In this document: piece after piece, positions 1 to 64,000 of the stretch
Layout of the letters: every line of letters begins with the position of its first letter
How positions within the stretch are numbered: the stretch's first letter is position 1
NCBI RefSeq assembly: GCF_000143415.4
Contig: NW_003314320.1
Location: 494,586-558,585 of the forward strand
Length of the DNA: 64,000 bases
From: Selaginella moellendorffii
Lineage: Eukaryota; Plantae; Lycopodiophyta
Direction: 5' to 3'
Program-made: the position numbers and the translations under genes
Notes under the pieces: generated by a model
Databases searched by the model: none
What the model saw: only the letters and a program-made list of their open reading frames with translations
Told to the model about the DNA's origin: nothing

Positions 1-3000
1 GGGATAGAAGTATGGAGTGAGTTGGAATAGTCCTAGAGTTTTGGGCATGGCTTTCACCCTTAGTCACTTGGAGTTAGTCTCTGGGATTAACTTGAATTTT
101 TTTAAATATGGAATGGTTTTAAATTGCAAATTTAGATAGGGAATTAATAAGATAATTTCTACATTCCATAGATATGCCAAATTAACAAATCTAGACACTT
201 TCCATAAATAGCAATTGAGATTAAATGGAACTAACATAAAGTGCATGGTAATAAGAGTGTTATAGCGGATACAGTAAACTATCATTTAGCAAATATTGAG
301 GGACCAAGCTCAATATTATAAAAGTTCCCAACACTAGCAAGTGCAAGCCACTATATAAATTTCTCATATTGGGTTGAGTATGCCCAACAAGAAACATATA
401 AGAGTTTCTACTTTGTTTATCTGGCATATATATGATGACCAATTTTTCAACTAACTTAACTGGAGACTGAAAGGGTTTAGCAATATTGATGTCGTGCCAT
501 CATGGTAGTAAAGAAAGAATATCCAAAAGAACTTGTCGATAGGTAATTTTACCTACAGTCACATTTACGACAAATTGCCAGTAGTGTTGGAAGTGGTTTT
601 GAATCATGCTCTCTATGGACATTAAAGTTCCTACCATAAGTATATTTCTCTATAAATGTCGAAATTCATACTATTAGTATAATTCCTTACTACAAATCTT
701 TGTTATTGAAGTCTATCCTTCCAAGTTTTTAAAAAGACATAGAGGAAGAGAAGGAAGATGGCATTCCATCTAATTTTAGTGACTTAAACTTTAGTTTAAG
801 TGTTTATATTAATAATGTTACTTTCCCAGAGCTTTGGCCATTTTCTAGTTATATGTTTCTAGACCTTTTGTCATTCTTTGCAATTAAGAGGATTTAGTAG
901 TCCGGCCACATTTGGCACCTAGATGCATCTGAAGATCCTTAAGACTAAGATCACTACTTATGCTATTTTAGAATTTTGAAGTCAACACTTTATAAATACG
1001 TATCTTAACAATCTAAATTGGAGAGGTGTATATTACAAGGTACCACCCAAAAAGGTACTTTATTATATCTGTAATAACAATGCCATAAATCATGGTGGCA
1101 CAAATTAGGTGGATCTAATTATCGAACTAAAGGATATTAGTTTAACCAATGCAAAATTTAGGAGGTTTGAGCTAATTATAACTCAGCCAGACTACAACAA
1201 ATGCACTTGAATAATAGATTCATAAGAAAAAAGAGGCTTATACACTATATAGCAACAATATCAAACATCTCCTTGTTATTTATGCTCTCTATACCAATGC
1301 AATTGCAAAACTTATGTTTCAACCACTACATTTATGAAAGAATTTTGATGTCTTTTTGTGCATTTAACTCAAGTGTCATGATGGCATATTGTAGAATAAC
1401 AACACTACAATAAGTGAAGTTAAAGCTATTTTGGGTGTTTAACTAAATAGTATTAGTGGTGTCAAGCCACTAGTATTAATGCTTGAGTAGTTAATATATA
1501 AAGATCAACTCAATTTTCAATAGCAAAATGTTTAATTGATTTACCCTAAGTTGTTAAATAATTCCATAGGAGTAAGTGGAGTGGAATTTCTTCCCTTTGG
1601 AAAGGCATGTCATGGTCTTTAATGCCTTTACTATCACTATTATACACTAACACTCATAAATTGAAAAATGAAAGTAAGGTTTATATGTGTTAACACTTTT
1701 TACCAATCATATGGCTAAGTGTTATTACCTTTGGTGAAAATGATCTTGCTATAACTTTTTAATATGGTTTATCCTCACCATCACCTTAGTCTTCGCTTTA
1801 GTGATGTTTATATTTTTTTGTTTTAAAAAAGTTTCTTCTATTGGTGGAAAAATGTTCTTCCCTTTATTCACAAAGTCATCTTCGTTAATGATCTCATTTT
1901 GGTTTAATTCTTATGCAATTACCCTTGGGAGAAATGGGCTTATCACTAAAGAGTCATTATTTGTAGTAAAAAATGTTTGTAATATCTAAATTACAAGGAC
2001 AATAACATATATTTATAAGAAGAAGATTTGATCAAGAAAATGGCCAATAGAGTAGAGATAGATGCAAATAGGCTATTAGTATCAACACTAACTAAATTTA
2101 TATGAACACATATCATAGTTAATGTTAATGCCAATGCAACCAATTAAACACCACTATGGGCTTGGGGCATCTAGACTTGCTTGTTCTAGATGCTTAGGCT
2201 GCTACTTTTTAGAAAAGAGGGAGAGGAGAAAGAAATATATTATAAGTTTAGCATATGTTGCAATATATGCAATATTAGACAATACTTCACTTACTCAAAC
2301 ACAATTAGGAATTGTAGGTGATAGCATAGTACATGCTCAAGCCCAAGTCCAAGCAAGCAAGAGCCTATGCATATGCTAAAAGTTTAGTATGGGGTGTTAA
2401 TGGTATCAAAGTTAAAGTCCCCATTGTTGATTTTGGCAAATTGAGTAGATGGTTGGTTGTCAAGGGTAATTATATATTACCCTTGAATATGAAATATCAA
2501 GTGGTTGATTGCATACTCACTATGCATTTTCTTCATAATGTCTATTATTATAAAGGTGGGTTCATGTTTCGAGCTTGCAAATTTATATAATTAAGGACGA
2601 CCTAACCACCATCATAGCTATAATGCTTTTGCTTAGGCAACAATTTTATGATTATAAGAGTGTGTGTTACAAGCCTCTAAGTTGTTTGTGTGGTAATTGA
2701 GCTCTCAACTCATCCAGTTAAATCCTCATATAACTCAGCAAAAATAAACCATTAATGAAATTATATATAGTGTAATTATAAAATGAAATCACTTTATTTG
2801 AGGCATATGTGGACTCACATAGAAATCCTAATAATTATGGTTTGTGTTAAGTACAGCCAAAAACAATTTCGCCCATTAGATCATCCTTCTATTATTATAA
2901 ATGTATATTTTTATTTTAGGTTACAAAGGCCTAGTTTTAAACATTGTTGAGAGCTCAATGTAACCAAGGAAAATAAAATATATTAGAATAAACATAACTA

Positions 3001-4323
3001 TTATTGCTTTAAAGATTATCTTTGATAAAATTACACCTTCCACGTTAGAGAAAAATGGTTCATACATATCTTCAATAATTTTTCCATTAACAACCAACAT
3101 GATAATCCTACATAAACACAATTTATGAGGAATTCTTTCAATTTGTTGCTTGAGCTCTTGTTTCATTAGTTAAACTAAATTTGTAGGAACATGAAATAAC
3201 TTGAAGTAGTCACCATATTGATAGGGACAGACTTCATAAAGATTCTAAGTTGCAACCCATATCCTTCATGAGGTATTAAGCGAAGATACAATATATACTC
3301 TGCATGTGCTATAGATTAGATATGTTAAGAATTTTTAATTCTTTTGTAGACTCAAAAAAGTGTTTATAAAACCATATTATGCACTCAAAAAGCTCTCTCC
3401 ACAAATACTAAATATGCAAAACTCTAACACTATGAGTACATTGCTATATGTAAATGTTCTACATATAAAATTCTTAGCTGTGGATCCCAATATTGGACCA
3501 TGTCCCTCTCCACCTCATTATACTATATGGTATTATTGTTTGAGATGTGTATTGTTGCTTAATGAATAGCTTGTATGTATGTATTATGGGATTTTTTAAA
3601 GGTAGCCAACAAGCTACAATATAATGAGTCACATCACAAATAATGACATATATATATATATATATATAACCATAACTTATAAACGTGAATGAATGTGTTA
3701 TTATATATGATTATAAGAAAGCAAAAATAGAAGAATACTTATAGTTTATATAGCAAGTGATTCATAATTAATTTAGTATTCCTAATGTGGGTGGGAGGTG
3801 TGGGAGTTATGGAGAACATAGCACAAATTTAAGAAGAAGGTAAAAAATAAAAGGGAGGGGCACTGCCAAGTCACTTTTGGAACAATATATTGTTTAATGG
3901 GAATTCTCATGTACTAGCCTAGCCTCAGCCACTTTATCTTCCCCCCATGCAATGTTTTCTTGTATTCTTTATCACATAGGCTTTGACTCAAGATAATTGA
4001 TTCAAGCTTAATTCATCTTTTTAGTGGCAGAGAGCAGATAGAGGACAATTTCCCTTGGTTGTGCCTAGCAATTTAATTGCATATACCAAGTGTGTATACC
4101 AAGAGAAATTGTTCTTGTTCTTGGTTGAGAAAAATTTGCTACTTTAGGCTAGTTCCCTGGAACAAATTTACTTAATCTATAATACTATACAATTGAAACC
4201 CCTAGCTGCTTACAATCCTCTTCAATGAAGAAGAAGTTTATCAATCTTTCTCTTAAGCTCTGAGTAACATATGATTGCTACACTGGGCTGGAGGAAATTG
4301 GTGGGATGCATTAGTTTGACCTT

Positions 4324-4396
4324 GCCGTCCTAGCTCAGCTGGCAGAGCACGTGGCTTTTAATCACATGGTCGTGGGTTCGAACCCCACGGACGGTA
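4324..4396 (+). tRNA. trnK-UUU: tRNA-Lys(UUU), slightly degenerate
   Basis: Cloverleaf: acceptor GCCGTCC/GGACGGT, D arm GCTC..GAGC, anticodon loop CTTTTAA, T arm GTGGG-TTCGAAC-CCCAC, followed by T-runs. Has a C27:A43 mismatch and a G31:U39 pair. Confidence 0.88.
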
Positions 4397-4437
4397 ACAT
4401 CCTTTGTTTTTAGGGTTTTTCTTTTAGGTCTCCTTTC

Positions 4438-6122
4438 ATGGACGACATTCTCGTCCTCGACAACGGCGGGGGTTTTGTCAAGGCGGGTATCGTCGGCACG
4501 CATGACGATCCAATCGTCGTCCCCAACTGCCTAGCTCGCCCACGCGGCTCCAAGAAATGGATAATCGCCGATCAGCTGGAGAAATGCGACGAGATTCAAG
4601 GTATTTCTCTCCGCCGTCCCTTCGATCGCGGCTATCTCGTCCACTGCGATGCCGAGAAGGAGGTCTGGGACCGTGTCTTCAAGGCGCTCGTTAAGGTTCG
4701 CCCGCCGGAGACGGCATTGTTCCTCGTCGAGCCCCCTTTCACTCTGGGTTCCATCCGCAAGAACACCGACGAGCTCGTGTTTGAGGAGTTTGGATTCCAG
4801 AGCCTCTTCGTCTCTCACGCCGCGCCGCTGGTCCACTTATACGAAGCAAATCGGAGGCCCAAGAGCAGGCTGGCTCTCGGGAATTGCAGCTTGGTGGTGG
4901 ATTGCGGATTCTCCTTCACGCACGCCGTGCCAATCGTGCAAGGATTTCCAGTCTACCATGGCATCAAGAGGATCAATCTCGGCGGCAAAGCTCTCACGAA
5001 TTATCTCAAGGAGCTCGTTTCCTACAGGGCCTGGAATGTCATGGACGAGACTTATATCATGGAGGATGTGAAGCATTCACTGTGCTTTTGCTCCAAGAAT
5101 GTTCTTGGCGACCTCGACGTGGCAAGGTGGTGTTCTCGATTTAAAGCTTTTCGTCTTGTTTTGACACAGTGGTGGATTCAGGAAGAAGGGACGGGAGAAC
5201 TATATCCGCTGCCAGTACGTTCTTCCGGATGGTGTCAAGAACAAACGTGGATTTGTCAAGGATCCCGCTGCCGCTGCCGCTTATTTTTCCAAGCAAGGTG
5301 GAGAGAAACAGGGAGAAGAGAAAGAAGAGGCCCAAGCTCCGATGGATGTTGATGCCGCTGTGGACGAGGCTGCGGAAGCTTCAGATCCAAATCGACGAAA
5401 TGCTATTCCCGTTGGTGATGATCAGGTAACTTGGAACTTCCTTTCTTTTGTTCTTTGACTATCTCTGGATGAATTGGACAGGAACTTACACTGACCAACG
5501 AGCGATTCATGGTGCCCGAGATGTTGTTCCAGCCCGCAGATCTTGGTATGGCCGTGAACTTTTCAGTTTTTTAGTGAAAAGCTGACACATCAGTGCTGCT
5601 TAATTGAAGGCATGGAAGAAGCTGGGCTTTCCGAATGCATCGTCCGAGCTATCAACTCTTGCCACCCGGATCTTCATCCTTTGCTCTACTCCAAGTACAT
5701 TTCTTTACGCTTTGAAGTGCTGTTTAACCGAGTTTTTTACAGCATCATACTGACTGGAGGATGCGTCCAGTTCCCATTTTTCAAGGAGAAACTGTAAGGA
5801 TCTCAAAGTTTCTTCTTTGAGACATTCACAAACTTCCCTGTTCTTCCATTTTGTGACACAGGGAAAGCGAGCTCAGACCTCTGGTACCTGATGAATACAA
5901 CCTCAATATCCAACTCACAGACAGGTTAGCTTCAAATGAAAAAAAGGACTAAGGGGGATTTACTCTGCCTCTGTTTTTACTTGCTTGTGTAGTCCGATCA
6001 AAGCTCCATGGTATGGAGGAGCCCTGCTAGCTTCTAGTCCTGAGTTTCAAGGCTGCTCGGTGACAAAGAAACAGTACGAAGAGGAGGGCTCTCACAGGTG
6101 TCGGTGGAGATTCTTGCAGTGA
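4438..6122 (+). CDS. ARP6: Actin-related protein 6 (SWR1 complex), multi-exon
   Basis: LVLDNGGG, RRPFDRGYL, VVDCGFSFTH, LGGKALTNYLKELVSYR, NERFMVPEMLFQPADLG, IILTGG, YEEEGS motifs joined by short GT-AG introns; TGA at 6120-6122. Confidence 0.93.
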
Positions 6123-6244
6123 GTGGATCGCTCCAACTCCGTGAAAAGCTCTACGGTGTTTTCAAGGCTGCCGAATCGGTAGGACAAGGAAAGAAATATC
6201 ATCTCAGAGGTAAGAAATTTTTGCAGTGAAAATCCAACGTAAAG

Positions 6245-7049
6245 TTAGTCTCTAACCAAGCACGATTCGTAGAAGATCGGGCGGGCATGCCAGCCTTCGG
6301 CTACTGTGAGCACCATTATTACATCGTCCGTGATGTCTAGCTCCTCGGAAACCTCTGAAAGAAAATCACAAGGTTAGAAACAAAAGGAATTTTTCTAAAG
6401 TTTTGTGAGGGGCGCATGCCTTTGTACTGGGCCTGGAGAAGCTTTGCAGTGGTCGTCGTCTCGCACCACACATGAAGAACACACTGGGAGAAGCTGTGCC
6501 TGTCCGTCACTCCATGCCTCGCCACAACCTGTGAGGGATGAGAGATTTAGCAAAGTTCCAAGAGTAGAAAAATTTCGCTTTTACCAGTCCAAAGAGTTTC
6601 TTGTAGAGCAGCCTGTAAGCCATCTGCGGGGAGAAGTCTTCCGGATTCGGGTAAGACATCGCCCTGGTGACCGAAACTCCGACTCTCTGGCCATACAGGT
6701 TGCAAATGTAATCCACCTTCTTCCAGTTCATGGCGCAGTACTCCACCTCCATCTCCGTCACCACGTCCGTGGCTTTGAACTTCCTCACGAAATACTCCAC
6801 CGAGAGGGACTGCATGCACGAGGAGTCCATCGCCAGAAACGACTATAAAACAGAAAATATGATAACATATATTCTTGTACTTACCTCAGAGATGGTAGAC
6901 GTTCCCCCGGCATTGCTTTCAGTGGCCACGCGCATGGCATCTCGTCCCAGCCCGAATTTCACGAAGGACGAGAACGCCTCAAACCTTCCAACGAAAACTT
7001 GCCTGCGCTTGGCATCTCCCACGGCAGTAGTAGCAGTAGCAGCAGCAGC

Positions 7050-7080
<31 letters not shown>

Positions 7081-7988
7081 ACTTGTGCTACTTCTGTTAC
7101 TTCCGGCGATGTCTCGAACAAATCCGCCGCGGAAGATGCCTCGTCGAAGCTTGGAGGAGTAGAGGGTCTCCTGTGCTCCGCAAGAGCTAGCGTGAGCAGC
7201 AGATTCTCCTTCAGCGGCGAGATGACGACGAAGTCCTTGTTGAGCATGAGATAGACAGGGGGCAAGTAGCCGGATGGTGGTGGTGGTGGCGCGGAGAGGG
7301 CCCCCTTCCCAGCATCTCGGCTCGCAAAACCATTCGGCTCCTCCGGCGATGATGGATTGGAAGAGTTGTCAAAGGCAGCTTGGCGACACCTCTTTTGTTG
7401 CTGCTGCTGGTGCGAGGAAGGCATGAGAATGGGAGGCAGCCGCATCCATCCTTTGCCACTGCTACCACCACTCTCAATTCCAAGTCTCCTCCCTGCTAGC
7501 GAGAATCCATCTCCTCCATTTCTTTCATCTTCTCCTCCCAGCTGTTGGCTTTGCTGAGTGGGACCTTTGGTGCCTAGAATATCCTCGCGCTCATCCGCGA
7601 TGCGAGTAGCCAGGGAATTACGCTCTAAAACGCCGCTAAACCTCTCTTGTTGCCGCGGAGCGAGCGATGGCCACTGCGAGTCACCGAGACTAAACCTGGA
7701 CGTGGATCTCCCGAAATTTCCCTGCCAGGGGCACGATTCTGCCGCCCAGGAGCACGATTTCTCCCGGAATTCGCAAGCCCCGGGGAGCGACGGCCACGCC
7801 GTGTAATCCTCGCGCTCCAGGGGATTCCTCTGCCCGATGGCCGGAAATCCATGGATTTCGAGGCCGTTTCGAGCGTTGTCTCCATGGCCGCGGCCTACCT
7901 CGTCATCCTGGAGCTCGCTGAACAAGCCGGCGGCATCCAAGAACGGAGGAATTCGAGTTCCGGGTTGTGGAAACCCGTCCCTGGACAT
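6245..7988 (-). CDS. AAC4-like protein (low-complexity N-terminus, C-terminal putative nuclease-like domain), 4 exons
   Basis: Spliced C-terminus SNAGGTSTISE-SLSVEYF...EMEVEY...KKVDYIC...VGVSVTRAM...LLYKKLFGL-VVAR...CVLHVWC; last intron 6355-6419 is GC-AG. Family assigned from recalled motif, start codon uncertain. Confidence 0.65.
7023..7080. repeat. (GCA/GTA)n microsatellite encoding poly-Ala/Thr on the minus strand
   Basis: Direct trinucleotide run in the sequence. Confidence 0.9.
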
Positions 7989-8381
7989 TTACCGTGGATT
8001 TGTTGTTGGTGTTCTTGGTGTTCTTCATCGTGCTGTTCTTCGCTGCCTCGAGCGCGCCCTAGCGAAATCTTGCCCTCCTAGAACATGGCGCCTTCTCTTT
8101 CCCCACTACTACTCTGAAAGCCTATTTTTCCTACCTTGGAGTTTTCCCTCCGGTGGAAGGAAGCAGCCCTCCACCGTTGGATGGCGAAAGGGCGCCGGTG
8201 AACCGACGGCATCGCGCGGGAGAATCTAACGGCGCTGGTGAAGTAGGATTTTGCCCCGTTAAACGTGGATACTCGAATATTCTATATTCGCATTTATTGT
8301 TAGGGTTCTTCCGATGAGGGGGAGATTTTAGCGCATCGGTGTAGCGCAAAACTCCAGCGATCGGCTGCGGGCTGTAGAGCG

Positions 8382-9429
8382 ATGTCCTACTGTTCTCTGT
8401 GGTTCGATGGCGCATCCAGAGGCAACGGCACGGGATCGACCGTGGCGGGCTATGGATTCGTGCTGCAAGATCCTCGCGGCGCGCCTCTCGTCCAGGCGTC
8501 CGAGTTCCTGGGGCATGATTTCACCAACAATCAGGCCGAGTACAAGGCGCTCATCGCTGGGCTGCGCAAGGCGAGGGCCATAAACATCAAGAACATCTAC
8601 ATCCGGGGCGATTCCGAGCTCGTCATCTATCAGGTATTCCGGTTCTATCTTTTGGTCCTCACTAGTATCTAGTGATCGCGCTTCTAGTGCTTGATCAGTG
8701 ATCTAGAAGTTCTAGTGCTTGAGCAGTGATTTAGAAGTTCTAGTAGTTGAGCAGTGATCTCGAAGTTCTAGTGAGCCAATCCATGCATGGTATTCTTTTC
8801 CTTTGCTTTTTTGGGAGGAGAGAAAAATTGATCACACTGTCAGTCCCCCACACTTTGGAAAGAGGTAAAGGTACTGGAAGCATTGATCACACACGCTTCC
8901 CATCCCTTCACTTGTCGGTTCTAATTTTTCGTTTTCTATAGCCATTCCATCTCGCTCACTACTCCGATCACCATCGATCTATCGAAAGTGAGCTAGAAGA
9001 TCACGATCACAGCTCTGACGTTTATAAGTTTTCCAGGTTCGAGGAATTTACAGAGCCAGGAACCCGACGCTGCGCCGCTACTTGTCCGAGGTGATGGATC
9101 TACTCGACTGCTTCGACATCTATGCCACCGATCACGTCCGCCGCGAACAAAACCAGCTCGCCGACGCGCTCGCGATCGACGGCCTCCGCAAGATCTACGA
9201 CGATTACTGCTATGGCTACCGGGCGATCCTCCAGTGCTGCTACTACGATACCGGGGCATGGAAGTACCTCCTCAACCAGCGAGTCCGGGGCTACTGGAGG
9301 ATGAAGTACATGCTCTTGGTGATCCAGGATGAGTTTCCGGATGTTTATGACGTGATCGAGGGCTGGTGCTATGGTCTCGGCATCCACGACCAGCACGATG
9401 ACATTGCCCACATCTTGGCGCTCTACTAG
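8382..9429 (+). CDS. Stand-alone RNase HI (archaeal/Ty3-aRNH-like), 2 exons 8382-8633 and 9037-9429, 214 aa
   Basis: WFDGASRGN, TNNQAEYKALIAGL, IRGDSELVIYQ|VRG, HVRREQNQLADALA; all four acidic catalytic residues present; phase-0 GT-AG intron keeps the frame. Confidence 0.88.
8680..8773. repeat. About 28-bp minisatellite, ~3.3 copies, in the RNase H intron
   Basis: Unit TTCTAGTGCTTGAGCAGTGATCTAGAAG repeated with few changes. Confidence 0.85.
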
Positions 9430-9585
9430 CTAGAATATCCTTGGTTTGAAAACAAGCGGGAATTTATGTTGTTCCGTATTGTTTAGGGTTATTGTCCCGT
9501 TTTACTCGAATATTCGTTTTTTGCATTTCTTAGGGTTTTTCATTGAGGGGAAGATTTCCACAAACTCCAGCGATCCGTAGAGCGA

Positions 9586-10238
9586 ATGTCATATTCTCTG
9601 TGGTTCCATGGCGCATGCAGCGGAAATGGCATGGGATTGACCGAGGCTGGCTATGGATTCGTGCTGCAAGATCCTCGCGGCGCGCATCTCTTTTAGGCGT
9701 CCGATTCAATTTCACCAATAGTCAGGCCGACTACAAGGCGCTCATCGCTGGGCTGCGCAAGGCGAGGGGCATAAACATCAAGAACATCGACATTCGTGGC
9801 GACTCCGAGCTCGTCGTTAATCAGGTATTTCTTTCTCTTTTCTCCGGGTTTTTCCTTTAGTGCGAGTCTCACTTCTTGTGATCTAGAAGGTCTAGTGTGA
9901 GCTCGAAGATCAAGATCTCCAGATGACGTTTATTTTTCCAGGTTCGCGGAACTTTTGACCCCGGTACTGGTCCGATTTCCTCGGCTGCTCTGACAACTAT
10001 ACCATCAATCACGTCCGCTGCGACCAAAACCGGCTTGCCGAGTTGCTTGCTGGCAAGGGCCTCTGCAAGATCTATGCCGATTACTGCTATGGCGACCGGG
10101 TGATCCTCCAGTCCTGCTACTACTTCACCGGCGCGATGAAGTACCTCCTCAACCAGCGCATCCGGGCTACTGGAGGATGAGCTACATGTCACAATAAGGA
10201 CGATGACGACATTGCCCACATCTTGGCGCTCTACTAGC
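9586..10238 (+). pseudogene. Tandem degenerate copy of the RNase HI gene
   Basis: Same exon/intron layout (FTNSQADYKALIAGLRKAR..GDSELVVNQ; ends DDIAHILALY*), but frameshifted and catalytic E changed to D; upstream sequence also duplicated. Confidence 0.88.
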
Positions 10239-10374
10239 TGAAATATCGCATATCCGTCTTGTTTTAAAAACTGGCGGGAATTTATGTACGGTATGGTTAC
10301 GTACGGTCGGAGGTGTAAATTAGGGTTTATGGGGCATTGGAAATTTAGGGCTTTGAAGATTAGCGAGAGAAGCG

Positions 10375-13300
10375 ATGGCGTCGTCGTCGTCCAGCGCCGA
10401 GGAGGAGCTCGCGATGGTGGAGCGATTTCTCACTCGCCTGGTGTTCACCGAGGATGCGCAGCTGGAGAAGGTGTTGTCTAAGCTCCTCCCCTACGCGATC
10501 TCGCTCATGTCATCGAGCAGCAATGCCACCAGAGTCAAGGTAGGATCTTTTTTGGGGGAAAATGCGATCGTGATTGGGAGATTGAGATTATAGGTGACTG
10601 AAATGCTGAGCCACATCAATAAGCGTGTCAAGGAGCAACTTTCTATCAAGTTGCCGCTTGCAGAGCTCCTCGGTGTCTACAGGCGGCCCGATGCGGCGGT
10701 GATCGTGAAGAACTTCTCGCTGGTTTACATTGAGATGGCATTTGATCGATCCACCTCTGAAGTAAGCGTTTTCTCTATCGTTCTTTCGTAATGCGGCTTA
10801 AACTTTTAGGAACAAATAGCCATTGTTCCTGAGATGCTCACTGGGCTCGCATCTTTTCCTCCGCTGCATAGGGATATATTTTTAAGGACTACTGCCAAGG
10901 TCTGGGATTCAATTCATTCGCACTGAAAGATAGAAGACTTTGAACAGGCTTTAGAGAAGCTTTCTTCGGATCGAGTCTTTGAGGGTGTAGCAACAAAGCT
11001 GAAGGCTTGTCTTTCGTCCCAAGACTACCCGATCTTGTTCGAATTTATTTCCCAAACCTTGTTATATCAAGTTCCATCGGCTTCTCAAGAAGGGTATTTA
11101 CAAATGCTGCTTTTTGTGATTGCTTTATAACTTTATTTTCTGATCTAGAGTTCCACCACCAGGTCTTTCGTTGGCGCAGGTGGCTCGTGTGTGTGGTAAA
11201 ACGCCGATCCAAAGCGACCACCTTGTTCCTCGAAAGGTAGTTGTGTTCATGAAGTTCTTTCTATAATTGTTTTGGTCGCAATAGATGGGATTCCTCAATC
11301 TAATTGCGAAGATGGAAGTTGCGCCCCAAGATGTTTATTTTACTCTGCTTGTTGCTTCCTCAGACAGGTATGATTTGTGATGACAACATTTTAAGCCCTA
11401 TCTTTTGCTTGCAGAAACGATTTGGTTGCAAAGCGAGGTGAGGAGCTGCTGAAGAAGAAGGCATCCGGTGTTAACATGGAGGATAAAACGTTTGTGAAGA
11501 GTCTGTTCACGATTTTTCTCGGTGAGTATCTATTACGTTGCATTCTTCTTTTTATTTCTCTGATTGCATGCCGCTTTTCAGGCACCCCCGCTAACGATCG
11601 AGTACCTGCTGATGGAAAAGTTAGCGCTGCTAGTCCGATACTGAAGGCTAAGATCATGAGCGCGCTTACCCATTCTGTTGCAGCAGCAAATATCTTCCCG
11701 ATGACTCTGCAATGCATTTTCGACTGTTTCAATGGTACGACAATAAGCGCCCAGGCATGTAAAGATGTCTAACAGTTTTTTGCAGGACAAGCCACGACCA
11801 AAAAACTGAAACAAGCAGGGATGGAGTTCACCGTGTGGGTTTTTAAGCATGTACGTGTTTTACTTGTAACATGTGTAATGCTCAAGCCTGTATTTTCTTA
11901 TGCAGGCCTCTAGCGACCAACTTAAGTTGATGGCTCCCCTCATTCTTAGTCACTTCATCAAGTTTCTTGATGAAAAGGAAATAGGTGCGTTGCTTTAATT
12001 ATGGTCGATCACCCTATCTGTTTCTGCAGACCCGGCCATGTACCCTATGAGAGTGTTTGGATATCAAGCTGTTGGTCAGCTCGCACAACGCGCACCTCAT
12101 CTCTTTCGGTCTGTTGCTGTTAAATTTACTTGCGGTTTTTACTTCCTGTTTAACAGGAGCAATTCTGACATGGCAAAGCGTCTTTTTCGTGCGCTGCAAG
12201 TGGAAGACGCATCAATGCGTGTCACCCTGCAGGAGGCGGTAAATGCATTAGCTATGGCCTATAAGGTTTGTGATTCCGTTCCACTCCAGACCCAGTTGTT
12301 TATTGTGCTTTACAGGACTGCCCGCCAACAGTAGAAAAGGACATCGAAGATTTGTTATTGGAAAACATGAATTCTGTGAGACTTACGGTTTTAGTCTCCG
12401 ACAGTGTTGACACCTGATGTATAGGTTCAAGGGGAAGTTCGGTTTTGTGTCATTTTCTGGGCAACACGATTATATAAATCAAGTCACGTTCCAAGTCGCT
12501 ACCTCTGTATGTGTGGAGCTGGCGACTCGAAACTTGATATAAGGTAATTCATTATTTTCCACAATACCAAGTTCGCAGCTGACGAAATGCTATACATACA
12601 GGGAGTTGAGCTCAGAGGGGTTGCAAATCACAAAGGGCTCTGTCAGCAGCAACGCTAACACATACCCGCCGCTGAAAGAACTGATGTCCTTCATCTGCGA
12701 AAAGCAGCCTGGCATTATGAAGCCGTCTGTTGTCGGGGAACGCAATCTTCTTTTTCCTCCAAAGGTCTACGTTGCAATGGTATCTTATCTTATGAAGTGC
12801 TACGAGCTTAGAACTCAAGAGGAAGAAGAAATCGTGTCTTTGCGTTTGCTGTTGGAACATGGAATGGCATATGAAGGGGTGGCCGAACTTCATGCTTTGT
12901 GCTCTGCCGGACTTCTCACTCTTGCTTCGGAACAACCTACTGTGAGTTCCAAGTTTTTACTACGGTTTCTATTGACATTATGTTTTGCAGAAATTCGCAC
13001 AACTTTATGCTGAACGTATTGACTGGCTAAAACAGTTTCTGGGAAACATTGATGTGAATACTCGTGAGTCTATCAGTCGACTATTGGGAATCGTGATCGG
13101 TGGATTAGATCCTCTGCAAGCTTCGGATTTGCTGAAAAGTTTTGTCGAGGGAACCACAAAAAATCGGTATTTTCTCCCCTTCCATACAATTGTGAAAACT
13201 AAGCACTGTTCAGCAGGTTCGAAAATGCACATGGTTCGATATGTTCAGCAGGCTATGCATTGGCTCAATGTAGGACTGGAGTTCCTTCTGTAAGTAATCG

Positions 13301-16300
13301 ATGTAGGAGAGGAAATAGCCTTAACGACCGTCTTTCTACTATTCAAGGTTTCCGAAGACGTGCAGCAAAATACGACCAGAGTTCTCATTCGACTTCTTGG
13401 GTCTGAGAAATTTCAACTAGGAGGATTTGCCGCAGAAGCGTTGGGCCATGCTGGTCTGCGTGCTCCACTGGCAGTTCCTCTTGGAGACTTAAGTAAAGAA
13501 GAAGAAGTACAAGAAGGAAACGAAACTTTAGCGACCGTTTTCACTCACTTCAAAAAGCTTCTTCTGTCTCAAGAAGCTAAAGTTGTCCAGAGAACTGTGA
13601 TCGCTATTGGACACCTATGTTTTGGTAATCCTCTACCTGAGCTTCTTGATCTTGCAGTTGAAATGCTCTTCCAGCTAAAGAGGTCTAAGGTTGGTACTTT
13701 TCTTACATCTAGATTTTAGAGTCTCGTGACACTTTGTTTTGTAGGTTGAAGACGTTCTTATTTCAGTGGGCGAAGCGATGGCCTTCATCTGGGGTGTTAT
13801 TCCCGTCGACGTAGATACAATTCTGCGATCAAATTTTGTGTCGTTGTCACACTCGACCAATTTTTTCAGCGACGACCCTGCGTCTGTCGAGGACCGTAGT
13901 GCAAAGGCTGTGGATATTAACGACCAACGCAAAACTTCTAGAGACAAGATTCTCAAGGTGCTGCTTGATGAGCTCATATTTAGTAGCAGAAAGGAGGAGC
14001 GTTGTGCTGGATCCGTCTGGCTACTGTCTCTTGTAATCTACTGTGGACGTCATCTGCAAATCCAGGCTTTGCTTCCAAAAATTCAGGTTTTTCTTTTTTA
14101 TTTACATTTGTGCACCTTTTGTTTACAATGCTTCACGTTTGTAGGAGGCATTTTCTTATTTACTGGGAGAGCAAAACGAGCTTACTCAAGAAATGGCATC
14201 ACGTGGTATGAGTGTTGTTTATGAACTCGGTGACGCTGCTACGCGGGAGGAGCTTGTGAAGGCGCTTGTGGGGACTCTTTCCGGCACAGCAAAGAAGAAA
14301 AGACCAATCAAGGTTCTGTCGTTTATTGACGAGGGCCTTCATTCTTACGTTGTGTTTCTCTTCTTGTAGTTGATGGAGGATACAGAGGTTTTTGCAGAGG
14401 GAAGTATTGGTGAAGCTCCAGGTGGTGGAAATATTAGTACGTACAAAGAGCTTTGCAACCTGGCGAACGAGATGGGGCAACCAGATCTCGTGTACAAGTT
14501 TATGGACCTTGCAAACTATCAGGCTTCGTTAAACTCAAGACGGGGAGCAGCTTTTGGATTCGCAAAAATTGCCAAACGTGCTGGTGATGCCTTGGAGCCG
14601 CATTTGCGTGGACTCGTGCCTAAACTTTTTCGCTATCAACATGATCCGAACAAAAATATTCAGGTACACCCGTAAATATTCTGAAAGTCACTCCTTTTCT
14701 CATATAACTGTAGGATGCAATGGGACACATTTGGAGGTCTCTTGTGGCCGAGCCAAAGAAAACGATCGACATGTTTTATGTCGATATAATGGAAGACCTC
14801 TTAGTGAACGCAGGTTCGAGGTTATGGCGATCTCGAGAAGCAGCATGTGCGGCGTTGGCAGATCTAATACAAGGTCGCAAGTTCCCAGAGGTACGAGGGA
14901 CTAGTGTTTCTGCGTTGTAAGAACTTAATAATTTCTGATCAGGTTGAAAACTATCTGTTGAAAATGTGGACAATGGCTTTCCGAGCGATGGATGACATCA
15001 AAGAAACTGTCAGAAGTGCTGGAGGAATTCTATGCCGGGCTCTCAGCTCATTAACTTTGAGACTTTGTGACACCTCTCTTACAGCTGACTCTGAAGCGCG
15101 TGCAGCAATGGGCATTGTGCTACCTCTTTTACTTTCCAGTGGCATCTCGAGCTCAGTAGCCGAAATACAACTGCTCTCTACCAACTTGGTGATGAAACTT
15201 GTAAAGGTGAGTGATAACTGTTTCTACTGATCGCTGTAAAAACGTTATTTCAGAATGCGGGACGAGCTATAAGGCCTCAGTTGCCTGACCTGGTGATTTG
15301 TATGCTGGAAAGTCTTTCGAGTCTTGAGGACCAGCGCTTAAACTACGCTGAAGTAAGAGTTTTTTTTTTTTCTTTTTTCACGTCCTTCTTCTGGATCTCT
15401 ATGGACGTAGATGCATGCAGAAAGACTGGGCATAAGTACAGATAAACTTGACAGCGCGAGGTTCTCTCTCGCAAAAGACTCTCCAATGTGGGACACGCTG
15501 GACTTTTGCCTGCGTCAGATAGATGAAGAAACTCTTGAATCTCTTGTTCCGCGTTTGGTTCAATTGGTACGGTCCGGCGTGGGGCTAAATACAAGGTATG
15601 CATATTGTTTCCTAAAAGTTGATGTCATCTGTGTTTATCGTGAAAATGCCAGGGCTGGTGTCGCAAGGTTTATTGCTTTATTGTCACAGCAAGTAGGCTC
15701 CGATTTGAGGCAGTATGCCGGACCCATTATGAAGGTTTTGATCCCTACAGTGATATCAGAGAAAAGCACAGCCGCAAAGAAAGCCTTTGCAGCTGCGTGC
15801 GCAGCAGTAATGAAGGTTTCCGGCGATCGTTTGTTGGAGCAACTTATAGCTGATATTGTTGGTTTTTACAAATCCGGAGACAAGGACTCCAGAATTGCCA
15901 GCGGACTTTTGCTTAAGGAGCTCTCTCGTCAAGCCAGTGACGGGCTCAAGCAACAAGCTACACTTGTTCTTCCTGTGGCCTTTATCGGGAGGTTTGTTAT
16001 TTGTGATACTTGTGTTGGATAAGCGTTTATTGTTTTTCAGATTTGACGAAGAGAAGTCAGTGAGATCCGATTTCGAGGAGGTCTGGGAGGAAAATACCAG
16101 TAGCCAGACCGTAGCACTTCAACTGTACATGCTCGAAATTATGCCACTTCTTCTCGATGGCCTTGCAACGTCATCTTGGACTCGAAAGCAGCAGGTACTG
16201 CCTTCATGTAACGCCTACGATAAATCTTGTTGTGCGTTCAGAGTGCAAAAGCTGTTATCAAAGCCGTGGAGGTTACTGGAGAAGCAGCAGAGCCATTCGC

Positions 16301-17482
16301 TCAGCAACTTATGAAGAGTCTTCTCAATGAGCTGCGTGGTCGCACTTGGGAGGTAGTACTAGGTTTCCTTACGTTTATTTCATCTTCGTTCAACAGGGAA
16401 AAGAATGCATTTTTGAGGCGATCTCTGCACTTTGTAAAGGCTGTCCGAAGGTTTTCACAAACATGTCCGAACAAGCGGACTTCATTAGTCCCAGCACAGT
16501 GGTTGAGACTGTAATCGCCTCATTTTCTCGGAAAAAGAGCTCTTTTCGCGCTGCGGGATACTCCTGCTTGGAAAAGGTATCTTTCCTCTTTCTGCACGGA
16601 AAAGCTCACGGTTTTTGTGTCGTCATGCTTCTAGGTTGTAGAGGCTTTTAGTGACTGTGATCTGTTCAAACTGGTTGCTTCAGCTGTTCTCGACGAGCTG
16701 GCCGCTAAGGACACTGCTGACTCGGAGAAATCAGCGGGTATTTTCATATTTTGTTTCTGCTCTCCTGTTTAACGGTGTGTTTCTTACTGTCTCAGATGAA
16801 CCGAGCAAAGGATCAACGCATTTTGAACAAGCTTTTTCTTGCCTCACTGCCAGCCTAAAGTCCAGTGCCGACTCCACCGTACTAGAATACGCGGAGAGAG
16901 TTATCGCGTCTTTGCTAAGAGGCATGAACAGCAGCTCTTGGCAAGGTAAACATTTCGTGGCTTTTTTGTCACCTGTGTAATGTTTTTGTGTTCCAATGCC
17001 TTAGTGAGGCTAGCGGCGCTTCACTCCACTCAAGCCTTCGCAGAGAAGTGTCCTGGGGGAGTTGCGGATGAACAGGTATGTATTGAGCACAAAAGCTTAC
17101 AGTGACCATTTGAAGCATTGCTTTTACTGTTTGCAGTCCCAGGAGAAACTGATTCCACCTATCTTGGACTGCGTATCCAACGTCAAGGTCTCTCAGGTGA
17201 TAAAAATGTGATTTTTTTTTTGGCGTTGTCTTACAAGTTCTGTTTTTTTTCTTTGTTGGTTTCTTCCATTGCCAGGTTCATATCTCGGCTCTGGAGTGCT
17301 TGAAAGCAACGCTGCGAGCAATCCTCTCGGTATCAAGCTTGGGACCCGACACTGCCCGGAAGCTCGAAGCGCGATTGAGAGAGTTCCTCAGCGTCGAGAA
17401 GAACGTCAATGGACGCTCGCTAATCTCCGACATGATTGGCCTTCTCATGGCCAATTCGTCGCAATCCATGCCAGTGGACTGA
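10375..17482 (+). CDS. ECM29: Proteasome adapter ECM29 (HEAT repeat), more than 30 short introns
   Basis: [97 protein letters not shown] motifs. Confidence 0.95.
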
Positions 17483-17584
17483 AAGGATAAAAGTTCGAGA
17501 TTTTACCAGTACGGCCAGGGGTTTTTACCAAGTACGGAGCTCTGTAATATACAAGCGTTATTTAACCCGCCAGTAAGTTGGCAG

Positions 17585-17782
17585 CTATGACATGCATGTC
17601 CATCATAAATGCATTGGCTTAAAACGCATGTGCTGGCGTGCCCCACATGCATGCTCCATGTCTTCACATGCATGGGGCCATTTCTAAAGTAAGTACCCAT
17701 CATCATCATGCATGCCAGGCCATGGTATGACATGACATGACATGACATGGCCACGTAGGCGGCCATAGTGCTTGGCTCATGG
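17585..17782. promoter_or_regulatory. CATG/RY-motif-rich intergenic tract
   Basis: Several CATGCATG octamers and a (CATGA)n run within ~200 bp; function inferred only. Confidence 0.45.
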
Positions 17783-18356
17783 TCCCTTTTATTTTTTTTC
17801 TCTTGTTTGAAGGGAAAATGGCGAGGGAGGAGCGCCGAGAGAGATGAGAGGATTGCGCCGCGGCTATGGCGTGTGAGTAGCAAGGGCAGCGCGGCGCGGC
17901 ACAATCTTTGCTCTCCTCTCCTTTTTCTCGAGCGGGCGAGCGGCATCGCGCGCCAGCGCCTTTGTGTGACGAGAGGAAAGAATCCAGTGCTCGATCGGCC
18001 AGCGGCGCGGCACAGCAGAGGCACAGCGGCGCAGCGAAGCGATTTGGCGTGATTTCGGTGCTAGGTCTTGGGATTTCTTCCTCGTCCCCTCGGATCGGCC
18101 AGGATTGGCGTTCGCATTGTGGATTTTAGGGCTTGCGCAGGGCCGGGGCTGATGCTGCTAGCTCCATGAGTCGCGGGAATCATATGCTACTGCTGCTGCC
18201 CACGCTAGGTTCGCTCTCCATGCGCATGTGTGCGTGAATTCGCCGAGCACACCAAATGCGAGCGCTCGAGGTCACAGGTTAGCTTCACCGGAGCTTTTTT
18301 GCTCTACTTGTTCTTCGAGGAGGTTTGAGGCGGTGGAAAAGAGGCATGGATTCCCA

Positions 18357-20765
18357 ATGAAGATGGCCTCGGCGATGCAAATGCCAATCATGGGTCCTTC
18401 CGCGGGGATTAGAACTCCAGTGACAGTAACTCCTTGCGGCCAACCTCTCAACTCCGCCAACCATTCCAACACCACTCCAGCGGGAATTCTCTCCTCCGGT
18501 GGCGTTGGGATGTCCAATCTCACTTTGGGACTTCCACCATCTTCCACTTTGCCGGGAGGAGGTTTCGGGGCTCCGGCAAACGGGCTGGGGGAGACTGGGC
18601 TCATGAGAGTGAAGCTGGCGGACATGCTTCCGGAAGAAGGGGAGCCATCTCCGGTCTATCTCAAGGCAGTGGATGCAGTCTCCACGTCGCTCGCCAGGGC
18701 CAATGCAGTGATTATCGAGCTCAGCTCCGAGGATGCCAAGCTCGTGAGGTGTGCTCTTCAATCGGCCAAGCTCTATCTTAGGAACTGTGTACATACGACC
18801 ACCACCACCCATGCATGGGGCTCCTCGGATTGGAACAAGACTACTGCTTGCCGGGATTCATTCGTCTACAAAGCCGGAAGGTCTGTATAGGACTTCTTCT
18901 TTCGTTGGTCTCATTCTCACGTTTCTCTCTTCTACATATAAGGTCTGAGGAGGCTGATCCTCCGCCTCCTTGCATGCCGGATGTTTTCAGATGCATGGGT
19001 AAGGCATCGCGAGCATCTCTGAGTGTTATTGCTCGCTATCTTCGTCTTCGTGGAGAGTAAGTTGAATAAAAAACTCTGATTGTTTTCAGTGGTTTCTTAC
19101 CTTTCTTATCCAGTGTCTTCTTTCCGCTACTAGACGACTCACCTTTGCCACCAGGCGATGTATCATCTTCCGATCTGACGGCAAGTCTACACCATAGTTC
19201 TCCTGGTGCTTGTGGAAAGGGATCACTGGCAGCGGGCGATAACTTGCAGGAGGTAGAGAAAGGACTTTTGATGCTCATTGCATCCGATGCACCAGGATTG
19301 CTTGTAAGTCTTGGAGCTACGAGTCATGGGATTACGAAATAATATCATTGTTTGGACAGGTGAATGATTCTAATGGACACTGGTACACAGCAGACAGTGC
19401 TCTCTCTCCTGGAGACCTCTTGCTACTTGCTGGAAGAGCTCTTCATCAAGCGACTGCTGGCTTACGTCGTCCTTCGCCTTATAAGATGGGAATGCCAGCG
19501 CTATCGCCGGTTCCTGGAGCAACAAGGTAACGTCTTTATCTTACGGGACCACTGACAAGGTGACCGTATGAAACTGGCAGGACTTCCTTAGCGTTTAGAT
19601 TAATGCCGCGTCACAATGCAACCTTCGACATTGCAGCTGCGTTGAAGAGCGCTGGTCACTGTGTTCCTGAAGGATATGGGGCCATTACCGTGGCGCAGTT
19701 CATGGATGGCTTATCGGCTGCAGAAACGTTGATGGTTAACAGTGGAGATAGTAGCCTGGTACGTGACTAAACTGTGGTGCTTTTCAACTAGGACTTTTGG
19801 TTATGTGCATGCAGGAGGGACATGAAGATAGTTCGCTTAAACTAGCACTTTCCGATCCACTCTCGTATGTATTCATCTGCCTTGCTTTCTCTCGCCTTAT
19901 AGCTGTCCTTCAGGGGTCAATATCTCGAGGATGCCATGCTGAATCCCAAGTGTGGCCATTCATTTGGTTGCGTCACTCTCCAAAGGGCGAGGGAATCGGT
20001 AATGGCCTCGTCAAATTCAAAGTTTGCTTTCGTAATGCGTGACGAGCTACTTTCAGGGCACTTGTCCATCGTGTTCCGCAGCTATCGACAGCCAGCACTT
20101 GATTCCAAACATCGGTAAGGCATTCTAACATCGAGACGTTAAAAACTGGTGTAATGTTATTCTTTGTGTTTCCAGCGCTCAGGGCGGCAGCTGCTGCATT
20201 TAGGCGGGAGGAACAAAACAGAATACAGTCAAGGGCCAAGCGTCGGAAAGAGAATGGACATGGAGAGACGGACGTGAGGCGACGGGTAGGATTATTTCCA
20301 TTTTATCCTTTCAGAATCTCATTGTTCCTAGTCAAGCAGGAAAACATTGGTTCTCCAACCGAGAAAGAGAGCGGGAAAGTCACAAAAGGTGTCCAGTACC
20401 CTTTCAAAGTAAACGAAAGAGTCAAGATCAAGGTGAGATGGTTGTTTGTGTGTCAGAGCTTTTTGCGATATGATATTTGCTGTGCAGGGAAACAAACGGA
20501 CTCCAGAGAAATTCGTTGGTCGAGAAGCGATCATAACCTCGCAATGTCTAAATGGCTGGTAAGCCTCTTCTCGCCTTGTTAGTTAAGATGGATTCTTCCT
20601 CTCTTTTTTTGCAGGTATTTAGTTAGGACTTTGGACAGCAACGAGAGCGTACGCTTGCAATATAGATCACTGCAAGCTAGTGGTGATAACACCATCACGA
20701 CCAACACCACCCCTATTACCACCACCAGCAACGCCAGTACTGAAGAACAGGCTCAACATTCTTGA
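18357..20765 (+). CDS. 2OG-Fe(II)-oxygenase-like + U-box + PUB62/63-type C-terminal (KOW-like) domain protein
   Basis: RVKLADMLP..AVIIEL, EVEKGLLMLIASD, PGDLLLLAGRALHQATAGLR; LSDPLSGQYLEDAMLNPKCGHSFG..CPSC..LIPNIALRAAAAAFRREE; YPFKVNERVKIKGNKRTPEKFVGREAIITSQCLNGWY. Start codon approximate. Confidence 0.8.
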
Positions 20766-22404
20766 TAAGTTTGGGCCAACCTGTAACATTTTAAACTTCA
20801 ACAATTTTGTTCACTCAGATTATGAATATCTTTACCATGACCAGACTTTTAAATAATTAGTTACATGCTTGTGTACTTTAAATACTATAAGATTACTAGG
20901 ATCATTTTGTTTGACCAGAGAGTTTGGGAATGGAACCTTCAATGTTCCAATGCGAAATCTCAGGCGCCCTAAAATACTTATTCATTTGAGCATTTGTGTT
21001 GGCTGAAAATTTTCGTCTGTTCCCATCATTAGTGCCATTTAAATTTGATTGGTTTCACAAACTTTTGAACTTTCCACAGAGTCTTCAAATCAAGCACCAT
21101 TTGATCGTTTGGCCATGGAAGATAGTGAACTCATCATCCAAGCAAAGAAACGTCTTCGTTTTCTTATACGTGGTGAATTCATCCCAGCAAGCCCATTTTA
21201 CCTCCTCTTTTACAAAACCATCAACGCTTTTTACCAGTGATGAGCTCTCCTCTCAACGAGACTAATCCAAAAGTACTATACCAGTACTCCTCCAACCTTT
21301 CCAATTTCCCCTCAAGCACAGATTCACCAGTTTGAGGCTTATAAATCTAAGGACCATTTTCCCTTATGATGTGTTCAAAATCAGTCCATGCAATCCCATA
21401 ATATCTTCTATACATTAGAACCCCAACCTCTTTCCACTGGTTCTGACCACCCGCTGTATAGGTGTACGCATAAATGGTACCAGTCAAAAAAGATATGCAA
21501 AAACTGCTGCCCGAAGTTCTCAGGTTGAATCCAATCCAATACTGCATACTTCTTGGCAGTGTGGTAGCATCACTGAACTGGATGGTATCAAGGGATTATT
21601 TATCACCAAAGAGACCGTCTTTCCTTCTGTGTAGTACCTACACAACACCTAACCATTTGAGCTGGCCACGGGAATGCTTGATGGCGAAACTGACACTTCA
21701 GGTGGGAGAGAAAAGGTTTTGGGATCGTAGAGCTTGCCACTTTTAGGATTGACGCGCTTTCCACTTTAAGAAACAAGATAGAAGCATTACACCTTTGTCT
21801 TCCTCGCACCTAAACCACTTTAAAAATATTCTTTAGTTATTCAGGTGAATTTGTTGGTCAGGAGAATTGCTCGAGATGGTTCACACATTCTAAAAACTGC
21901 TACTTTATTTAAATAATTGTGCAAGCGATCCAGCGCTTCTTCAGCAACCAACAAGGTGTTGGAATCCTCTCCCCGACTTGGTCCTAACCGAAAAACCCAC
22001 TTACTAGCGCTTAGCTCTAGCTCTGAGTGGATAATGACCGTGAAGGTGATATCATTTTCTAAAAGCTAATATTATTCCTGTGGCAATATTCTTTTAAACT
22101 TGTTTATACCGATGCATATTCTAGATTAATCTTGTGTTTATAAATTATAAAGATGTTTATAATTTATAAACTTTCTTAAACAACTGGAATGTCTAATATT
22201 GGTAAGCTTTTCTTGAATCTTCCAAAGTATTTATATTGAGGACATCCTTGTATTGAGTGTAAAACTCTTCATTGTTCTTTTTCTTTCCTTTTCTAACTGT
22301 GGATTCTCTAATCAAGCCATTTCTGGGGATGATTAAAGTGTCCAAGAGCAATATAAGAAGTAATCAAGAACCTTACCAAATATTCTATTTTCTTTCATAA
22401 CAAG

Positions 22405-22950
22405 TGAGGTGCTATCTTTGTGTTTCCAGCGCTTAGGGTGGCGTGGCAGGGCAGCGGCTGCATTTAGATGAGAGGAACAAAACAGAATACAATCAAGATA
22501 CATCAGAAAGAGAATGGATATGATGGCAGTGAGACAACGGGTAGAATTATTTCCATTATCTTTCCACAATTTCATTGTTCCTAGTGAAGCAAGAAAACAT
22601 TGGTTCTCCAACCGAGAAAGAGAGCGGGAAAGTAATGAACGGTGTCCAGTACCCTTTCAAAGTAAATGAAAGAGTCAAGATCAAGGTGAGACGGCTGTTT
22701 GTGTGTCAAAATGCTATAATCTTTGCTATGTAAGGAAACAAATGAACTCCAGAGAAAAGTTTGTTTGTAACAAGATGGATTCTTCCTTGCTTTTTCAAGT
22801 ACTTAACTAGGACTTTGGACAGTAAACAAAAGCGTATCTTGCCACTACAAGAATAATATCACCACCAACACCACCACTATTAGCATAACACCTGTACTGA
22901 AGAACAGGCTCAACATTTGAGGATCCTTTCTCTCTAAACTACAGCAATTT
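22405..22950 (+). pseudogene. Partial duplicate of the 3' exons and introns of the U-box gene
   Basis: Colinear with 20155-20810 (e.g. GAAAACATTGGTTCTCCAACCGAGAAAGAGAGCGGGAAAGT), with indels and one exon partly deleted. Confidence 0.88.
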
Positions 22951-23409
22951 TGTTCACCTTAAATAAACTAAAACATTTAGCATATGTTTACAAAAAAAAT
23001 TTATATTATATCTTACCACTAAAATAACTACTATTTAGCTAATTTAATTGCATGCCTTGAAATTAATATTCACCATTCAAAGCGTATTGGTTTTCACCAT
23101 ACTTTTAATTTATTAGATCTTGATAGAAAAACAGCTTAACTAAAAAGGTACCATTCAATTACATCATATCCTATGTATTCATAAGTTTCTTCTTTATATA
23201 CTATAAAGCTAGCTGTTGTTTTACTCTTAGTGTTATAAATATCACACCAGAACTCAGTTTGTCCAATTTAATTATCATTAGATTTGAACCACATTTTATA
23301 TCTGCTTTTTCAAAATTATAGTGCCTAAAATCATCATCTTTTTGCTTATTAATTTTATTATAAAACATTTCTTGACAAATACAAATTTGTAAAATAAGAA
23401 ATAAGAACC

Positions 23410-23600
23410 AACATTGTGTCATGGACGTCCATGATCACCAAATGGATTCCTGGCGATAGCCACGGATCTCCTCCAAGAGATGCTGCTCCATGGCGTGAGA
23501 CCCGTCAACGAGATCAGGCTTCTCTCCATCTTCAGCCAATCGGTGATGGTCGATGGATCCAGCTACTGCTCCATAACATTGGCTCTGGAGCAGCATGGTA
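23410..23600 (+). pseudogene. PPR gene fragment
   Basis: NIVSWTSMI followed by frameshifted ATDLLQEMLLHGVRP..EI..LSI. Confidence 0.5.
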
Positions 23601-23701
23601 GATCTACTGGGACAGTCGGGCCGAAAGTAAACAAATTAACGATGGCATCATGGTCACGAAACAAAGAATTTTCTTTTCTTAAGCCTACCTTAACTGCTAG
23701 C

Positions 23702-25376
23702 TCATGCTCGAGACTTAACTTTCATCTTCTTACGGGCATCCATTTTCTCTTGGATGCCGCTATCTTCCATTTTCATGATTGCAACTCGTTTTGCTTTGTA
23801 GACCTTGGTAATGTTTTTCAGCACGTCCGATTCACTGACTTCGTATTCCTCCAGCTTCTTCCCGAGAAAGGACTCCACTTCGTGTACCAGCTCAACGTCA
23901 AGCTGCGCAAACCGAGCAATTAAACTCCAGGCGACCAGAAAAGCAAATCCAAACCTCGGTTACAAGAGAGATCGCACGTCCACCACGCCCAGCACGCGCA
24001 GTTCGTCCGACTCTATGGACGTAATCCTTAGTAAACCTGCAAGACATACGAGCTTCAGCGATGAGCAGCGGTCAAGGAGAGAAAAGAACCTCGGAATATC
24101 GTAATTCACGACTAGATCCACGGTTGGAATGTCCAGGCCCCGACTGGCAACATCGGTTGCAATCAGGATTGTTGCCTGCCCAGATTTGAACTGATTCAGA
24201 GCCGCCAATCGCTGGGGCTGCGTCTTCACTGAATGTAGAGCCACAGCAGAGATGCCAAGCTCGTCCAGTATCAAGCTTAGTAAATGGCACGTCCTGCGAG
24301 AGAGAGAAAAAAAAATCCACAAAGTGAAAACCCAATGAAAACCTGATGTTAGAACTTAAACGAATCTTTTTTTTTGCGTACCTGCAGCGGGACACAAAGA
24401 TGATAACCGAGCGTATGTCTCCCAGTTCGAGGTTCTCCAGAAGATACGTGAGATAGACGTTCTTTACCTTCCCCGGCATGAAAATATACCTTTGGTCGAG
24501 AGACTCCACAGTCTTGAGCCCCTCGTATGCCTGGTAGAAGAAGGCCCTGTGGCCAAACAGGTCTCGCAGCGCCTGAAGATCCCCAGTCATAGTGGCGGAG
24601 AAGAGCAGTGTTTGCCGCTGCTTGGAGATGCCATCGAAAATGGTTTGCAGCTCGTCTTGGAACCCGCGATCAAGCAGCAAGTCTGCCTCATCAAGCACCA
24701 AAAACTGGAATGAGAGAAAGAATGAAAGCCGTGAAAGGAGATGAAAAGAAAAAAGTGAGACGAGCTGAGCTCTCACCTTCGTTTTGGAGAAGGCGGCAGC
24801 GATGTCTGGATCACTGCCAAGATGAGCTTTGATCCTTCCCGGCGTCGCAATCACAACGTGAGGCCTTTCCGTCAAAATCTGTGCTTGCGTCGTCATGTCC
24901 ATGCCACCCACAACCACAGCACAGCGCAAATGGACTCCAGCGCCCAGCGCCTTGAACTGATCGGAGATTTGGAAGGCGAGCTCGCGAGTGGGGGTCATGA
25001 CGAGCGCAAAGATCCCGTATGGGTTCTCTCCCAGCCGCTGGAGAATCGGCAGCGCAAATGCGGCCGTCTTGCCACTTCCAGTCTGCGCCATGCCCAAAAC
25101 ATCCTTTCCCTTGAGAATCTGCGGCACACAAGCCCTCTGGACCGGCGTGGGATGGCGCATACCTAGCTCCTTGCAGGCGCCGACGAGCCATTCCGCCACT
25201 CCCAGCTCCTCAAACGATCCAACCCCGCCGCCGCCCTCTGGAGCATCCGATTCCTTGCAAATCTCGGTGGAGCGCGCATTGCCATCATCTGGGCGTTCTG
25301 CTGCTGGCGCCGGATCGTCGCGCTTGCGCTTCTTCTTCTTCAGTGCCGCCCTGGAGAAGAGAAGCGGTCCCTCCAT
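23702..25376 (-). CDS. RH36: DEAD-box RNA helicase, DDX49/Dbp8 type
   Basis: [68 protein letters not shown]; ends [12 protein letters not shown]. Confidence 0.92.
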
Positions 25377-25520
25377 CAAGAACCCTAAATCTTTTTTTTA
25401 AGTGATCAAACACTCCTTTTAAGTTTTAGCTAGATTTCTTTTTGGCTTAATGCAAACTCCATCGAAACAACGTTCATGGCTTATTTGGATTGAAAATTAA
25501 CAAGGTAAAATATCCCCTAC

Positions 25521-26997
25521 TCAAAACACTTTGATTTCTTCCATGGAGACTGCCCTTCCTAGCTCGATGGATTTTTGCGCCGCGACGCCGATGGCCACCG
25601 AGAGGAGTCCATCGTCCAGGCTCACAGCAGGTGGTTTCTTGCCGTGGGACTTTATCGCAGCTAGGAATTCCAGGTGCTCCAAGTAGCTTGAGCCGTGATG
25701 AAGGCCCTCGTATCTGTGTGAGCAGCGAACGGCTGTGAGTGAGCTCAATGCGTACCAAAAAAAATAAAATAAAATTTTTACCTGACTCTGCTGTTGAAGA
25801 CTTTGATGGTTTCTACGTTTTGCCTGCCGCCGCTCCTGCTCCCGATCCGGACAGTGTTGTCGGGAACGAACGCTTCCACCTTGTAGAGGAATGGTTTTCT
25901 TCTTGTAAACTTTGAGGAAAAAGGAAAGCTATAGCGAAAAACTAGTACCTTGCCAGCGTTTCCAGTCACGCAAATCTCTTGCTCGTTCTGGCCGCCTTCG
26001 GCAAACATGCAAAGATCCAGCATGCTCCGTGCGCCACTGCTGTAGTCGACAATCACGTAGGCGTTGTCAATGATATCTGGAACCTGTTCACGGTGTGTCA
26101 GGAAGGGCGGGGCAAAAATGAAGTTTTTCGGTACCTTGCCATCGTAGGCTTCATCCAAGTGATTTACATCTTGACCTCCGGAGGCCATCACGCGAACTGG
26201 CTGGCTTCCTATGATGAGATTCATTAAGTCGAAAAAATGGCAGCATTTCTCTACTAATGTTCCACCCGAGTTTTTGTTGAATCGATTCCAGTCATGAACC
26301 TGTGAGCATAGCGGCACCATTGTTTATCGGCCACATGCAAGTATAAACAGGAACTTGCCTTTACAAGGAACGGAAAACGGTGCTCACGAATTGCCACCAT
26401 TTTGACTGTGCCAACTCTCCCCGATTTAACTTCCTTGATCAGCCTTGCAATCGGTGGCATGTATCTGTATTCCAATCCGACTTGCAGCAAGATATCTGGA
26501 CGACTCTTTGCAGCTTCGAGTACCTAAACAATAGATCGAAGGCAGGAACCAATCAAGCAAAGGAAAACTGATAAGAGACCTCCTTGCAATCCGCCACCGT
26601 TGTACAAAGTGGCTTCTCCACCAAAACGTGATGCGTCCTGTGGTGGCTCAAAATGTCCAAAAGGATCCTCGCGTGCGTCATGTTGGGTGTAGAAACAATC
26701 ACAACATCACAGCCTCCACTGTCGAGTAATGCCTTGTGATCCTCGAACACCTGAACCCGTACTTCTCATGAGAGCAAAAGAGAGAAAGAAAACCATTTTC
26801 ACCTGAAGAGTGTGCCTTCTCTGAATAGAATTCGCAATCTTCACAGCGGCTTGCCTGGACGGCTCGAAAGGATCGGCGATTGCCACAACTTCAGCCCCTT
26901 CCACCACTGCCAAGTTGAGTATATGCTCTCGTCCCATCATCCCGACCCCAAGGATACCATACTTGATCACGCCTGGCGTCTCACACCATGCCGCCAT
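25521..26997 (-). CDS. Gfo/Idh/MocA family oxidoreductase (inositol 2-dehydrogenase-like)
   Basis: KYGILGVGMMGREH, STPNMTH, HVLVEKP, QVGLEYRYMP, GGTLVEKCCHFFDLM, GLHHGSSYLEH. Confidence 0.9.
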
Positions 26998-27180
26998 CTC
27001 GAAAACCTTTCTCCTGACCAGATACAATGAATGTTCTTCCAAGAAAATGGCATATTTTTCTCCCTTATGCTTATCCGCTTATTATAACTTTTTTACTTTG
27101 ATCACCGTTTTGGAAAAAACCTCTGTATATGAGAAAACGCAAGCTGTTACAATGAAACTGAAGCACTCACGTTTACGAGG

Positions 27181-28604
27181 CTATGTCAAATCATCTTCTT
27201 CCAATCCTTCTGCTGCTGCCTCTCCTCCCGCGCCACTAGATTCCGCTAAGTGCGATATATCGCCGACGGGAAGCTGTTTTGCGAGCCGGATGATCTACGC
27301 AAGTACAAAAAGGTAAAGGATCAGTGGAGATTGTAAAGTTTACAGTACCATGTGATCCAAATGGTTTATAACACCGCTCGATTTTACGACGTGCTTCACT
27401 TCCTCTGGGTTTCCTTCCCGGTATGCGTTTAGCAGCTGCTCCGCAAACCTGTTTTGTTCGCTTTGGAAATATGCATCTATCCTGCAAAACGAGGAGATTC
27501 GAGCGGTTGGTTCCTTCCCGAGAATCGTCACTGTACTTACATGGATAGATCATTTTGACATTGCTCGGCCTGCTTGAAGTCTTGAGCGTACAAGTAGACG
27601 ATAACAGCACCCACGCATGTCTAAAAACACAAAGGCTGAATCTAAGAAATCAAGAAAGGCAAACATACCTTGCATTGCGTAGATGTCGCTTTGCATTTAT
27701 CAGCGGATTGACCCCATCTTAGCAACATGGTTGCAGCATCTGTATACCTGAGATTGCAAGCCTTTGGTTCAGGAAAACTAGGCCACACAGTGATCATACC
27801 TCTGCAGCTTTATGTACAAACTTGTTGCAGAACGATATGTATCAAACGCCATTTGCTCTCGTTGCTCCTCCTCAAAAATCCCAACCGCTTCAAGGTACAT
27901 CTTCACGGCTTCGTCAGGCAAGCCATCCTCCAAAGCTCTGGAATTACCGATCCAAAAACTATTAAGAACCAGCATTTTAGAGTTTGATGTGAGTACCTTC
28001 CACCCCTCGAGAGTGCTTCCGCTGCCGGCTGAGGCTTTCCAGATTCTATGTAGAGCTCACTCGCTCTTCTGAAAAAGTCCGCCACCTCGTTCCATAATCC
28101 AAGCTCTTTTGCGAGGGCTCCAGCGCTTTCCATATGCTTTCCCGCGTGCCAAGGCCTTTCCGAGTTTTCTAAGCGTCAAGGATGACAAAGGGATATCATA
28201 GAAGAAAAAGAACTCTCGAGGAGTAAGTTTTTCGGATACGAAGCAAGACGCTCTTGTCCCATTGCTGCTCTCTCATGCGCTTCCTTGGCCTTCTCAGTCT
28301 TCTTGGCAATCTTGAACAGATTCGCTACCAGCAAGAGGAAGAAGAATTAAACATAGATCACAAAAATGTGGGTAAGAAGCTCTAGTTCTCTAGCTATGGT
28401 CTCACCAGCTTGTTCGTAATACGGGGTCGCTCGAGCCCAATCCGATGTCCATCTCGTCAAGCTCAGCTTCGTCCTGCCGATCAAGCACGAGAACTTTTAG
28501 GTCCGGGAATCGCTCGAGGAACAATGAAGCACTCACAGCTTGTCGCCCTTGCGCATCATCCTGTCCGGATCATTCTCCTTATCGCGGTGCTTGATGTCTC
28601 CCAT
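27181..28604 (-). CDS. gamma-SNAP: Gamma-soluble NSF attachment protein
   Basis: TKLSLTRWTSDW, PWHAGKHMESAG, ASELYIESGKPQPAAEAL, acidic C-terminus LEEDDLT*. Confidence 0.9.
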
Positions 28605-28789
28605 GGCCGCAAGATCGAAATCCCCGCAAGAGAGCTTCCAATCACGCCGAGTAGAGCGCCGATCCGTGACGCATTCTAGCGCGAGCAAGAAGCAAGCCCT
28701 AGGCGGAGAAGAAAGAGATTTTAGGTCATACCAAAAGAGAAGAAGGCGCTTCTGGGATCGCCGCGCCTCCGCCTGGATCGTCTAGATCG

Positions 28790-31700
28790 ATGCAAGAATC
28801 GGCACTGTCGAAGCTCCAGCAGCGCTCGGGTGTGATCGCTCTCAACAAGATCGCCGCAGCGTATGCCCACGCTGGGCATCTGGCCGACTCGATCGAATCC
28901 CTGGAGAGAATGCGCGAGGAGGGCCTGGCGCCTGAAAGGGGCACATTCCTGGCGCTGCTGGGCCTGTGTGCTAAGAAATCCGCAATCGCCGAAGGGAGAT
29001 TCGTCCATTCCAGGGTCGAGGCGAGCGAATTTCGTCGCGACGATCTCGTCCAGAACGCCACGATCCACATGTATGGCAAATGCGGCTGTGTGGAGGATGC
29101 GGTGTCTGTGTTCCAGAGCTTGGATCATCCCTCACAGGTATCGTGGAATTCTCTTCTCGCTGCTTTCGCTAGAGATGGCCAGTTCCAGCAGGCTTTCCAA
29201 ATTTTCCAGAGGATGAAGCTCCAGGGGCTAGCTCCGGACAGGATCACGTTCGTCACGGTGCTGGATGGATGCAGTGCCATTGGCGATCTCTCTCGAGGTA
29301 AGCTTCTTCACGGCTTTGTTCTTGAGGCTGGGCTTGAGAGGAATGTGATGGTTGGAACTTCTTTGATAAAAATGTATGGAAAATGTGGTTGTGTGGAGGA
29401 TGCTAGAAGAGTCTTTGACAAGCTTGCACTGCAGGACGTTGTCTCGTGGACCTCGATGATCATGACTTACGTCCAGCATGATCGGTGTGTGGAAGCTCTC
29501 GAGCTCTTCCATCGAATGAGACCATCAGGAGTTCTTCCCAACAGGATCACGTATGCTACAGCCATCAGCGCTTGCGCTCACGTCGAGTCTATGGCCGATG
29601 GTAAGCTCATTCACTCGCAGGTTTTGGAAGATGGTTTTGAGTCGGATGTTGTTGTCAGCTGTGCGATCGTCAACATGTATGGGAAGTGCGGAAGTCTCGA
29701 GGATGCTCGAGAGGTTTTCGAGAGAATGCCTCATCCCAACACGGTCTCCTGGAACGCCATTGTAGCAGCTTGCACGCAGCATGGTTGTTGTGTGGAGGCA
29801 CTTTGGTACTTCCAACGCATGCAGCTTCAAGGTGTCAGGCCAGATAAGATTGCCTTCGTTACCATCTTGACTGCCTGTTCTGATTCTCTTCTCTTACACG
29901 CAGCCAGGGCCATCCACGCTCAGATTTTTGAAACGGGACTTGATCGAGGTGACGATGCTGTAATCACCGCTTTGCTCAACGTTTACTCCAAGTGTGGGAG
30001 CTTAGAGGACACACGCTTCACGTTTGAAAGGATTGGAGACTGGAAGACTGTGAACTCGTACACGAGGATGGTCGGGGTTTATGTCCAGCATGGATTCTGG
30101 GAGGAAGCTTTCAAGCTCTTCCGAGAGATGCAGCTGGAGGGGATTACTCCGGACAAGGTCACCTTCATCACTATCCTCAACGCTTGCTCCAGTCCGGCTA
30201 CTCTAACTTTCGGCGAGCTTCTTCACGAGTGCATTCTTCAGTGTGGCTACGACACGCACTTGATCGTCGGCAACTGCATCATGACGATGTATAGCAGCTG
30301 TGGGAGAATCGACAATGCAGCAGCATTTTTCAGCACCATGGTCGAAAGGGACGCTATCTCCTGGAACACCATTATATCAGGACATGCACAGGCTGGTTTT
30401 TGCGACGAGGCAGTCCACCTTTTCAGAAGGATGCTGGCCGAAGGGATCACTCCTGACAAGTTCACGTTCATCAGCATCATTGACGGGACTGCTCGGATGC
30501 AAGAAGCCAAAATTTTAAGCGAGCTGATGGTCGAAAGTGGAGTGGAGCTGGACGTGTTTCTCGTCTCAGCTCTCATCAACATGCACAGCAGATATGGCAA
30601 CGTTCGAGAAGCTCGTTCACTCTTCGACGACATGAAAGACAGGGACATAGTTATGTGGACTTCGATAATCTCGTCCTACGTCCAGCATGGGAGCAGCGAC
30701 GACGCTCTCGGTTGCACACGACTTATGAGACTCGAGGGGCTCATGGGGAACGATTTTACGCTGGTCACAGCTCTCAACGCTTGCGCCAGCTTGACAGCAC
30801 TATCAGAAGGCAAGCTTATCCATGCTCACGCGATCGAGCGGGGCTTCGCGGCGAGCCCGGCAGTCGGGAACGCTCTTATCAACATGTACGCGAAGTGTGG
30901 CTGCCTCGAAGAAGCAGACCGGGTTTTCCACCAGTGCGGCAAAAATCTGGTTTCCTGGAACACCATCGCTGCTGCTTACGTTCAACGCGACAAGTGGAGA
31001 GAAGCTCTCCAGTTATTCCAAGAGATGCAGCTCGAGGGCCTGAAAGCAGACAAGGTAAGCTTCGTGACAGTTCTCAACGGGTGTTCGAGTGCCAGCGAAG
31101 GAAGAAAGATCCACAACATTCTGTTAGAGACAGGGATGGAGTCGGATCACATCGTCAGCACGGCACTATTAAACATGTACACGGCAAGCAAGAGCCTGGA
31201 CGAGGCAAGCAGGATTTTCAGCAGGATGGAGTTTCGAGACATCGTCTCCTGGAACGCGATGATAGCAGGGAAAGCCGAGCACGGGCTGAGCAGGGAAGCC
31301 ATCCAGATGTTCCAGAGAATGCAGCTGGAAGGCGTGGCGCCGGACAAGATCAGCTTCGTCACGGTGCTCAACGCCTTCTCCGGATCGTCGCCGTCCTCGC
31401 TCAAGCAAGCCAGGCTGGTGGAGAAACTTATCAGCGATCAAGGATACGAGACAGACACCATCGTCGGCAACGCGATCGTGAGCATGTTTGGCCGCTCGGG
31501 AAGGCTGGCCGAGGCAAGGCGAGCTTTCGAGAGGATCCGCGAGCGAGACGCTGCGTCGTGGAACGTGATCGTCACAGCCCACGCTCAGCACGGCGAAGTC
31601 GAGCAGGCTCTCAAGCTCTTCCGGAGAATGCAGCAAGAGAGCTCCAGGCCGGACAGCATCACGCTCGTCAGCGTTCTCTCGGCGTGCAGCCATGGTGGCC

Positions 31701-31993
31701 TGATCGAGGAAGGCTACCACCACTTCACGTCCATGGGCAGAGAGTTTGGGATCGCTGGCAGCCAGGAACACTACGGCTGCGTCGTGGATCTGCTCGCGCG
31801 AGCCGGGAGGCTTGATCAAGCGGAAGAACTCCTGCGAAAGATGCCAGTCCCGGCGAGCTACGTGCTGTGGATGACGCTCCTCAGCGCTTGCAAGGTCCAG
31901 GGCGATGAGAAGAGGGCCAAGAGAGTGGGGGAGAGGGTCATGGAGCTGGATCCTCGCCGCCCGGCCGCCTACGTTGTCCTCTCCAGCGTTTGA
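28790..31993 (+). CDS. PLS-class pentatricopeptide repeat protein with short E domain, no DYW; intronless
   Basis: 1067-aa ORF of repeated MYGKCG..DA..VF / VSWN / PD.ITF motifs; ends LSACSHGG..HYGCVVDLLARAG..AAYVVLSSV*. Confidence 0.95.
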   Translation: MQESALSKLQQRSGVIALNKIAAAYAHAGHLADSIESLERMREEGLAPERGTFLALLGLCAKKSAIAEGRFVHSRVEASEFRRDDLVQNATIHMYGKCGCVEDAVSVFQSLDHPSQVSWNSLLAAFARDGQFQQAFQIFQRMKLQGLAPDRITFVTVLDGCSAIGDLSRGKLLHGFVLEAGLERNVMVGTSLIKMYGKCGCVEDARRVFDKLALQDVVSWTSMIMTYVQHDRCVEALELFHRMRPSGVLPNRITYATAISACAHVESMADGKLIHSQVLEDGFESDVVVSCAIVNMYGKCGSLEDAREVFERMPHPNTVSWNAIVAACTQHGCCVEALWYFQRMQLQGVRPDKIAFVTILTACSDSLLLHAARAIHAQIFETGLDRGDDAVITALLNVYSKCGSLEDTRFTFERIGDWKTVNSYTRMVGVYVQHGFWEEAFKLFREMQLEGITPDKVTFITILNACSSPATLTFGELLHECILQCGYDTHLIVGNCIMTMYSSCGRIDNAAAFFSTMVERDAISWNTIISGHAQAGFCDEAVHLFRRMLAEGITPDKFTFISIIDGTARMQEAKILSELMVESGVELDVFLVSALINMHSRYGNVREARSLFDDMKDRDIVMWTSIISSYVQHGSSDDALGCTRLMRLEGLMGNDFTLVTALNACASLTALSEGKLIHAHAIERGFAASPAVGNALINMYAKCGCLEEADRVFHQCGKNLVSWNTIAAAYVQRDKWREALQLFQEMQLEGLKADKVSFVTVLNGCSSASEGRKIHNILLETGMESDHIVSTALLNMYTASKSLDEASRIFSRMEFRDIVSWNAMIAGKAEHGLSREAIQMFQRMQLEGVAPDKISFVTVLNAFSGSSPSSLKQARLVEKLISDQGYETDTIVGNAIVSMFGRSGRLAEARRAFERIRERDAASWNVIVTAHAQHGEVEQALKLFRRMQQESSRPDSITLVSVLSACSHGGLIEEGYHHFTSMGREFGIAGSQEHYGCVVDLLARAGRLDQAEELLRKMPVPASYVLWMTLLSACKVQGDEKRAKRVGERVMELDPRRPAAYVVLSSV

Positions 31994-32128
31994 TCGTCTG
32001 CGGTGACGTGGCTGACACGTCGGCTAAGAAGTCCAGGTGGCGAGGTGAGCTGGCCACCTAGCGGTCAGCATTGGAGGCTTTGCGGGAGCAAATACGAGCG
32101 CCTAGGTTTGGAGGAGGCAGGAGGAGCT

Positions 32129-33883
32129 ATGGCGGCAGCGCTAGCGCCCGCGGCATTGATCCGAGGAGCTGCCACCACGGCGAGCGATGGCCCATTCGCG
32201 GCGGCGACGTCGTCGTCCTCCTCGGCTTTGTTTGCCGCGAGATCGTCGTCTTCCAGGTTCGCGCAATTCGCACTGCGGTGCTCCTCCGCCGCGGGGATTG
32301 GCTGTGGCCGGAGGGCTGTGCTCAAGGTAGCAGCTGCACAGGTGCTCCAAGATGTGCATTTGAGCGAGGAGGCGAGAATGGAGGTCGTGGATGTGGATTT
32401 GAGCGATCGCACCTACCCAATCTACATCGGATCTGGTCTTCTAGACAAGCCAGAGCTTCTCCAGAAGTACGTGAATTCTCTGTTCTCTCTTTCCAGTTCT
32501 CTCAGAAAAACCGATCTTTCTCTACAGACATGTGAAAGGAAAGAATGTGTTGGTGGTGACGAACACGACCGTGGCACCATTGTACCTGGAGAAAGTAGTC
32601 GGGCTTCTCAAGGCAAATGGTTCCAAGATAAATGTGGAGAGCGTTATCCTGCCGGATGGTGAGAAGTATAAGGACATGGTGCGTGGTGTGGTTTGCTCTT
32701 TCTCGTTGTTTACCTTCCTTTCCTTCTCTTTCCAGGGAACTTTGATGAAAGTTTTTGACAAAGCGGTGGAAACCAGAATGGATCGAAGGTGTACGTTCGT
32801 GGCACTGGGAGGAGGAGTGATTGGAGATATGTGTGGGTTTGCTGCTGCGGCTTTTCTCCGCGGTGTGAATTTTATTCAGATTCCAACGACGCTCATGGCT
32901 CAGGTAACTTGCTTTCTAGAACCTAGTTTGTGGAAATTCACAAGATTTTTCTTTCCCAGGTTGATTCGTCAGTCGGAGGGAAGACCGGTGTAAATCATCC
33001 GCTTGGCAAAAATCTCATTGGTGCATTTTACCAGCCTCAGTGCGTGGTTATCGACACGGATACTCTTAGCACGCTTCCAGAGAGAGAGCTCTGTTCTGGA
33101 ATTGCCGAAGTCGTCAAATATGGTTTGATCAGAGACGCGAAGTTTTTCGAGTGGCAAGAGGAAAACATGGACAAGCTGTTGGCCAGGTGACTTTGTTCTC
33201 GATTGGCTCGCTCGTTTGTGAAATTCAAATCATCAGGGACCCGGATGCTCTTGCTTATGCCATCAAGCGTTCTTGTGAGAACAAGGCAGAGGTTGTATCG
33301 CTTGACGAGAAGGAAGCCGGTTTGAGAGCTACATTAAATCTTGGGCATACGTTTGGACATGTAAGCTATCTCTCCCTCGTTTTCTTTTCCTTTCCTTTCG
33401 ATGCTTAGCTTTTTCTTGCAGGCTATAGAAACAGGAATTGGCTACGGTGGTTGGCTGCACGGAGAAGCCGTAGCTGCTGGCACGGTAATTCCCAAACTTC
33501 GACTTATTGCCTCATCATTCATATGTTTATCTTCGCAGGTAATGGCTGCGGATCTCTCATTCCGTCTGGGATGGATAGACGCTTCTCTTCAGTCTCGGAT
33601 CCTAAACTTGCTAAAGCGTGCGAAAGTTCCAGTGGCACCCCCCAGCACAATGACAATCGAAAAGTTTCAAAACATAATGGCGGTATGCAGCTTCGTTTTT
33701 CTAGAGCACAGCGTTTTTCACCAAGAAGCTTGGTTTTGTTTCTTCGTACAGGTAGACAAGAAGGTTGTGGACGGCGATTTGAGACTCATACTACTCAAAG
33801 GCGAGCTTGGAAATTGCGTGTTTACTTCGGCATACGATACCAAAGCTCTTGAAGAAACACTGCATTCCTTTTGTCCCTCATAG
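32129..33883 (+). CDS. DHQS: 3-dehydroquinate synthase, plastid-targeted
   Basis: Ser/Ala-rich transit peptide, [63 protein letters not shown]. Confidence 0.96.
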
Positions 33884-33999
33884 ATTACTTCGAAGGGCCA
33901 CCCATGGTATCTTTGTTATAGCGATGGTTTTTAAAATGTTTTCCACCGTTAAACAAAAGTTCTCAACTTGTCCTATGTTGAGGTTGTACATACTCGCGC

Positions 34000-35520
34000 G
34001 CTGAGCTCCGGGGGTTTCATCCTCTGGCAAACGCCCTTCCTCGATGAGATTCTGGATCAGTTCACGCTTGGCAGCCTTCCGGCTCGACAGCTCAGTGCCT
34101 GCTCGATCAATCTGGAGTGGACAAGATCAGTTGGAATGCAAGCTGACACAAAGAGATCTTACGCGCTGCGCTGCACAGGTGTTTCTGTGCGATCACGATC
34201 GACGAACGCGTCCTCCACTCGATAGCTCAGCCAAATATACATATCAAGAACCTGGAGCGAGTTATAACAGGTTGCAAAGCCAGACAAGCGAACCTTGTGT
34301 AGGGAGTCCAGTTCCGCTAGATCCTTTTGTGTGCTTGGGACTCGCATTGTTGCAGGTGTTAGAAGCCTCTTCAGTGGGACATTCCTATTGACCGCATAGT
34401 TCCTAGCAAACTATGGAAAAGATAAAAACAATGCGAGAAAGCAAACATACGATATTGTGGAACAACCATACCTCGAGTAAAGCTCCCATTATTATACCGT
34501 TATCTTTATCCACGGGGCTGCACAAGCGCATTGAGTTGAAGCCAGCAAAAACGACGAGTGTTACCATGTACAGAAAAGGAAACGGGAGTCCATGGGCAGT
34601 GGAATGTCGTCAAGCATCCTCGCTATCGCCAAAAGATTTGTAGAGTCACACAGAAAGAACATTGAAGACACAGCACAGTAACTGTAGCAATGAACTTTTC
34701 CTGCAAAGGTGTACAAGTTAGAAAGCGAATCAAGCGCAAAACATGAGCACACCAGTATAGCCGAAAATGGGAAGTTCGGATAAAAGCTACAGTACAGGCC
34801 TATTTGATCAAAAGTTGGAAAACTCCTGCAGCCTGAAAGAAAAGAAAAAGAAGACAGGAAATATAAGAAATCCAACTGCTAGCTCATTACCAATACAGCA
34901 GGTGTTGGTGTTGCAAGTGCTCGATGGAGATGAGCTATATCAGAGCCTTTGAGACATGCTACCTCACCTACAGGATATTTGGACTTGAATCTTCCAGTTC
35001 GGCCTGTCACACAAGTGATAGGAGTGAAGTCGTTTAAAACGTGAGACCATCCATACCTGCAATTTGCTTCACTTGCATGACACTGAGGTAGCAGCGAGCG
35101 ATGCCATCGAACTTGTCCAGCTTCGTGAAGATGATGCTGGATATTAAGATTTAGACCCATCCCGATCGCGTCGCTGGCGACAAGTATGCTAAAGTCCTCG
35201 TCGGCCTTGTTGAATCGTTCAGCCTGCACACTGAAAGCCGAGAAATAAAGAACCGTTTTTCAATCACAGAGCCTAAAAAAAAAGGAAAGAAAGAACTCGT
35301 ATAAATGCCTGATAGCATTACCTGTTTGGTGCGAGTCTCTGGAGGAAGAGATCCATACACGACCGAGCAGTTGATTGCCGGATGCAATTTCTCAATGTCT
35401 CGCTGAAATGAACGACAAAACGTTTATCTTCTTACAAACCAATGGTGTGTATCTCATCACGCGAGAAGCTTACAATGCAATCTCCGCCCCGAATACGTCT
35501 AATATCACGTAGAGGTTCAT
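34000..35520 (-). pseudogene. SUV3: SUV3-like DExH RNA helicase, C-terminal half only
   Basis: GDCIV.FSR, CSVVYGSLPPETRTKQAERFN, ILVASDAIGMGLNLNI, KQIAGRTGRF, VLDMYIWLSYR; frameshift after LNLNI; N-terminal half absent. Confidence 0.8.
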
Positions 35521-35576
35521 TATCGTTCAAGAAGCTCGAACTTTAGAGAGGAAACTACGAACACTCGTGCAAAGCT

Positions 35577-36719
35577 CTAATAATCACGTGGTAAATCGGG
35601 CAAATGTGACAAAATGTTGCGAGACAAGGCTTCCCCACCGTCAGGAATATAGAAGTAAGCTCCCGCATCGATTGGCGCAGTATCAGAGCCCTGTACCAGC
35701 TTGTTAAAGAACGAGTCCACCACCGAATACTCGAACACATCTCTGTCTCCAGTTATCCAAAAGAGGTCATAGTCATCAGACACCACCTCGGCCAACTCAG
35801 GGCTCAGGATATTGGCTGCATCCAGCCGCGTCGGAAGCTCCACCACCTTTCCCTCATCAACCAGTAGCTCATACAGTCTTGGAGTATCGAATCCCCTGCC
35901 CTCTCGTAGCTCTTCCTCCTGGTCAAACACCTTAAGGCCGTACATGAGGGTCTTGCCTCGCCGTTCCACCACCTTTTTTTCTGTCCCAAACTCGAATTTG
36001 CGGGCAGATTCACGGCTCAGGTGCATCTTGTCCCATACTCCACCCGATTCTATAAGCACCAATCCCTCGCAATAGCTGGCAGGGGCGATGAGAAGCCCTA
36101 ATCCACGACCGTGGGCGAGCTGCCAGCGGCAGCATTGGTTCCATAACTTGGAGACGCTGCAGTAGCGTGCCAGATCCCGCCGACCCAGATTTGTGACGAT
36201 CAAAGCTACCAGCTCTTCGCAGCACAATGCCTTCCGTTTAAACCCAAAATGTTTCGAGTTGCTGAGATTCTGGATCAGTTCACGCTTGAGCGGTTTAAAA
36301 GGACACAGGTCAAGAAAGGTCAGGTTTCGTGGTTTCTTCGTGCAGCATTGTCTTGAGGGATGCCTATTCCGGGAAATGTTGCGATCATAGTAGTCTAAGA
36401 GCTTGTGCAGAGTGTTTCCCAGGCCACTGAATTCATCTCCGTGGAGCCGCTCGACAGAGAAAGGGGGACGCAATGCTCGCGAGGGCGATTTTATCGGGCC
36501 GCCATCTTCCAAACCTCTGCCAAGAGCCACTATGTTTACTTGAGGAGATGTCGATCTCAAAGAAGAGCGTCTCCAGCCGTGCTTGCTCGGGAGCGAGGTC
36601 CGAAACCAGCTCGTGAGCAATGACTTCCACGATTTGGACAATGGAGTGCATTTCCGTACCGCTAGATACTTGTCTTTCACGTAGACCATGGCTATGGCGC
36701 GTGCGCTGTGGGGCGCCAT
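35577..36719 (-). CDS. Chimeric, internally deleted F-box gene (possibly pseudogene)
   Basis: EELVALIVTNL..DLARYCSVSKLW F-box preceded by ~165 unrelated residues; lacks two blocks present in the 39073 paralogue. Confidence 0.6.
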   Translation of the reverse strand: MAPHSARAIAMVYVKDKYLAVRKCTPLSKSWKSLLTSWFRTSLPSKHGWRRSSLRSTSPQVNIVALGRGLEDGGPIKSPSRALRPPFSVERLHGDEFSGLGNTLHKLLDYYDRNISRNRHPSRQCCTKKPRNLTFLDLCPFKPLKRELIQNLSNSKHFGFKRKALCCEELVALIVTNLGRRDLARYCSVSKLWNQCCRWQLAHGRGLGLLIAPASYCEGLVLIESGGVWDKMHLSRESARKFEFGTEKKVVERRGKTLMYGLKVFDQEEELREGRGFDTPRLYELLVDEGKVVELPTRLDAANILSPELAEVVSDDYDLFWITGDRDVFEYSVVDSFFNKLVQGSDTAPIDAGAYFYIPDGGEALSRNILSHLPDLPRDY

Positions 36720-36979
36720 GGATTTTCGAAGGTAAGCAACCCATTTAAATGGCTTTACGATTGCTCCAACACCTCGTAGATCAGACGAGCGTGCAAAGAT
36801 CTAATATTTAGATCCGTTTTGCGGCTACCATGGACTTTCGAGGTAAAATATTTCTCTTCTCTTGAGCTTCCGTTTTCACTGCTCTATAAGATGGTAATAA
36901 GCTCTTCTTCTTGCTTGGCAGATCACAAGCCATCTCGTCATGAAAACCTCAGGAGAAGCAGCATCACTCCTCCCTGGAA

Positions 36980-38600
36980 TACACATTCTTTCATCAGATC
37001 CTCAGGACTCATCTGTGATCTTCGATCTGAAGTCCGCTTGGAAAGAGGCAAAGAGATTCACGCTCGTGCCACTGAGAGTGGCAAACGCCATCATCTATGT
37101 CGCGAACTCTCTGATCGGTGTACGCAAAATGTGGCAGGATGGCCGAAGCTCGCCGTGCCTTCAACACAGCTCCAACCGTTGTTTCATGGAACTCTCTCAT
37201 CCTCGGCTACGCTGACAATGGAGAAGCTTTCCAGGCACTGGAACTTTTCGCAAGAATCGCAAACCTCTCCACGATCTCGCCAGACCGCGCGACGTTTCTG
37301 GCGGCTCTCAAAGCTTGCAGCAAGATAGCAGCGATCGAAAAAACCGATTTTCTTAATCGCGGGAGCTCCAAGTTCGTCAAGATCAAGAGCCTCGGGTGGT
37401 ACACTGTTGATGCGAGCAAGCCGGATGGCACACAGACATGCTCGTCGCCAGCGCTTTGATCGACGTCGACGCGTATGGGAAATCCTGCCGCTCGGATGAT
37501 CTTCGAGAGAATGGAAACTCACGACGTTGTCTCGTGGACTTCCATGATCTCGGGATTAGAACTGTTCCAAGAATTCATGGCGAGCAGCACTAATCGATCC
37601 AGTGCCAGGAGTTTTGTGGGCGCTCAAGTCGTGTTCTGGGCTGGCCGCGAGGGAAGAACGGCGAAGTTTTCTGGAAAGTTGGCGGCGATCAAGATGGTGC
37701 GAGCTATATTTCTCCACAGCGAGGCAGCAAAGAGAGGTTTTGATCTGGACGTGTTCGTCGCGAGCACGCTGGTGGATCTCTACGCAAAGTGTGGAAGCGT
37801 GGATCTAGCTCGAGCGGTGTTTGACAAGCCTGATCATCGCCAATCCAGTTGCCAGGCAGCGATGGCGCTGGATGTCTTCTCGCAGATGACGATGCTGGAT
37901 AGATTTTTGGGACGATCGTCGTGGCCGCCAATGCGTGCACGAGCATGGCTGCCAGCGAGCAATCATCCCGAATCCCCGAATCCATCGATAGCGATGGAGG
38001 TGTTTGTGTGATCAAAGTGGAGACGATCCACGCGAGCGCTCGCGGTCTGAGGATCGATTGTGGCCTCAATACGTACTCCAAGTGTGGAGCACGATCGACG
38101 CGCACAGGATCTTCGCCGGAACGAAGACCCGGCGCCTTGGAACGTTTTGATCCTCGGCTATGGCCAGCCCCAGGAGTCCCTGGCACTGCTCGCGGCGATG
38201 CGGTCATCTCGCTCGATCGTCGCACTGCGACGAATCTGGAAGGAATTCGCAAGCTCCACGCCGAGATCGACCGCGCGAGCCATGAAATGGGGCGAGATCT
38301 CATCGACCCGGTCGTGGCGAGCTGCCTGGTGGATGCGTATGGGCGATGCGGCAGCATGGACGAGGCCGAGAGATTCTTCGCCTCTTCCTCGTCGTCGGGA
38401 GGTCTCATCTCCTGGAGCGCTCTCGTCGTGGGATTTAGCCGCCTATGCGACGCAGAAAGGGCAGGAGATCTGGGCACGTGGGTGGCCGCGTGTGAGGAGC
38501 TCCTCAATGTCCAAGAGAAAGAACGTGCTCCTCGGCATGGCCGCCGTTTACCACGATTGACTAACCTTGACCATCTGGACAAACAGATTGCTTCCTATCG
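36980..38600 (+). pseudogene. Degraded PLS-PPR gene
   Basis: YAKCGRMAEARRAF..VVSWNSLILGYA, VASTLVDLYAKCGS, LVDAYGRCGSMDEA motifs spread over several frames. Confidence 0.85.
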
Positions 38601-38629
38601 AAGAAAAACCATGCTCGACACCATGTGAC

Positions 38630-38790
38630 ATTTCCTCAGTATATCTCGTCGAAAACTTTCTTTATGCCCGCTCTGGGCATATGCTCCGGCCAAGATGTTC
38701 CACGAGAAAACGTTTGGATTCGCAATCCCTCGAAACACCAATCTCTCTGCGCGATGATCTCCTGGCGGCAGCTCTACCGTAAAATATTCT
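38630..38790 (-). pseudogene. PPR fragment, opposite orientation
   Basis: VFRGIANPNVFSWNILAGAYAQSGH. Confidence 0.6.
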
Positions 38791-39072
38791 CGTTTTTGCT
38801 GACCTGGACTTTCGCTGACATGTTGTGTGCTCACAAATAAATCACATCAATTGTTAGCCGCTACAAATCTGTTGGACTTGGTAACCATGGATGCAGGTCT
38901 CTCATCTGCAAAAGAAATTCGACGTCTAGCACCTCCCACTTCACAACCCCATCACAGTAAATCACACTTGGCTTGATGAACTCCAAGTAAAGAACCGTCA
39001 CCTTCTTGGGAAGTGTATTTCCACGAATGAGAAAATGAACTGCACCTCCGGGTGACACTACGACACAATGCT

Positions 39073-40141
39073 CTAATAATCATGTGGTACATCAGGCAAA
39101 TGTGACAAAATGTTGCGAGACAAGGCCTCCCCGCCGTCAGGAATATAGAAGTAAGCTCCCGGGAGGTATAAATTCGGCGCAGCATCAGAGCCCTGTACCA
39201 GCTTGTTGAAGGACAAATCGGCCACCGAATACTTGAACACATTTCTGTCTCGAGTTATCCAAAAGAGGTCATAGTCATCAGACACCACCTCGGGCAACTC
39301 AGGGCTCAGGATGTTGGCTGCGTCTAGCCGCGTCAGAAGCTCCACCACCTTTCCCTGATCAGCCAGTAGCTCATACAGTCTTGGAGTGTCGAATCCCCTG
39401 CCCTCTCGTAGCTCCTCCTCCTGGTCAAACACCTTAAGAGTATACATGAGGGCCTTGCCTCGCCATTCTACCACCTTTTTCTCTATCCGGAGGCACTCGA
39501 ATTTGCGAACAGATTCACGTCTCATGTTCATCTTGTCCCACACTCCACGCCTCAGATCCAGCTTGTAAATATCATCAAACACGTAGTCATGCCCATGCGT
39601 CAACTTTTCGAAGAGCCTGTAGCAGCCGCCCCTGAGTAAGACGCATTCCTCGATAAGAGCGATCCTCCTCGACGGGCGGCAAACATCTATCCAAGAATCG
39701 TTGGCGAAATCGTACTTTTGCACGGCGCCGGACTTGTCGATGATGAGGATGAGAAGCTGGCCTTGCACACGACCCAGCCAAGCCGATATTGCATCAATCC
39801 GCGGCCTCCACAAGAGCTTCCATCGCTTCACGCTGGGCTCGCCAATCGCCAGCACCCCATCCGATTCTATAAGCACCAATCCCTCGCAAGTTCCCAGCAC
39901 AGCCGAATCAGAGATACCTAGTGGCACCCACTGCTCCTCCCCAGTGTTGGAATCGCGCATCCATAGCTTGGATCCTTCGGTAGGGGCGATGAGAAACCCT
40001 AATCCGCGGCCGTGGGCGAGCTGCCAGCGGCAGCACTGGTTCCACAGCTTGGAGACGCTGCAGCACCGTGCCAGATCCCGCCGACCCAGATACGTGACGA
40101 TCAGAGCTACCAGCTCTTCGCAGCACATCACCATCGCCCAT
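39073..40141 (-). CDS. F-box protein with beta-propeller-like C-terminus; intronless
   Basis: MCCEELVALIVTYL..DLARCCSVSKLWN, CEGLVL, EP..KRWKLL, YDFANDSW; C-terminus appears to continue in another frame to ~38861. Confidence 0.75.
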
Positions 40142-41024
40142 GCCTTCCTCCCCATTCCACAAACCTAAAAATGTGCACGCATACTTTCAAGCATGGATAT
40201 AAATATTTATCGTCCTCGTGGAGAAATTCACTCTCGCAAAGACAACTTTGATTTACAACCAAAAAGTAACCAAGGTAAAAATAATTTTGAATAATATTTA
40301 GTTTGCTTAATAGTAATGTTATTCCTATTTAATAATTTAACTAATCAAATGGAAATTTATAATTATAAACATATTTATAAGCAAGGAGTGTATGCAAGCA
40401 ACCCAAAGATCTAAAGGAAGCTGCTTGATAAGTTTTTCATATGCTTTTCTCATATATAAGTTTCTCATGCTTCATCATCTAGGCATGATTCAGACTTAGA
40501 TCAAATGCCTAATCGCAAGTGGGAGTGCTAATAGTAGATAATGTAGCATGTAGCAGGTAGTCGCCAGTTCTTTCTATACGCAGTACCTAGTGGTTCTAAA
40601 GAGTCTTTCTTGTGTGCTATCTCTCATTTGCGCTCCTGCACAACAACTCTATGCTCTTGTATAAGAACAAACTACATATATATATTTATAATTTATAAAC
40701 TTTTTCAAATCCCTTCTAGCTTATTCTAATCTTATTTATAGTTTATAAACTAATGCTCAATTACTGGACAATAGATTAATATAACTTGTTTCTTAAGATT
40801 TTATGATTTTAAGCTAATGTGTGAGATAAAAACTAAACATTTTGTTTGTCAAAAAAATGATCAAAAACTTTTTTTCGTTGTGTTATTAATATTTTTTATT
40901 AAGTTTTGGCAAATAGTTTCTTAATAAACTAATTGTTATCATAATATATATTATTTAAAATACACAAAAAAGGTTTTGCAAAGAATTAAAAAATAAAACA
41001 AATTTTACCATTAGAGGACACACT

Positions 41025-41185
41025 GGACAAGGCCACTATCCTCAATGCTTGCTCTATCTTTTAGTGAGTTTCGAGTGCATTCTTCAGTGTGGCTACCACT
41101 CACACTTGATCGTTAGCAATTGCATCATGACGATGTATAGCGCCTAGGATGCTGGCCGACTCCTGACAACTTCACGTTCATCGAT
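41025..41185 (+). pseudogene. Collapsed fragment of the 28790 PPR gene
   Basis: Matches 30150-30470 (GAGTGCATTCTTCAGTGTGGCTAC, TGCATCATGACGATGTATAGC, AGGATGCTGGCCGA) with many deletions. Confidence 0.8.
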
Positions 41186-41204
41186 GAACGTTGGAAGTAC
41201 CAAA

Positions 41205-41885
41205 TAGTTGTTTTCTAGAACAGTTTGTGGAACGATTCTTTTTCCCAGTTTGGAAGACCAGTCAGTGTGAATCATCGCTTGGGGCAAAAGTCTCATTGAT
41301 GCATTTTACCAGCTTATCGACACGGATTAGCACACTTCCAGGTGACTTTGTTTTCGATTGGCTCGCTCGTTCGTGACATTCAAATTATCAGGGACCCGGA
41401 TGCTCTTGCTTATGCCATCCAGCATTCTTGCGAGAACAAGGCAGAGGTTGTATCGCTTGACGAGAAGGAAGCTAAATCTTGGGCATATGTTTGGACATGT
41501 AAGTTCTCTCTCCCTAAATTTTCTTTTTCCTTTCCAGTCGATGCTTCTAGGCTATAGAGACAGGAATTGGCTACGGAGGTTGGCTGCACGGAGAAGCCGT
41601 AGCTGCTGGAACCGTAAGTGCCAAAACTTCGATTTTTTGCTTCCTAATGGCTGCGGATCTTTGGGATGGATAGAGACTTCTCTTCGGCCTCGGATCTTAA
41701 ATTTGATAGAGCGTGAAAGATCCAGTTGCACCCCCCAGCACAATGACAGTCGAAAAGTTTCTGGAGCTTCGTTTTCCTAGAGTAGAGCAAGAAACATGGT
41801 TTTCTTCTTTCTTACTGCTAGAGAAGATGGTTGTGGACGGGGATTTGAGACTTATACAACTCAAAGGCGAGCTTGGAAATTGCAT
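41205..41885 (+). pseudogene. Degenerate duplicate of the 3' half of DHQS, introns retained
   Basis: Colinear with 32910-33817 ([45 protein letters not shown]); frameshifts and deletions. Confidence 0.9.
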
Positions 41886-41899
41886 TAAGCTTTTCTAAG

Positions 41900-44629
41900 C
41901 TATGCGTCTTTCACCACTCTCGCGGAGCTCGTTTCGGGGCTACCAACATATGCGTAGTCCCTTTCTTCAAATGGCAGTGGAACAACTTTGATTGCGCGGT
42001 ATTTACCAACGTTGTTAACATGCTCGTTCTCCAAGCTTTGATCACAGAGAAATCAAATAAGTAAACTCAATTAAGTTAATAAAATACTTACCGGAATACG
42101 TTCCACATTCCCCGCCTACAAATCTCAAAGGCTGCCAAGATGAATTCCAAACCGAAGCTTTTAGTCGCACCCAACTCCAGGTGGAATAGCGAGAATAACC
42201 ACAGCAACCTGAGCAGTGTGTTTATAAGCTGTGTGTGCAAAACCACAGTTAAAGCTAAGATCACAACAACGAAAAATTCTTACCATGCAACTGTAGTAGA
42301 GTGACTTGCGCTCAAACATGAGCTTGTCCCGAAGCCACCGGTTCGATGCCTTTTTTTGTAAAAGCCCCCAGTCCATGACAAGGTCCCAGTAGAGCTGATA
42401 AGCAGTAGCACAGAGCGAAGACAGCACAAACATGGATTTCCATGCCGCTGTTCCACTCCACTTGTACGTGATTTTCATAACCATCGCAACAATAGCGCTC
42501 AGGTACTTGCCGGCGTTTGCAAGATGAACGGGATCCCGCAGGTCCACCCATCTTCTCAAGCTCTGAAATCGAGAACTTTGAGAGCGCTCACTTTCTTTTA
42601 AAGAAGGGGAAGATTACCTGCATAAGACGCCACCAGTATGCTATCACCACGAGAGGGTACTGCAGCGCAAACTTGGAGGTGCAAGACTCTCCATTGCTGG
42701 ATTCGTAGTTGTTTCCACCGTAGTAGCAGAGAGTAAACCCGAGGTTCTTTAGAGCAGTGACCTACAAAGAAAGGCAAGCGGTTATGATTTCGATGAGCAG
42801 AGTCGCACACCTGGCTTGTAAGTTGGTCCGCAAGGAAGAAATCCGCAAGCTCAACCTGAAATTCCCCGTCCACTAGTGAGACTGGAATTTATCATTGGAC
42901 AAGTCGAACCTTGAATAGAGGTGCAACCATGATCCGCAAGAGAGAATAGAAAAGACCCGACCTTGCCGGTTTGTAAAAGACATTGAAAGGAAGAACGAGA
43001 ACTCCGATCCACACCTGCTTATGGAGCGAACCAGATTAGCGAAGGCAAAGACGGAATAGTTCTTACCAAAAGAGCTCCGAGCGGAACAAACTCACGAAAC
43101 TTGTCTGACGTAGTGGGGATCGTATACAGAACAAGATAAAAAACCATGGCCGCAATCAAAAGCATTGTGATCAACGTGCTCAGCAGCAGCACGTCTTGGT
43201 ATTTAAGCTGCGACCGAGGTTCAAACTCGAAAATATATGCATAGTTGATCCTGGATTTTCTCCAAATGTAGATGTTGCAAGCATACACATACATGTGTAG
43301 CAAGAACAATACAAGTGTGCTGCCAAGTAGAACAAACGGAGTGTATCAGCATGTAAACGTTGCAAAGCTACCTGAACATTGGGAAGGCAATTTGGACGCT
43401 AGGAAACTTGTGGTTGTGTGGTAGTGTCAGGAGTAGAACGAACGTGACGATAAGACTGAAAGAACAGCCCGTGAATAGCCCTGGAAAACTTTCACAGGTG
43501 AGAAACAATAGCCACTGTATACATGCAGCTTTCCAACCAAGAACGAAGTTTAGATTCGAGGATGGTTGCCTCATCGGTTGCATACAGGCTAAAGCCTTCC
43601 TTCGATTTCCTTTTAGAAAATAGTCTGTAAACATGGACATCACTTGTTCCATCATTCGGAGGATCTGCAACCATGAACACAATTGCGTGAGATACACCAG
43701 TTATACCTTATAATTTCCACACCTTATCAGAAGTTGAGAAATGCGACATATTAACAGCTCGCAGATATGTTTCTGACGCACATTTGCCTGTAACCTGGAA
43801 AAAACAAAGACCAAACACAATTCAGGCACAACGAAGAAGACCTTGGCATAATAACCTTATCGTGTTTTTTCAGAATTTTGCCGAAAGCCATTCTGTTCAG
43901 TGCGCTATAATTCTTGAGATGGCCAAGGCTTCTATAAAACTCGATAAATCCAGCTCGCAAAAGCTTCGCCGCCTGAGCAGGATTTGTTCCCGCAAAGACC
44001 TCACCGCCATCTGAAGGATGTAAAGTCCACGTCAAACCCATAAAAAGCACTTGAAAGACGTAACCTTTGGAGGATCCTTGATTTTCAAAGAGAAGCTCAA
44101 GCTGACTTTGTAGCTGTCGAGCATGAGAGACATACTCGTTCTCTTTATGCTTGTAGAAATAGTTAATGTTGTTGAGTTGAGAGTCCAGCTTCGCGAAAAA
44201 CAGTCTCACATATTCCGCATCGGAGGAAGGTCCACGCAGCTCAGTCTCGTACACAACCTCGTCCTGGACATAAGTCCGAAGGCTTTTCTTGTGTACTACC
44301 TGGAACAAGAATTACAATCTCAGAAACAAAAGAACGAGTAAATAAATTACCATGAAATCGTTGCTTTCTTCGACCCAGCTGTCGGCAACCGACGAGCTTC
44401 CAAATAAACTCCTCAGCCTCGAGCCCTGACTAGGAGAACGCGACGACTCTCCAAACAGGCTCCCTAGCTCTTGAATCCTGTTTACTGTATCAACATCAAT
44501 CTTTACCCTCGTGGCAGCTTGATGATCGTGCTTGACTTTCTTTAGATCTTTCTTGAGCTGCTTGTAGTTGAAATATGAATCGCGCCAATCTGGAACTCGA
44601 TGCCATTCGAGGTGCTTCTGAAACTTCAT
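41900..44629 (-). CDS. PHO1: SPX-EXS phosphate exporter, PHO1 family
   Basis: [108 protein letters not shown]. Confidence 0.93.
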
Positions 44630-45123
44630 TTGCGGCCCTCAGAGATGGGACACTAAAAATGGGAAAGAAGAAACGCGCCTTTACAGTGCCGTGCTTGGTT
44701 TTTATACTCGCTGACCACTAACAAAAATCCAAACTTAGGCGAGGAGCTTATGACGACAGCCTTACCTCAAATTTGGAAGTGGTGGCATCTCCATGCCACA
44801 GCATCCTCTGATTTAGTCAAAAGCAGCAAATAGGAAGAAAAACTCAAACGATAGTCAAACCTTTGTTGTGGTACAGCAGAGTCGTTCTCGGCCATTATCG
44901 ACTAGAATCTCTGGCGGCCGAAGGTGCAGAAACAATCCCGGATCGGAGTGTATATAATTTCATTGTGCGCCAACGTCAGTTGGATAGTGGCGGTTGAAGC
45001 TTCGTACTCGAAATTCCCGATTCTAAGAAGACAAAGTATCGCATTCGCCGTCTTCAGGGTACAACGAATACACATGTCAGCTTTTGAAAAATCAAAAGTG
45101 TAATGGACCTTACTTCGATTGCA

Positions 45124-46383
45124 TCAAGCCATGCACCAGCCATCAACGTCGAAGTCGTCAAGAGGAACCGGCCGGCGTGGCCCATTGTCTTCATCACCCA
45201 ACAGTTCTATGTCCGAATCGTCCGTGTCGTATTCCGCAGCTCCCTTCCTCTGATGGATCTGGTTGAACTTCTCTTCCTTGACACACATGCACATCGCGAA
45301 GAAACGCTCCTTGAAAACCAGCAGCGGGTGTCTCTCCCTCGGGCCCGTGTCGTAACTCTCCCGGAGAAACACCCACGGACGCGAGCCGGCGTGAGAGACG
45401 TAGAAGATAGGCTCGTTGCTGCGAAAGTACTCGAGATGACCCTCGGGCAGCCCCAAGCACTCTCCCAAACCATGGAAAGTGTGGAGCAAAATCCGCTTCT
45501 CGATGGTCAGGCTGAGAATCTCGTGATAAGTTGCCAGCGTCCGCTTCCTCTCGCTGGCCGAGCCGGGCACCACGTCTACAGCGTCGTCGTAAGGTGATGG
45601 AAACGGTGCTTCCTGGAGAGCATCGAAGTAGGCCTTGATCTCCTCCCGATCGACTTTGCCACCGTCAACTTCCACTGGCACTGGAAACTCGTAAGGATTT
45701 TTTATCCCAGCCTCGGCGATCCACCTCTCTCGAGCAGTGACCGCGAGCTCTGGATACCACTGCGAGAGCTCCAGGCAGCGAGCTCTCTTCGTCTCCACGG
45801 GGCGGAAGTACGTTGGATTGCTGTAGAAGATCTTGGTCTCGTAGTCGGCTGGAAATCCAAAGTACTTCGCCATCTTCGCCAGCTCCAGCACTGGAATCCT
45901 CCTGTTCTTCGCCAGCATGAGCAGCTTTGTCACGGATTCCACCGCCTCGGACCTCTGCTTCCTCTCCTTGAACGATTGATGCGCCTTCATCAGCTTCTTG
46001 GCAGCGCCCGTGAAGCGGAGCCACTTCGATCGATCCTCGCCGTGCGCGAACTCAAAAACGTAGGGGAAATTCCTCACGAAGTGCGTGACCCTGAGCTTCC
46101 CCAGGTAATCGCCGCGGTTCTTCTGGATATCCATCGCCAGCGCGGTCCAATCTGGCTGCGACAGCAGCGTGTTCTTCATCCGATCGGCAAATCGGAGTTT
46201 GGCCTCGCGCCTCACGATCCCGTCAAGGTACTGGTTGAATCGCGGCCGGGGCATCAGCACCCCCGGCGGCGCTGGCGCCATGACGGTGACGATCCTGGTG
46301 GCCCTGCTCGTCCAGCGGCGCTGGAGAGAGATCCTCTTGCGCGCATTGGCGTCGGAGTACCTGACAAGAACGCATCCCCGCAT
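45124..46383 (-). CDS. PORR (plant organelle RNA recognition; WTF1/RPD1-like) protein; intronless
   Basis: FVRNFPYVF, KLLMLAKNRRIP, FGFPADY, LELSQWYPELAV, PFPSPY, EKR-like/HEILSLTIEKR, IFYVS..VFLRESY. Confidence 0.88.
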   Translation of the reverse strand: MRGCVLVRYSDANARKRISLQRRWTSRATRIVTVMAPAPPGVLMPRPRFNQYLDGIVRREAKLRFADRMKNTLLSQPDWTALAMDIQKNRGDYLGKLRVTHFVRNFPYVFEFAHGEDRSKWLRFTGAAKKLMKAHQSFKERKQRSEAVESVTKLLMLAKNRRIPVLELAKMAKYFGFPADYETKIFYSNPTYFRPVETKRARCLELSQWYPELAVTARERWIAEAGIKNPYEFPVPVEVDGGKVDREEIKAYFDALQEAPFPSPYDDAVDVVPGSASERKRTLATYHEILSLTIEKRILLHTFHGLGECLGLPEGHLEYFRSNEPIFYVSHAGSRPWVFLRESYDTGPRERHPLLVFKERFFAMCMCVKEEKFNQIHQRKGAAEYDTDDSDIELLGDEDNGPRRPVPLDDFDVDGWCMA

Positions 46384-46479
46384 TGCACATAAACCCTAAA
46401 CCTCGTTCTGAGTGCTTTAAAGAAATATGCTTTTGTATATAAGTTTTTGTTTGCAATTTTTTTTATATTTAATCTAATT

Positions 46480-47195
46480 TTTTATTTGCTGAAGCAAACT
46501 TGTAAGAGTGAATATATTTAAAATATATTTGAATATTTTAAAATATTCTACCATCTAACTGTTATTATTCATTTAGATTAATCTTGTAGTTATAATATTA
46601 GTTTGCTTAAGCATACTTATAGGATGGTAGTAGATATATATCTTGAATATTTTAGATATTTTACCATTTAATAGTTGTTATTCATTTAGATTAGTTTTCT
46701 ATTTATAATTTATAAACATCTTTATAATTTATAAACTTAGTTAAACACTTTCTAGTATATTATTTTTTATTCTACCAGCAAATGGTTAATATGCAATATG
46801 CTTAATCTTGTATTTATAAATTATAAACATGTTTTTAACTATAAACTTTTATTTGATCAATTGGATTAACAAGTAAGAATAACATTACTATTAAGCAAAC
46901 CAAACATTGTTACATGCAACATGTAGCAAATTATTTATAAATATGATTTATAAACTTTCTTAAACACTTTTTAATATATTCTTTTTTTATTCTACCATCT
47001 AATGGTTGATATACAATAAAATAAATCTTTTATTTATAATTTATAAACATTTTTATAATTATAAATTTTTATTTAATCAATTGAATTAATAATTTGCTAC
47101 ATGTTATATATAGCAATGCTTGGTTTACTTAATAGTAGTGTTATTCTTACTTATTAATTAAATTTATTAAATAAAAGTCTATAATTATAAACTAT
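46480..47195. repeat. AT-rich tandem plus inverted repeat (MITE/foldback-like relic)
   Basis: Repeated TTAGATTAATCTTG..TTTATAATTTATAAAC units; imperfect ~100-bp inverted arms 46832-46935 / 47088-47192; related units near 22120, 40300 and 40680. Confidence 0.65.
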
Positions 47196-48097
47196 GAGTG
47201 CATGGAATGTGGAAAGGGAATACAAAAAATATGCATATCAATTAGCCCAAAAACCCTAATTTATATAGAAGAGAAAGTGGTCCAGATTGAAACTAATCCG
47301 ACGGCTATAAAAATCCCACTATGCTAATATTAGTATACGGCATCATAGCTGTACACTTGGACATCACATCATCCCCTCTTCTCAGAATAATAGAAGACCA
47401 TTAGAGTTCTCTTGTAGATAAGTTAAGATCTAGATGAATATTAAGAGGAGGCATTGGTGGATCTATAAGTGATATCAGTTGTTCCTGATTTCTTTGTACA
47501 AAGAATTTCAACTATTGTATATGCATAATTTTTGGAGGATTGACTTGCTAGAGGTCATGTCGAACCTCATAAAACTTGCAGTTCAACTTGCCGTAACATC
47601 TGATATAGTTCTTTCCACTAAACAAAGAGCCCTTTAGATAAACCACGTATAGTAAGATAGGGAAAATGGACTAATACTAACTCTACCACTTTATACTCCA
47701 TAAATAGATGATGATGGGAGTTGTAGTATTGTTGTTGTCCTACTTGTATGTAGCCTAGGTGTTTAGCAAACTAAACTCAGACAAGTGGAAGATTGTTTGT
47801 CAAATACTGATCTTATAATTTAGCATCGGTAACTCGTGGTAATTGCAAAGGTAAACCTAACTTCGTTAGTAATATTGGATCATGATAATATAAGAGTTTA
47901 TATGGTGAAACACCAACAGAACTCTACAACCTTGTGACATGCATACCGAAAAGATAGCAAATAACCATCCCAATCTAAATGCTAAAAGTTCATGTATTTC
48001 ACAATCATTCTTTTGAATATTTGAATGAGCCATTCTACTAAACCGTTTATCTATGGATGATAAGCACTTGTGAAAGTGTAGCATATCCCCAACCTAA

Positions 48098-48147
48098 TGT
48101 AAGCCACAAATTTTTCCTTTCCAATTTGCCAGCTTACCTCGCCTATC
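48098..48147 (-). mobile_element. Terminal 50 bp of the 3' LTR of chromovirus copy 2 (interrupted by copy 1)
   Basis: Reverse complement of the LTR end (...GAGGTAAGCTGGCAAATTGG..GTGGCTTACA); no adjacent PBS, flanked by host DNA. Confidence 0.88.
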
Positions 48148-51100
48148 TGTAAGGAACCAACTCCCCGAGATGTCGTAGGTTAAAGGATCCCCAAAAGCTT
48201 GACCGAAATGACAAAGAGTTCATCGGATGGGACCAAGTCGAGGATCGAGTCCAAGACCGACTCTAGGACCGAGTTCGAGATAGAGTCCGGAATCGAGTCC
48301 GAGACCGACTCGGGGACCGAGTTCGAGTCCGAGTTCGAGACCGAGTTCGAGACGGAGTCCGGATCCGAAATCGGGTCCGAGACCGAGTCCGAGGTCGAGT
48401 CCGAGGTCGGGTCCGAGATCGGGTCCGAGATCGAGTCCGTGATCGAGTCCGAACCCGAATCCGAAGTCGGATCCGAAATCGGGTCCGAGATCGAGCCAGA
48501 GACTAAGTCCAAATACTAATACGGGTCAAGGGGTGAAAGCCCAAAGCGTGCGTCTCCCAAGGGGGGGGGGGCTGCAGGGGGTTCCAAAAGTATAGTAGGG
48601 ATAGTGAGGTCCAGGAACCAGTTTTGAAGGGACTCTCCAGTTGGGCTTCCAAACCGACTTGAGGTTGAGACTGGGACCGAGGGGCCTTGGGTGGGAGTGA
48701 GCATGGACTTGGCTGGTGCCGGAGGGGCCATCCAAGGAAGTGCTCAAGAGCAGCTCCCACTCCCGAAAGGGAAACCGATTGCGGTGCTCCCGGCTCATGT
48801 GGAGTGGTGCCCCACTTGAGTACCATGCGGCTCATTGGTCCTCGCCCTTCCTAGGGGCTTGGGCCTTCCTTCGGGATGGAAGTGGGGGGCGAGAGGTACC
48901 CATACCGGGCCGCTAGGCCACGGTGTTTCGCCCCGGCATCCCGAAGCAAGTGTTGCACTCAAGACTTGGGATTTAGAGGGTCCCATGATCAAGTCTTGTG
49001 GTACCAAGGGATGTTAGGAACCTGGAAGCTTGGTGTGCTTGGCTGCTTGTGCTTGCGGGGAGTGTAGCCGAACCTTAAGTCCAGTCTAACCCGGGGAGGG
49101 GGATTGGGAGTGATTTGGGAATCCGTGGAAGGATGACTAACACCCCGTTGCTCGTGCAGTGAGTAGCTGAAACCAAGTAGGAGCTGGTACCATAGGCGAG
49201 AACCTTGGCGAGGGGACTTAGCAAAAGCCAAGGCAGTGTTGGACGGATAGACGAGGTAAGCTGGCAAATTGGAAAAGAAAAATTTGTGGCTTACAATTTG
49301 GTATCGGAGCTTTTATCTCAGTTCTAGCGAAGGATAGAGGCGGATTGCTGGGAGATGGCAAGGGCAGGGCGTAAGCAAACCCAGGCGGAGACGGAACCTC
49401 CGCCGGAGCTGGAGCCTCCGGTTGAACAAGAGGCTATGGATGAGGAATCCTTGCATGAGGAGGACTCTAGTGAGGAAACTTCCAAACAGGAGTCCGGTGG
49501 CGAGGTTCGGTCGTCCAAGGCTCGATTGGACGTGCTAGAAGGACAGTTGGCACAGACCAATGCCCTGTTGGAGACTCTCGTACGCAAGTTAAAGCGTGAC
49601 GAGAAGCGGAAGAAAAAGCGAAAGACTGCGGATGAAGGCAGCGCAGAAGGTGCGGACCCTTCGGCAGGGACTGAGGCAAAACCAGACAAGGTCGAACAGA
49701 CCGAAGTGGAATCAGTCCCTCAGGCAGTTCCCAAGTACAAACCAAAGCCCCCACCGGTGTTCAAGGGAGTGAACGACTATAAGGTTGTGGAGGATTGGTT
49801 TTACGATATGGAGGACTACTTCCGAGCGTTACGGTTACCGAGCTCGGAGAAGGTCCCATGTGCAAAACCATACTTGGCAGATAATGCCAAGTCTTGGTGG
49901 AGAACAACGGAGGCCAATGAAGGACCGGTGACCACCTGGGACATGATGAAGGTGAGGATCCGCGCGACATACGTTCCTCCGAATGCCACTCTGCATCTGA
50001 GAGATGAGCTGAGTAGGCTGAAGCAGACTGGAACCATCCAGGAATATGTGAATGGGTTCATGGCAAAGAGGATACTTGTCACGGACATGGGGGATATGGA
50101 TGTTTTCCATGCCTTTATATCAGGTTTGCAAACCTGGGCTCGCGGTGAGGTGATGCGCTGGAACCCGACCAACTACAAGGAAGCGTTGGATGCGGCCATC
50201 AAGGTGCATTTCAACGATAACCTGCGAAAGGGGAACACGACGGGGTCGGGATCCACGTTTCACAAAGGGGCCAAACCGAGGGGAACATATAGCAGGGGGA
50301 AATTCAAGAAGAGTTTCTCTAAGAATGAGTCCTCGGGATTCCGGAAAGGCAAATCCGGTGGCCAGCGAGCAAGTACGTGGGGGAGTCAAGCGAAAAGAGA
50401 CAAACCCATGGATAAGAAGGTCAAGTCATATAGCAGCGTGGGAAACAACGTATGCTACAACTGCGGTGAAGCGGGACACTTTTCGAGGGAATGTCCCTAC
50501 CCGAAGAAGGCCAGAGCCAATATGGCCATCAAGTCGGGTGAAGTCCAAAATGAGGTATGTGATCCAGTCCCTAACTCAAAGTTACTCATTACACGAGCAA
50601 CTTTGGTAGAGAGTCGTTCGCGACATCTACTAGCCCTCCGAGGGAAGCTCGGAGGTAGCTTTGTTAAGATCCTTATTGACAGGGGTGCTTCGGATAATTT
50701 TGTGGCTGCAGACATAGTCCGGCAAGCCGGACTAACGGTGCAGCGGCTAGGTGAACCAAGGACTATAGAGTTTGTTCAAGGTAGCCAAAGCACCAATGAG
50801 GTACTTCGACAAGCGAGAGTCGAAGTGGGGACATGGAAAGTGGACATGGATTTCACCGTCTTGGACATGGCGGGATTTGACGTGATCTTCGGAATGGATT
50901 GGTTTAATCGGTTCGTGGTAGCCCTGCATGGACAAGGTAGGAACCTTGTGGTATTGGCGAATGCCCAAGGAAGAAGATCTAGGGTGGAGGCCCAGGATCT
51001 AAAGGTAGGGCAAAGCAAGGCCAAAGAGTCATGCTTAAACCTGGTGTCCACGAGAGGACAACTCACTAAAGGAACTAAGGCAGCCTTTTTGTGCTTACTC

Positions 51101-52884
51101 TCGGTGAAGAGTGACAAAAAGACAAGAACGGAAGAAGTACCTTTAGTGATCCAGCAGGTGCTGGACCAATTCCAGGATACGATGCCGGAGGAGCTACCGG
51201 CGGGGTTGCCCCCCGCACGACCGATAGAACATAAGATTGAGCTAGTCGAGGGTGCTGAGGCGGTGGTTCGTCCACCCTATCGATTGAACGAAAAAGAACT
51301 CAAGGAGCTCAAGAGCCAACTAGAGGAGTTGGTGGACAAAGGGTATGTTAGGTTGAGCAAGTCGCCGTATGGGGCGCCGGTGCTATTTGTGAAAAAGAAA
51401 GATGGATCTATGCGCATGTGCATAGACTACCGGTTGCTCAACAAGTATACCAAGAAGAACAAGTACCCTTTGCCAAGGATCGAGGACCTGTTCGATAGGT
51501 TGGGAAAGGCAAAATACTTCTCGAGGATTGACCTAAGGTCAGGATACTACCAGATCAGGGTAGCTGAGGAAGATGTCGAGAAGACAACCTGTCGAACGAG
51601 GTATGGGAGCTTTGAGTTTCTGGTGATGCCCTTTGGGCTGTGCAATGCGCCGGCAACGTTTTCGGCGTTGATGAACCACATCTTTGTACCCTATCTGGAT
51701 CACTTCGTGGTCGTCTATATTGACGACATCCTGATCTATAGCGAGATGCTAGAGGAGCATGCCGAACACTTGGCGAAGGTGTTTGAGAAACTAAGGGAAC
51801 ACAAACTGTATGCTAAAGAGAGCAAATGTGACTTTGCTCAACAAGAGGTAAAGTTTCTCGGGCATGTGGTGGGCCAGGACGGGCTCAAGGTGGACCCGGA
51901 GAAGGTCCAAGCGATCCAGGATTGGGAGAGACCATCGAATGTACATGAGTTGAGGGCATTCCTGGGGCTATGCAACTACTATCGAAAGTTTATCAGACAC
52001 TATTCGAGAGTAGCCCTGCCCTTAACGGACCAAACAGGAAAAGGGAAGATGGTATGGACAGCAGAATGCGAGACGGCATTCGTCCACCTCAAAGGGAAGT
52101 TGAGGAAGGCTCCCGTATTGGCATTGCCAGACTTTGGTAAGGACTTTGAGGTAGAAACGGATGCTTCGGACTTTGCGTTGGGCGCAGTTCTGAAGCAAGA
52201 CAACCATCCGGTAGCGTTCTTCTCGAAGAAGCTGGACAAGGCTCAACGGAAGTGGCCTGCCCACGAGAAGGAATTGTTTGCGGTGGTCAAGGCACTCAAG
52301 GAGTGGCGACACTACCTTGGGAGACACTTCAAGGTTTACACGGACAATGTGGCAACGAAACACTTCTTGTCACAGCCCGACCTAAGAGGGAAACAAGGTC
52401 GGTGCGCCAATGCCTTAGCCGAGTTTGATTGCGAAATTCTGTACAAGCCTGGGAAGAGCAACATCGTGGCGGATGCGCTAAGTCGAAAAGCGAGCTTGAA
52501 GTTGGCAATATCCAGCGCAACAGCAACCTTCTGGGACGATGTGCGGACAGCATATGAGAACGATGGTCTAGCACAGGAAGTGTTGCTGAGGAATCTAGAG
52601 GCGCGGGAAGCTCACCAGAGAGGTGAGCTGCCAACGGAAGAGAAAACGGGCTATGCAGAACGCAACGGACTCATTTATTACAAGCAAACGAGGGTGTATG
52701 TTCCAGAAGGGGAACTAAGGAAGGTGGCCTTAGAAGAGTGTCATGACGGACCTCTTGCGGGACACGGTGGAGTGCCCAAGACGATGGGCTTACTCAAAAG
52801 GAAGTACCATTGGCCAGATATGGCTAAGGACATCCAAGACTATGTAAAGACATGCCCAAAATGTCAGCAGGTAAAAGCCGTGAC
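48148..52884 (+). mobile_element. Ty3/gypsy chromovirus copy 1, 3'-truncated (5' LTR 48148-49295, PBS 49299-49310)
   Basis: LTR TGTAAGG..CTTACA; PBS TGGTATCGGAGC (tRNA-iMet type); gag-pol breaks off after the integrase HHCC motif. Confidence 0.95.
48230..48510 (+). repeat. Degenerate hexamer array (GAGTCC/GAGACC/GAGTTC/GAGATC) in the LTR; also at 53430-53695 and 59800-60065
   Basis: 6/12-bp periodicity seen directly in all three LTRs. Confidence 0.92.
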
Positions 52885-52951
52885 CAGGCACAAGCAGCCA
52901 AGCACACCAAGCCTCCAGATTCCTAACACCCCTTGGTACCACAAGACTTGA
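49355..52951 (+). CDS. Gag-Pol (Gag, CCHC knuckle, protease, RT, RNase H, integrase N-terminus), truncated
   Basis: [21 protein letters not shown] (DTG changed to DRG), [30 protein letters not shown]; last ~22 aa read from the antisense LTR. Confidence 0.92.
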
Positions 52952-55900
52952 TCATGGGACCCTCTAAATCCCAAGCCTTGGGTGCAGCACTTGCTTTGGG
53001 ACGTCGGGGCGAAACACCGTGGCCTAACGGCCCGGTATGGGTACCTCTACCCCCCCTCTTCCATCCCGAAGGGAAGGTCCAAGCCCCTGGAAGGGCGAGG
53101 ACCAAAGAGCCACAAGGTACTCAAGTGGGGCACCACTCCACCTGAGCCGGGAGCACCGCAGTCGGTTTCCCTTTCGGGAGTGGGAGCTGCTCTTGAGCAC
53201 TTCCTTGGATGGCCCCTCCGGCACCAGCCAAGTCCATGCTCACTCCCACCCAAGGCCCCTCGGTCCCAGTCTCAACCTCAAGTCGGTTTGGAAGCCCAAC
53301 TGGAGAGTCCCTTCAAAACTGGTTCCTAGACCTCACTATCCCTACTATACTTTTGGAACCCCCTGCAGCCCCCCCCCCCTGGAAGACGCACGCTTTGGGC
53401 TTTCACCCCTTGACCCGTATTAGTATTTGGACTTAGTCTCTGGCTCGATCTCGGACTCGATTTCGGATCTGACTTCGGATTCGGTCTCGGACTCGATTTC
53501 GGACTCGATCTCGGACCTGACCTCGGACTCGACCTCGGACTCGGTCTCGGACCCGATTTCGGATCTCGGACTCTGTCTCAAACTCGGTCTCGAACTCGGA
53601 CTTGAACTCGGTCCCCGAGTCGGTCTCGGACTCGATTCCGGACTCTATCTCGAACTCGGTCCTAGAGTCGGTCTTGGACTCGATCCTTGACTTGGTCCCA
53701 TCCAATGAACTCTTTGTCATTTTGGTCAAGCTTTTGGGGATCCTTTAGCCTACGACATCTCGGGGAGTCGGTTCCTTACAACTCCACCACCCATAGAAGA
53801 AGTTCGATGCCCACATCGAACGTCTCATTTTATCCTACGACTTGTTGACCATGTCTCTGGGGGCATCCCCCCACTTAGCAGTGTGCCTAAGTTAGCCTCC
53901 CCGGCCAAGAGCCCATGACAACGGAATATAGGTGTCCCTATACTCCTCACCTCACCATGCCCTAGTATGGGGTCGGGACTTGAACCCAGCCTTGCTTTAC
54001 TAGGGGGTTGGGACTCGAACCCAACCTCCGTAGAATACGTCTACGGATTCGACATCCCCGCGGGGAGTCGGGCGTAGTGCCCTACGCCTGGTCGACCTAT
54101 CCAACCCATGCTAATTAGCTTACCTTTGGCGCGCCTTCGGGTCCCAACATATTGCACTTGCTCAACTTTGCAAATTGATATTTTTAATTGAATTTTGCAT
54201 AAGTACATAGAGTTCTGCCTTGCAGAAATTCCTCCACTAGATCTCGAGCGTTCGCTAGGTTCTCCTCCGGTTCCCATGTTGCTTCGCAGTGTGGAAATCC
54301 TTTCCACTTCACATGGAACTCTCTCACCTCGCGTCCTTGTCGCTTGCTTTTGCGCACATTGAGGATGGCCTCGACTTCGTATTCCTCTTCCCCTTGGATA
54401 ACCTCAGGCAAAGGTCTCACTTGGTCCTTGCGAAGCGGATCCTCAAAGTACGGCTTGAGTAAGTTCATGTGGAACACTGGGTGCATCTTCCCCATCTCTC
54501 GAGGAAGTCGGAGTCGCTAAGCCACTTTACCGATTCGTGCCTCAATCTCGTAAGGCCCCGCGAACCTGCTTAAGGAACTCAAGATCAATTCATTTACAGG
54601 AATACATGCATCTTTACCTTTGGGTCAACTTTCGGCTGATCCCACTTGGTAGTCTGAGGTTCTTGGTGTTCAGCCACACCTTCTCCCCAGCTTGGAACTC
54701 TACATCCCGACGCTTCTGGTTCGCGTATTTGGTTTGCCTTTGTTGAGCCCGTTCCAAGGAATCCCTCACTAGATTCCAAATGCTGAGTCTTTCCGCTGTG
54801 AATGCCTCCACTGCGGGCAACTCTCCATGATACTCGGCCACGCCGAGTTCCACAGGACCTTCAATAGCTCGCCCATTGATGACTTCCCATGGACTCACCC
54901 CGATACTCGAATGTGGTGAGTTGTTATAACACATTTCTGCAAGTCCCAAATGACTTACCCAATCGGTCTGGTCTCCCGAGACATAGCATCGCAAATAATC
55001 CTCCAACTGCCTATTCACCCTTTTCGTTTGTCCGTCTGTCAAGAAGTGTTAGTGCCAACAACTTGACTTAATACCCCATACCTGTCTGTGGGTGATAGGC
55101 TGTGCTGAATTTCAACTTGGTGCGATACTGTTCGAGGAGAGTCCTCCAGAACCTACTGGTGAAGATCTTATCTCGATCTGAGATGATCTCTTCTGGTCTT
55201 CCCCGCACTCGAACCACTTGCTCAAAGAACAGCTTTGCCACACCTTCCGCATCCACCTCCGTTGTGGTGGGTATGAAATGTGCCATTTTTGAAAATCGGT
55301 CCACCACCACGAATATCGCATCAAACCCCTCGCTTGGGGGGAGTCCCGTGATGAAGTCCATCGTAAGACATTTCCACGGGCGATCTGGAATTGGGATGCT
55401 TTGCAACAAGCCCCCACTAGCCTTAGTCACGGCTTTTACCTGCTGACATGTTGGACATGTCTTTACATAGTCTTGGATGTCCTTAGCCATATCTGGCCAA
55501 TGGTACTTCCTTTTGAGTAAGCCCATTGTCTTGGGCACTCCACCGTGTCCCGCAAGAGGTCCGTCATGACACTCTTCTAAGGCCACCTTCCTTAGTTTCC
55601 CTTCTGGAACATACACCCTCGTTTGCTTGTAATAAATGAGTCCGTTGCGTTCCGCATAGCCCGTTTTCTCTTCCGTTGGCAGCTCACCTCTCTGGTGAGC
55701 TTCCCGCGCCTCTAGATTCCTCAGCAACACTTCCTGTGCTAGACCATCATTCTCATATGCTGTCCGCACATCGTCCCAGAAGGTTGCTGTTGCGCTGGAT
55801 ATTGCCAACCTCAAGCTCACTTTTCGACTTAGCGCATCCGCCACAATGTTGTTCTTCCCAGGCTTGTACAGAATTTCGCAATCAAACTCGGCCAAGGCAT

Positions 55901-58900
55901 TGGCCCACCGACCTTGTTTCCCTCTTAGGTCGGGCTGTGACAAGAAGTGTTTCGTTGCCACATTGTCCATGTAAACCTTAAAGTGTCTCCCAAGGTAGTG
56001 TCGCCACTCCTTGAGCGCCTTGACCACCGCAAACAATTCCTTCTCGTGGGCAGGCCACTTCCGTTGAGCCTTGTCCAGCTTCTTCGAGAAGAACGCTACC
56101 GGATGGTTGTCTTGCTTCAAAACTGCGCCTAACGCAAAGTCCGAAGCATCCGTTTCTACCTCAAAGTCCTTACCAAAGTCTGGTAATGCCAATACAGGAG
56201 CCTTCCTCAACTTCCCTTTGAGGTGGACGAATGCCGCCTCGCATTCCGCTGTCCACACCATCTTCCCTTTTCCTGTTTGGTCCGTTAAGGGCAAGGCTAC
56301 TCTCGAATAGTGTCTGATAAACTTTCGATAGTAGTTGCATAGCCCCAGGAATGCCCTCAACTCATGTACATTGGATGGTCGCTCCCATTCCTGGATCGCT
56401 TGGACCTTCTCCGGGTCCACCTTGAGCCCGTCCTGGCCCACCACATGCCCGAGAAACTTTACCTCTTGTTGAGCAAAGTCACATTTGCTCTCTTTAGCAT
56501 ACAGCTTGTGTTCCCTTAGTTTCTCAAACACCTTCGCCAAGTGTTCGACATGCTCCTCTAGCGTCTCGCTATAGATCAGGATGTCGTCGATATAGACGAC
56601 CACGAAGTGATCCAGATAGGGTACAAAGACGTGGTTCATTAGCGCCGAAAACGTTGCCGGCGCATTACATAGCCCGAAGGGCATCACCAGAAACTCAAAG
56701 CTCCCATACCTCGTTCGACAGGTTGTCTTCTCGACATCTTCCTCGGCTACCCTAATCTGGTAGTATCCTGACCTTAGGTCAATCCTCGAGAAGTATTTTG
56801 CCTTTCCCAACCTATCGAACAGGTCCTCAATCCTTGGCAAAGGGTACTTGTTCTTCTTTGTATACTTGTTGAGCAAGCGGTAGTCTATGCACATGCGCAT
56901 AGATCCATCTTTCTTTTTCACAAATAACACCGGCGCCCCATACGGCGACTTGCTCAACCTAACATACCCTTTGTCCACCAACTCCTCTAGTTGGCACTTG
57001 AGCTCCTTGAGTTCTTTTTCGTTCAAACGATAAGGGGGACGAACTACTGCCTCAGCACCCTCGACCAGCTCAATCTTATGTTCTATCGGTCGTGCTGGGG
57101 GTAGCCCCGCCGGTAGCTCCTCCGGCATGGTATCCTGGAATTGGTCCAACACCCGTTGGATCACTAAAGGTACTTCTTCCATTCCTGTCTTTTTGTCACT
57201 CTTCACCGAGAGTAAGCACAAAAAGGCTGCCTTAGTTCCTTTAGTGAGTTGTCCTCTCGTGGACACCAGGTTTAAGCAGGAATCTTTGGCCTTGCTTTGC
57301 CCTACCTTTAGATCTTGGGCCTCCACCCTAGATCTTCTTCCTTGGGCATTCGCCAGTACCACAAGGTTTCTACCTTGTCCATGCAGGGCTACCACGAATC
57401 GATTGAACCAGTCCATTCCGAAGATCACGTCAAATCCCGCCATGTCCAACACGGTGAAGTCCATGTCCACCTTCCAAGTCCCCACTTCGACTCTCGCTTG
57501 TCGAAGTACCTCATCGGTGCTTTGGCTACCTTGAACAAACTCTATAGTCCTTGGCTCGCCTAGCCGCTGCACCGTTAGTCCGGCTTGCCGGACTATGTCT
57601 GCAGCCACAAAATTATCCGAAGCACCCGTGTCAATAAGGATTTTAACAAAGCTACCTCCGAGCTTCCCTCGGAGGGCTAGTAGATGTCGCGAACGATTCT
57701 CTACCAAAGTTGTTCGTGTAATAAGTAACTTTGAGTTAGGGACTGGATCACATACCTCTGTTTGGACTTCACCCGACTTGATGGCCATATTGGCTCTGGC
57801 CTTCTTCAGGTAGGGACATTCCCTCGAGAAGTGTCCCGCTTCACCGCAGTTGTAGCATACGTTGTTTCCCACGCTGCTATATGACTTGACCTTCTTATCC
57901 GTGGGTTTGTCTCTTTTCGCCTGACTCCCCCACGTACTCGCTCGCTGGCCACTGGATCTGCCTTTCCGGAACCCTGAGGGCTCATTTTTAGAGAAACTCT
58001 TCTTGAATTTCCCTCTGCTAAACGTTCCCCTTGGCTTGGCCCCTTTGCTAAACGTGGATCCCGACCCTGTCGTGTTCCCCTTTTGCAGGTTATCGTTGAA
58101 ATGCACCTTGATGGCCGCATCCAACGCTTCTTTGTAGTTGGTCGGGTTCTACCGCATTACTTCGCCGCGAGCCCAGGTTTGCAAACCTGATATGAAGGCA
58201 TGGAACGCATCCATATCCCCCATGTGCGTGACAAGTATCCTCTTTGCCATAAACCCATTCACATACTCCTGAATGGTTCCGGTCTGCTTCAGCCTACTCA
58301 GTTCGTCCCTTAGATGCAGAGTAGCATTCGGAGGAACGTAAGTTGCGCGAATCCTCGCCTTCATCATTTCCCAAGTGGCCACCGGTCCTTCATTGGCCTC
58401 TGTCGTTCTCCACCAAGACTTGGCATTATCTGCCAAGTATGGTTTTGCACATGGGACCTTCTCCGAGCTTGGTAATCGCAATGCTCGGAAGTAGTCCTCC
58501 ATATCGTAAAACCAATCCTCCACCACCTTATAGTCATTCACTCCTTTGAAGACCGGTGGGGGCTTTGGTTTGTACTTGGGAACTGCCTGAGGGACTGATT
58601 CCACTTCGGTCTGTTCGACCTTGTCTGGTTTTGCCTCAGTCCCTGCCGAAGGGTCTGCACCTTCTGCGCTGCCAGCATCCGCAGTCTTTCGCTTTTTCTT
58701 CCGCTTCTCGTCACGCTTTAGCTTGCGTACGAGAGTCTCTAGCAGGGCATTGGTCTGTGCCAATTGTCCTTCTAGAACATCCAATCGAGCCTTGGATGAC
58801 CGAACCTCACCACCAGACTCCTGTTTGGAAGTTGTCTCACTGAAGTCCTCCTCATGCAAGGATTCCTCATCCATCGCCTCCTGTTCGACTGGAGGCTCCA

Positions 58901-60150
58901 GCTCTGGAGGAGGTTCTGTCTTTGCCTGGGTTCGCTTACGTCCTGCCCTTGCCATCTCCCAGCAATCCGCCTCTATCCTTCGCTAGAACTGAGGAAGACG
59001 CTCCGATACCAAATTTTAAGCCACAAATTTTTCCTTTCCAATTTGCCAGCTTACCTCGCCTAACCGACCAACTCTGCCTTGGCTCGCACTAAGTTCCCTC
59101 GCCAAGGTTCTCGCCTATGGTACCAGCTCCTACTTGGTTTCAGCTACTTACTGCACGAGCAACGGAGTGTTAGCCATCCATCTACGGATTCCCAAATCTC
59201 TCCCAATCCCCCTCCCCGGGTTAGACTGGACTTAAGGTTCGGCTACACTCCCCGCAGGCACAAGCAGCCAAGCACACCAAGCCTCCAGATTCCTAACACC
59301 CCTTGGTACCACAAGACTTGATCATGGGACCCTCTAAATCCCAAGCCTTGAGTGTAGCACTTGCTTCGGGACGTCGGGGCGAAACACTGTGGCCTAACGG
59401 CCCGGTATGGGTACCTCTACCCCCCCTCTTCCATCCCGAAGGGAAGGCCCAAGCCCCCGGAAGGGCGAGGACCAAAGAGCCACAAGGTACTCAAGTGGGG
59501 CACCACTCCACCTGAGCCGGGAGCACCGCAGTCGGTTTCCCTTTCGGGAGTGGGAGCTGCTCTTGAGCACTTCCTTGGATGGCCCCTCCGGCACCAGCCA
59601 AGTCCATGCTCACTCCCACCCAAGGCCCCTCGGTCCCAGTCTCAACCTCAAGTCGGTTTGGAAGCCCAACTGGAGAGTCCCTTCAAAACTGGTTCCTAGA
59701 CCTCACTATCCCTACTATACTTTTGGAACCCCCTGCAGCCCCCCCCCCCTGGAAGACGCACGCTTTGGGCTTTCACCCCTTGACCCGTATTAGTATTTGG
59801 ACTTAGTCTCTGGCTCGATCTCGGACTCGATTTCGGATCTGACTTCGGATTCGGTCTCGGACTCGATTTCGGACTCGATCTCGGACCCGACCTCGGACTC
59901 GACCTCGGACTCGGTCTCGGACCCGATTTCGGATCTCGGACTCTGTCTCGAACTCGGTCTCGAACTCGGACTCGAACTCGGTCCCCGAGTCGGTCTCGGA
60001 CTCGATTCCGGACTCTATCTCGAACTCGGTCCTAGAGTCGGTCTTGGACTCGATCCTTGACTTGGTCCCATCCAATGAACTCTTTGTCATTTTGGTCAAG
60101 CTTTTGGGGATCCTTTAGCCTACGACATCTCGGGGAGTCGGTTCCTTACA
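52885..60150 (-). mobile_element. Chromovirus copy 2: 5' LTR 59015-60150, PBS 59000-59011, internal region, PPT ~53782-53792, remainder of 3' LTR 52885-53780
   Basis: Near-identical LTRs 6370 bp apart; complete gag-PR-RT-RH-IN-chromodomain order. Confidence 0.95.
54184..58955 (-). pseudogene. Gag-Pol-chromodomain of copy 2 with introns 55036-55081 and 54566-54617
   Basis: After removing both introns the frame is continuous except TGG>TAG at 58149-58151 and TAC>TAG at 54517-54519; integrase catalytic E is K; chromodomain YEVEAIL..FHVKWKGF..TWEPEENL. Confidence 0.9.
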
Positions 60151-63100
60151 ACTCCACCACCCATAGAAGAAGTTCGATGCCCACATCGAACGTCTCGTTT
60201 TATCCTACGACTTGTTGACCATGTCTCTGGGGGCATCCCCCCACTTAGCAGTGTGCCTAAGTTAGCCTCCCCGGCCAAGAGCCCATGACAACGGAATATA
60301 GGTGTCCCTATACTCCTCACCTCACCACGCCCTAGTATGGGGTCGGGACTTGAACCCAGCCTTGCTTTACTAGGGGGTTGGGACTCGAACCCAACCTCCG
60401 TAGAATACGTCTACGGATTCGACATCCCCGCGGGGAGTCGGGCGTAGTGCCCTACGCCTGGTCGACCTATCCAACCCATGCTAATTAGCTTACCTTTGGC
60501 GCGCCTTCGGGTCCCAACATATTGCACTTGCTCAACTTTGCAAATTGATATTTTTAATTGAATTTTGCATAAGTACATAGAGTTCTGCCTTGCAGAAATT
60601 CCTCCACTAGATCTCGAGCGTTCGCTAGGTTCTCCTCCGGTTCCCATGTTGCTTCGCAGTGTGGAAATCCTTTCCACTTCACATGGAACTCTCTCACCTC
60701 GCGTCCTTGTCGCTTGCTTTTGCGCACATTGAGGATGGCCTCGACTTCGTATTCCTCTTCCCCTTGGATAACCTCAGGCAAAGGTCTCACTTGGTCCTTG
60801 CGAAGCGGATCCTCAAAGTACGGCTTGAGTAAGTTCACGTGGAACACTGGGTGCATCTTCCCCATCTCTCGAGGAAGTCGGAGTCAGTAAGCCACTTTAC
60901 CGATTCGTGCCTCAATCTTGTAAGGCCCCGCGAACCTGCTTAAGGAACTCAAGATCAATTCATTTACAGGAATACATGCATCTTTACCTTTGGGTCAACT
61001 TTCGGCTGATCCCACTTGGTAGTCTGAGGTTCTTGGTGTTCAGCCACACCTTCTCCCCAGCTTGGAACTCTACATCCCGACGCTTCTGGTTCGCGTATTT
61101 GGTTTGCCTTTGTTGAGCCCGTTCCAAGGAATCCCTCACTAGATTCCAAATGCTGAGTCTTTCCGCTGTGAATGCCTCCACTGCGGGCAACTCTCCATGA
61201 TACTCGGCCACGCCGAGTTCCACAGGACCTTCAATAGCTCGCCCATTGATGACTTCCCATGGACTCACCCCGATACTCGAATGTGGTGAGTTGTTATAAC
61301 ACATTTCTGCAAGTCCCAAATGACTTACCCAATCGGTCTGGTCTCCCGAGACATAGCATCGCAAATAATCCTCCAACTGCCTATTCACCCTTTTCGTTTG
61401 TCCGTCTGTCAAGAAGTGTTAGTGCCAACAACTTGACTTAATACCCCATACCTGTCTGTGGGTGATAGGCTGTGCTGAATTTCAACTTGGTGCGATACTG
61501 TTCGAGGAGAGTCCTCCAGAACCTACTGGTGAAGATCTTATCTCGATCTGAGATGATCTCTTCTGGTCTTCCCCGCACTCGAACCACTTGCTCGAAGAAC
61601 AGCTTCGCCACACCTTCCGCATCCACCTCCGTTGTGGTGGGTATGAAATGTGCCATTTTTGAAAATCGGTCCACCACCACGAATATCGCATCAAACCCCT
61701 CGCTTGGGGGGAGTCCCGTGATGAAGTCCATCGTAAGACATTTCCACGGGCGATCTGGAATTGGGATGCTTTGCAACAAGCCCCCACTAGCCTTAGTCAC
61801 GGCTTTTACCTGCTGACATGTTGGACATGTCTTTACATAGTCTTGGATGTCCTTAGCCATATCTGGCCAATGGTACTTCCTTTTGAGTAAGCCCATCGTC
61901 TTGGGCACTCCACCGTGTCCCGCAAGAGGTCCGTCATGACACTCTTCTAAGGCCACCTTCCTTAGTTTCCCTTCTGGAACATACACCCTCGTTTGCTTGT
62001 AATAAATGAGTCCGTTGCGTTCCGCATAGCCCGTTTTCTCTTCCGTTGGCAGCTCACCTCTCTGGTGAGCTTCCCGCGCCTCTAGATTCCTCAGCAACAC
62101 TTCCTGTGCTAGACCATCATTCTCATATGCTGTCCGCACATCGTCCCAGAAGGTTGCTGTTGCGCTGGATATTGCCAACCTCAAGCTCACTTTTCGACTT
62201 AGCGCATCCGCCACGATGTTGTTCTTCCCAGGCTTGTACAGAATTTCGCAATCAAACTCGGCCAAGGCATTGGCCCACCGACCTTGTTTCCCTCTTAGGT
62301 CGAGCTGTGACAAGAAGTGTTTCGTTGCCACATTGTCCATGTAAACCTTAAAGTGTCTCCCAAGGTAGTGTCGCCACTCCTTGAGCGCCTTGACCACCGC
62401 AAACAATTCCTTCTCGTGGGCAGGCCACTTCCGTTGAGCCTTGTTCAGCTTCTTCGAGAAGAACGCTACCGGATGGTTGTCTTGCTTCAAAACTGCGCCT
62501 AACGCAAAGTCCGAAGCATCCGTTTCTACCTCAAAGTCCTTACCAAAGTCTGGTAATGCCAATACAGGAGCCTTCCTCAACTTCCCTTTGAGGTGGACGA
62601 ATGCCGCCTCGCATTCCGCTGTCCACACCATCTTCCCTTTTCCTATTTGGTCCGTTAAGGGCAGGGCTACTCTCGAATAGTGTCTGATAAACTTTCGATA
62701 GTAGTTGCATAGCCCCAGGAATGCCCTCAACTCATGTACATTGGATGGTCGCTCCCATTCCTGGATCGCTTGGACCTTCTCCGGGTCCACCTTGAGCCCG
62801 TCCTGGCCCATCACATGCCCGAGAAACTTTACCTCTTGTTGAGCAAAGTCACATTTGCTCTCTTTAGCATACAGCTTGTGTTCCCTTAGTTTCTCAAACA
62901 CCTTCGCCAAGTGTTCGACATGCTCCTCTAGCGTCTCGCTATAGATCAGGATGTCGTCGATATAGACGACCACGAAGTGATCCAGATAGGGTACAAAGAC
63001 GTGGTTCATTAGCGCCGAAAACGTTGCCGGCGCATTACATAGCCCGAAGGGCATCACCAGAAACTCAAAGCTTCCATACCTCGTTCGACAGGTTGTCTTC

Positions 63101-64000
63101 TCGACATCTTCCTCGGCTACCCTGATCTGGTAGTATCCTGACCTTAGGTCAATCCTCGAGAAGTATTTTGCCTTTCCCAACCTATCGAATAGGTCCTCAA
63201 TCCTTGGCAAAGGGTACTTGTTCTTCTTTGTATACTTGTTGAGCAAGCGGTAGTCTATGCACATGCGCATAGATCCATCTTTCTTTTTCACAAATAACAC
63301 CGGCGCCTTATACGGCGACTTGCTCAACCTAACATACCCTTTGTCCACCAACTCCTCTAGTTGGCACTTGAGCTCCTTGAGTTCTTTTTCGTTCAAACGA
63401 TAAGGGGGACGAACTACTGCCTCAGCACCCTCGACCAGCTCAATCTTATGTTCTATCGGTCGTGCTGGGGGTAGCTCTGCCGGTAGCTCCTCCGGCATGG
63501 TATCCTGGAATTGGTCCAACACCCGTTGGATCACTAAAGGTACTTCTTCCATTCCTGTCTTTTTGTCACTCTTCACCGAGAGTAAGCACAAAAAGGCCGC
63601 CTTAGTTCCTTTAGTGAGTTGTCCTCTCGTGGACACCAGGTTTAAGCAGGAATCTTTGGCCTTGCTTTGCCCTACCTTTAGATCTTGGGCCTCCACCCTA
63701 GATCTTCTTCCTTGGGCATTCGCCAGTACCACAAGGTTTCTACCTTGTCCATGCAGGGCTACCACGAATCGATTGAACCAGTCCATTCCGAAGATCACGT
63801 CAAATCCCGCCATGTCCAACACGGTGAAGTCCATGTCCACCTTCCAAGTCCCCACTTCGACTCTCGCTTGTCGAAGTACCTCATCGGTGCTTTGGCTACC
63901 TTGAACAAACTCTATAGTCCTTGGCTCGCCTAGCCGCTGCACCGTTAGTCCGGCTTGCCGGACTATATCTGCAGCCACAAAATTATCCGAAGCACCCGTG
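59015..64000 (-). mobile_element. Chromovirus copy 3, tandem with copy 2 through the shared LTR 59015-60150; runs off the window
   Basis: 60151-64000 repeats 53781-57630 at offset 6370 with few substitutions. Confidence 0.95.
60554..64000 (-). pseudogene. Pol-chromodomain of copy 3 with introns 61406-61451 and 60936-60987
   Basis: Same intron sequences as copy 2; CGA>TGA at 60884-60886; catalytic E is K. Confidence 0.88.

Follow-up and report, generated by a model that had tools for sequence, protein, structure and literature searches.

Introns in reverse-transcribing elements

Reverse transcription is expected to purge introns from the elements that replicate by it, and this expectation is the basis of the classic retrotransposition assay. 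In LTR replication, an RNA without the primer-binding site (PBS) supports neither the start of the minus strand nor the second strand transfer. A splice donor in the R region is also known from the deltaretroviruses, and the leader splices of CaMV cross the PBS. The PBS is needed for the priming of reverse transcription, and plant LTR elements are described as generally without introns, save for cases such as Ogre and EVADE (2025 review; PMC12786077).

In the foamy viruses the major donor lies in R of the LTR, 5' to the PBS (PMC5035957); Pol comes from a spliced RNA that, given this arrangement, is without the PBS (PMC5035957; PMC3738957). Removal of the PBS by splicing is therefore not new to retroelements, and the earlier note on the DNA studied here was wrong to hold as a general rule that the major retroviral donor lies downstream of the PBS. 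The foamy intron is long, reaching pol or env, and Gag is made from genomic RNA (PMC5035957; PMC3738957). In CaMV, a pararetrovirus that does not integrate, the leader donors D4 and Db of the 35S RNA splice to acceptors in ORF I or II; the sites are many and redundant, and the introns are ORF-changing and hundreds of bases long (PMC4498817).

Among LTR retrotransposons, EVD and BARE1 of the copia superfamily contain an intron, spliced optionally and with a frameshift, where gag meets protease; its removal leads to Gag only, and their unspliced full-length RNA encodes the whole polyprotein (PMC5580714; PMC3735527). In BARE, translation and replication draw on different RNA pools (PMC3735527). 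Ogre, a non-chromovirus of the Ty3/gypsy Tat clade, retains one intron between protease and RT that must be spliced out for the whole polyprotein (PMC6317226), and Cer1 makes an export protein from spliced RNA (PMC10309623). In the portions of these accounts that treat splicing, no PBS-removing intron is reported for EVD or BARE1 and no PBS excision for Ogre (PMC5580714; PMC3735527; PMC6317226). SM1-Galahad is a Galadriel-clade chromovirus of Selaginella moellendorffii of ~7.5 kb, with a tRNA-Met PBS, LTRs of 1076/1146 with a poly-G tract, and copies ~95% alike (PMC3350952). Its consensus, drawn from many copies, comprises a 1295-aa first ORF without a chromodomain and two short ORFs; no intact copy was found, and broken frames were read in that sense (PMC3350952).

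The element and its family

Three related gypsy-element pieces (copies A, B and C) lie inside the window, by which is meant the whole 64-kb stretch of DNA that was analysed. Their parts are as follows:

48148..49295, forward strand: 5' LTR of copy A, 1148 nt, TGTAAG...CTTACA, with an 11-G tract and a 12-nt tandem array
49355..52884, forward strand: gag-pol of copy A (Pfam gag, CCHC, protease, RT, RNase H, H2C2)
59015..60150, reverse strand: middle LTR common to the tandem copies B and C, 1136 nt, end AA and not CA
55068..58955, reverse strand: first ORF of copy B, 1295 codons, one internal stop, terminating within intron I1
54184..54565, reverse strand: last coding exon of copy B, chromodomain-like end, with a stop 15 codons in
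53781..54183, reverse strand: 3' UTR of copy B, polypurine tract at its end, donor-like site at 54123, five palindromes
52885..53780, reverse strand: first 896 nt of the 3' LTR of copy B, the last 50 nt lying at 48147-48098
60151..64000, reverse strand: internal region of copy C, in tandem with B, introns I1 (61451-61406) and I2 (60987-60936) retained
48231-48500, 53389-53702 and 59759-60072: U3 repeat arrays

The element unit amounts to 7518 nt, with LTRs of 1148 and 1136 nt and a first ORF of 1295 codons. Its domain order, Gag-PR-RT-RH-IN, with LTRs, PBS and polypurine tract (PPT), is that of a Ty3/gypsy chromovirus (Pfam and sequence), and its last exon aligns with the C-terminal, chromodomain-bearing part of six relatives (tblastn). 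Copies A and B are 95% alike, and B and C are identical at 3826 of 3850 bases. The gag-pol of copy A is a single frame, ended past the integrase zinc finger (52884) by a rearrangement. This copy is interposed between the two parts of the copy B 3' LTR, having inserted 50 nt from the end of that LTR, with a later deletion joining the A integrase to it. Copy B carries stops in gag and in the last exon. The U3 of each LTR contains a degenerate 12-nt repeat array (6-nt subunit) upstream of the poly-G tract and a TATA-like box. A neighbouring gene is 100% identical to SELMODRAFT_428942 (Selaginella moellendorffii), and local duplications of host genes lie ~8 kb and 3.5 kb apart at window positions 33183-41883 (repeat families D5, D12, D13 and D17-D19).

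By host, size, LTR, poly-G tract, ORF length and downstream ORFs, the element appears to be SM1-Galahad, the match being to the published description. The two share the species, a length of ~7.5 kb, LTRs >1 kb with poly-G, a tRNA-Met PBS and the 1295-aa ORF, and differ in that the SM1-Galahad paper describes none of the four introns treated below, the string 'splic' being absent from its main text (PMC3350952). The family is a known one, and its four-intron structure appears undescribed. In an RT-RH tree of 50 rows (31 proteins, copy A and 18 of 20 chosen loci, two having been dropped for short matches), copy A clusters at 99/95 with elements of Riccia, Prunus, Xanthoceras, Citrus and others, in a set that included no labelled Galadriel reference. 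The searches found no polyprotein relative above 54% identity and, among proteins of 220-700 aa, no Gag relative at E 1e-15.

A 66-nt intron around the primer-binding site

The intron at issue (I0) had been proposed in the earlier note as one that excises the PBS:

49256..49321, forward strand: intron I0 of copy A, 66 nt, GT-AG; homologous interval skipped in the contigs of runs X2 and X3
58989..59054, reverse strand: intron I0 of copy B, PBS at 59011-59000; skipped in X2 and X3, retained in contig 8 of run X1
49299..49310, forward strand: PBS of copy A, tRNA-Met type

The proposed layout is borne out by the coordinates. The donor GAG|GTAAGC has its first intron base at 49256, 40 nt inside the LTR end; the 66-nt interval ends with CAG at 49321 and encloses the whole PBS (49299-49310), and the gag ATG at 49355 comes 33 nt later. 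From its 5' end, I0 consists of the last 40 nt of the LTR, a 3-nt spacer, the PBS, a pyrimidine tract and the acceptor. The PBS at 49299..49310 is of the tRNA-Met type, with one G-U wobble against the consensus. Copy B, the second copy of the earlier note, carries the same 66-nt layout at 59054-58989, and the tract has diverged with its pyrimidine richness kept, just as had been claimed: four of its six bases differ between A and B, and the last five intron bases are unchanged. No changes fall in the donor (0/9), the PBS (0/12), those last five bases (0/5) or the 33-nt exon (0/33). Run X1 shows three more substitutions in or beside the tract, which is still pyrimidine-rich.

A CTTAC does lie at the LTR terminus, as had been observed, and its reading as a branch-like motif was rejected. 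The branch-point consensus is CTRAY, from which its third base departs; the letters are those of the LTR terminal inverted repeat (TGTAAG...CTTACA), and the terminus of copy 2 reads CTTAA, so that its LTR is without the terminal CA.

In composition, I0 stands apart from its flanks (GC 0.36 vs 0.57, T 0.32 vs 0.14), being U-rich and GC-poor like the integrase introns I1 and I2. Since it has no internal ATG and no upstream ORF crosses it, its removal would alter no protein, and only the priming module would go. A donor-plus-acceptor pattern this strong is expected 0.55 times per 6370 nt (about the element length) in Markov shuffles; judged from sequence alone, I0 would be a weak candidate, not beyond chance. 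It is raised above chance because the X2 and X3 contigs skip exactly these 66 nt.

Relatives do not share the I0 layout: a donor of equal score occurs within 100 nt upstream in two of their 23 PBS sites (L047 and L079), both outside the close clade, and in none of the ten in the closer-looking group. At these two loci (L047:446-543 and L079:4369-4465), a strong donor before the PBS and a YAG after it form candidate sites that may be due to chance. The 17-nt donor pattern also had five matches in viral contigs, with no retrotransposon protein there by tblastn, and these were taken as chance.

Splicing in probably RNA-derived contigs

Reads and contigs were aligned to copy B (53790-59750), and the evidence for junctions consists of assembled contigs, not reads. 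Runs X2 and X3 are two samples of one study; their RNA nature is a guess, and none of the element-bearing runs listed is on record as RNA. Contigs of both join 58990 to 59089 with 32 letters between, a net skip of 66 nt that equals 59054-58989 with two shared letters. These 32 letters are left unaligned on copy B because they are closer to the copy A exon end (30/32 matches, vs 24/32 for B). With exactly 66 nt skipped in both samples, the proposed I0 is a real, used intron, with GT-AG ends, probably of the U2 type, and precisely removed in contigs from two samples of one study, and its junction is very probably genuine. The acceptor used is the first (58989, equivalent to 49321); the alternative at 49327, which had also been offered, was discarded, no use of it being seen in the X2 and X3 contigs.

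Contigs of X2 and X3 each also show skips of 46 nt (55081-55036) and 52 nt (54617-54566), both with GT-AG ends, and the integrase introns that the earlier note had presupposed are thus real and spliced. Among the contigs listed for these two samples, none retains I0, I1 or I2. A net 157-nt skip (57755-57599) is present in X2 and in X1, which comes from another study. In X1, I0 is retained in a contig (58884-59689) that starts at the likely start site, and I1 is retained also. Both forms of I0 therefore exist, as the idea of a switch demanded: spliced in X2 and X3, retained in X1. A simple all-or-none choice does not account for X1, in which intron G is removed but other contigs still contain I0 and I1.

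It is very improbable that the skips belong to DNA, namely to a processed or deleted copy assembled in X2 and X3. These samples are marked as RNA by guess only, but they contain three to four precise GT-AG skips and, among the contigs listed, none that contains the introns, despite the hundreds of copies in the family. Their contigs moreover stop near the predicted start site, whereas those of X10 and X6 run on beyond 59689-59692, and sample X18, from the same study, has almost none of the element's sequence words. The DNA-like run X10 (371 contigs, many variants, extending past the element ends) shows none of the four joints among the contigs listed; its contig 2 spans I2, and a contig ~14% diverged still enters I1. 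No joint was found in X6, in which 11 of 30 bins are covered. Three raw RNA runs (X19-X21), of each of which ~12% was sampled, gave 62, 25 and 44 aligned reads, most of them on a fragment of the LTR carried by a host transcript, with no joints and none in the I0 bin (58964-59162), and are uninformative. The fragment in question, a diverged piece of LTR 48764-49120 (=59546-59190), lies in sense in an expressed host transcript and occurs in all three runs.

Two features of the leader bear on where transcripts start and how the donor may fold:

48591..48597, forward strand: TATA-like box, by sequence; likely start near 48618-48621
49256..49294, forward strand: predicted hairpin of the donor hexamer with the LTR terminus (RNAfold -12.8 kcal/mol)

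The 5' ends of contigs in X2 (59692, =48618) and X1 (59689, =48621) fall 28-31 nt past the TATA-like box, a weak hint, from contigs that cannot show a start, that transcription begins near 48618-48621. Contig 17 of X3 runs from 59630 across the I0 junction to 58227, inside gag, which places the start 575 nt or more upstream of the donor; a start downstream of the donor, which would have undone the earlier proposal, is thereby excluded. The six bases immediately preceding the last base of the LTR are exactly complementary to the donor hexamer, and the hairpin has z -3.64 in copy A and z -1.72 in copy B (RNAfold), values for a segment picked after the pairing had been noticed and showing no covariation. 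An X1 variant at 59041 disrupts an inner pair. More speculatively, the predicted hairpin may keep the donor of the genomic RNA out of reach, or simply serve the start of reverse transcription. The segment from PBS to acceptor folds no better than shuffles (z -0.06 and -1.25), and the 191-nt leader has z -1.62. The leader (48620-49354) includes seven upstream ATGs ahead of gag and, at 49158, an acceptor-like site with a good branch motif, of which no use was seen in the X1, X2 and X3 contigs.

Introns in the integrase and at the gag-protease border

The remaining introns interrupt the coding region:

55036..55081, reverse strand: intron I1 of copy B, 46 nt, phase 1; tblastn frame break; skipped in X2 and X3
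54566..54617, reverse strand: intron I2 of copy B, 52 nt, phase 2; in the C-terminal part of integrase, before the chromodomain exon
50555..50711, forward strand: intron G of copy A, 157 nt, phase 0 after codon 400; homologous skip in X1 and X2
57599..57755, reverse strand: intron G of copy B, 157 nt; skipped in X1 and X2 contigs

I1 and I2 interrupt conserved motifs in exact phase, I1 splitting the HPQT/DGQ motif of the integrase core. In 77 related loci, 73/74 are intronless at I1 and 56/58 at I2, the exceptions being nearby frameshifts or deletions, and the motif is unbroken in 99/100 of the protein matches that bear it. Because relatives are continuous at both sites, I1 and I2 look like gains in this lineage, and since integrase works in these relatives without introns, there must be a cause for their retention across the family. 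Copies B and C and run X10 keep both, and every window copy that reaches any of the four intron sites retains the intron there; judging from the identical ORF layout, I1 and I2 would also be kept in the published SM1-Galahad consensus. Short direct repeats occur at the junctions of I1 and I2 (5 and 4 letters fit either side), with a possible bearing on intron gain.

One explanation of retention is that selection keeps the introns, copies that lose them failing or being silenced, or that the splices come from a single expressed, possibly host-tamed locus. One haplotype is common to X2 and X3 (4 and 7 contigs), which points to one or few expressed loci, the element is nearly silent in the three raw RNA runs, and rare intronless copies would escape the contigs. 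This explanation is nonetheless improbable: every window copy and X1 have undamaged splice signals, the expressed form follows the complete element in order, LTR to chromodomain, and relatives do well without I1 and I2.

Intron G, at the gag-protease border, is a fourth intron, absent from the earlier note. Upon its removal the protease active-site motif is lost and a stop follows one codon past the junction, giving a Gag-only message. The ORF of unspliced RNA ends within I1 and includes neither a whole integrase nor a chromodomain; whole Gag-Pol is obtained, by frames, when G is kept and I1 and I2 are removed. In a high-copy family with four introns, two of them in integrase, full-length RNA thus cannot double as the Gag-Pol message.

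A proposed division of RNA between message and genome

The reading preferred here, which is fairly probable, is that of a four-intron LTR retrotransposon in which removal of I0 marks an RNA as message-only, since no tRNA-primer site remains on it. At least three RNA classes would be formed: a Gag message, a Gag-Pol message and a fully unspliced genome. Splicing would be coupled, such that integrase-spliced RNA would nearly always also be without the PBS; the unspliced RNA would be the form copied, and the spliced RNA would serve for protein only. This coupling of I0 to I1 and I2 would be a main reason why the latter are not purged, by keeping spliced integrase out of cDNA. The chance that I0 is what mainly protects the integrase introns is about even. 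The stronger version is put forward tentatively, at slightly under even chances: genome and message would be fully split, with a genome without integrase coding capacity and messages that cannot be primed, and I0 would be the lock that enabled pol introns to be gained, retained and carried through hundreds of rounds of reverse transcription. Against the preferred reading, the I0 junction comes from one study, in two samples and as contigs, relatives do not have the I0 layout, and X1 departs from an all-or-none state. No contig joins I0 to I1 or I2, which lie 3.9 kb apart, so that the coupling is visible per sample only.

A rather unlikely but weightier alternative than those above is that I0 is an ordinary leader intron that acts in expression, export or U1 suppression of polyadenylation in the 5' LTR, the loss of the PBS being real but redundant; the integrase introns would then persist through the choice of unspliced RNA by Gag, or through messages that stop short of the PPT and R. 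Several precedents favour this account: in HIV-1 and in foamy viruses the 5' poly(A) site is suppressed by U1 bound at the major donor (PMC12789967), early termination is tied to splicing in EVD (PMC5580714), and the RNA pools of BARE are separated by start site and capping (PMC3735527). The X2 and X3 contigs, moreover, end at 54237 and 54227, 40-50 nt before the stop codon and ahead of the palindrome-rich 3' UTR, the PPT and R, so that an early 3' end could alone exclude the message from replication. Contig ends prove nothing, however, and X1 extends further 3'. Use of the acceptor 11 nt past the PBS shows that I0 does not act as a U1 decoy alone, and a leader intron ending at the acceptor-like site at 49158 would spare the PBS, yet that site is not seen in use. 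We infer that loss of the primer site preserves the introns, with packaging choice and an early 3' end as live rivals.

Compared with the systems described above, the element works like foamy-type leader splicing at the level of the donor, which lies in the LTR upstream of the PBS in both; it is not a member of that group, being a plant gypsy element. Unlike in foamy viruses, what is lost before gag is the priming module alone, through a 66-nt intron, and further introns lie within integrase. Gag and pol form one frame here, in place of a separate Pol from gag-skipping RNA, and no joint from the leader into pol is present among the X1, X2 and X3 contigs listed. CaMV shares the splicing of the leader of a reverse-transcribed pregenome, and differs in the pararetroviral traits, redundant sites and intron lengths given above. 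Intron G resembles the Gag splice of EVD and BARE1, but in a gypsy element. Ogre, another gypsy element, likewise keeps an intron whose removal the full polyprotein requires, and differs in clade and in the position of its single intron; 'Selaginella' and 'Galahad' are absent from five supplementary files of its survey, among which the main element table may not be included (PMC6317226). In a literature search that took in a minority of subscription papers, no report was found of SM1-Galahad splicing, of integrase introns in a retrotransposon, or of a micro-intron before gag by which just the LTR tip and PBS are lost.

The preferred reading, that I0 removal sets messages apart from genomes, would provide a compact and testable answer to how a retroelement divides its RNA between translation and replication, and it predicts obligatory action in trans. 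The element is also an apparent example of a retroelement lineage that has gained introns, and a warning that ORF-based surveys will class such families as dead.

Two minor observations concern the 3' end. The X2 and X3 contigs end shortly ahead of the stop codon and of an A/T-rich stretch, and messages may end there, before the PPT and 3' LTR. The 3' UTR contains five perfect palindromes of 8-12 nt in 400 nt (54174-54055, reverse strand), for which the shuffle mean is 1.5 and a count of five was reached in 13 of 500 shuffles. The palindromes may be dimerisation or packaging signals, or the strong donor-like site at 54123 may be one where U1 protects a poly(A) site close by.

Follow-up and report, generated by a model that had tools for sequence, protein, structure and literature searches.

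Can an LTR retrotransposon, which replicates through RNA, keep introns inside the gene for its own integrase? Textbooks treat the loss of an intron as the proof of retrotransposition, and transposition reporters are built on it. The question is raised by a 64,000-nt stretch of the Selaginella moellendorffii genome (positions 494,586 to 558,585 of contig NW_003314320.1), referred to below as the window, in which the integrase of an LTR element is interrupted by two short inserts with GT..AG ends. A sequence-only reading had taken these inserts for obligate spliceosomal introns. Published accounts are cited here from the parts of each paper that were available.

Three copies of one LTR element lie within the window (Table 1). 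Copies 2 and 3 are arranged in tandem on the minus strand. They have one LTR of 1136 nt in common and a repeat unit of 6370 nt, and differ at 33 of 4746 nt (99.3% identity). Copy 1 is truncated before the integrase introns, and its leader and protease splice sites are kept; within the nested region (48098-52887), a later deletion took its 3' part together with about 190 nt of the 3' LTR of copy 2. Pfam analysis gave the domain order Gag-PR-RT-RH-IN with a C-terminal chromodomain in exon C (E = 6.7e-17). By this order, its LTRs, its primer-binding site and its purine-rich tract, the element fits a Ty3/gypsy chromovirus. The primer-binding site we take to be of the tRNA-Met type, as in PMC3350952. 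The LTRs have TG..CA ends; CA is kept in copy 1 and in the 3' tail of copy 2, and in the shared LTR the terminal dinucleotide is altered. All copies in the window are dead: the catalytic Glu position is occupied by Lys in copies 2 and 3, and their last exon contains a stop. At the sites of these lesions most family DNA reads carry other bases, so the lesions are private to the copies in the window. The premature stops of the near-identical twins differ and lie in adjacent codons of the last exon (54514-54519 and 60884-60889).

Table 1. Positions in the window of the element copies, their coding exons and their introns.
Feature	Position	Strand	Description
LTR common to tandem copies 2 and 3	59015..60150	-	1136 nt; poly-G tract, 12-bp minisatellite
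Leader intron	58989..59054	-	66 nt, GTAAGC..CTCAG; one X15 contig
Primer-binding site TGGTATCGGAGC	59000..59011	-	taken as tRNA-Met type; next to LTR
Coding exon A	55082..58955	-	Gag, CCHC, protease, RT, RNase H, integrase zinc finger, first two catalytic Asp
Private stop in gag, copy 2	58149-58151	-	in exon A
Alternative protease intron	57599..57755	-	157 nt, phase 0, GTATGT..CTGCAG; X15 contig
Integrase intron 1	55036..55081	-	46 nt, phase 1, GT..AG, CACTAAC branch-like site
Coding exon B	54618..55035	-	remainder of integrase core
Integrase intron 2	54566..54617	-	52 nt, phase 2, GT..AG; inside KLxxRFxGPY motif
Coding exon C	54184..54565	-	GPY/F and SH3-like tail, chromodomain
Private stop in exon C, copy 2	near 54517	-	
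Purine-rich tract of copy 2	53782-53792		
3' LTR of copy 2, first 894 nt	52887..53780	-	885/894 identical to shared LTR
3' LTR of copy 2, last 50 nt	48098-48147		
Copy 1	48148..52884	+	about 95% identical; reversed, nested in 3' LTR of copy 2
Leader intron in copy 1	49256-49321	+	same length and ends
Protease intron in copy 1	50555-50711	+	
Intron 1 in tandem copy 3	61406..61451	-	identical
Intron 2 in tandem copy 3	60936..60987	-	identical

Several other features of the window were recorded. The 12-bp minisatellite in U3 (48184-48519, 53389-53702 and 59759-60072) forms an open Glu/Ser/Thr-rich frame of 111 codons in copy 1 and is shifted in copies 2 and 3. The sole TATA-like site found in the LTR is at 59719. 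An unspliced contig from run X17 would start about 30 nt downstream of it (about 59689, by arithmetic), and a leader beginning there would hold five upstream ATGs. Between pol and the 3' LTR lies a non-coding stretch of 403 nt (53781-54183), a candidate export or packaging element, for which no Rfam match was obtained. Elsewhere, a multi-intron host gene at about 42000-44629 on the minus strand is presumably of the SPX/EXS (PHO1) type, judging from its N-terminus. Repeats spaced by about 300 nt at 29196-31677 resemble a PPR gene, and two segments are duplicated locally, with decay of the second copy (33183-33817 / 41338-41883 and 35570-36226 / 39066-40127).

The element matches SM1-Galahad, described from S. 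moellendorffii by Novikov et al. in 2012 (PMC3350952), on a comparison of published description and lengths rather than of the consensus sequence. SM1-Galahad is given as 7.5 kb long, with LTRs of 1076/1146 bp containing poly-G and a tRNA-Met primer site, and as present in hundreds of copies of 95% identity with LTR structure. Its consensus ORF of 3885 bp (1295 aa) lacks a chromodomain; two further ORFs, 316 and 309 bp long, lie downstream, one of them with a group I chromodomain. The element in the window measures 7506 bp, with LTRs of 1136 and 1148 bp, an ORF of 1295 aa and ATG ORFs of 318 and 309 bp. The published family is a broken one, with "no intact copy", whereas here the breaks are spliced introns and a leader and a protease intron are added; neither "intron" nor "splic" occurs in the available text of the paper. 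The consensus ORF stops where intron 1 stops the frame in the window, and since that consensus was drawn from many copies, it supplies independent evidence for a family-wide insert. We adopt the placement in the Galadriel clade from PMC3350952; some Selaginella chromoviruses are left unclassified in the part of PMC6317226 available. The element had earlier been called Tcn1-like, which proved wrong, as SM1-Galahad has a tRNA-Met primer site. SM-Tcn1 of the Tcn1 clade, with a length of 5.7 kb, LTRs of 440 bp, continuous pol and no tRNA primer site, was rejected as its identity. The sister family SM2-Galahad is reported as intact, with one unbroken ORF of 1577 aa, hundreds of copies and the same primer type (PMC3350952); the spliced product here would be 1557 aa long. 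As the ORF of SM2-Galahad is unbroken, the introns were likely gained in the SM1-Galahad lineage.

Re-reading of the sequence bore out the coordinates, the lengths of 46 and 52 nt, the GT..AG ends and the in-frame stops previously given for the two inserts. Intron 1 has a 5-nt direct repeat at its edges and lies inside the catalytic core, ahead of the third catalytic position; if it is retained, the reading frame ends after HPQTGMGY. Retention of intron 2 brings a stop right at the donor and leaves an integrase without GPY/F tail and chromodomain. The claim that removal of the first insert restores exactly 35 residues between the second catalytic Asp and the Glu position also held. This spacing is obtained only with intron 1 removed, and it is 35 in all 109 homologue motif matches in which both sites could be located (123 proteins). 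There are nine GT..AG pairs in the region of intron 1 whose removal could mend the frame; the RNA uses exactly the proposed pair. The A+T content is 0.59 in intron 1 and 0.65 in intron 2, as against 0.49-0.50 in the exons. The inserts of copy 3 are identical as had been noted, but they are not independent evidence, copy 3 being a 99.3% tandem twin. A supposed match to host intron sizes was not sustained, with an unreliable exon chain for the host gene and candidates of 52 and 55 nt. The introns fold no better than shuffled sequences (z +0.23, +0.16, -0.83 and +0.73), and the same applies to a hairpin apparent over the 3' end of intron 1. The Rfam search returned nothing real, and elsewhere in the window the intron sequences do not recur, which gives no sign of a mobile intron family within it.

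Splicing was assessed in six of the nine runs recorded or guessed as RNA, which were compared with the window. X15, X17 and X18 are guessed to be RNA, with 26 Mb of contigs in X15 against about 200 Mb for DNA runs; X22 is a recorded RNA-seq run of which about 12% was read. The spliced junctions of both inserts, named beforehand as the test, were found. In a 2500-nt X15 contig of about 97% identity, stretches of exactly 52 and 46 nt, bounded by CT..AC, are skipped. The junction of intron 1 was also present in X22, which is from a separate study, where one raw read skips 46 nt with 46 letters on its short side and is oriented as the LTR reads are. In X18, from a third study, there are contigs that stop at 54563 and 55082, and their depths of 2.02 and 2.71 reappear beyond each intron; from these ends and depths we infer that the X18 contigs fit both splices. 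In X17, from a fourth study, a contig is unspliced across intron 1 and contigs extend into intron 2; a single short contig from X18 that carries adapter sequence also lies inside intron 2. The source of these unspliced contigs may be either genomic RNA or DNA. Pol is not covered in X23 and X24, and expression in the raw RNA runs was very low (33, 7 and 16 reads). Frameshifting or read-through at the inserts was rejected because the RNA removes them. With GT..AG ends and precise excision in RNA, the inserts fit U2 spliceosomal introns, and we regard it as nearly certain that they are real and spliced.

Two further patterns were seen in the RNA runs. At 59190, reads (15, 3 and 9 in X22, X23 and X24) and an X15 contig follow the sense of the LTR and exit into unrelated sequence, likely reflecting an LTR fragment elsewhere that drives a chimeric transcript. 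At 53900-54080 and 54443-54985, a few X22 reads are oriented opposite to the LTR reads, which suggests antisense transcription over the 3' part.

The sequence-only reading would have failed if the inserts were confined to the tandem pair. This was not so, as both introns are present at family-wide depth in DNA, including copies diverged to 86-90% identity. In DNA run X1, from which 65,150 contigs were aligned, the depth inside intron 2 was 779,112, with 0.63-1.2 million in coding-region bins. Inside intron 1 it was 217,048-277,218, and other single places were as low (157,108 at 57471). Contigs of 87% (X1) and 90% (X7) identity span intron 1 unspliced, and the main X7 contig spans intron 2. 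One-base insertions occur inside intron 1 in X1, so indels of 1 nt are tolerated there. None of the 15 joints listed for DNA (depth 209-465; at least 92 more joints lie beyond these) skips an intron; the long single-variant contigs had depths of 121-160, and rare variants are dropped by contigs. On this evidence intronless DNA copies are at most very rare, and one or two are possible. Inheritance of the introns throughout the family is in our judgement highly probable. The 99% likeness between the LTRs of copy 2 indicates that elements with the introns are young.

The coding sequence also bears the mark of the spliced frame. In exon B, 11 of the 13 listed differences of the X15 contig fall at third positions and are synonymous when the spliced frame is read (p = 2e-4), compared with one of 13 at third positions in the unspliced frame. 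In the worst case, with the four unlisted differences all counted against, the ratio is 11/17 (p = 0.008). Third-position differences make up 19 of 22 in exon A and three of five in exon C, a ratio that is uninformative. Between copies 1 and 2, 113 codons differ synonymously and 41 non-synonymously in 1176. Exon B, read in the spliced frame, shows purifying selection.

No close member of the family, and no relative with a break at this position, emerged from the protein searches. The best identities were 54% over an N-terminal query and 56% in another search, and exon B as query gave partial matches only. The 274 homologous proteins collected, none of them from the SM1-Galahad family, included 105 without a strict motif match. 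Among 180 motif occurrences, 169 continue in a DGQ-like manner, 11 are other variants and none resembles the break in the window. A metagenome scan yielded 11 loci, all fragments or chance-like; none covers the site of intron 1, and one (L005) continues across the site of intron 2 without an insert.

The earlier reading stood for the integrase introns and missed two others, one in the leader and one in the protease. In X15, contigs show four GT-AG excisions in total. The 66-nt and 157-nt joints are exact GT..AG excisions from a variant like copy 1, and the letters between match the exon ends of copy 1 at 30/32 and 3/3 positions. The leader intron contains the last 40 nt of U5, the end of the LTR and the whole primer-binding site. 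Its splice was seen in one contig of one run, separate from the contig with the integrase splices, and an X17 contig is unspliced across it. The donor and acceptor of the leader intron are kept in copies 1 and 2, although six interior bases differ. Excision of the protease intron removes the DTG active-site motif and places a Thr codon and a stop after the acceptor, with a predicted Gag-only product of 401 aa. In X17, one contig has a break at 57600 that leaves 28 letters over, a weak indication, and another runs through the protease intron.

A leader intron that removes the primer site, together with the protease intron, points to a likely mechanism. We propose, with a probability of roughly 0.62, that SM1-Galahad keeps host-spliced integrase introns since splicing of the leader strips the primer site from its mRNA. 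One LTR transcript would then have several fates. Unspliced RNA, with the U5 end and the primer site, would be the packaged genome, and it would encode at most Gag-PR-RT-RH and a broken integrase. In reverse transcription the primer site is required both to prime and to complete plus-strand transfer, and the attachment end comes from U5. An outline of these roles of primer site and U5 is also given in the available text of PMC7197481. In leader-spliced RNA, minus-strand priming and plus-strand transfer would be impossible and there would be no attachment end, so that it would be pure mRNA. Among the mRNAs, those that undergo the 157-nt splice would provide excess Gag; those that retain this intron and lose introns 1 and 2 would encode a Gag-Pol of 1557 aa with the whole chromo-integrase. 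Because the mRNA pool would be locked out of replication, introns in pol would no longer be purged. Template switching onto co-packaged mRNA could still purge them, and selective packaging would therefore be needed too. We infer that integrase is made from spliced mRNA and unspliced RNA is packaged, with no active intronless copy acting in trans.

A further-reaching version is held more tentatively, at somewhat less than even odds. Here the genomic RNA would be unable to encode integrase, and the deletion of primer site and attachment end by splicing, which would lock every mRNA out of reverse transcription, would have freed pol to gain host-like introns that set the amounts of Gag, RT and integrase, with intron 2 as a switch for the insertion site. 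Retention of intron 2 alone would yield a second integrase without chromodomain. In Tf1, activity and specificity are altered when the chromodomain is lost (cited in PMC3350952), and a targeting switch by retention of intron 2 is possible.

Other explanations share parts of this evidence. The introns could be real, spliced and inherited, with genome and mRNA divided by some other device and the leader splice minor. The division could lie in a separate promoter or an uncapped RNA pool as in BARE, in export of unspliced RNA as in Cer1, or in a packaging signal within an intron. The pools of BARE are separated by two TATA boxes and the R domain (PMC3735527), and Cer1, according to the source text available, exports its unspliced RNA through the CERV protein. 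The 403-nt stretch downstream of pol could hold an export element, and the leader splice was seen once, beside an X17 contig unspliced at that place. However, the leader splice sites have been kept in two copies that differ between them, and neither the Rfam search nor the folding of the introns revealed a structured signal. We consider this explanation unlikely.

Alternatively, rare intronless masters or SM2-Galahad might supply the enzymes that copy the intron-bearing family, and splicing would be incidental to mobility. SM2-Galahad is reported as an intact family of hundreds of copies with the same primer type (PMC3350952), and the few intronless copies that may exist, together with the very low expression in raw RNA, would accommodate such a supply. 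Against it stand the purifying selection on exon B in the spliced frame and on gag-pol between the copies, which a passive passenger would not maintain, and it leaves the keeping of spliced introns unexplained; we judge it improbable. Still further from the data is the suggestion that the spliced-looking contigs are a processed DNA copy or assembly artefacts, and the inserts old debris amplified as DNA. X15 and X18 have no RNA record, and copies 2 and 3 in the window are indeed a tandem duplication. Yet four separate GT-AG excisions occurred in one run, the junction was read in a recorded RNA-seq run and in none of the listed DNA joints, and hundreds of copies have LTR structure (PMC3350952), which makes this explanation very improbable. 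We therefore retain the loss of the primer site through leader splicing as the preferred reading.

If so, a successful family with introns in the catalytic core of its integrase would indicate that an LTR element can fully separate its genome from its mRNA. This would provide a testable rule for the keeping of introns in retroelements, a matter still open for Penelope elements, and a case of recent intron gain to set against the intronless sister family SM2-Galahad. Families filed as broken or non-autonomous in genomes with small introns may be intact once spliced.

Some recombinase genes of Ngaro and DIRS elements hold introns. These were not mentioned in the available part of PMC3783388. The literature searched yielded neither an account of integrase introns in an LTR element nor one of a primer-site intron as the reason for keeping introns; Repbase and subscription journals could hold one of the former. 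The available parts of PMC5718144, PMC13148404, PMC12477816, PMC9804982, PMC7197481 and PMC3783388 contained nothing further on integrase introns. Five small supplementary files of PMC6317226 gave no match, and its large tables could hold such a note.

Each piece of the arrangement can be compared with a known system. In a 2025 review, Ogre and EVADE are the only plant LTR elements with introns named in the text available (PMC12786077). In Ogre, as here, a stop-bearing intron is removed from some transcripts to give the whole polyprotein and is kept in DNA (PMC6317226, PMC12786077); an intron of the Ogre type was nevertheless rejected for this element, in which PR-RT-RH are in one frame and the introns lie inside integrase. 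EVADE and other Ty1/copia elements share the protease intron with a stop just past the junction, giving Gag only, but their integrase has no introns (PMC5580714), and Arabidopsis gypsy elements show no such conserved protease splice in the same source as far as available. Barley BARE1 likewise has separate RNA pools for translation and replication and a small intron that produces a Gag-only mRNA, and no copies in DNA of this spliced transcript are reported in the available text (PMC3735527). Unlike SM1-Galahad, it is a Copia element in which promoter, cap and R domain divide the pools, and it encodes the whole Pol unspliced. [quoted passage not shown] From that stated layout we deduce that foamy-virus Pol mRNA would lack the primer site; however, the splice is one large subgenomic one to an intact pol ORF, and no enzyme is interrupted. 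Penelope-like elements also retain spliceosomal introns, among them one in the 5' leader that lies across the terminal-repeat boundary, and the significance of the introns is called unknown in PMC8557442. In contrast to SM1-Galahad, they are not LTR elements and have no integrase, primer site or particle. SM1-Galahad is thus a known family with an unrecognised, RNA-supported architecture, each piece of which has a precedent.
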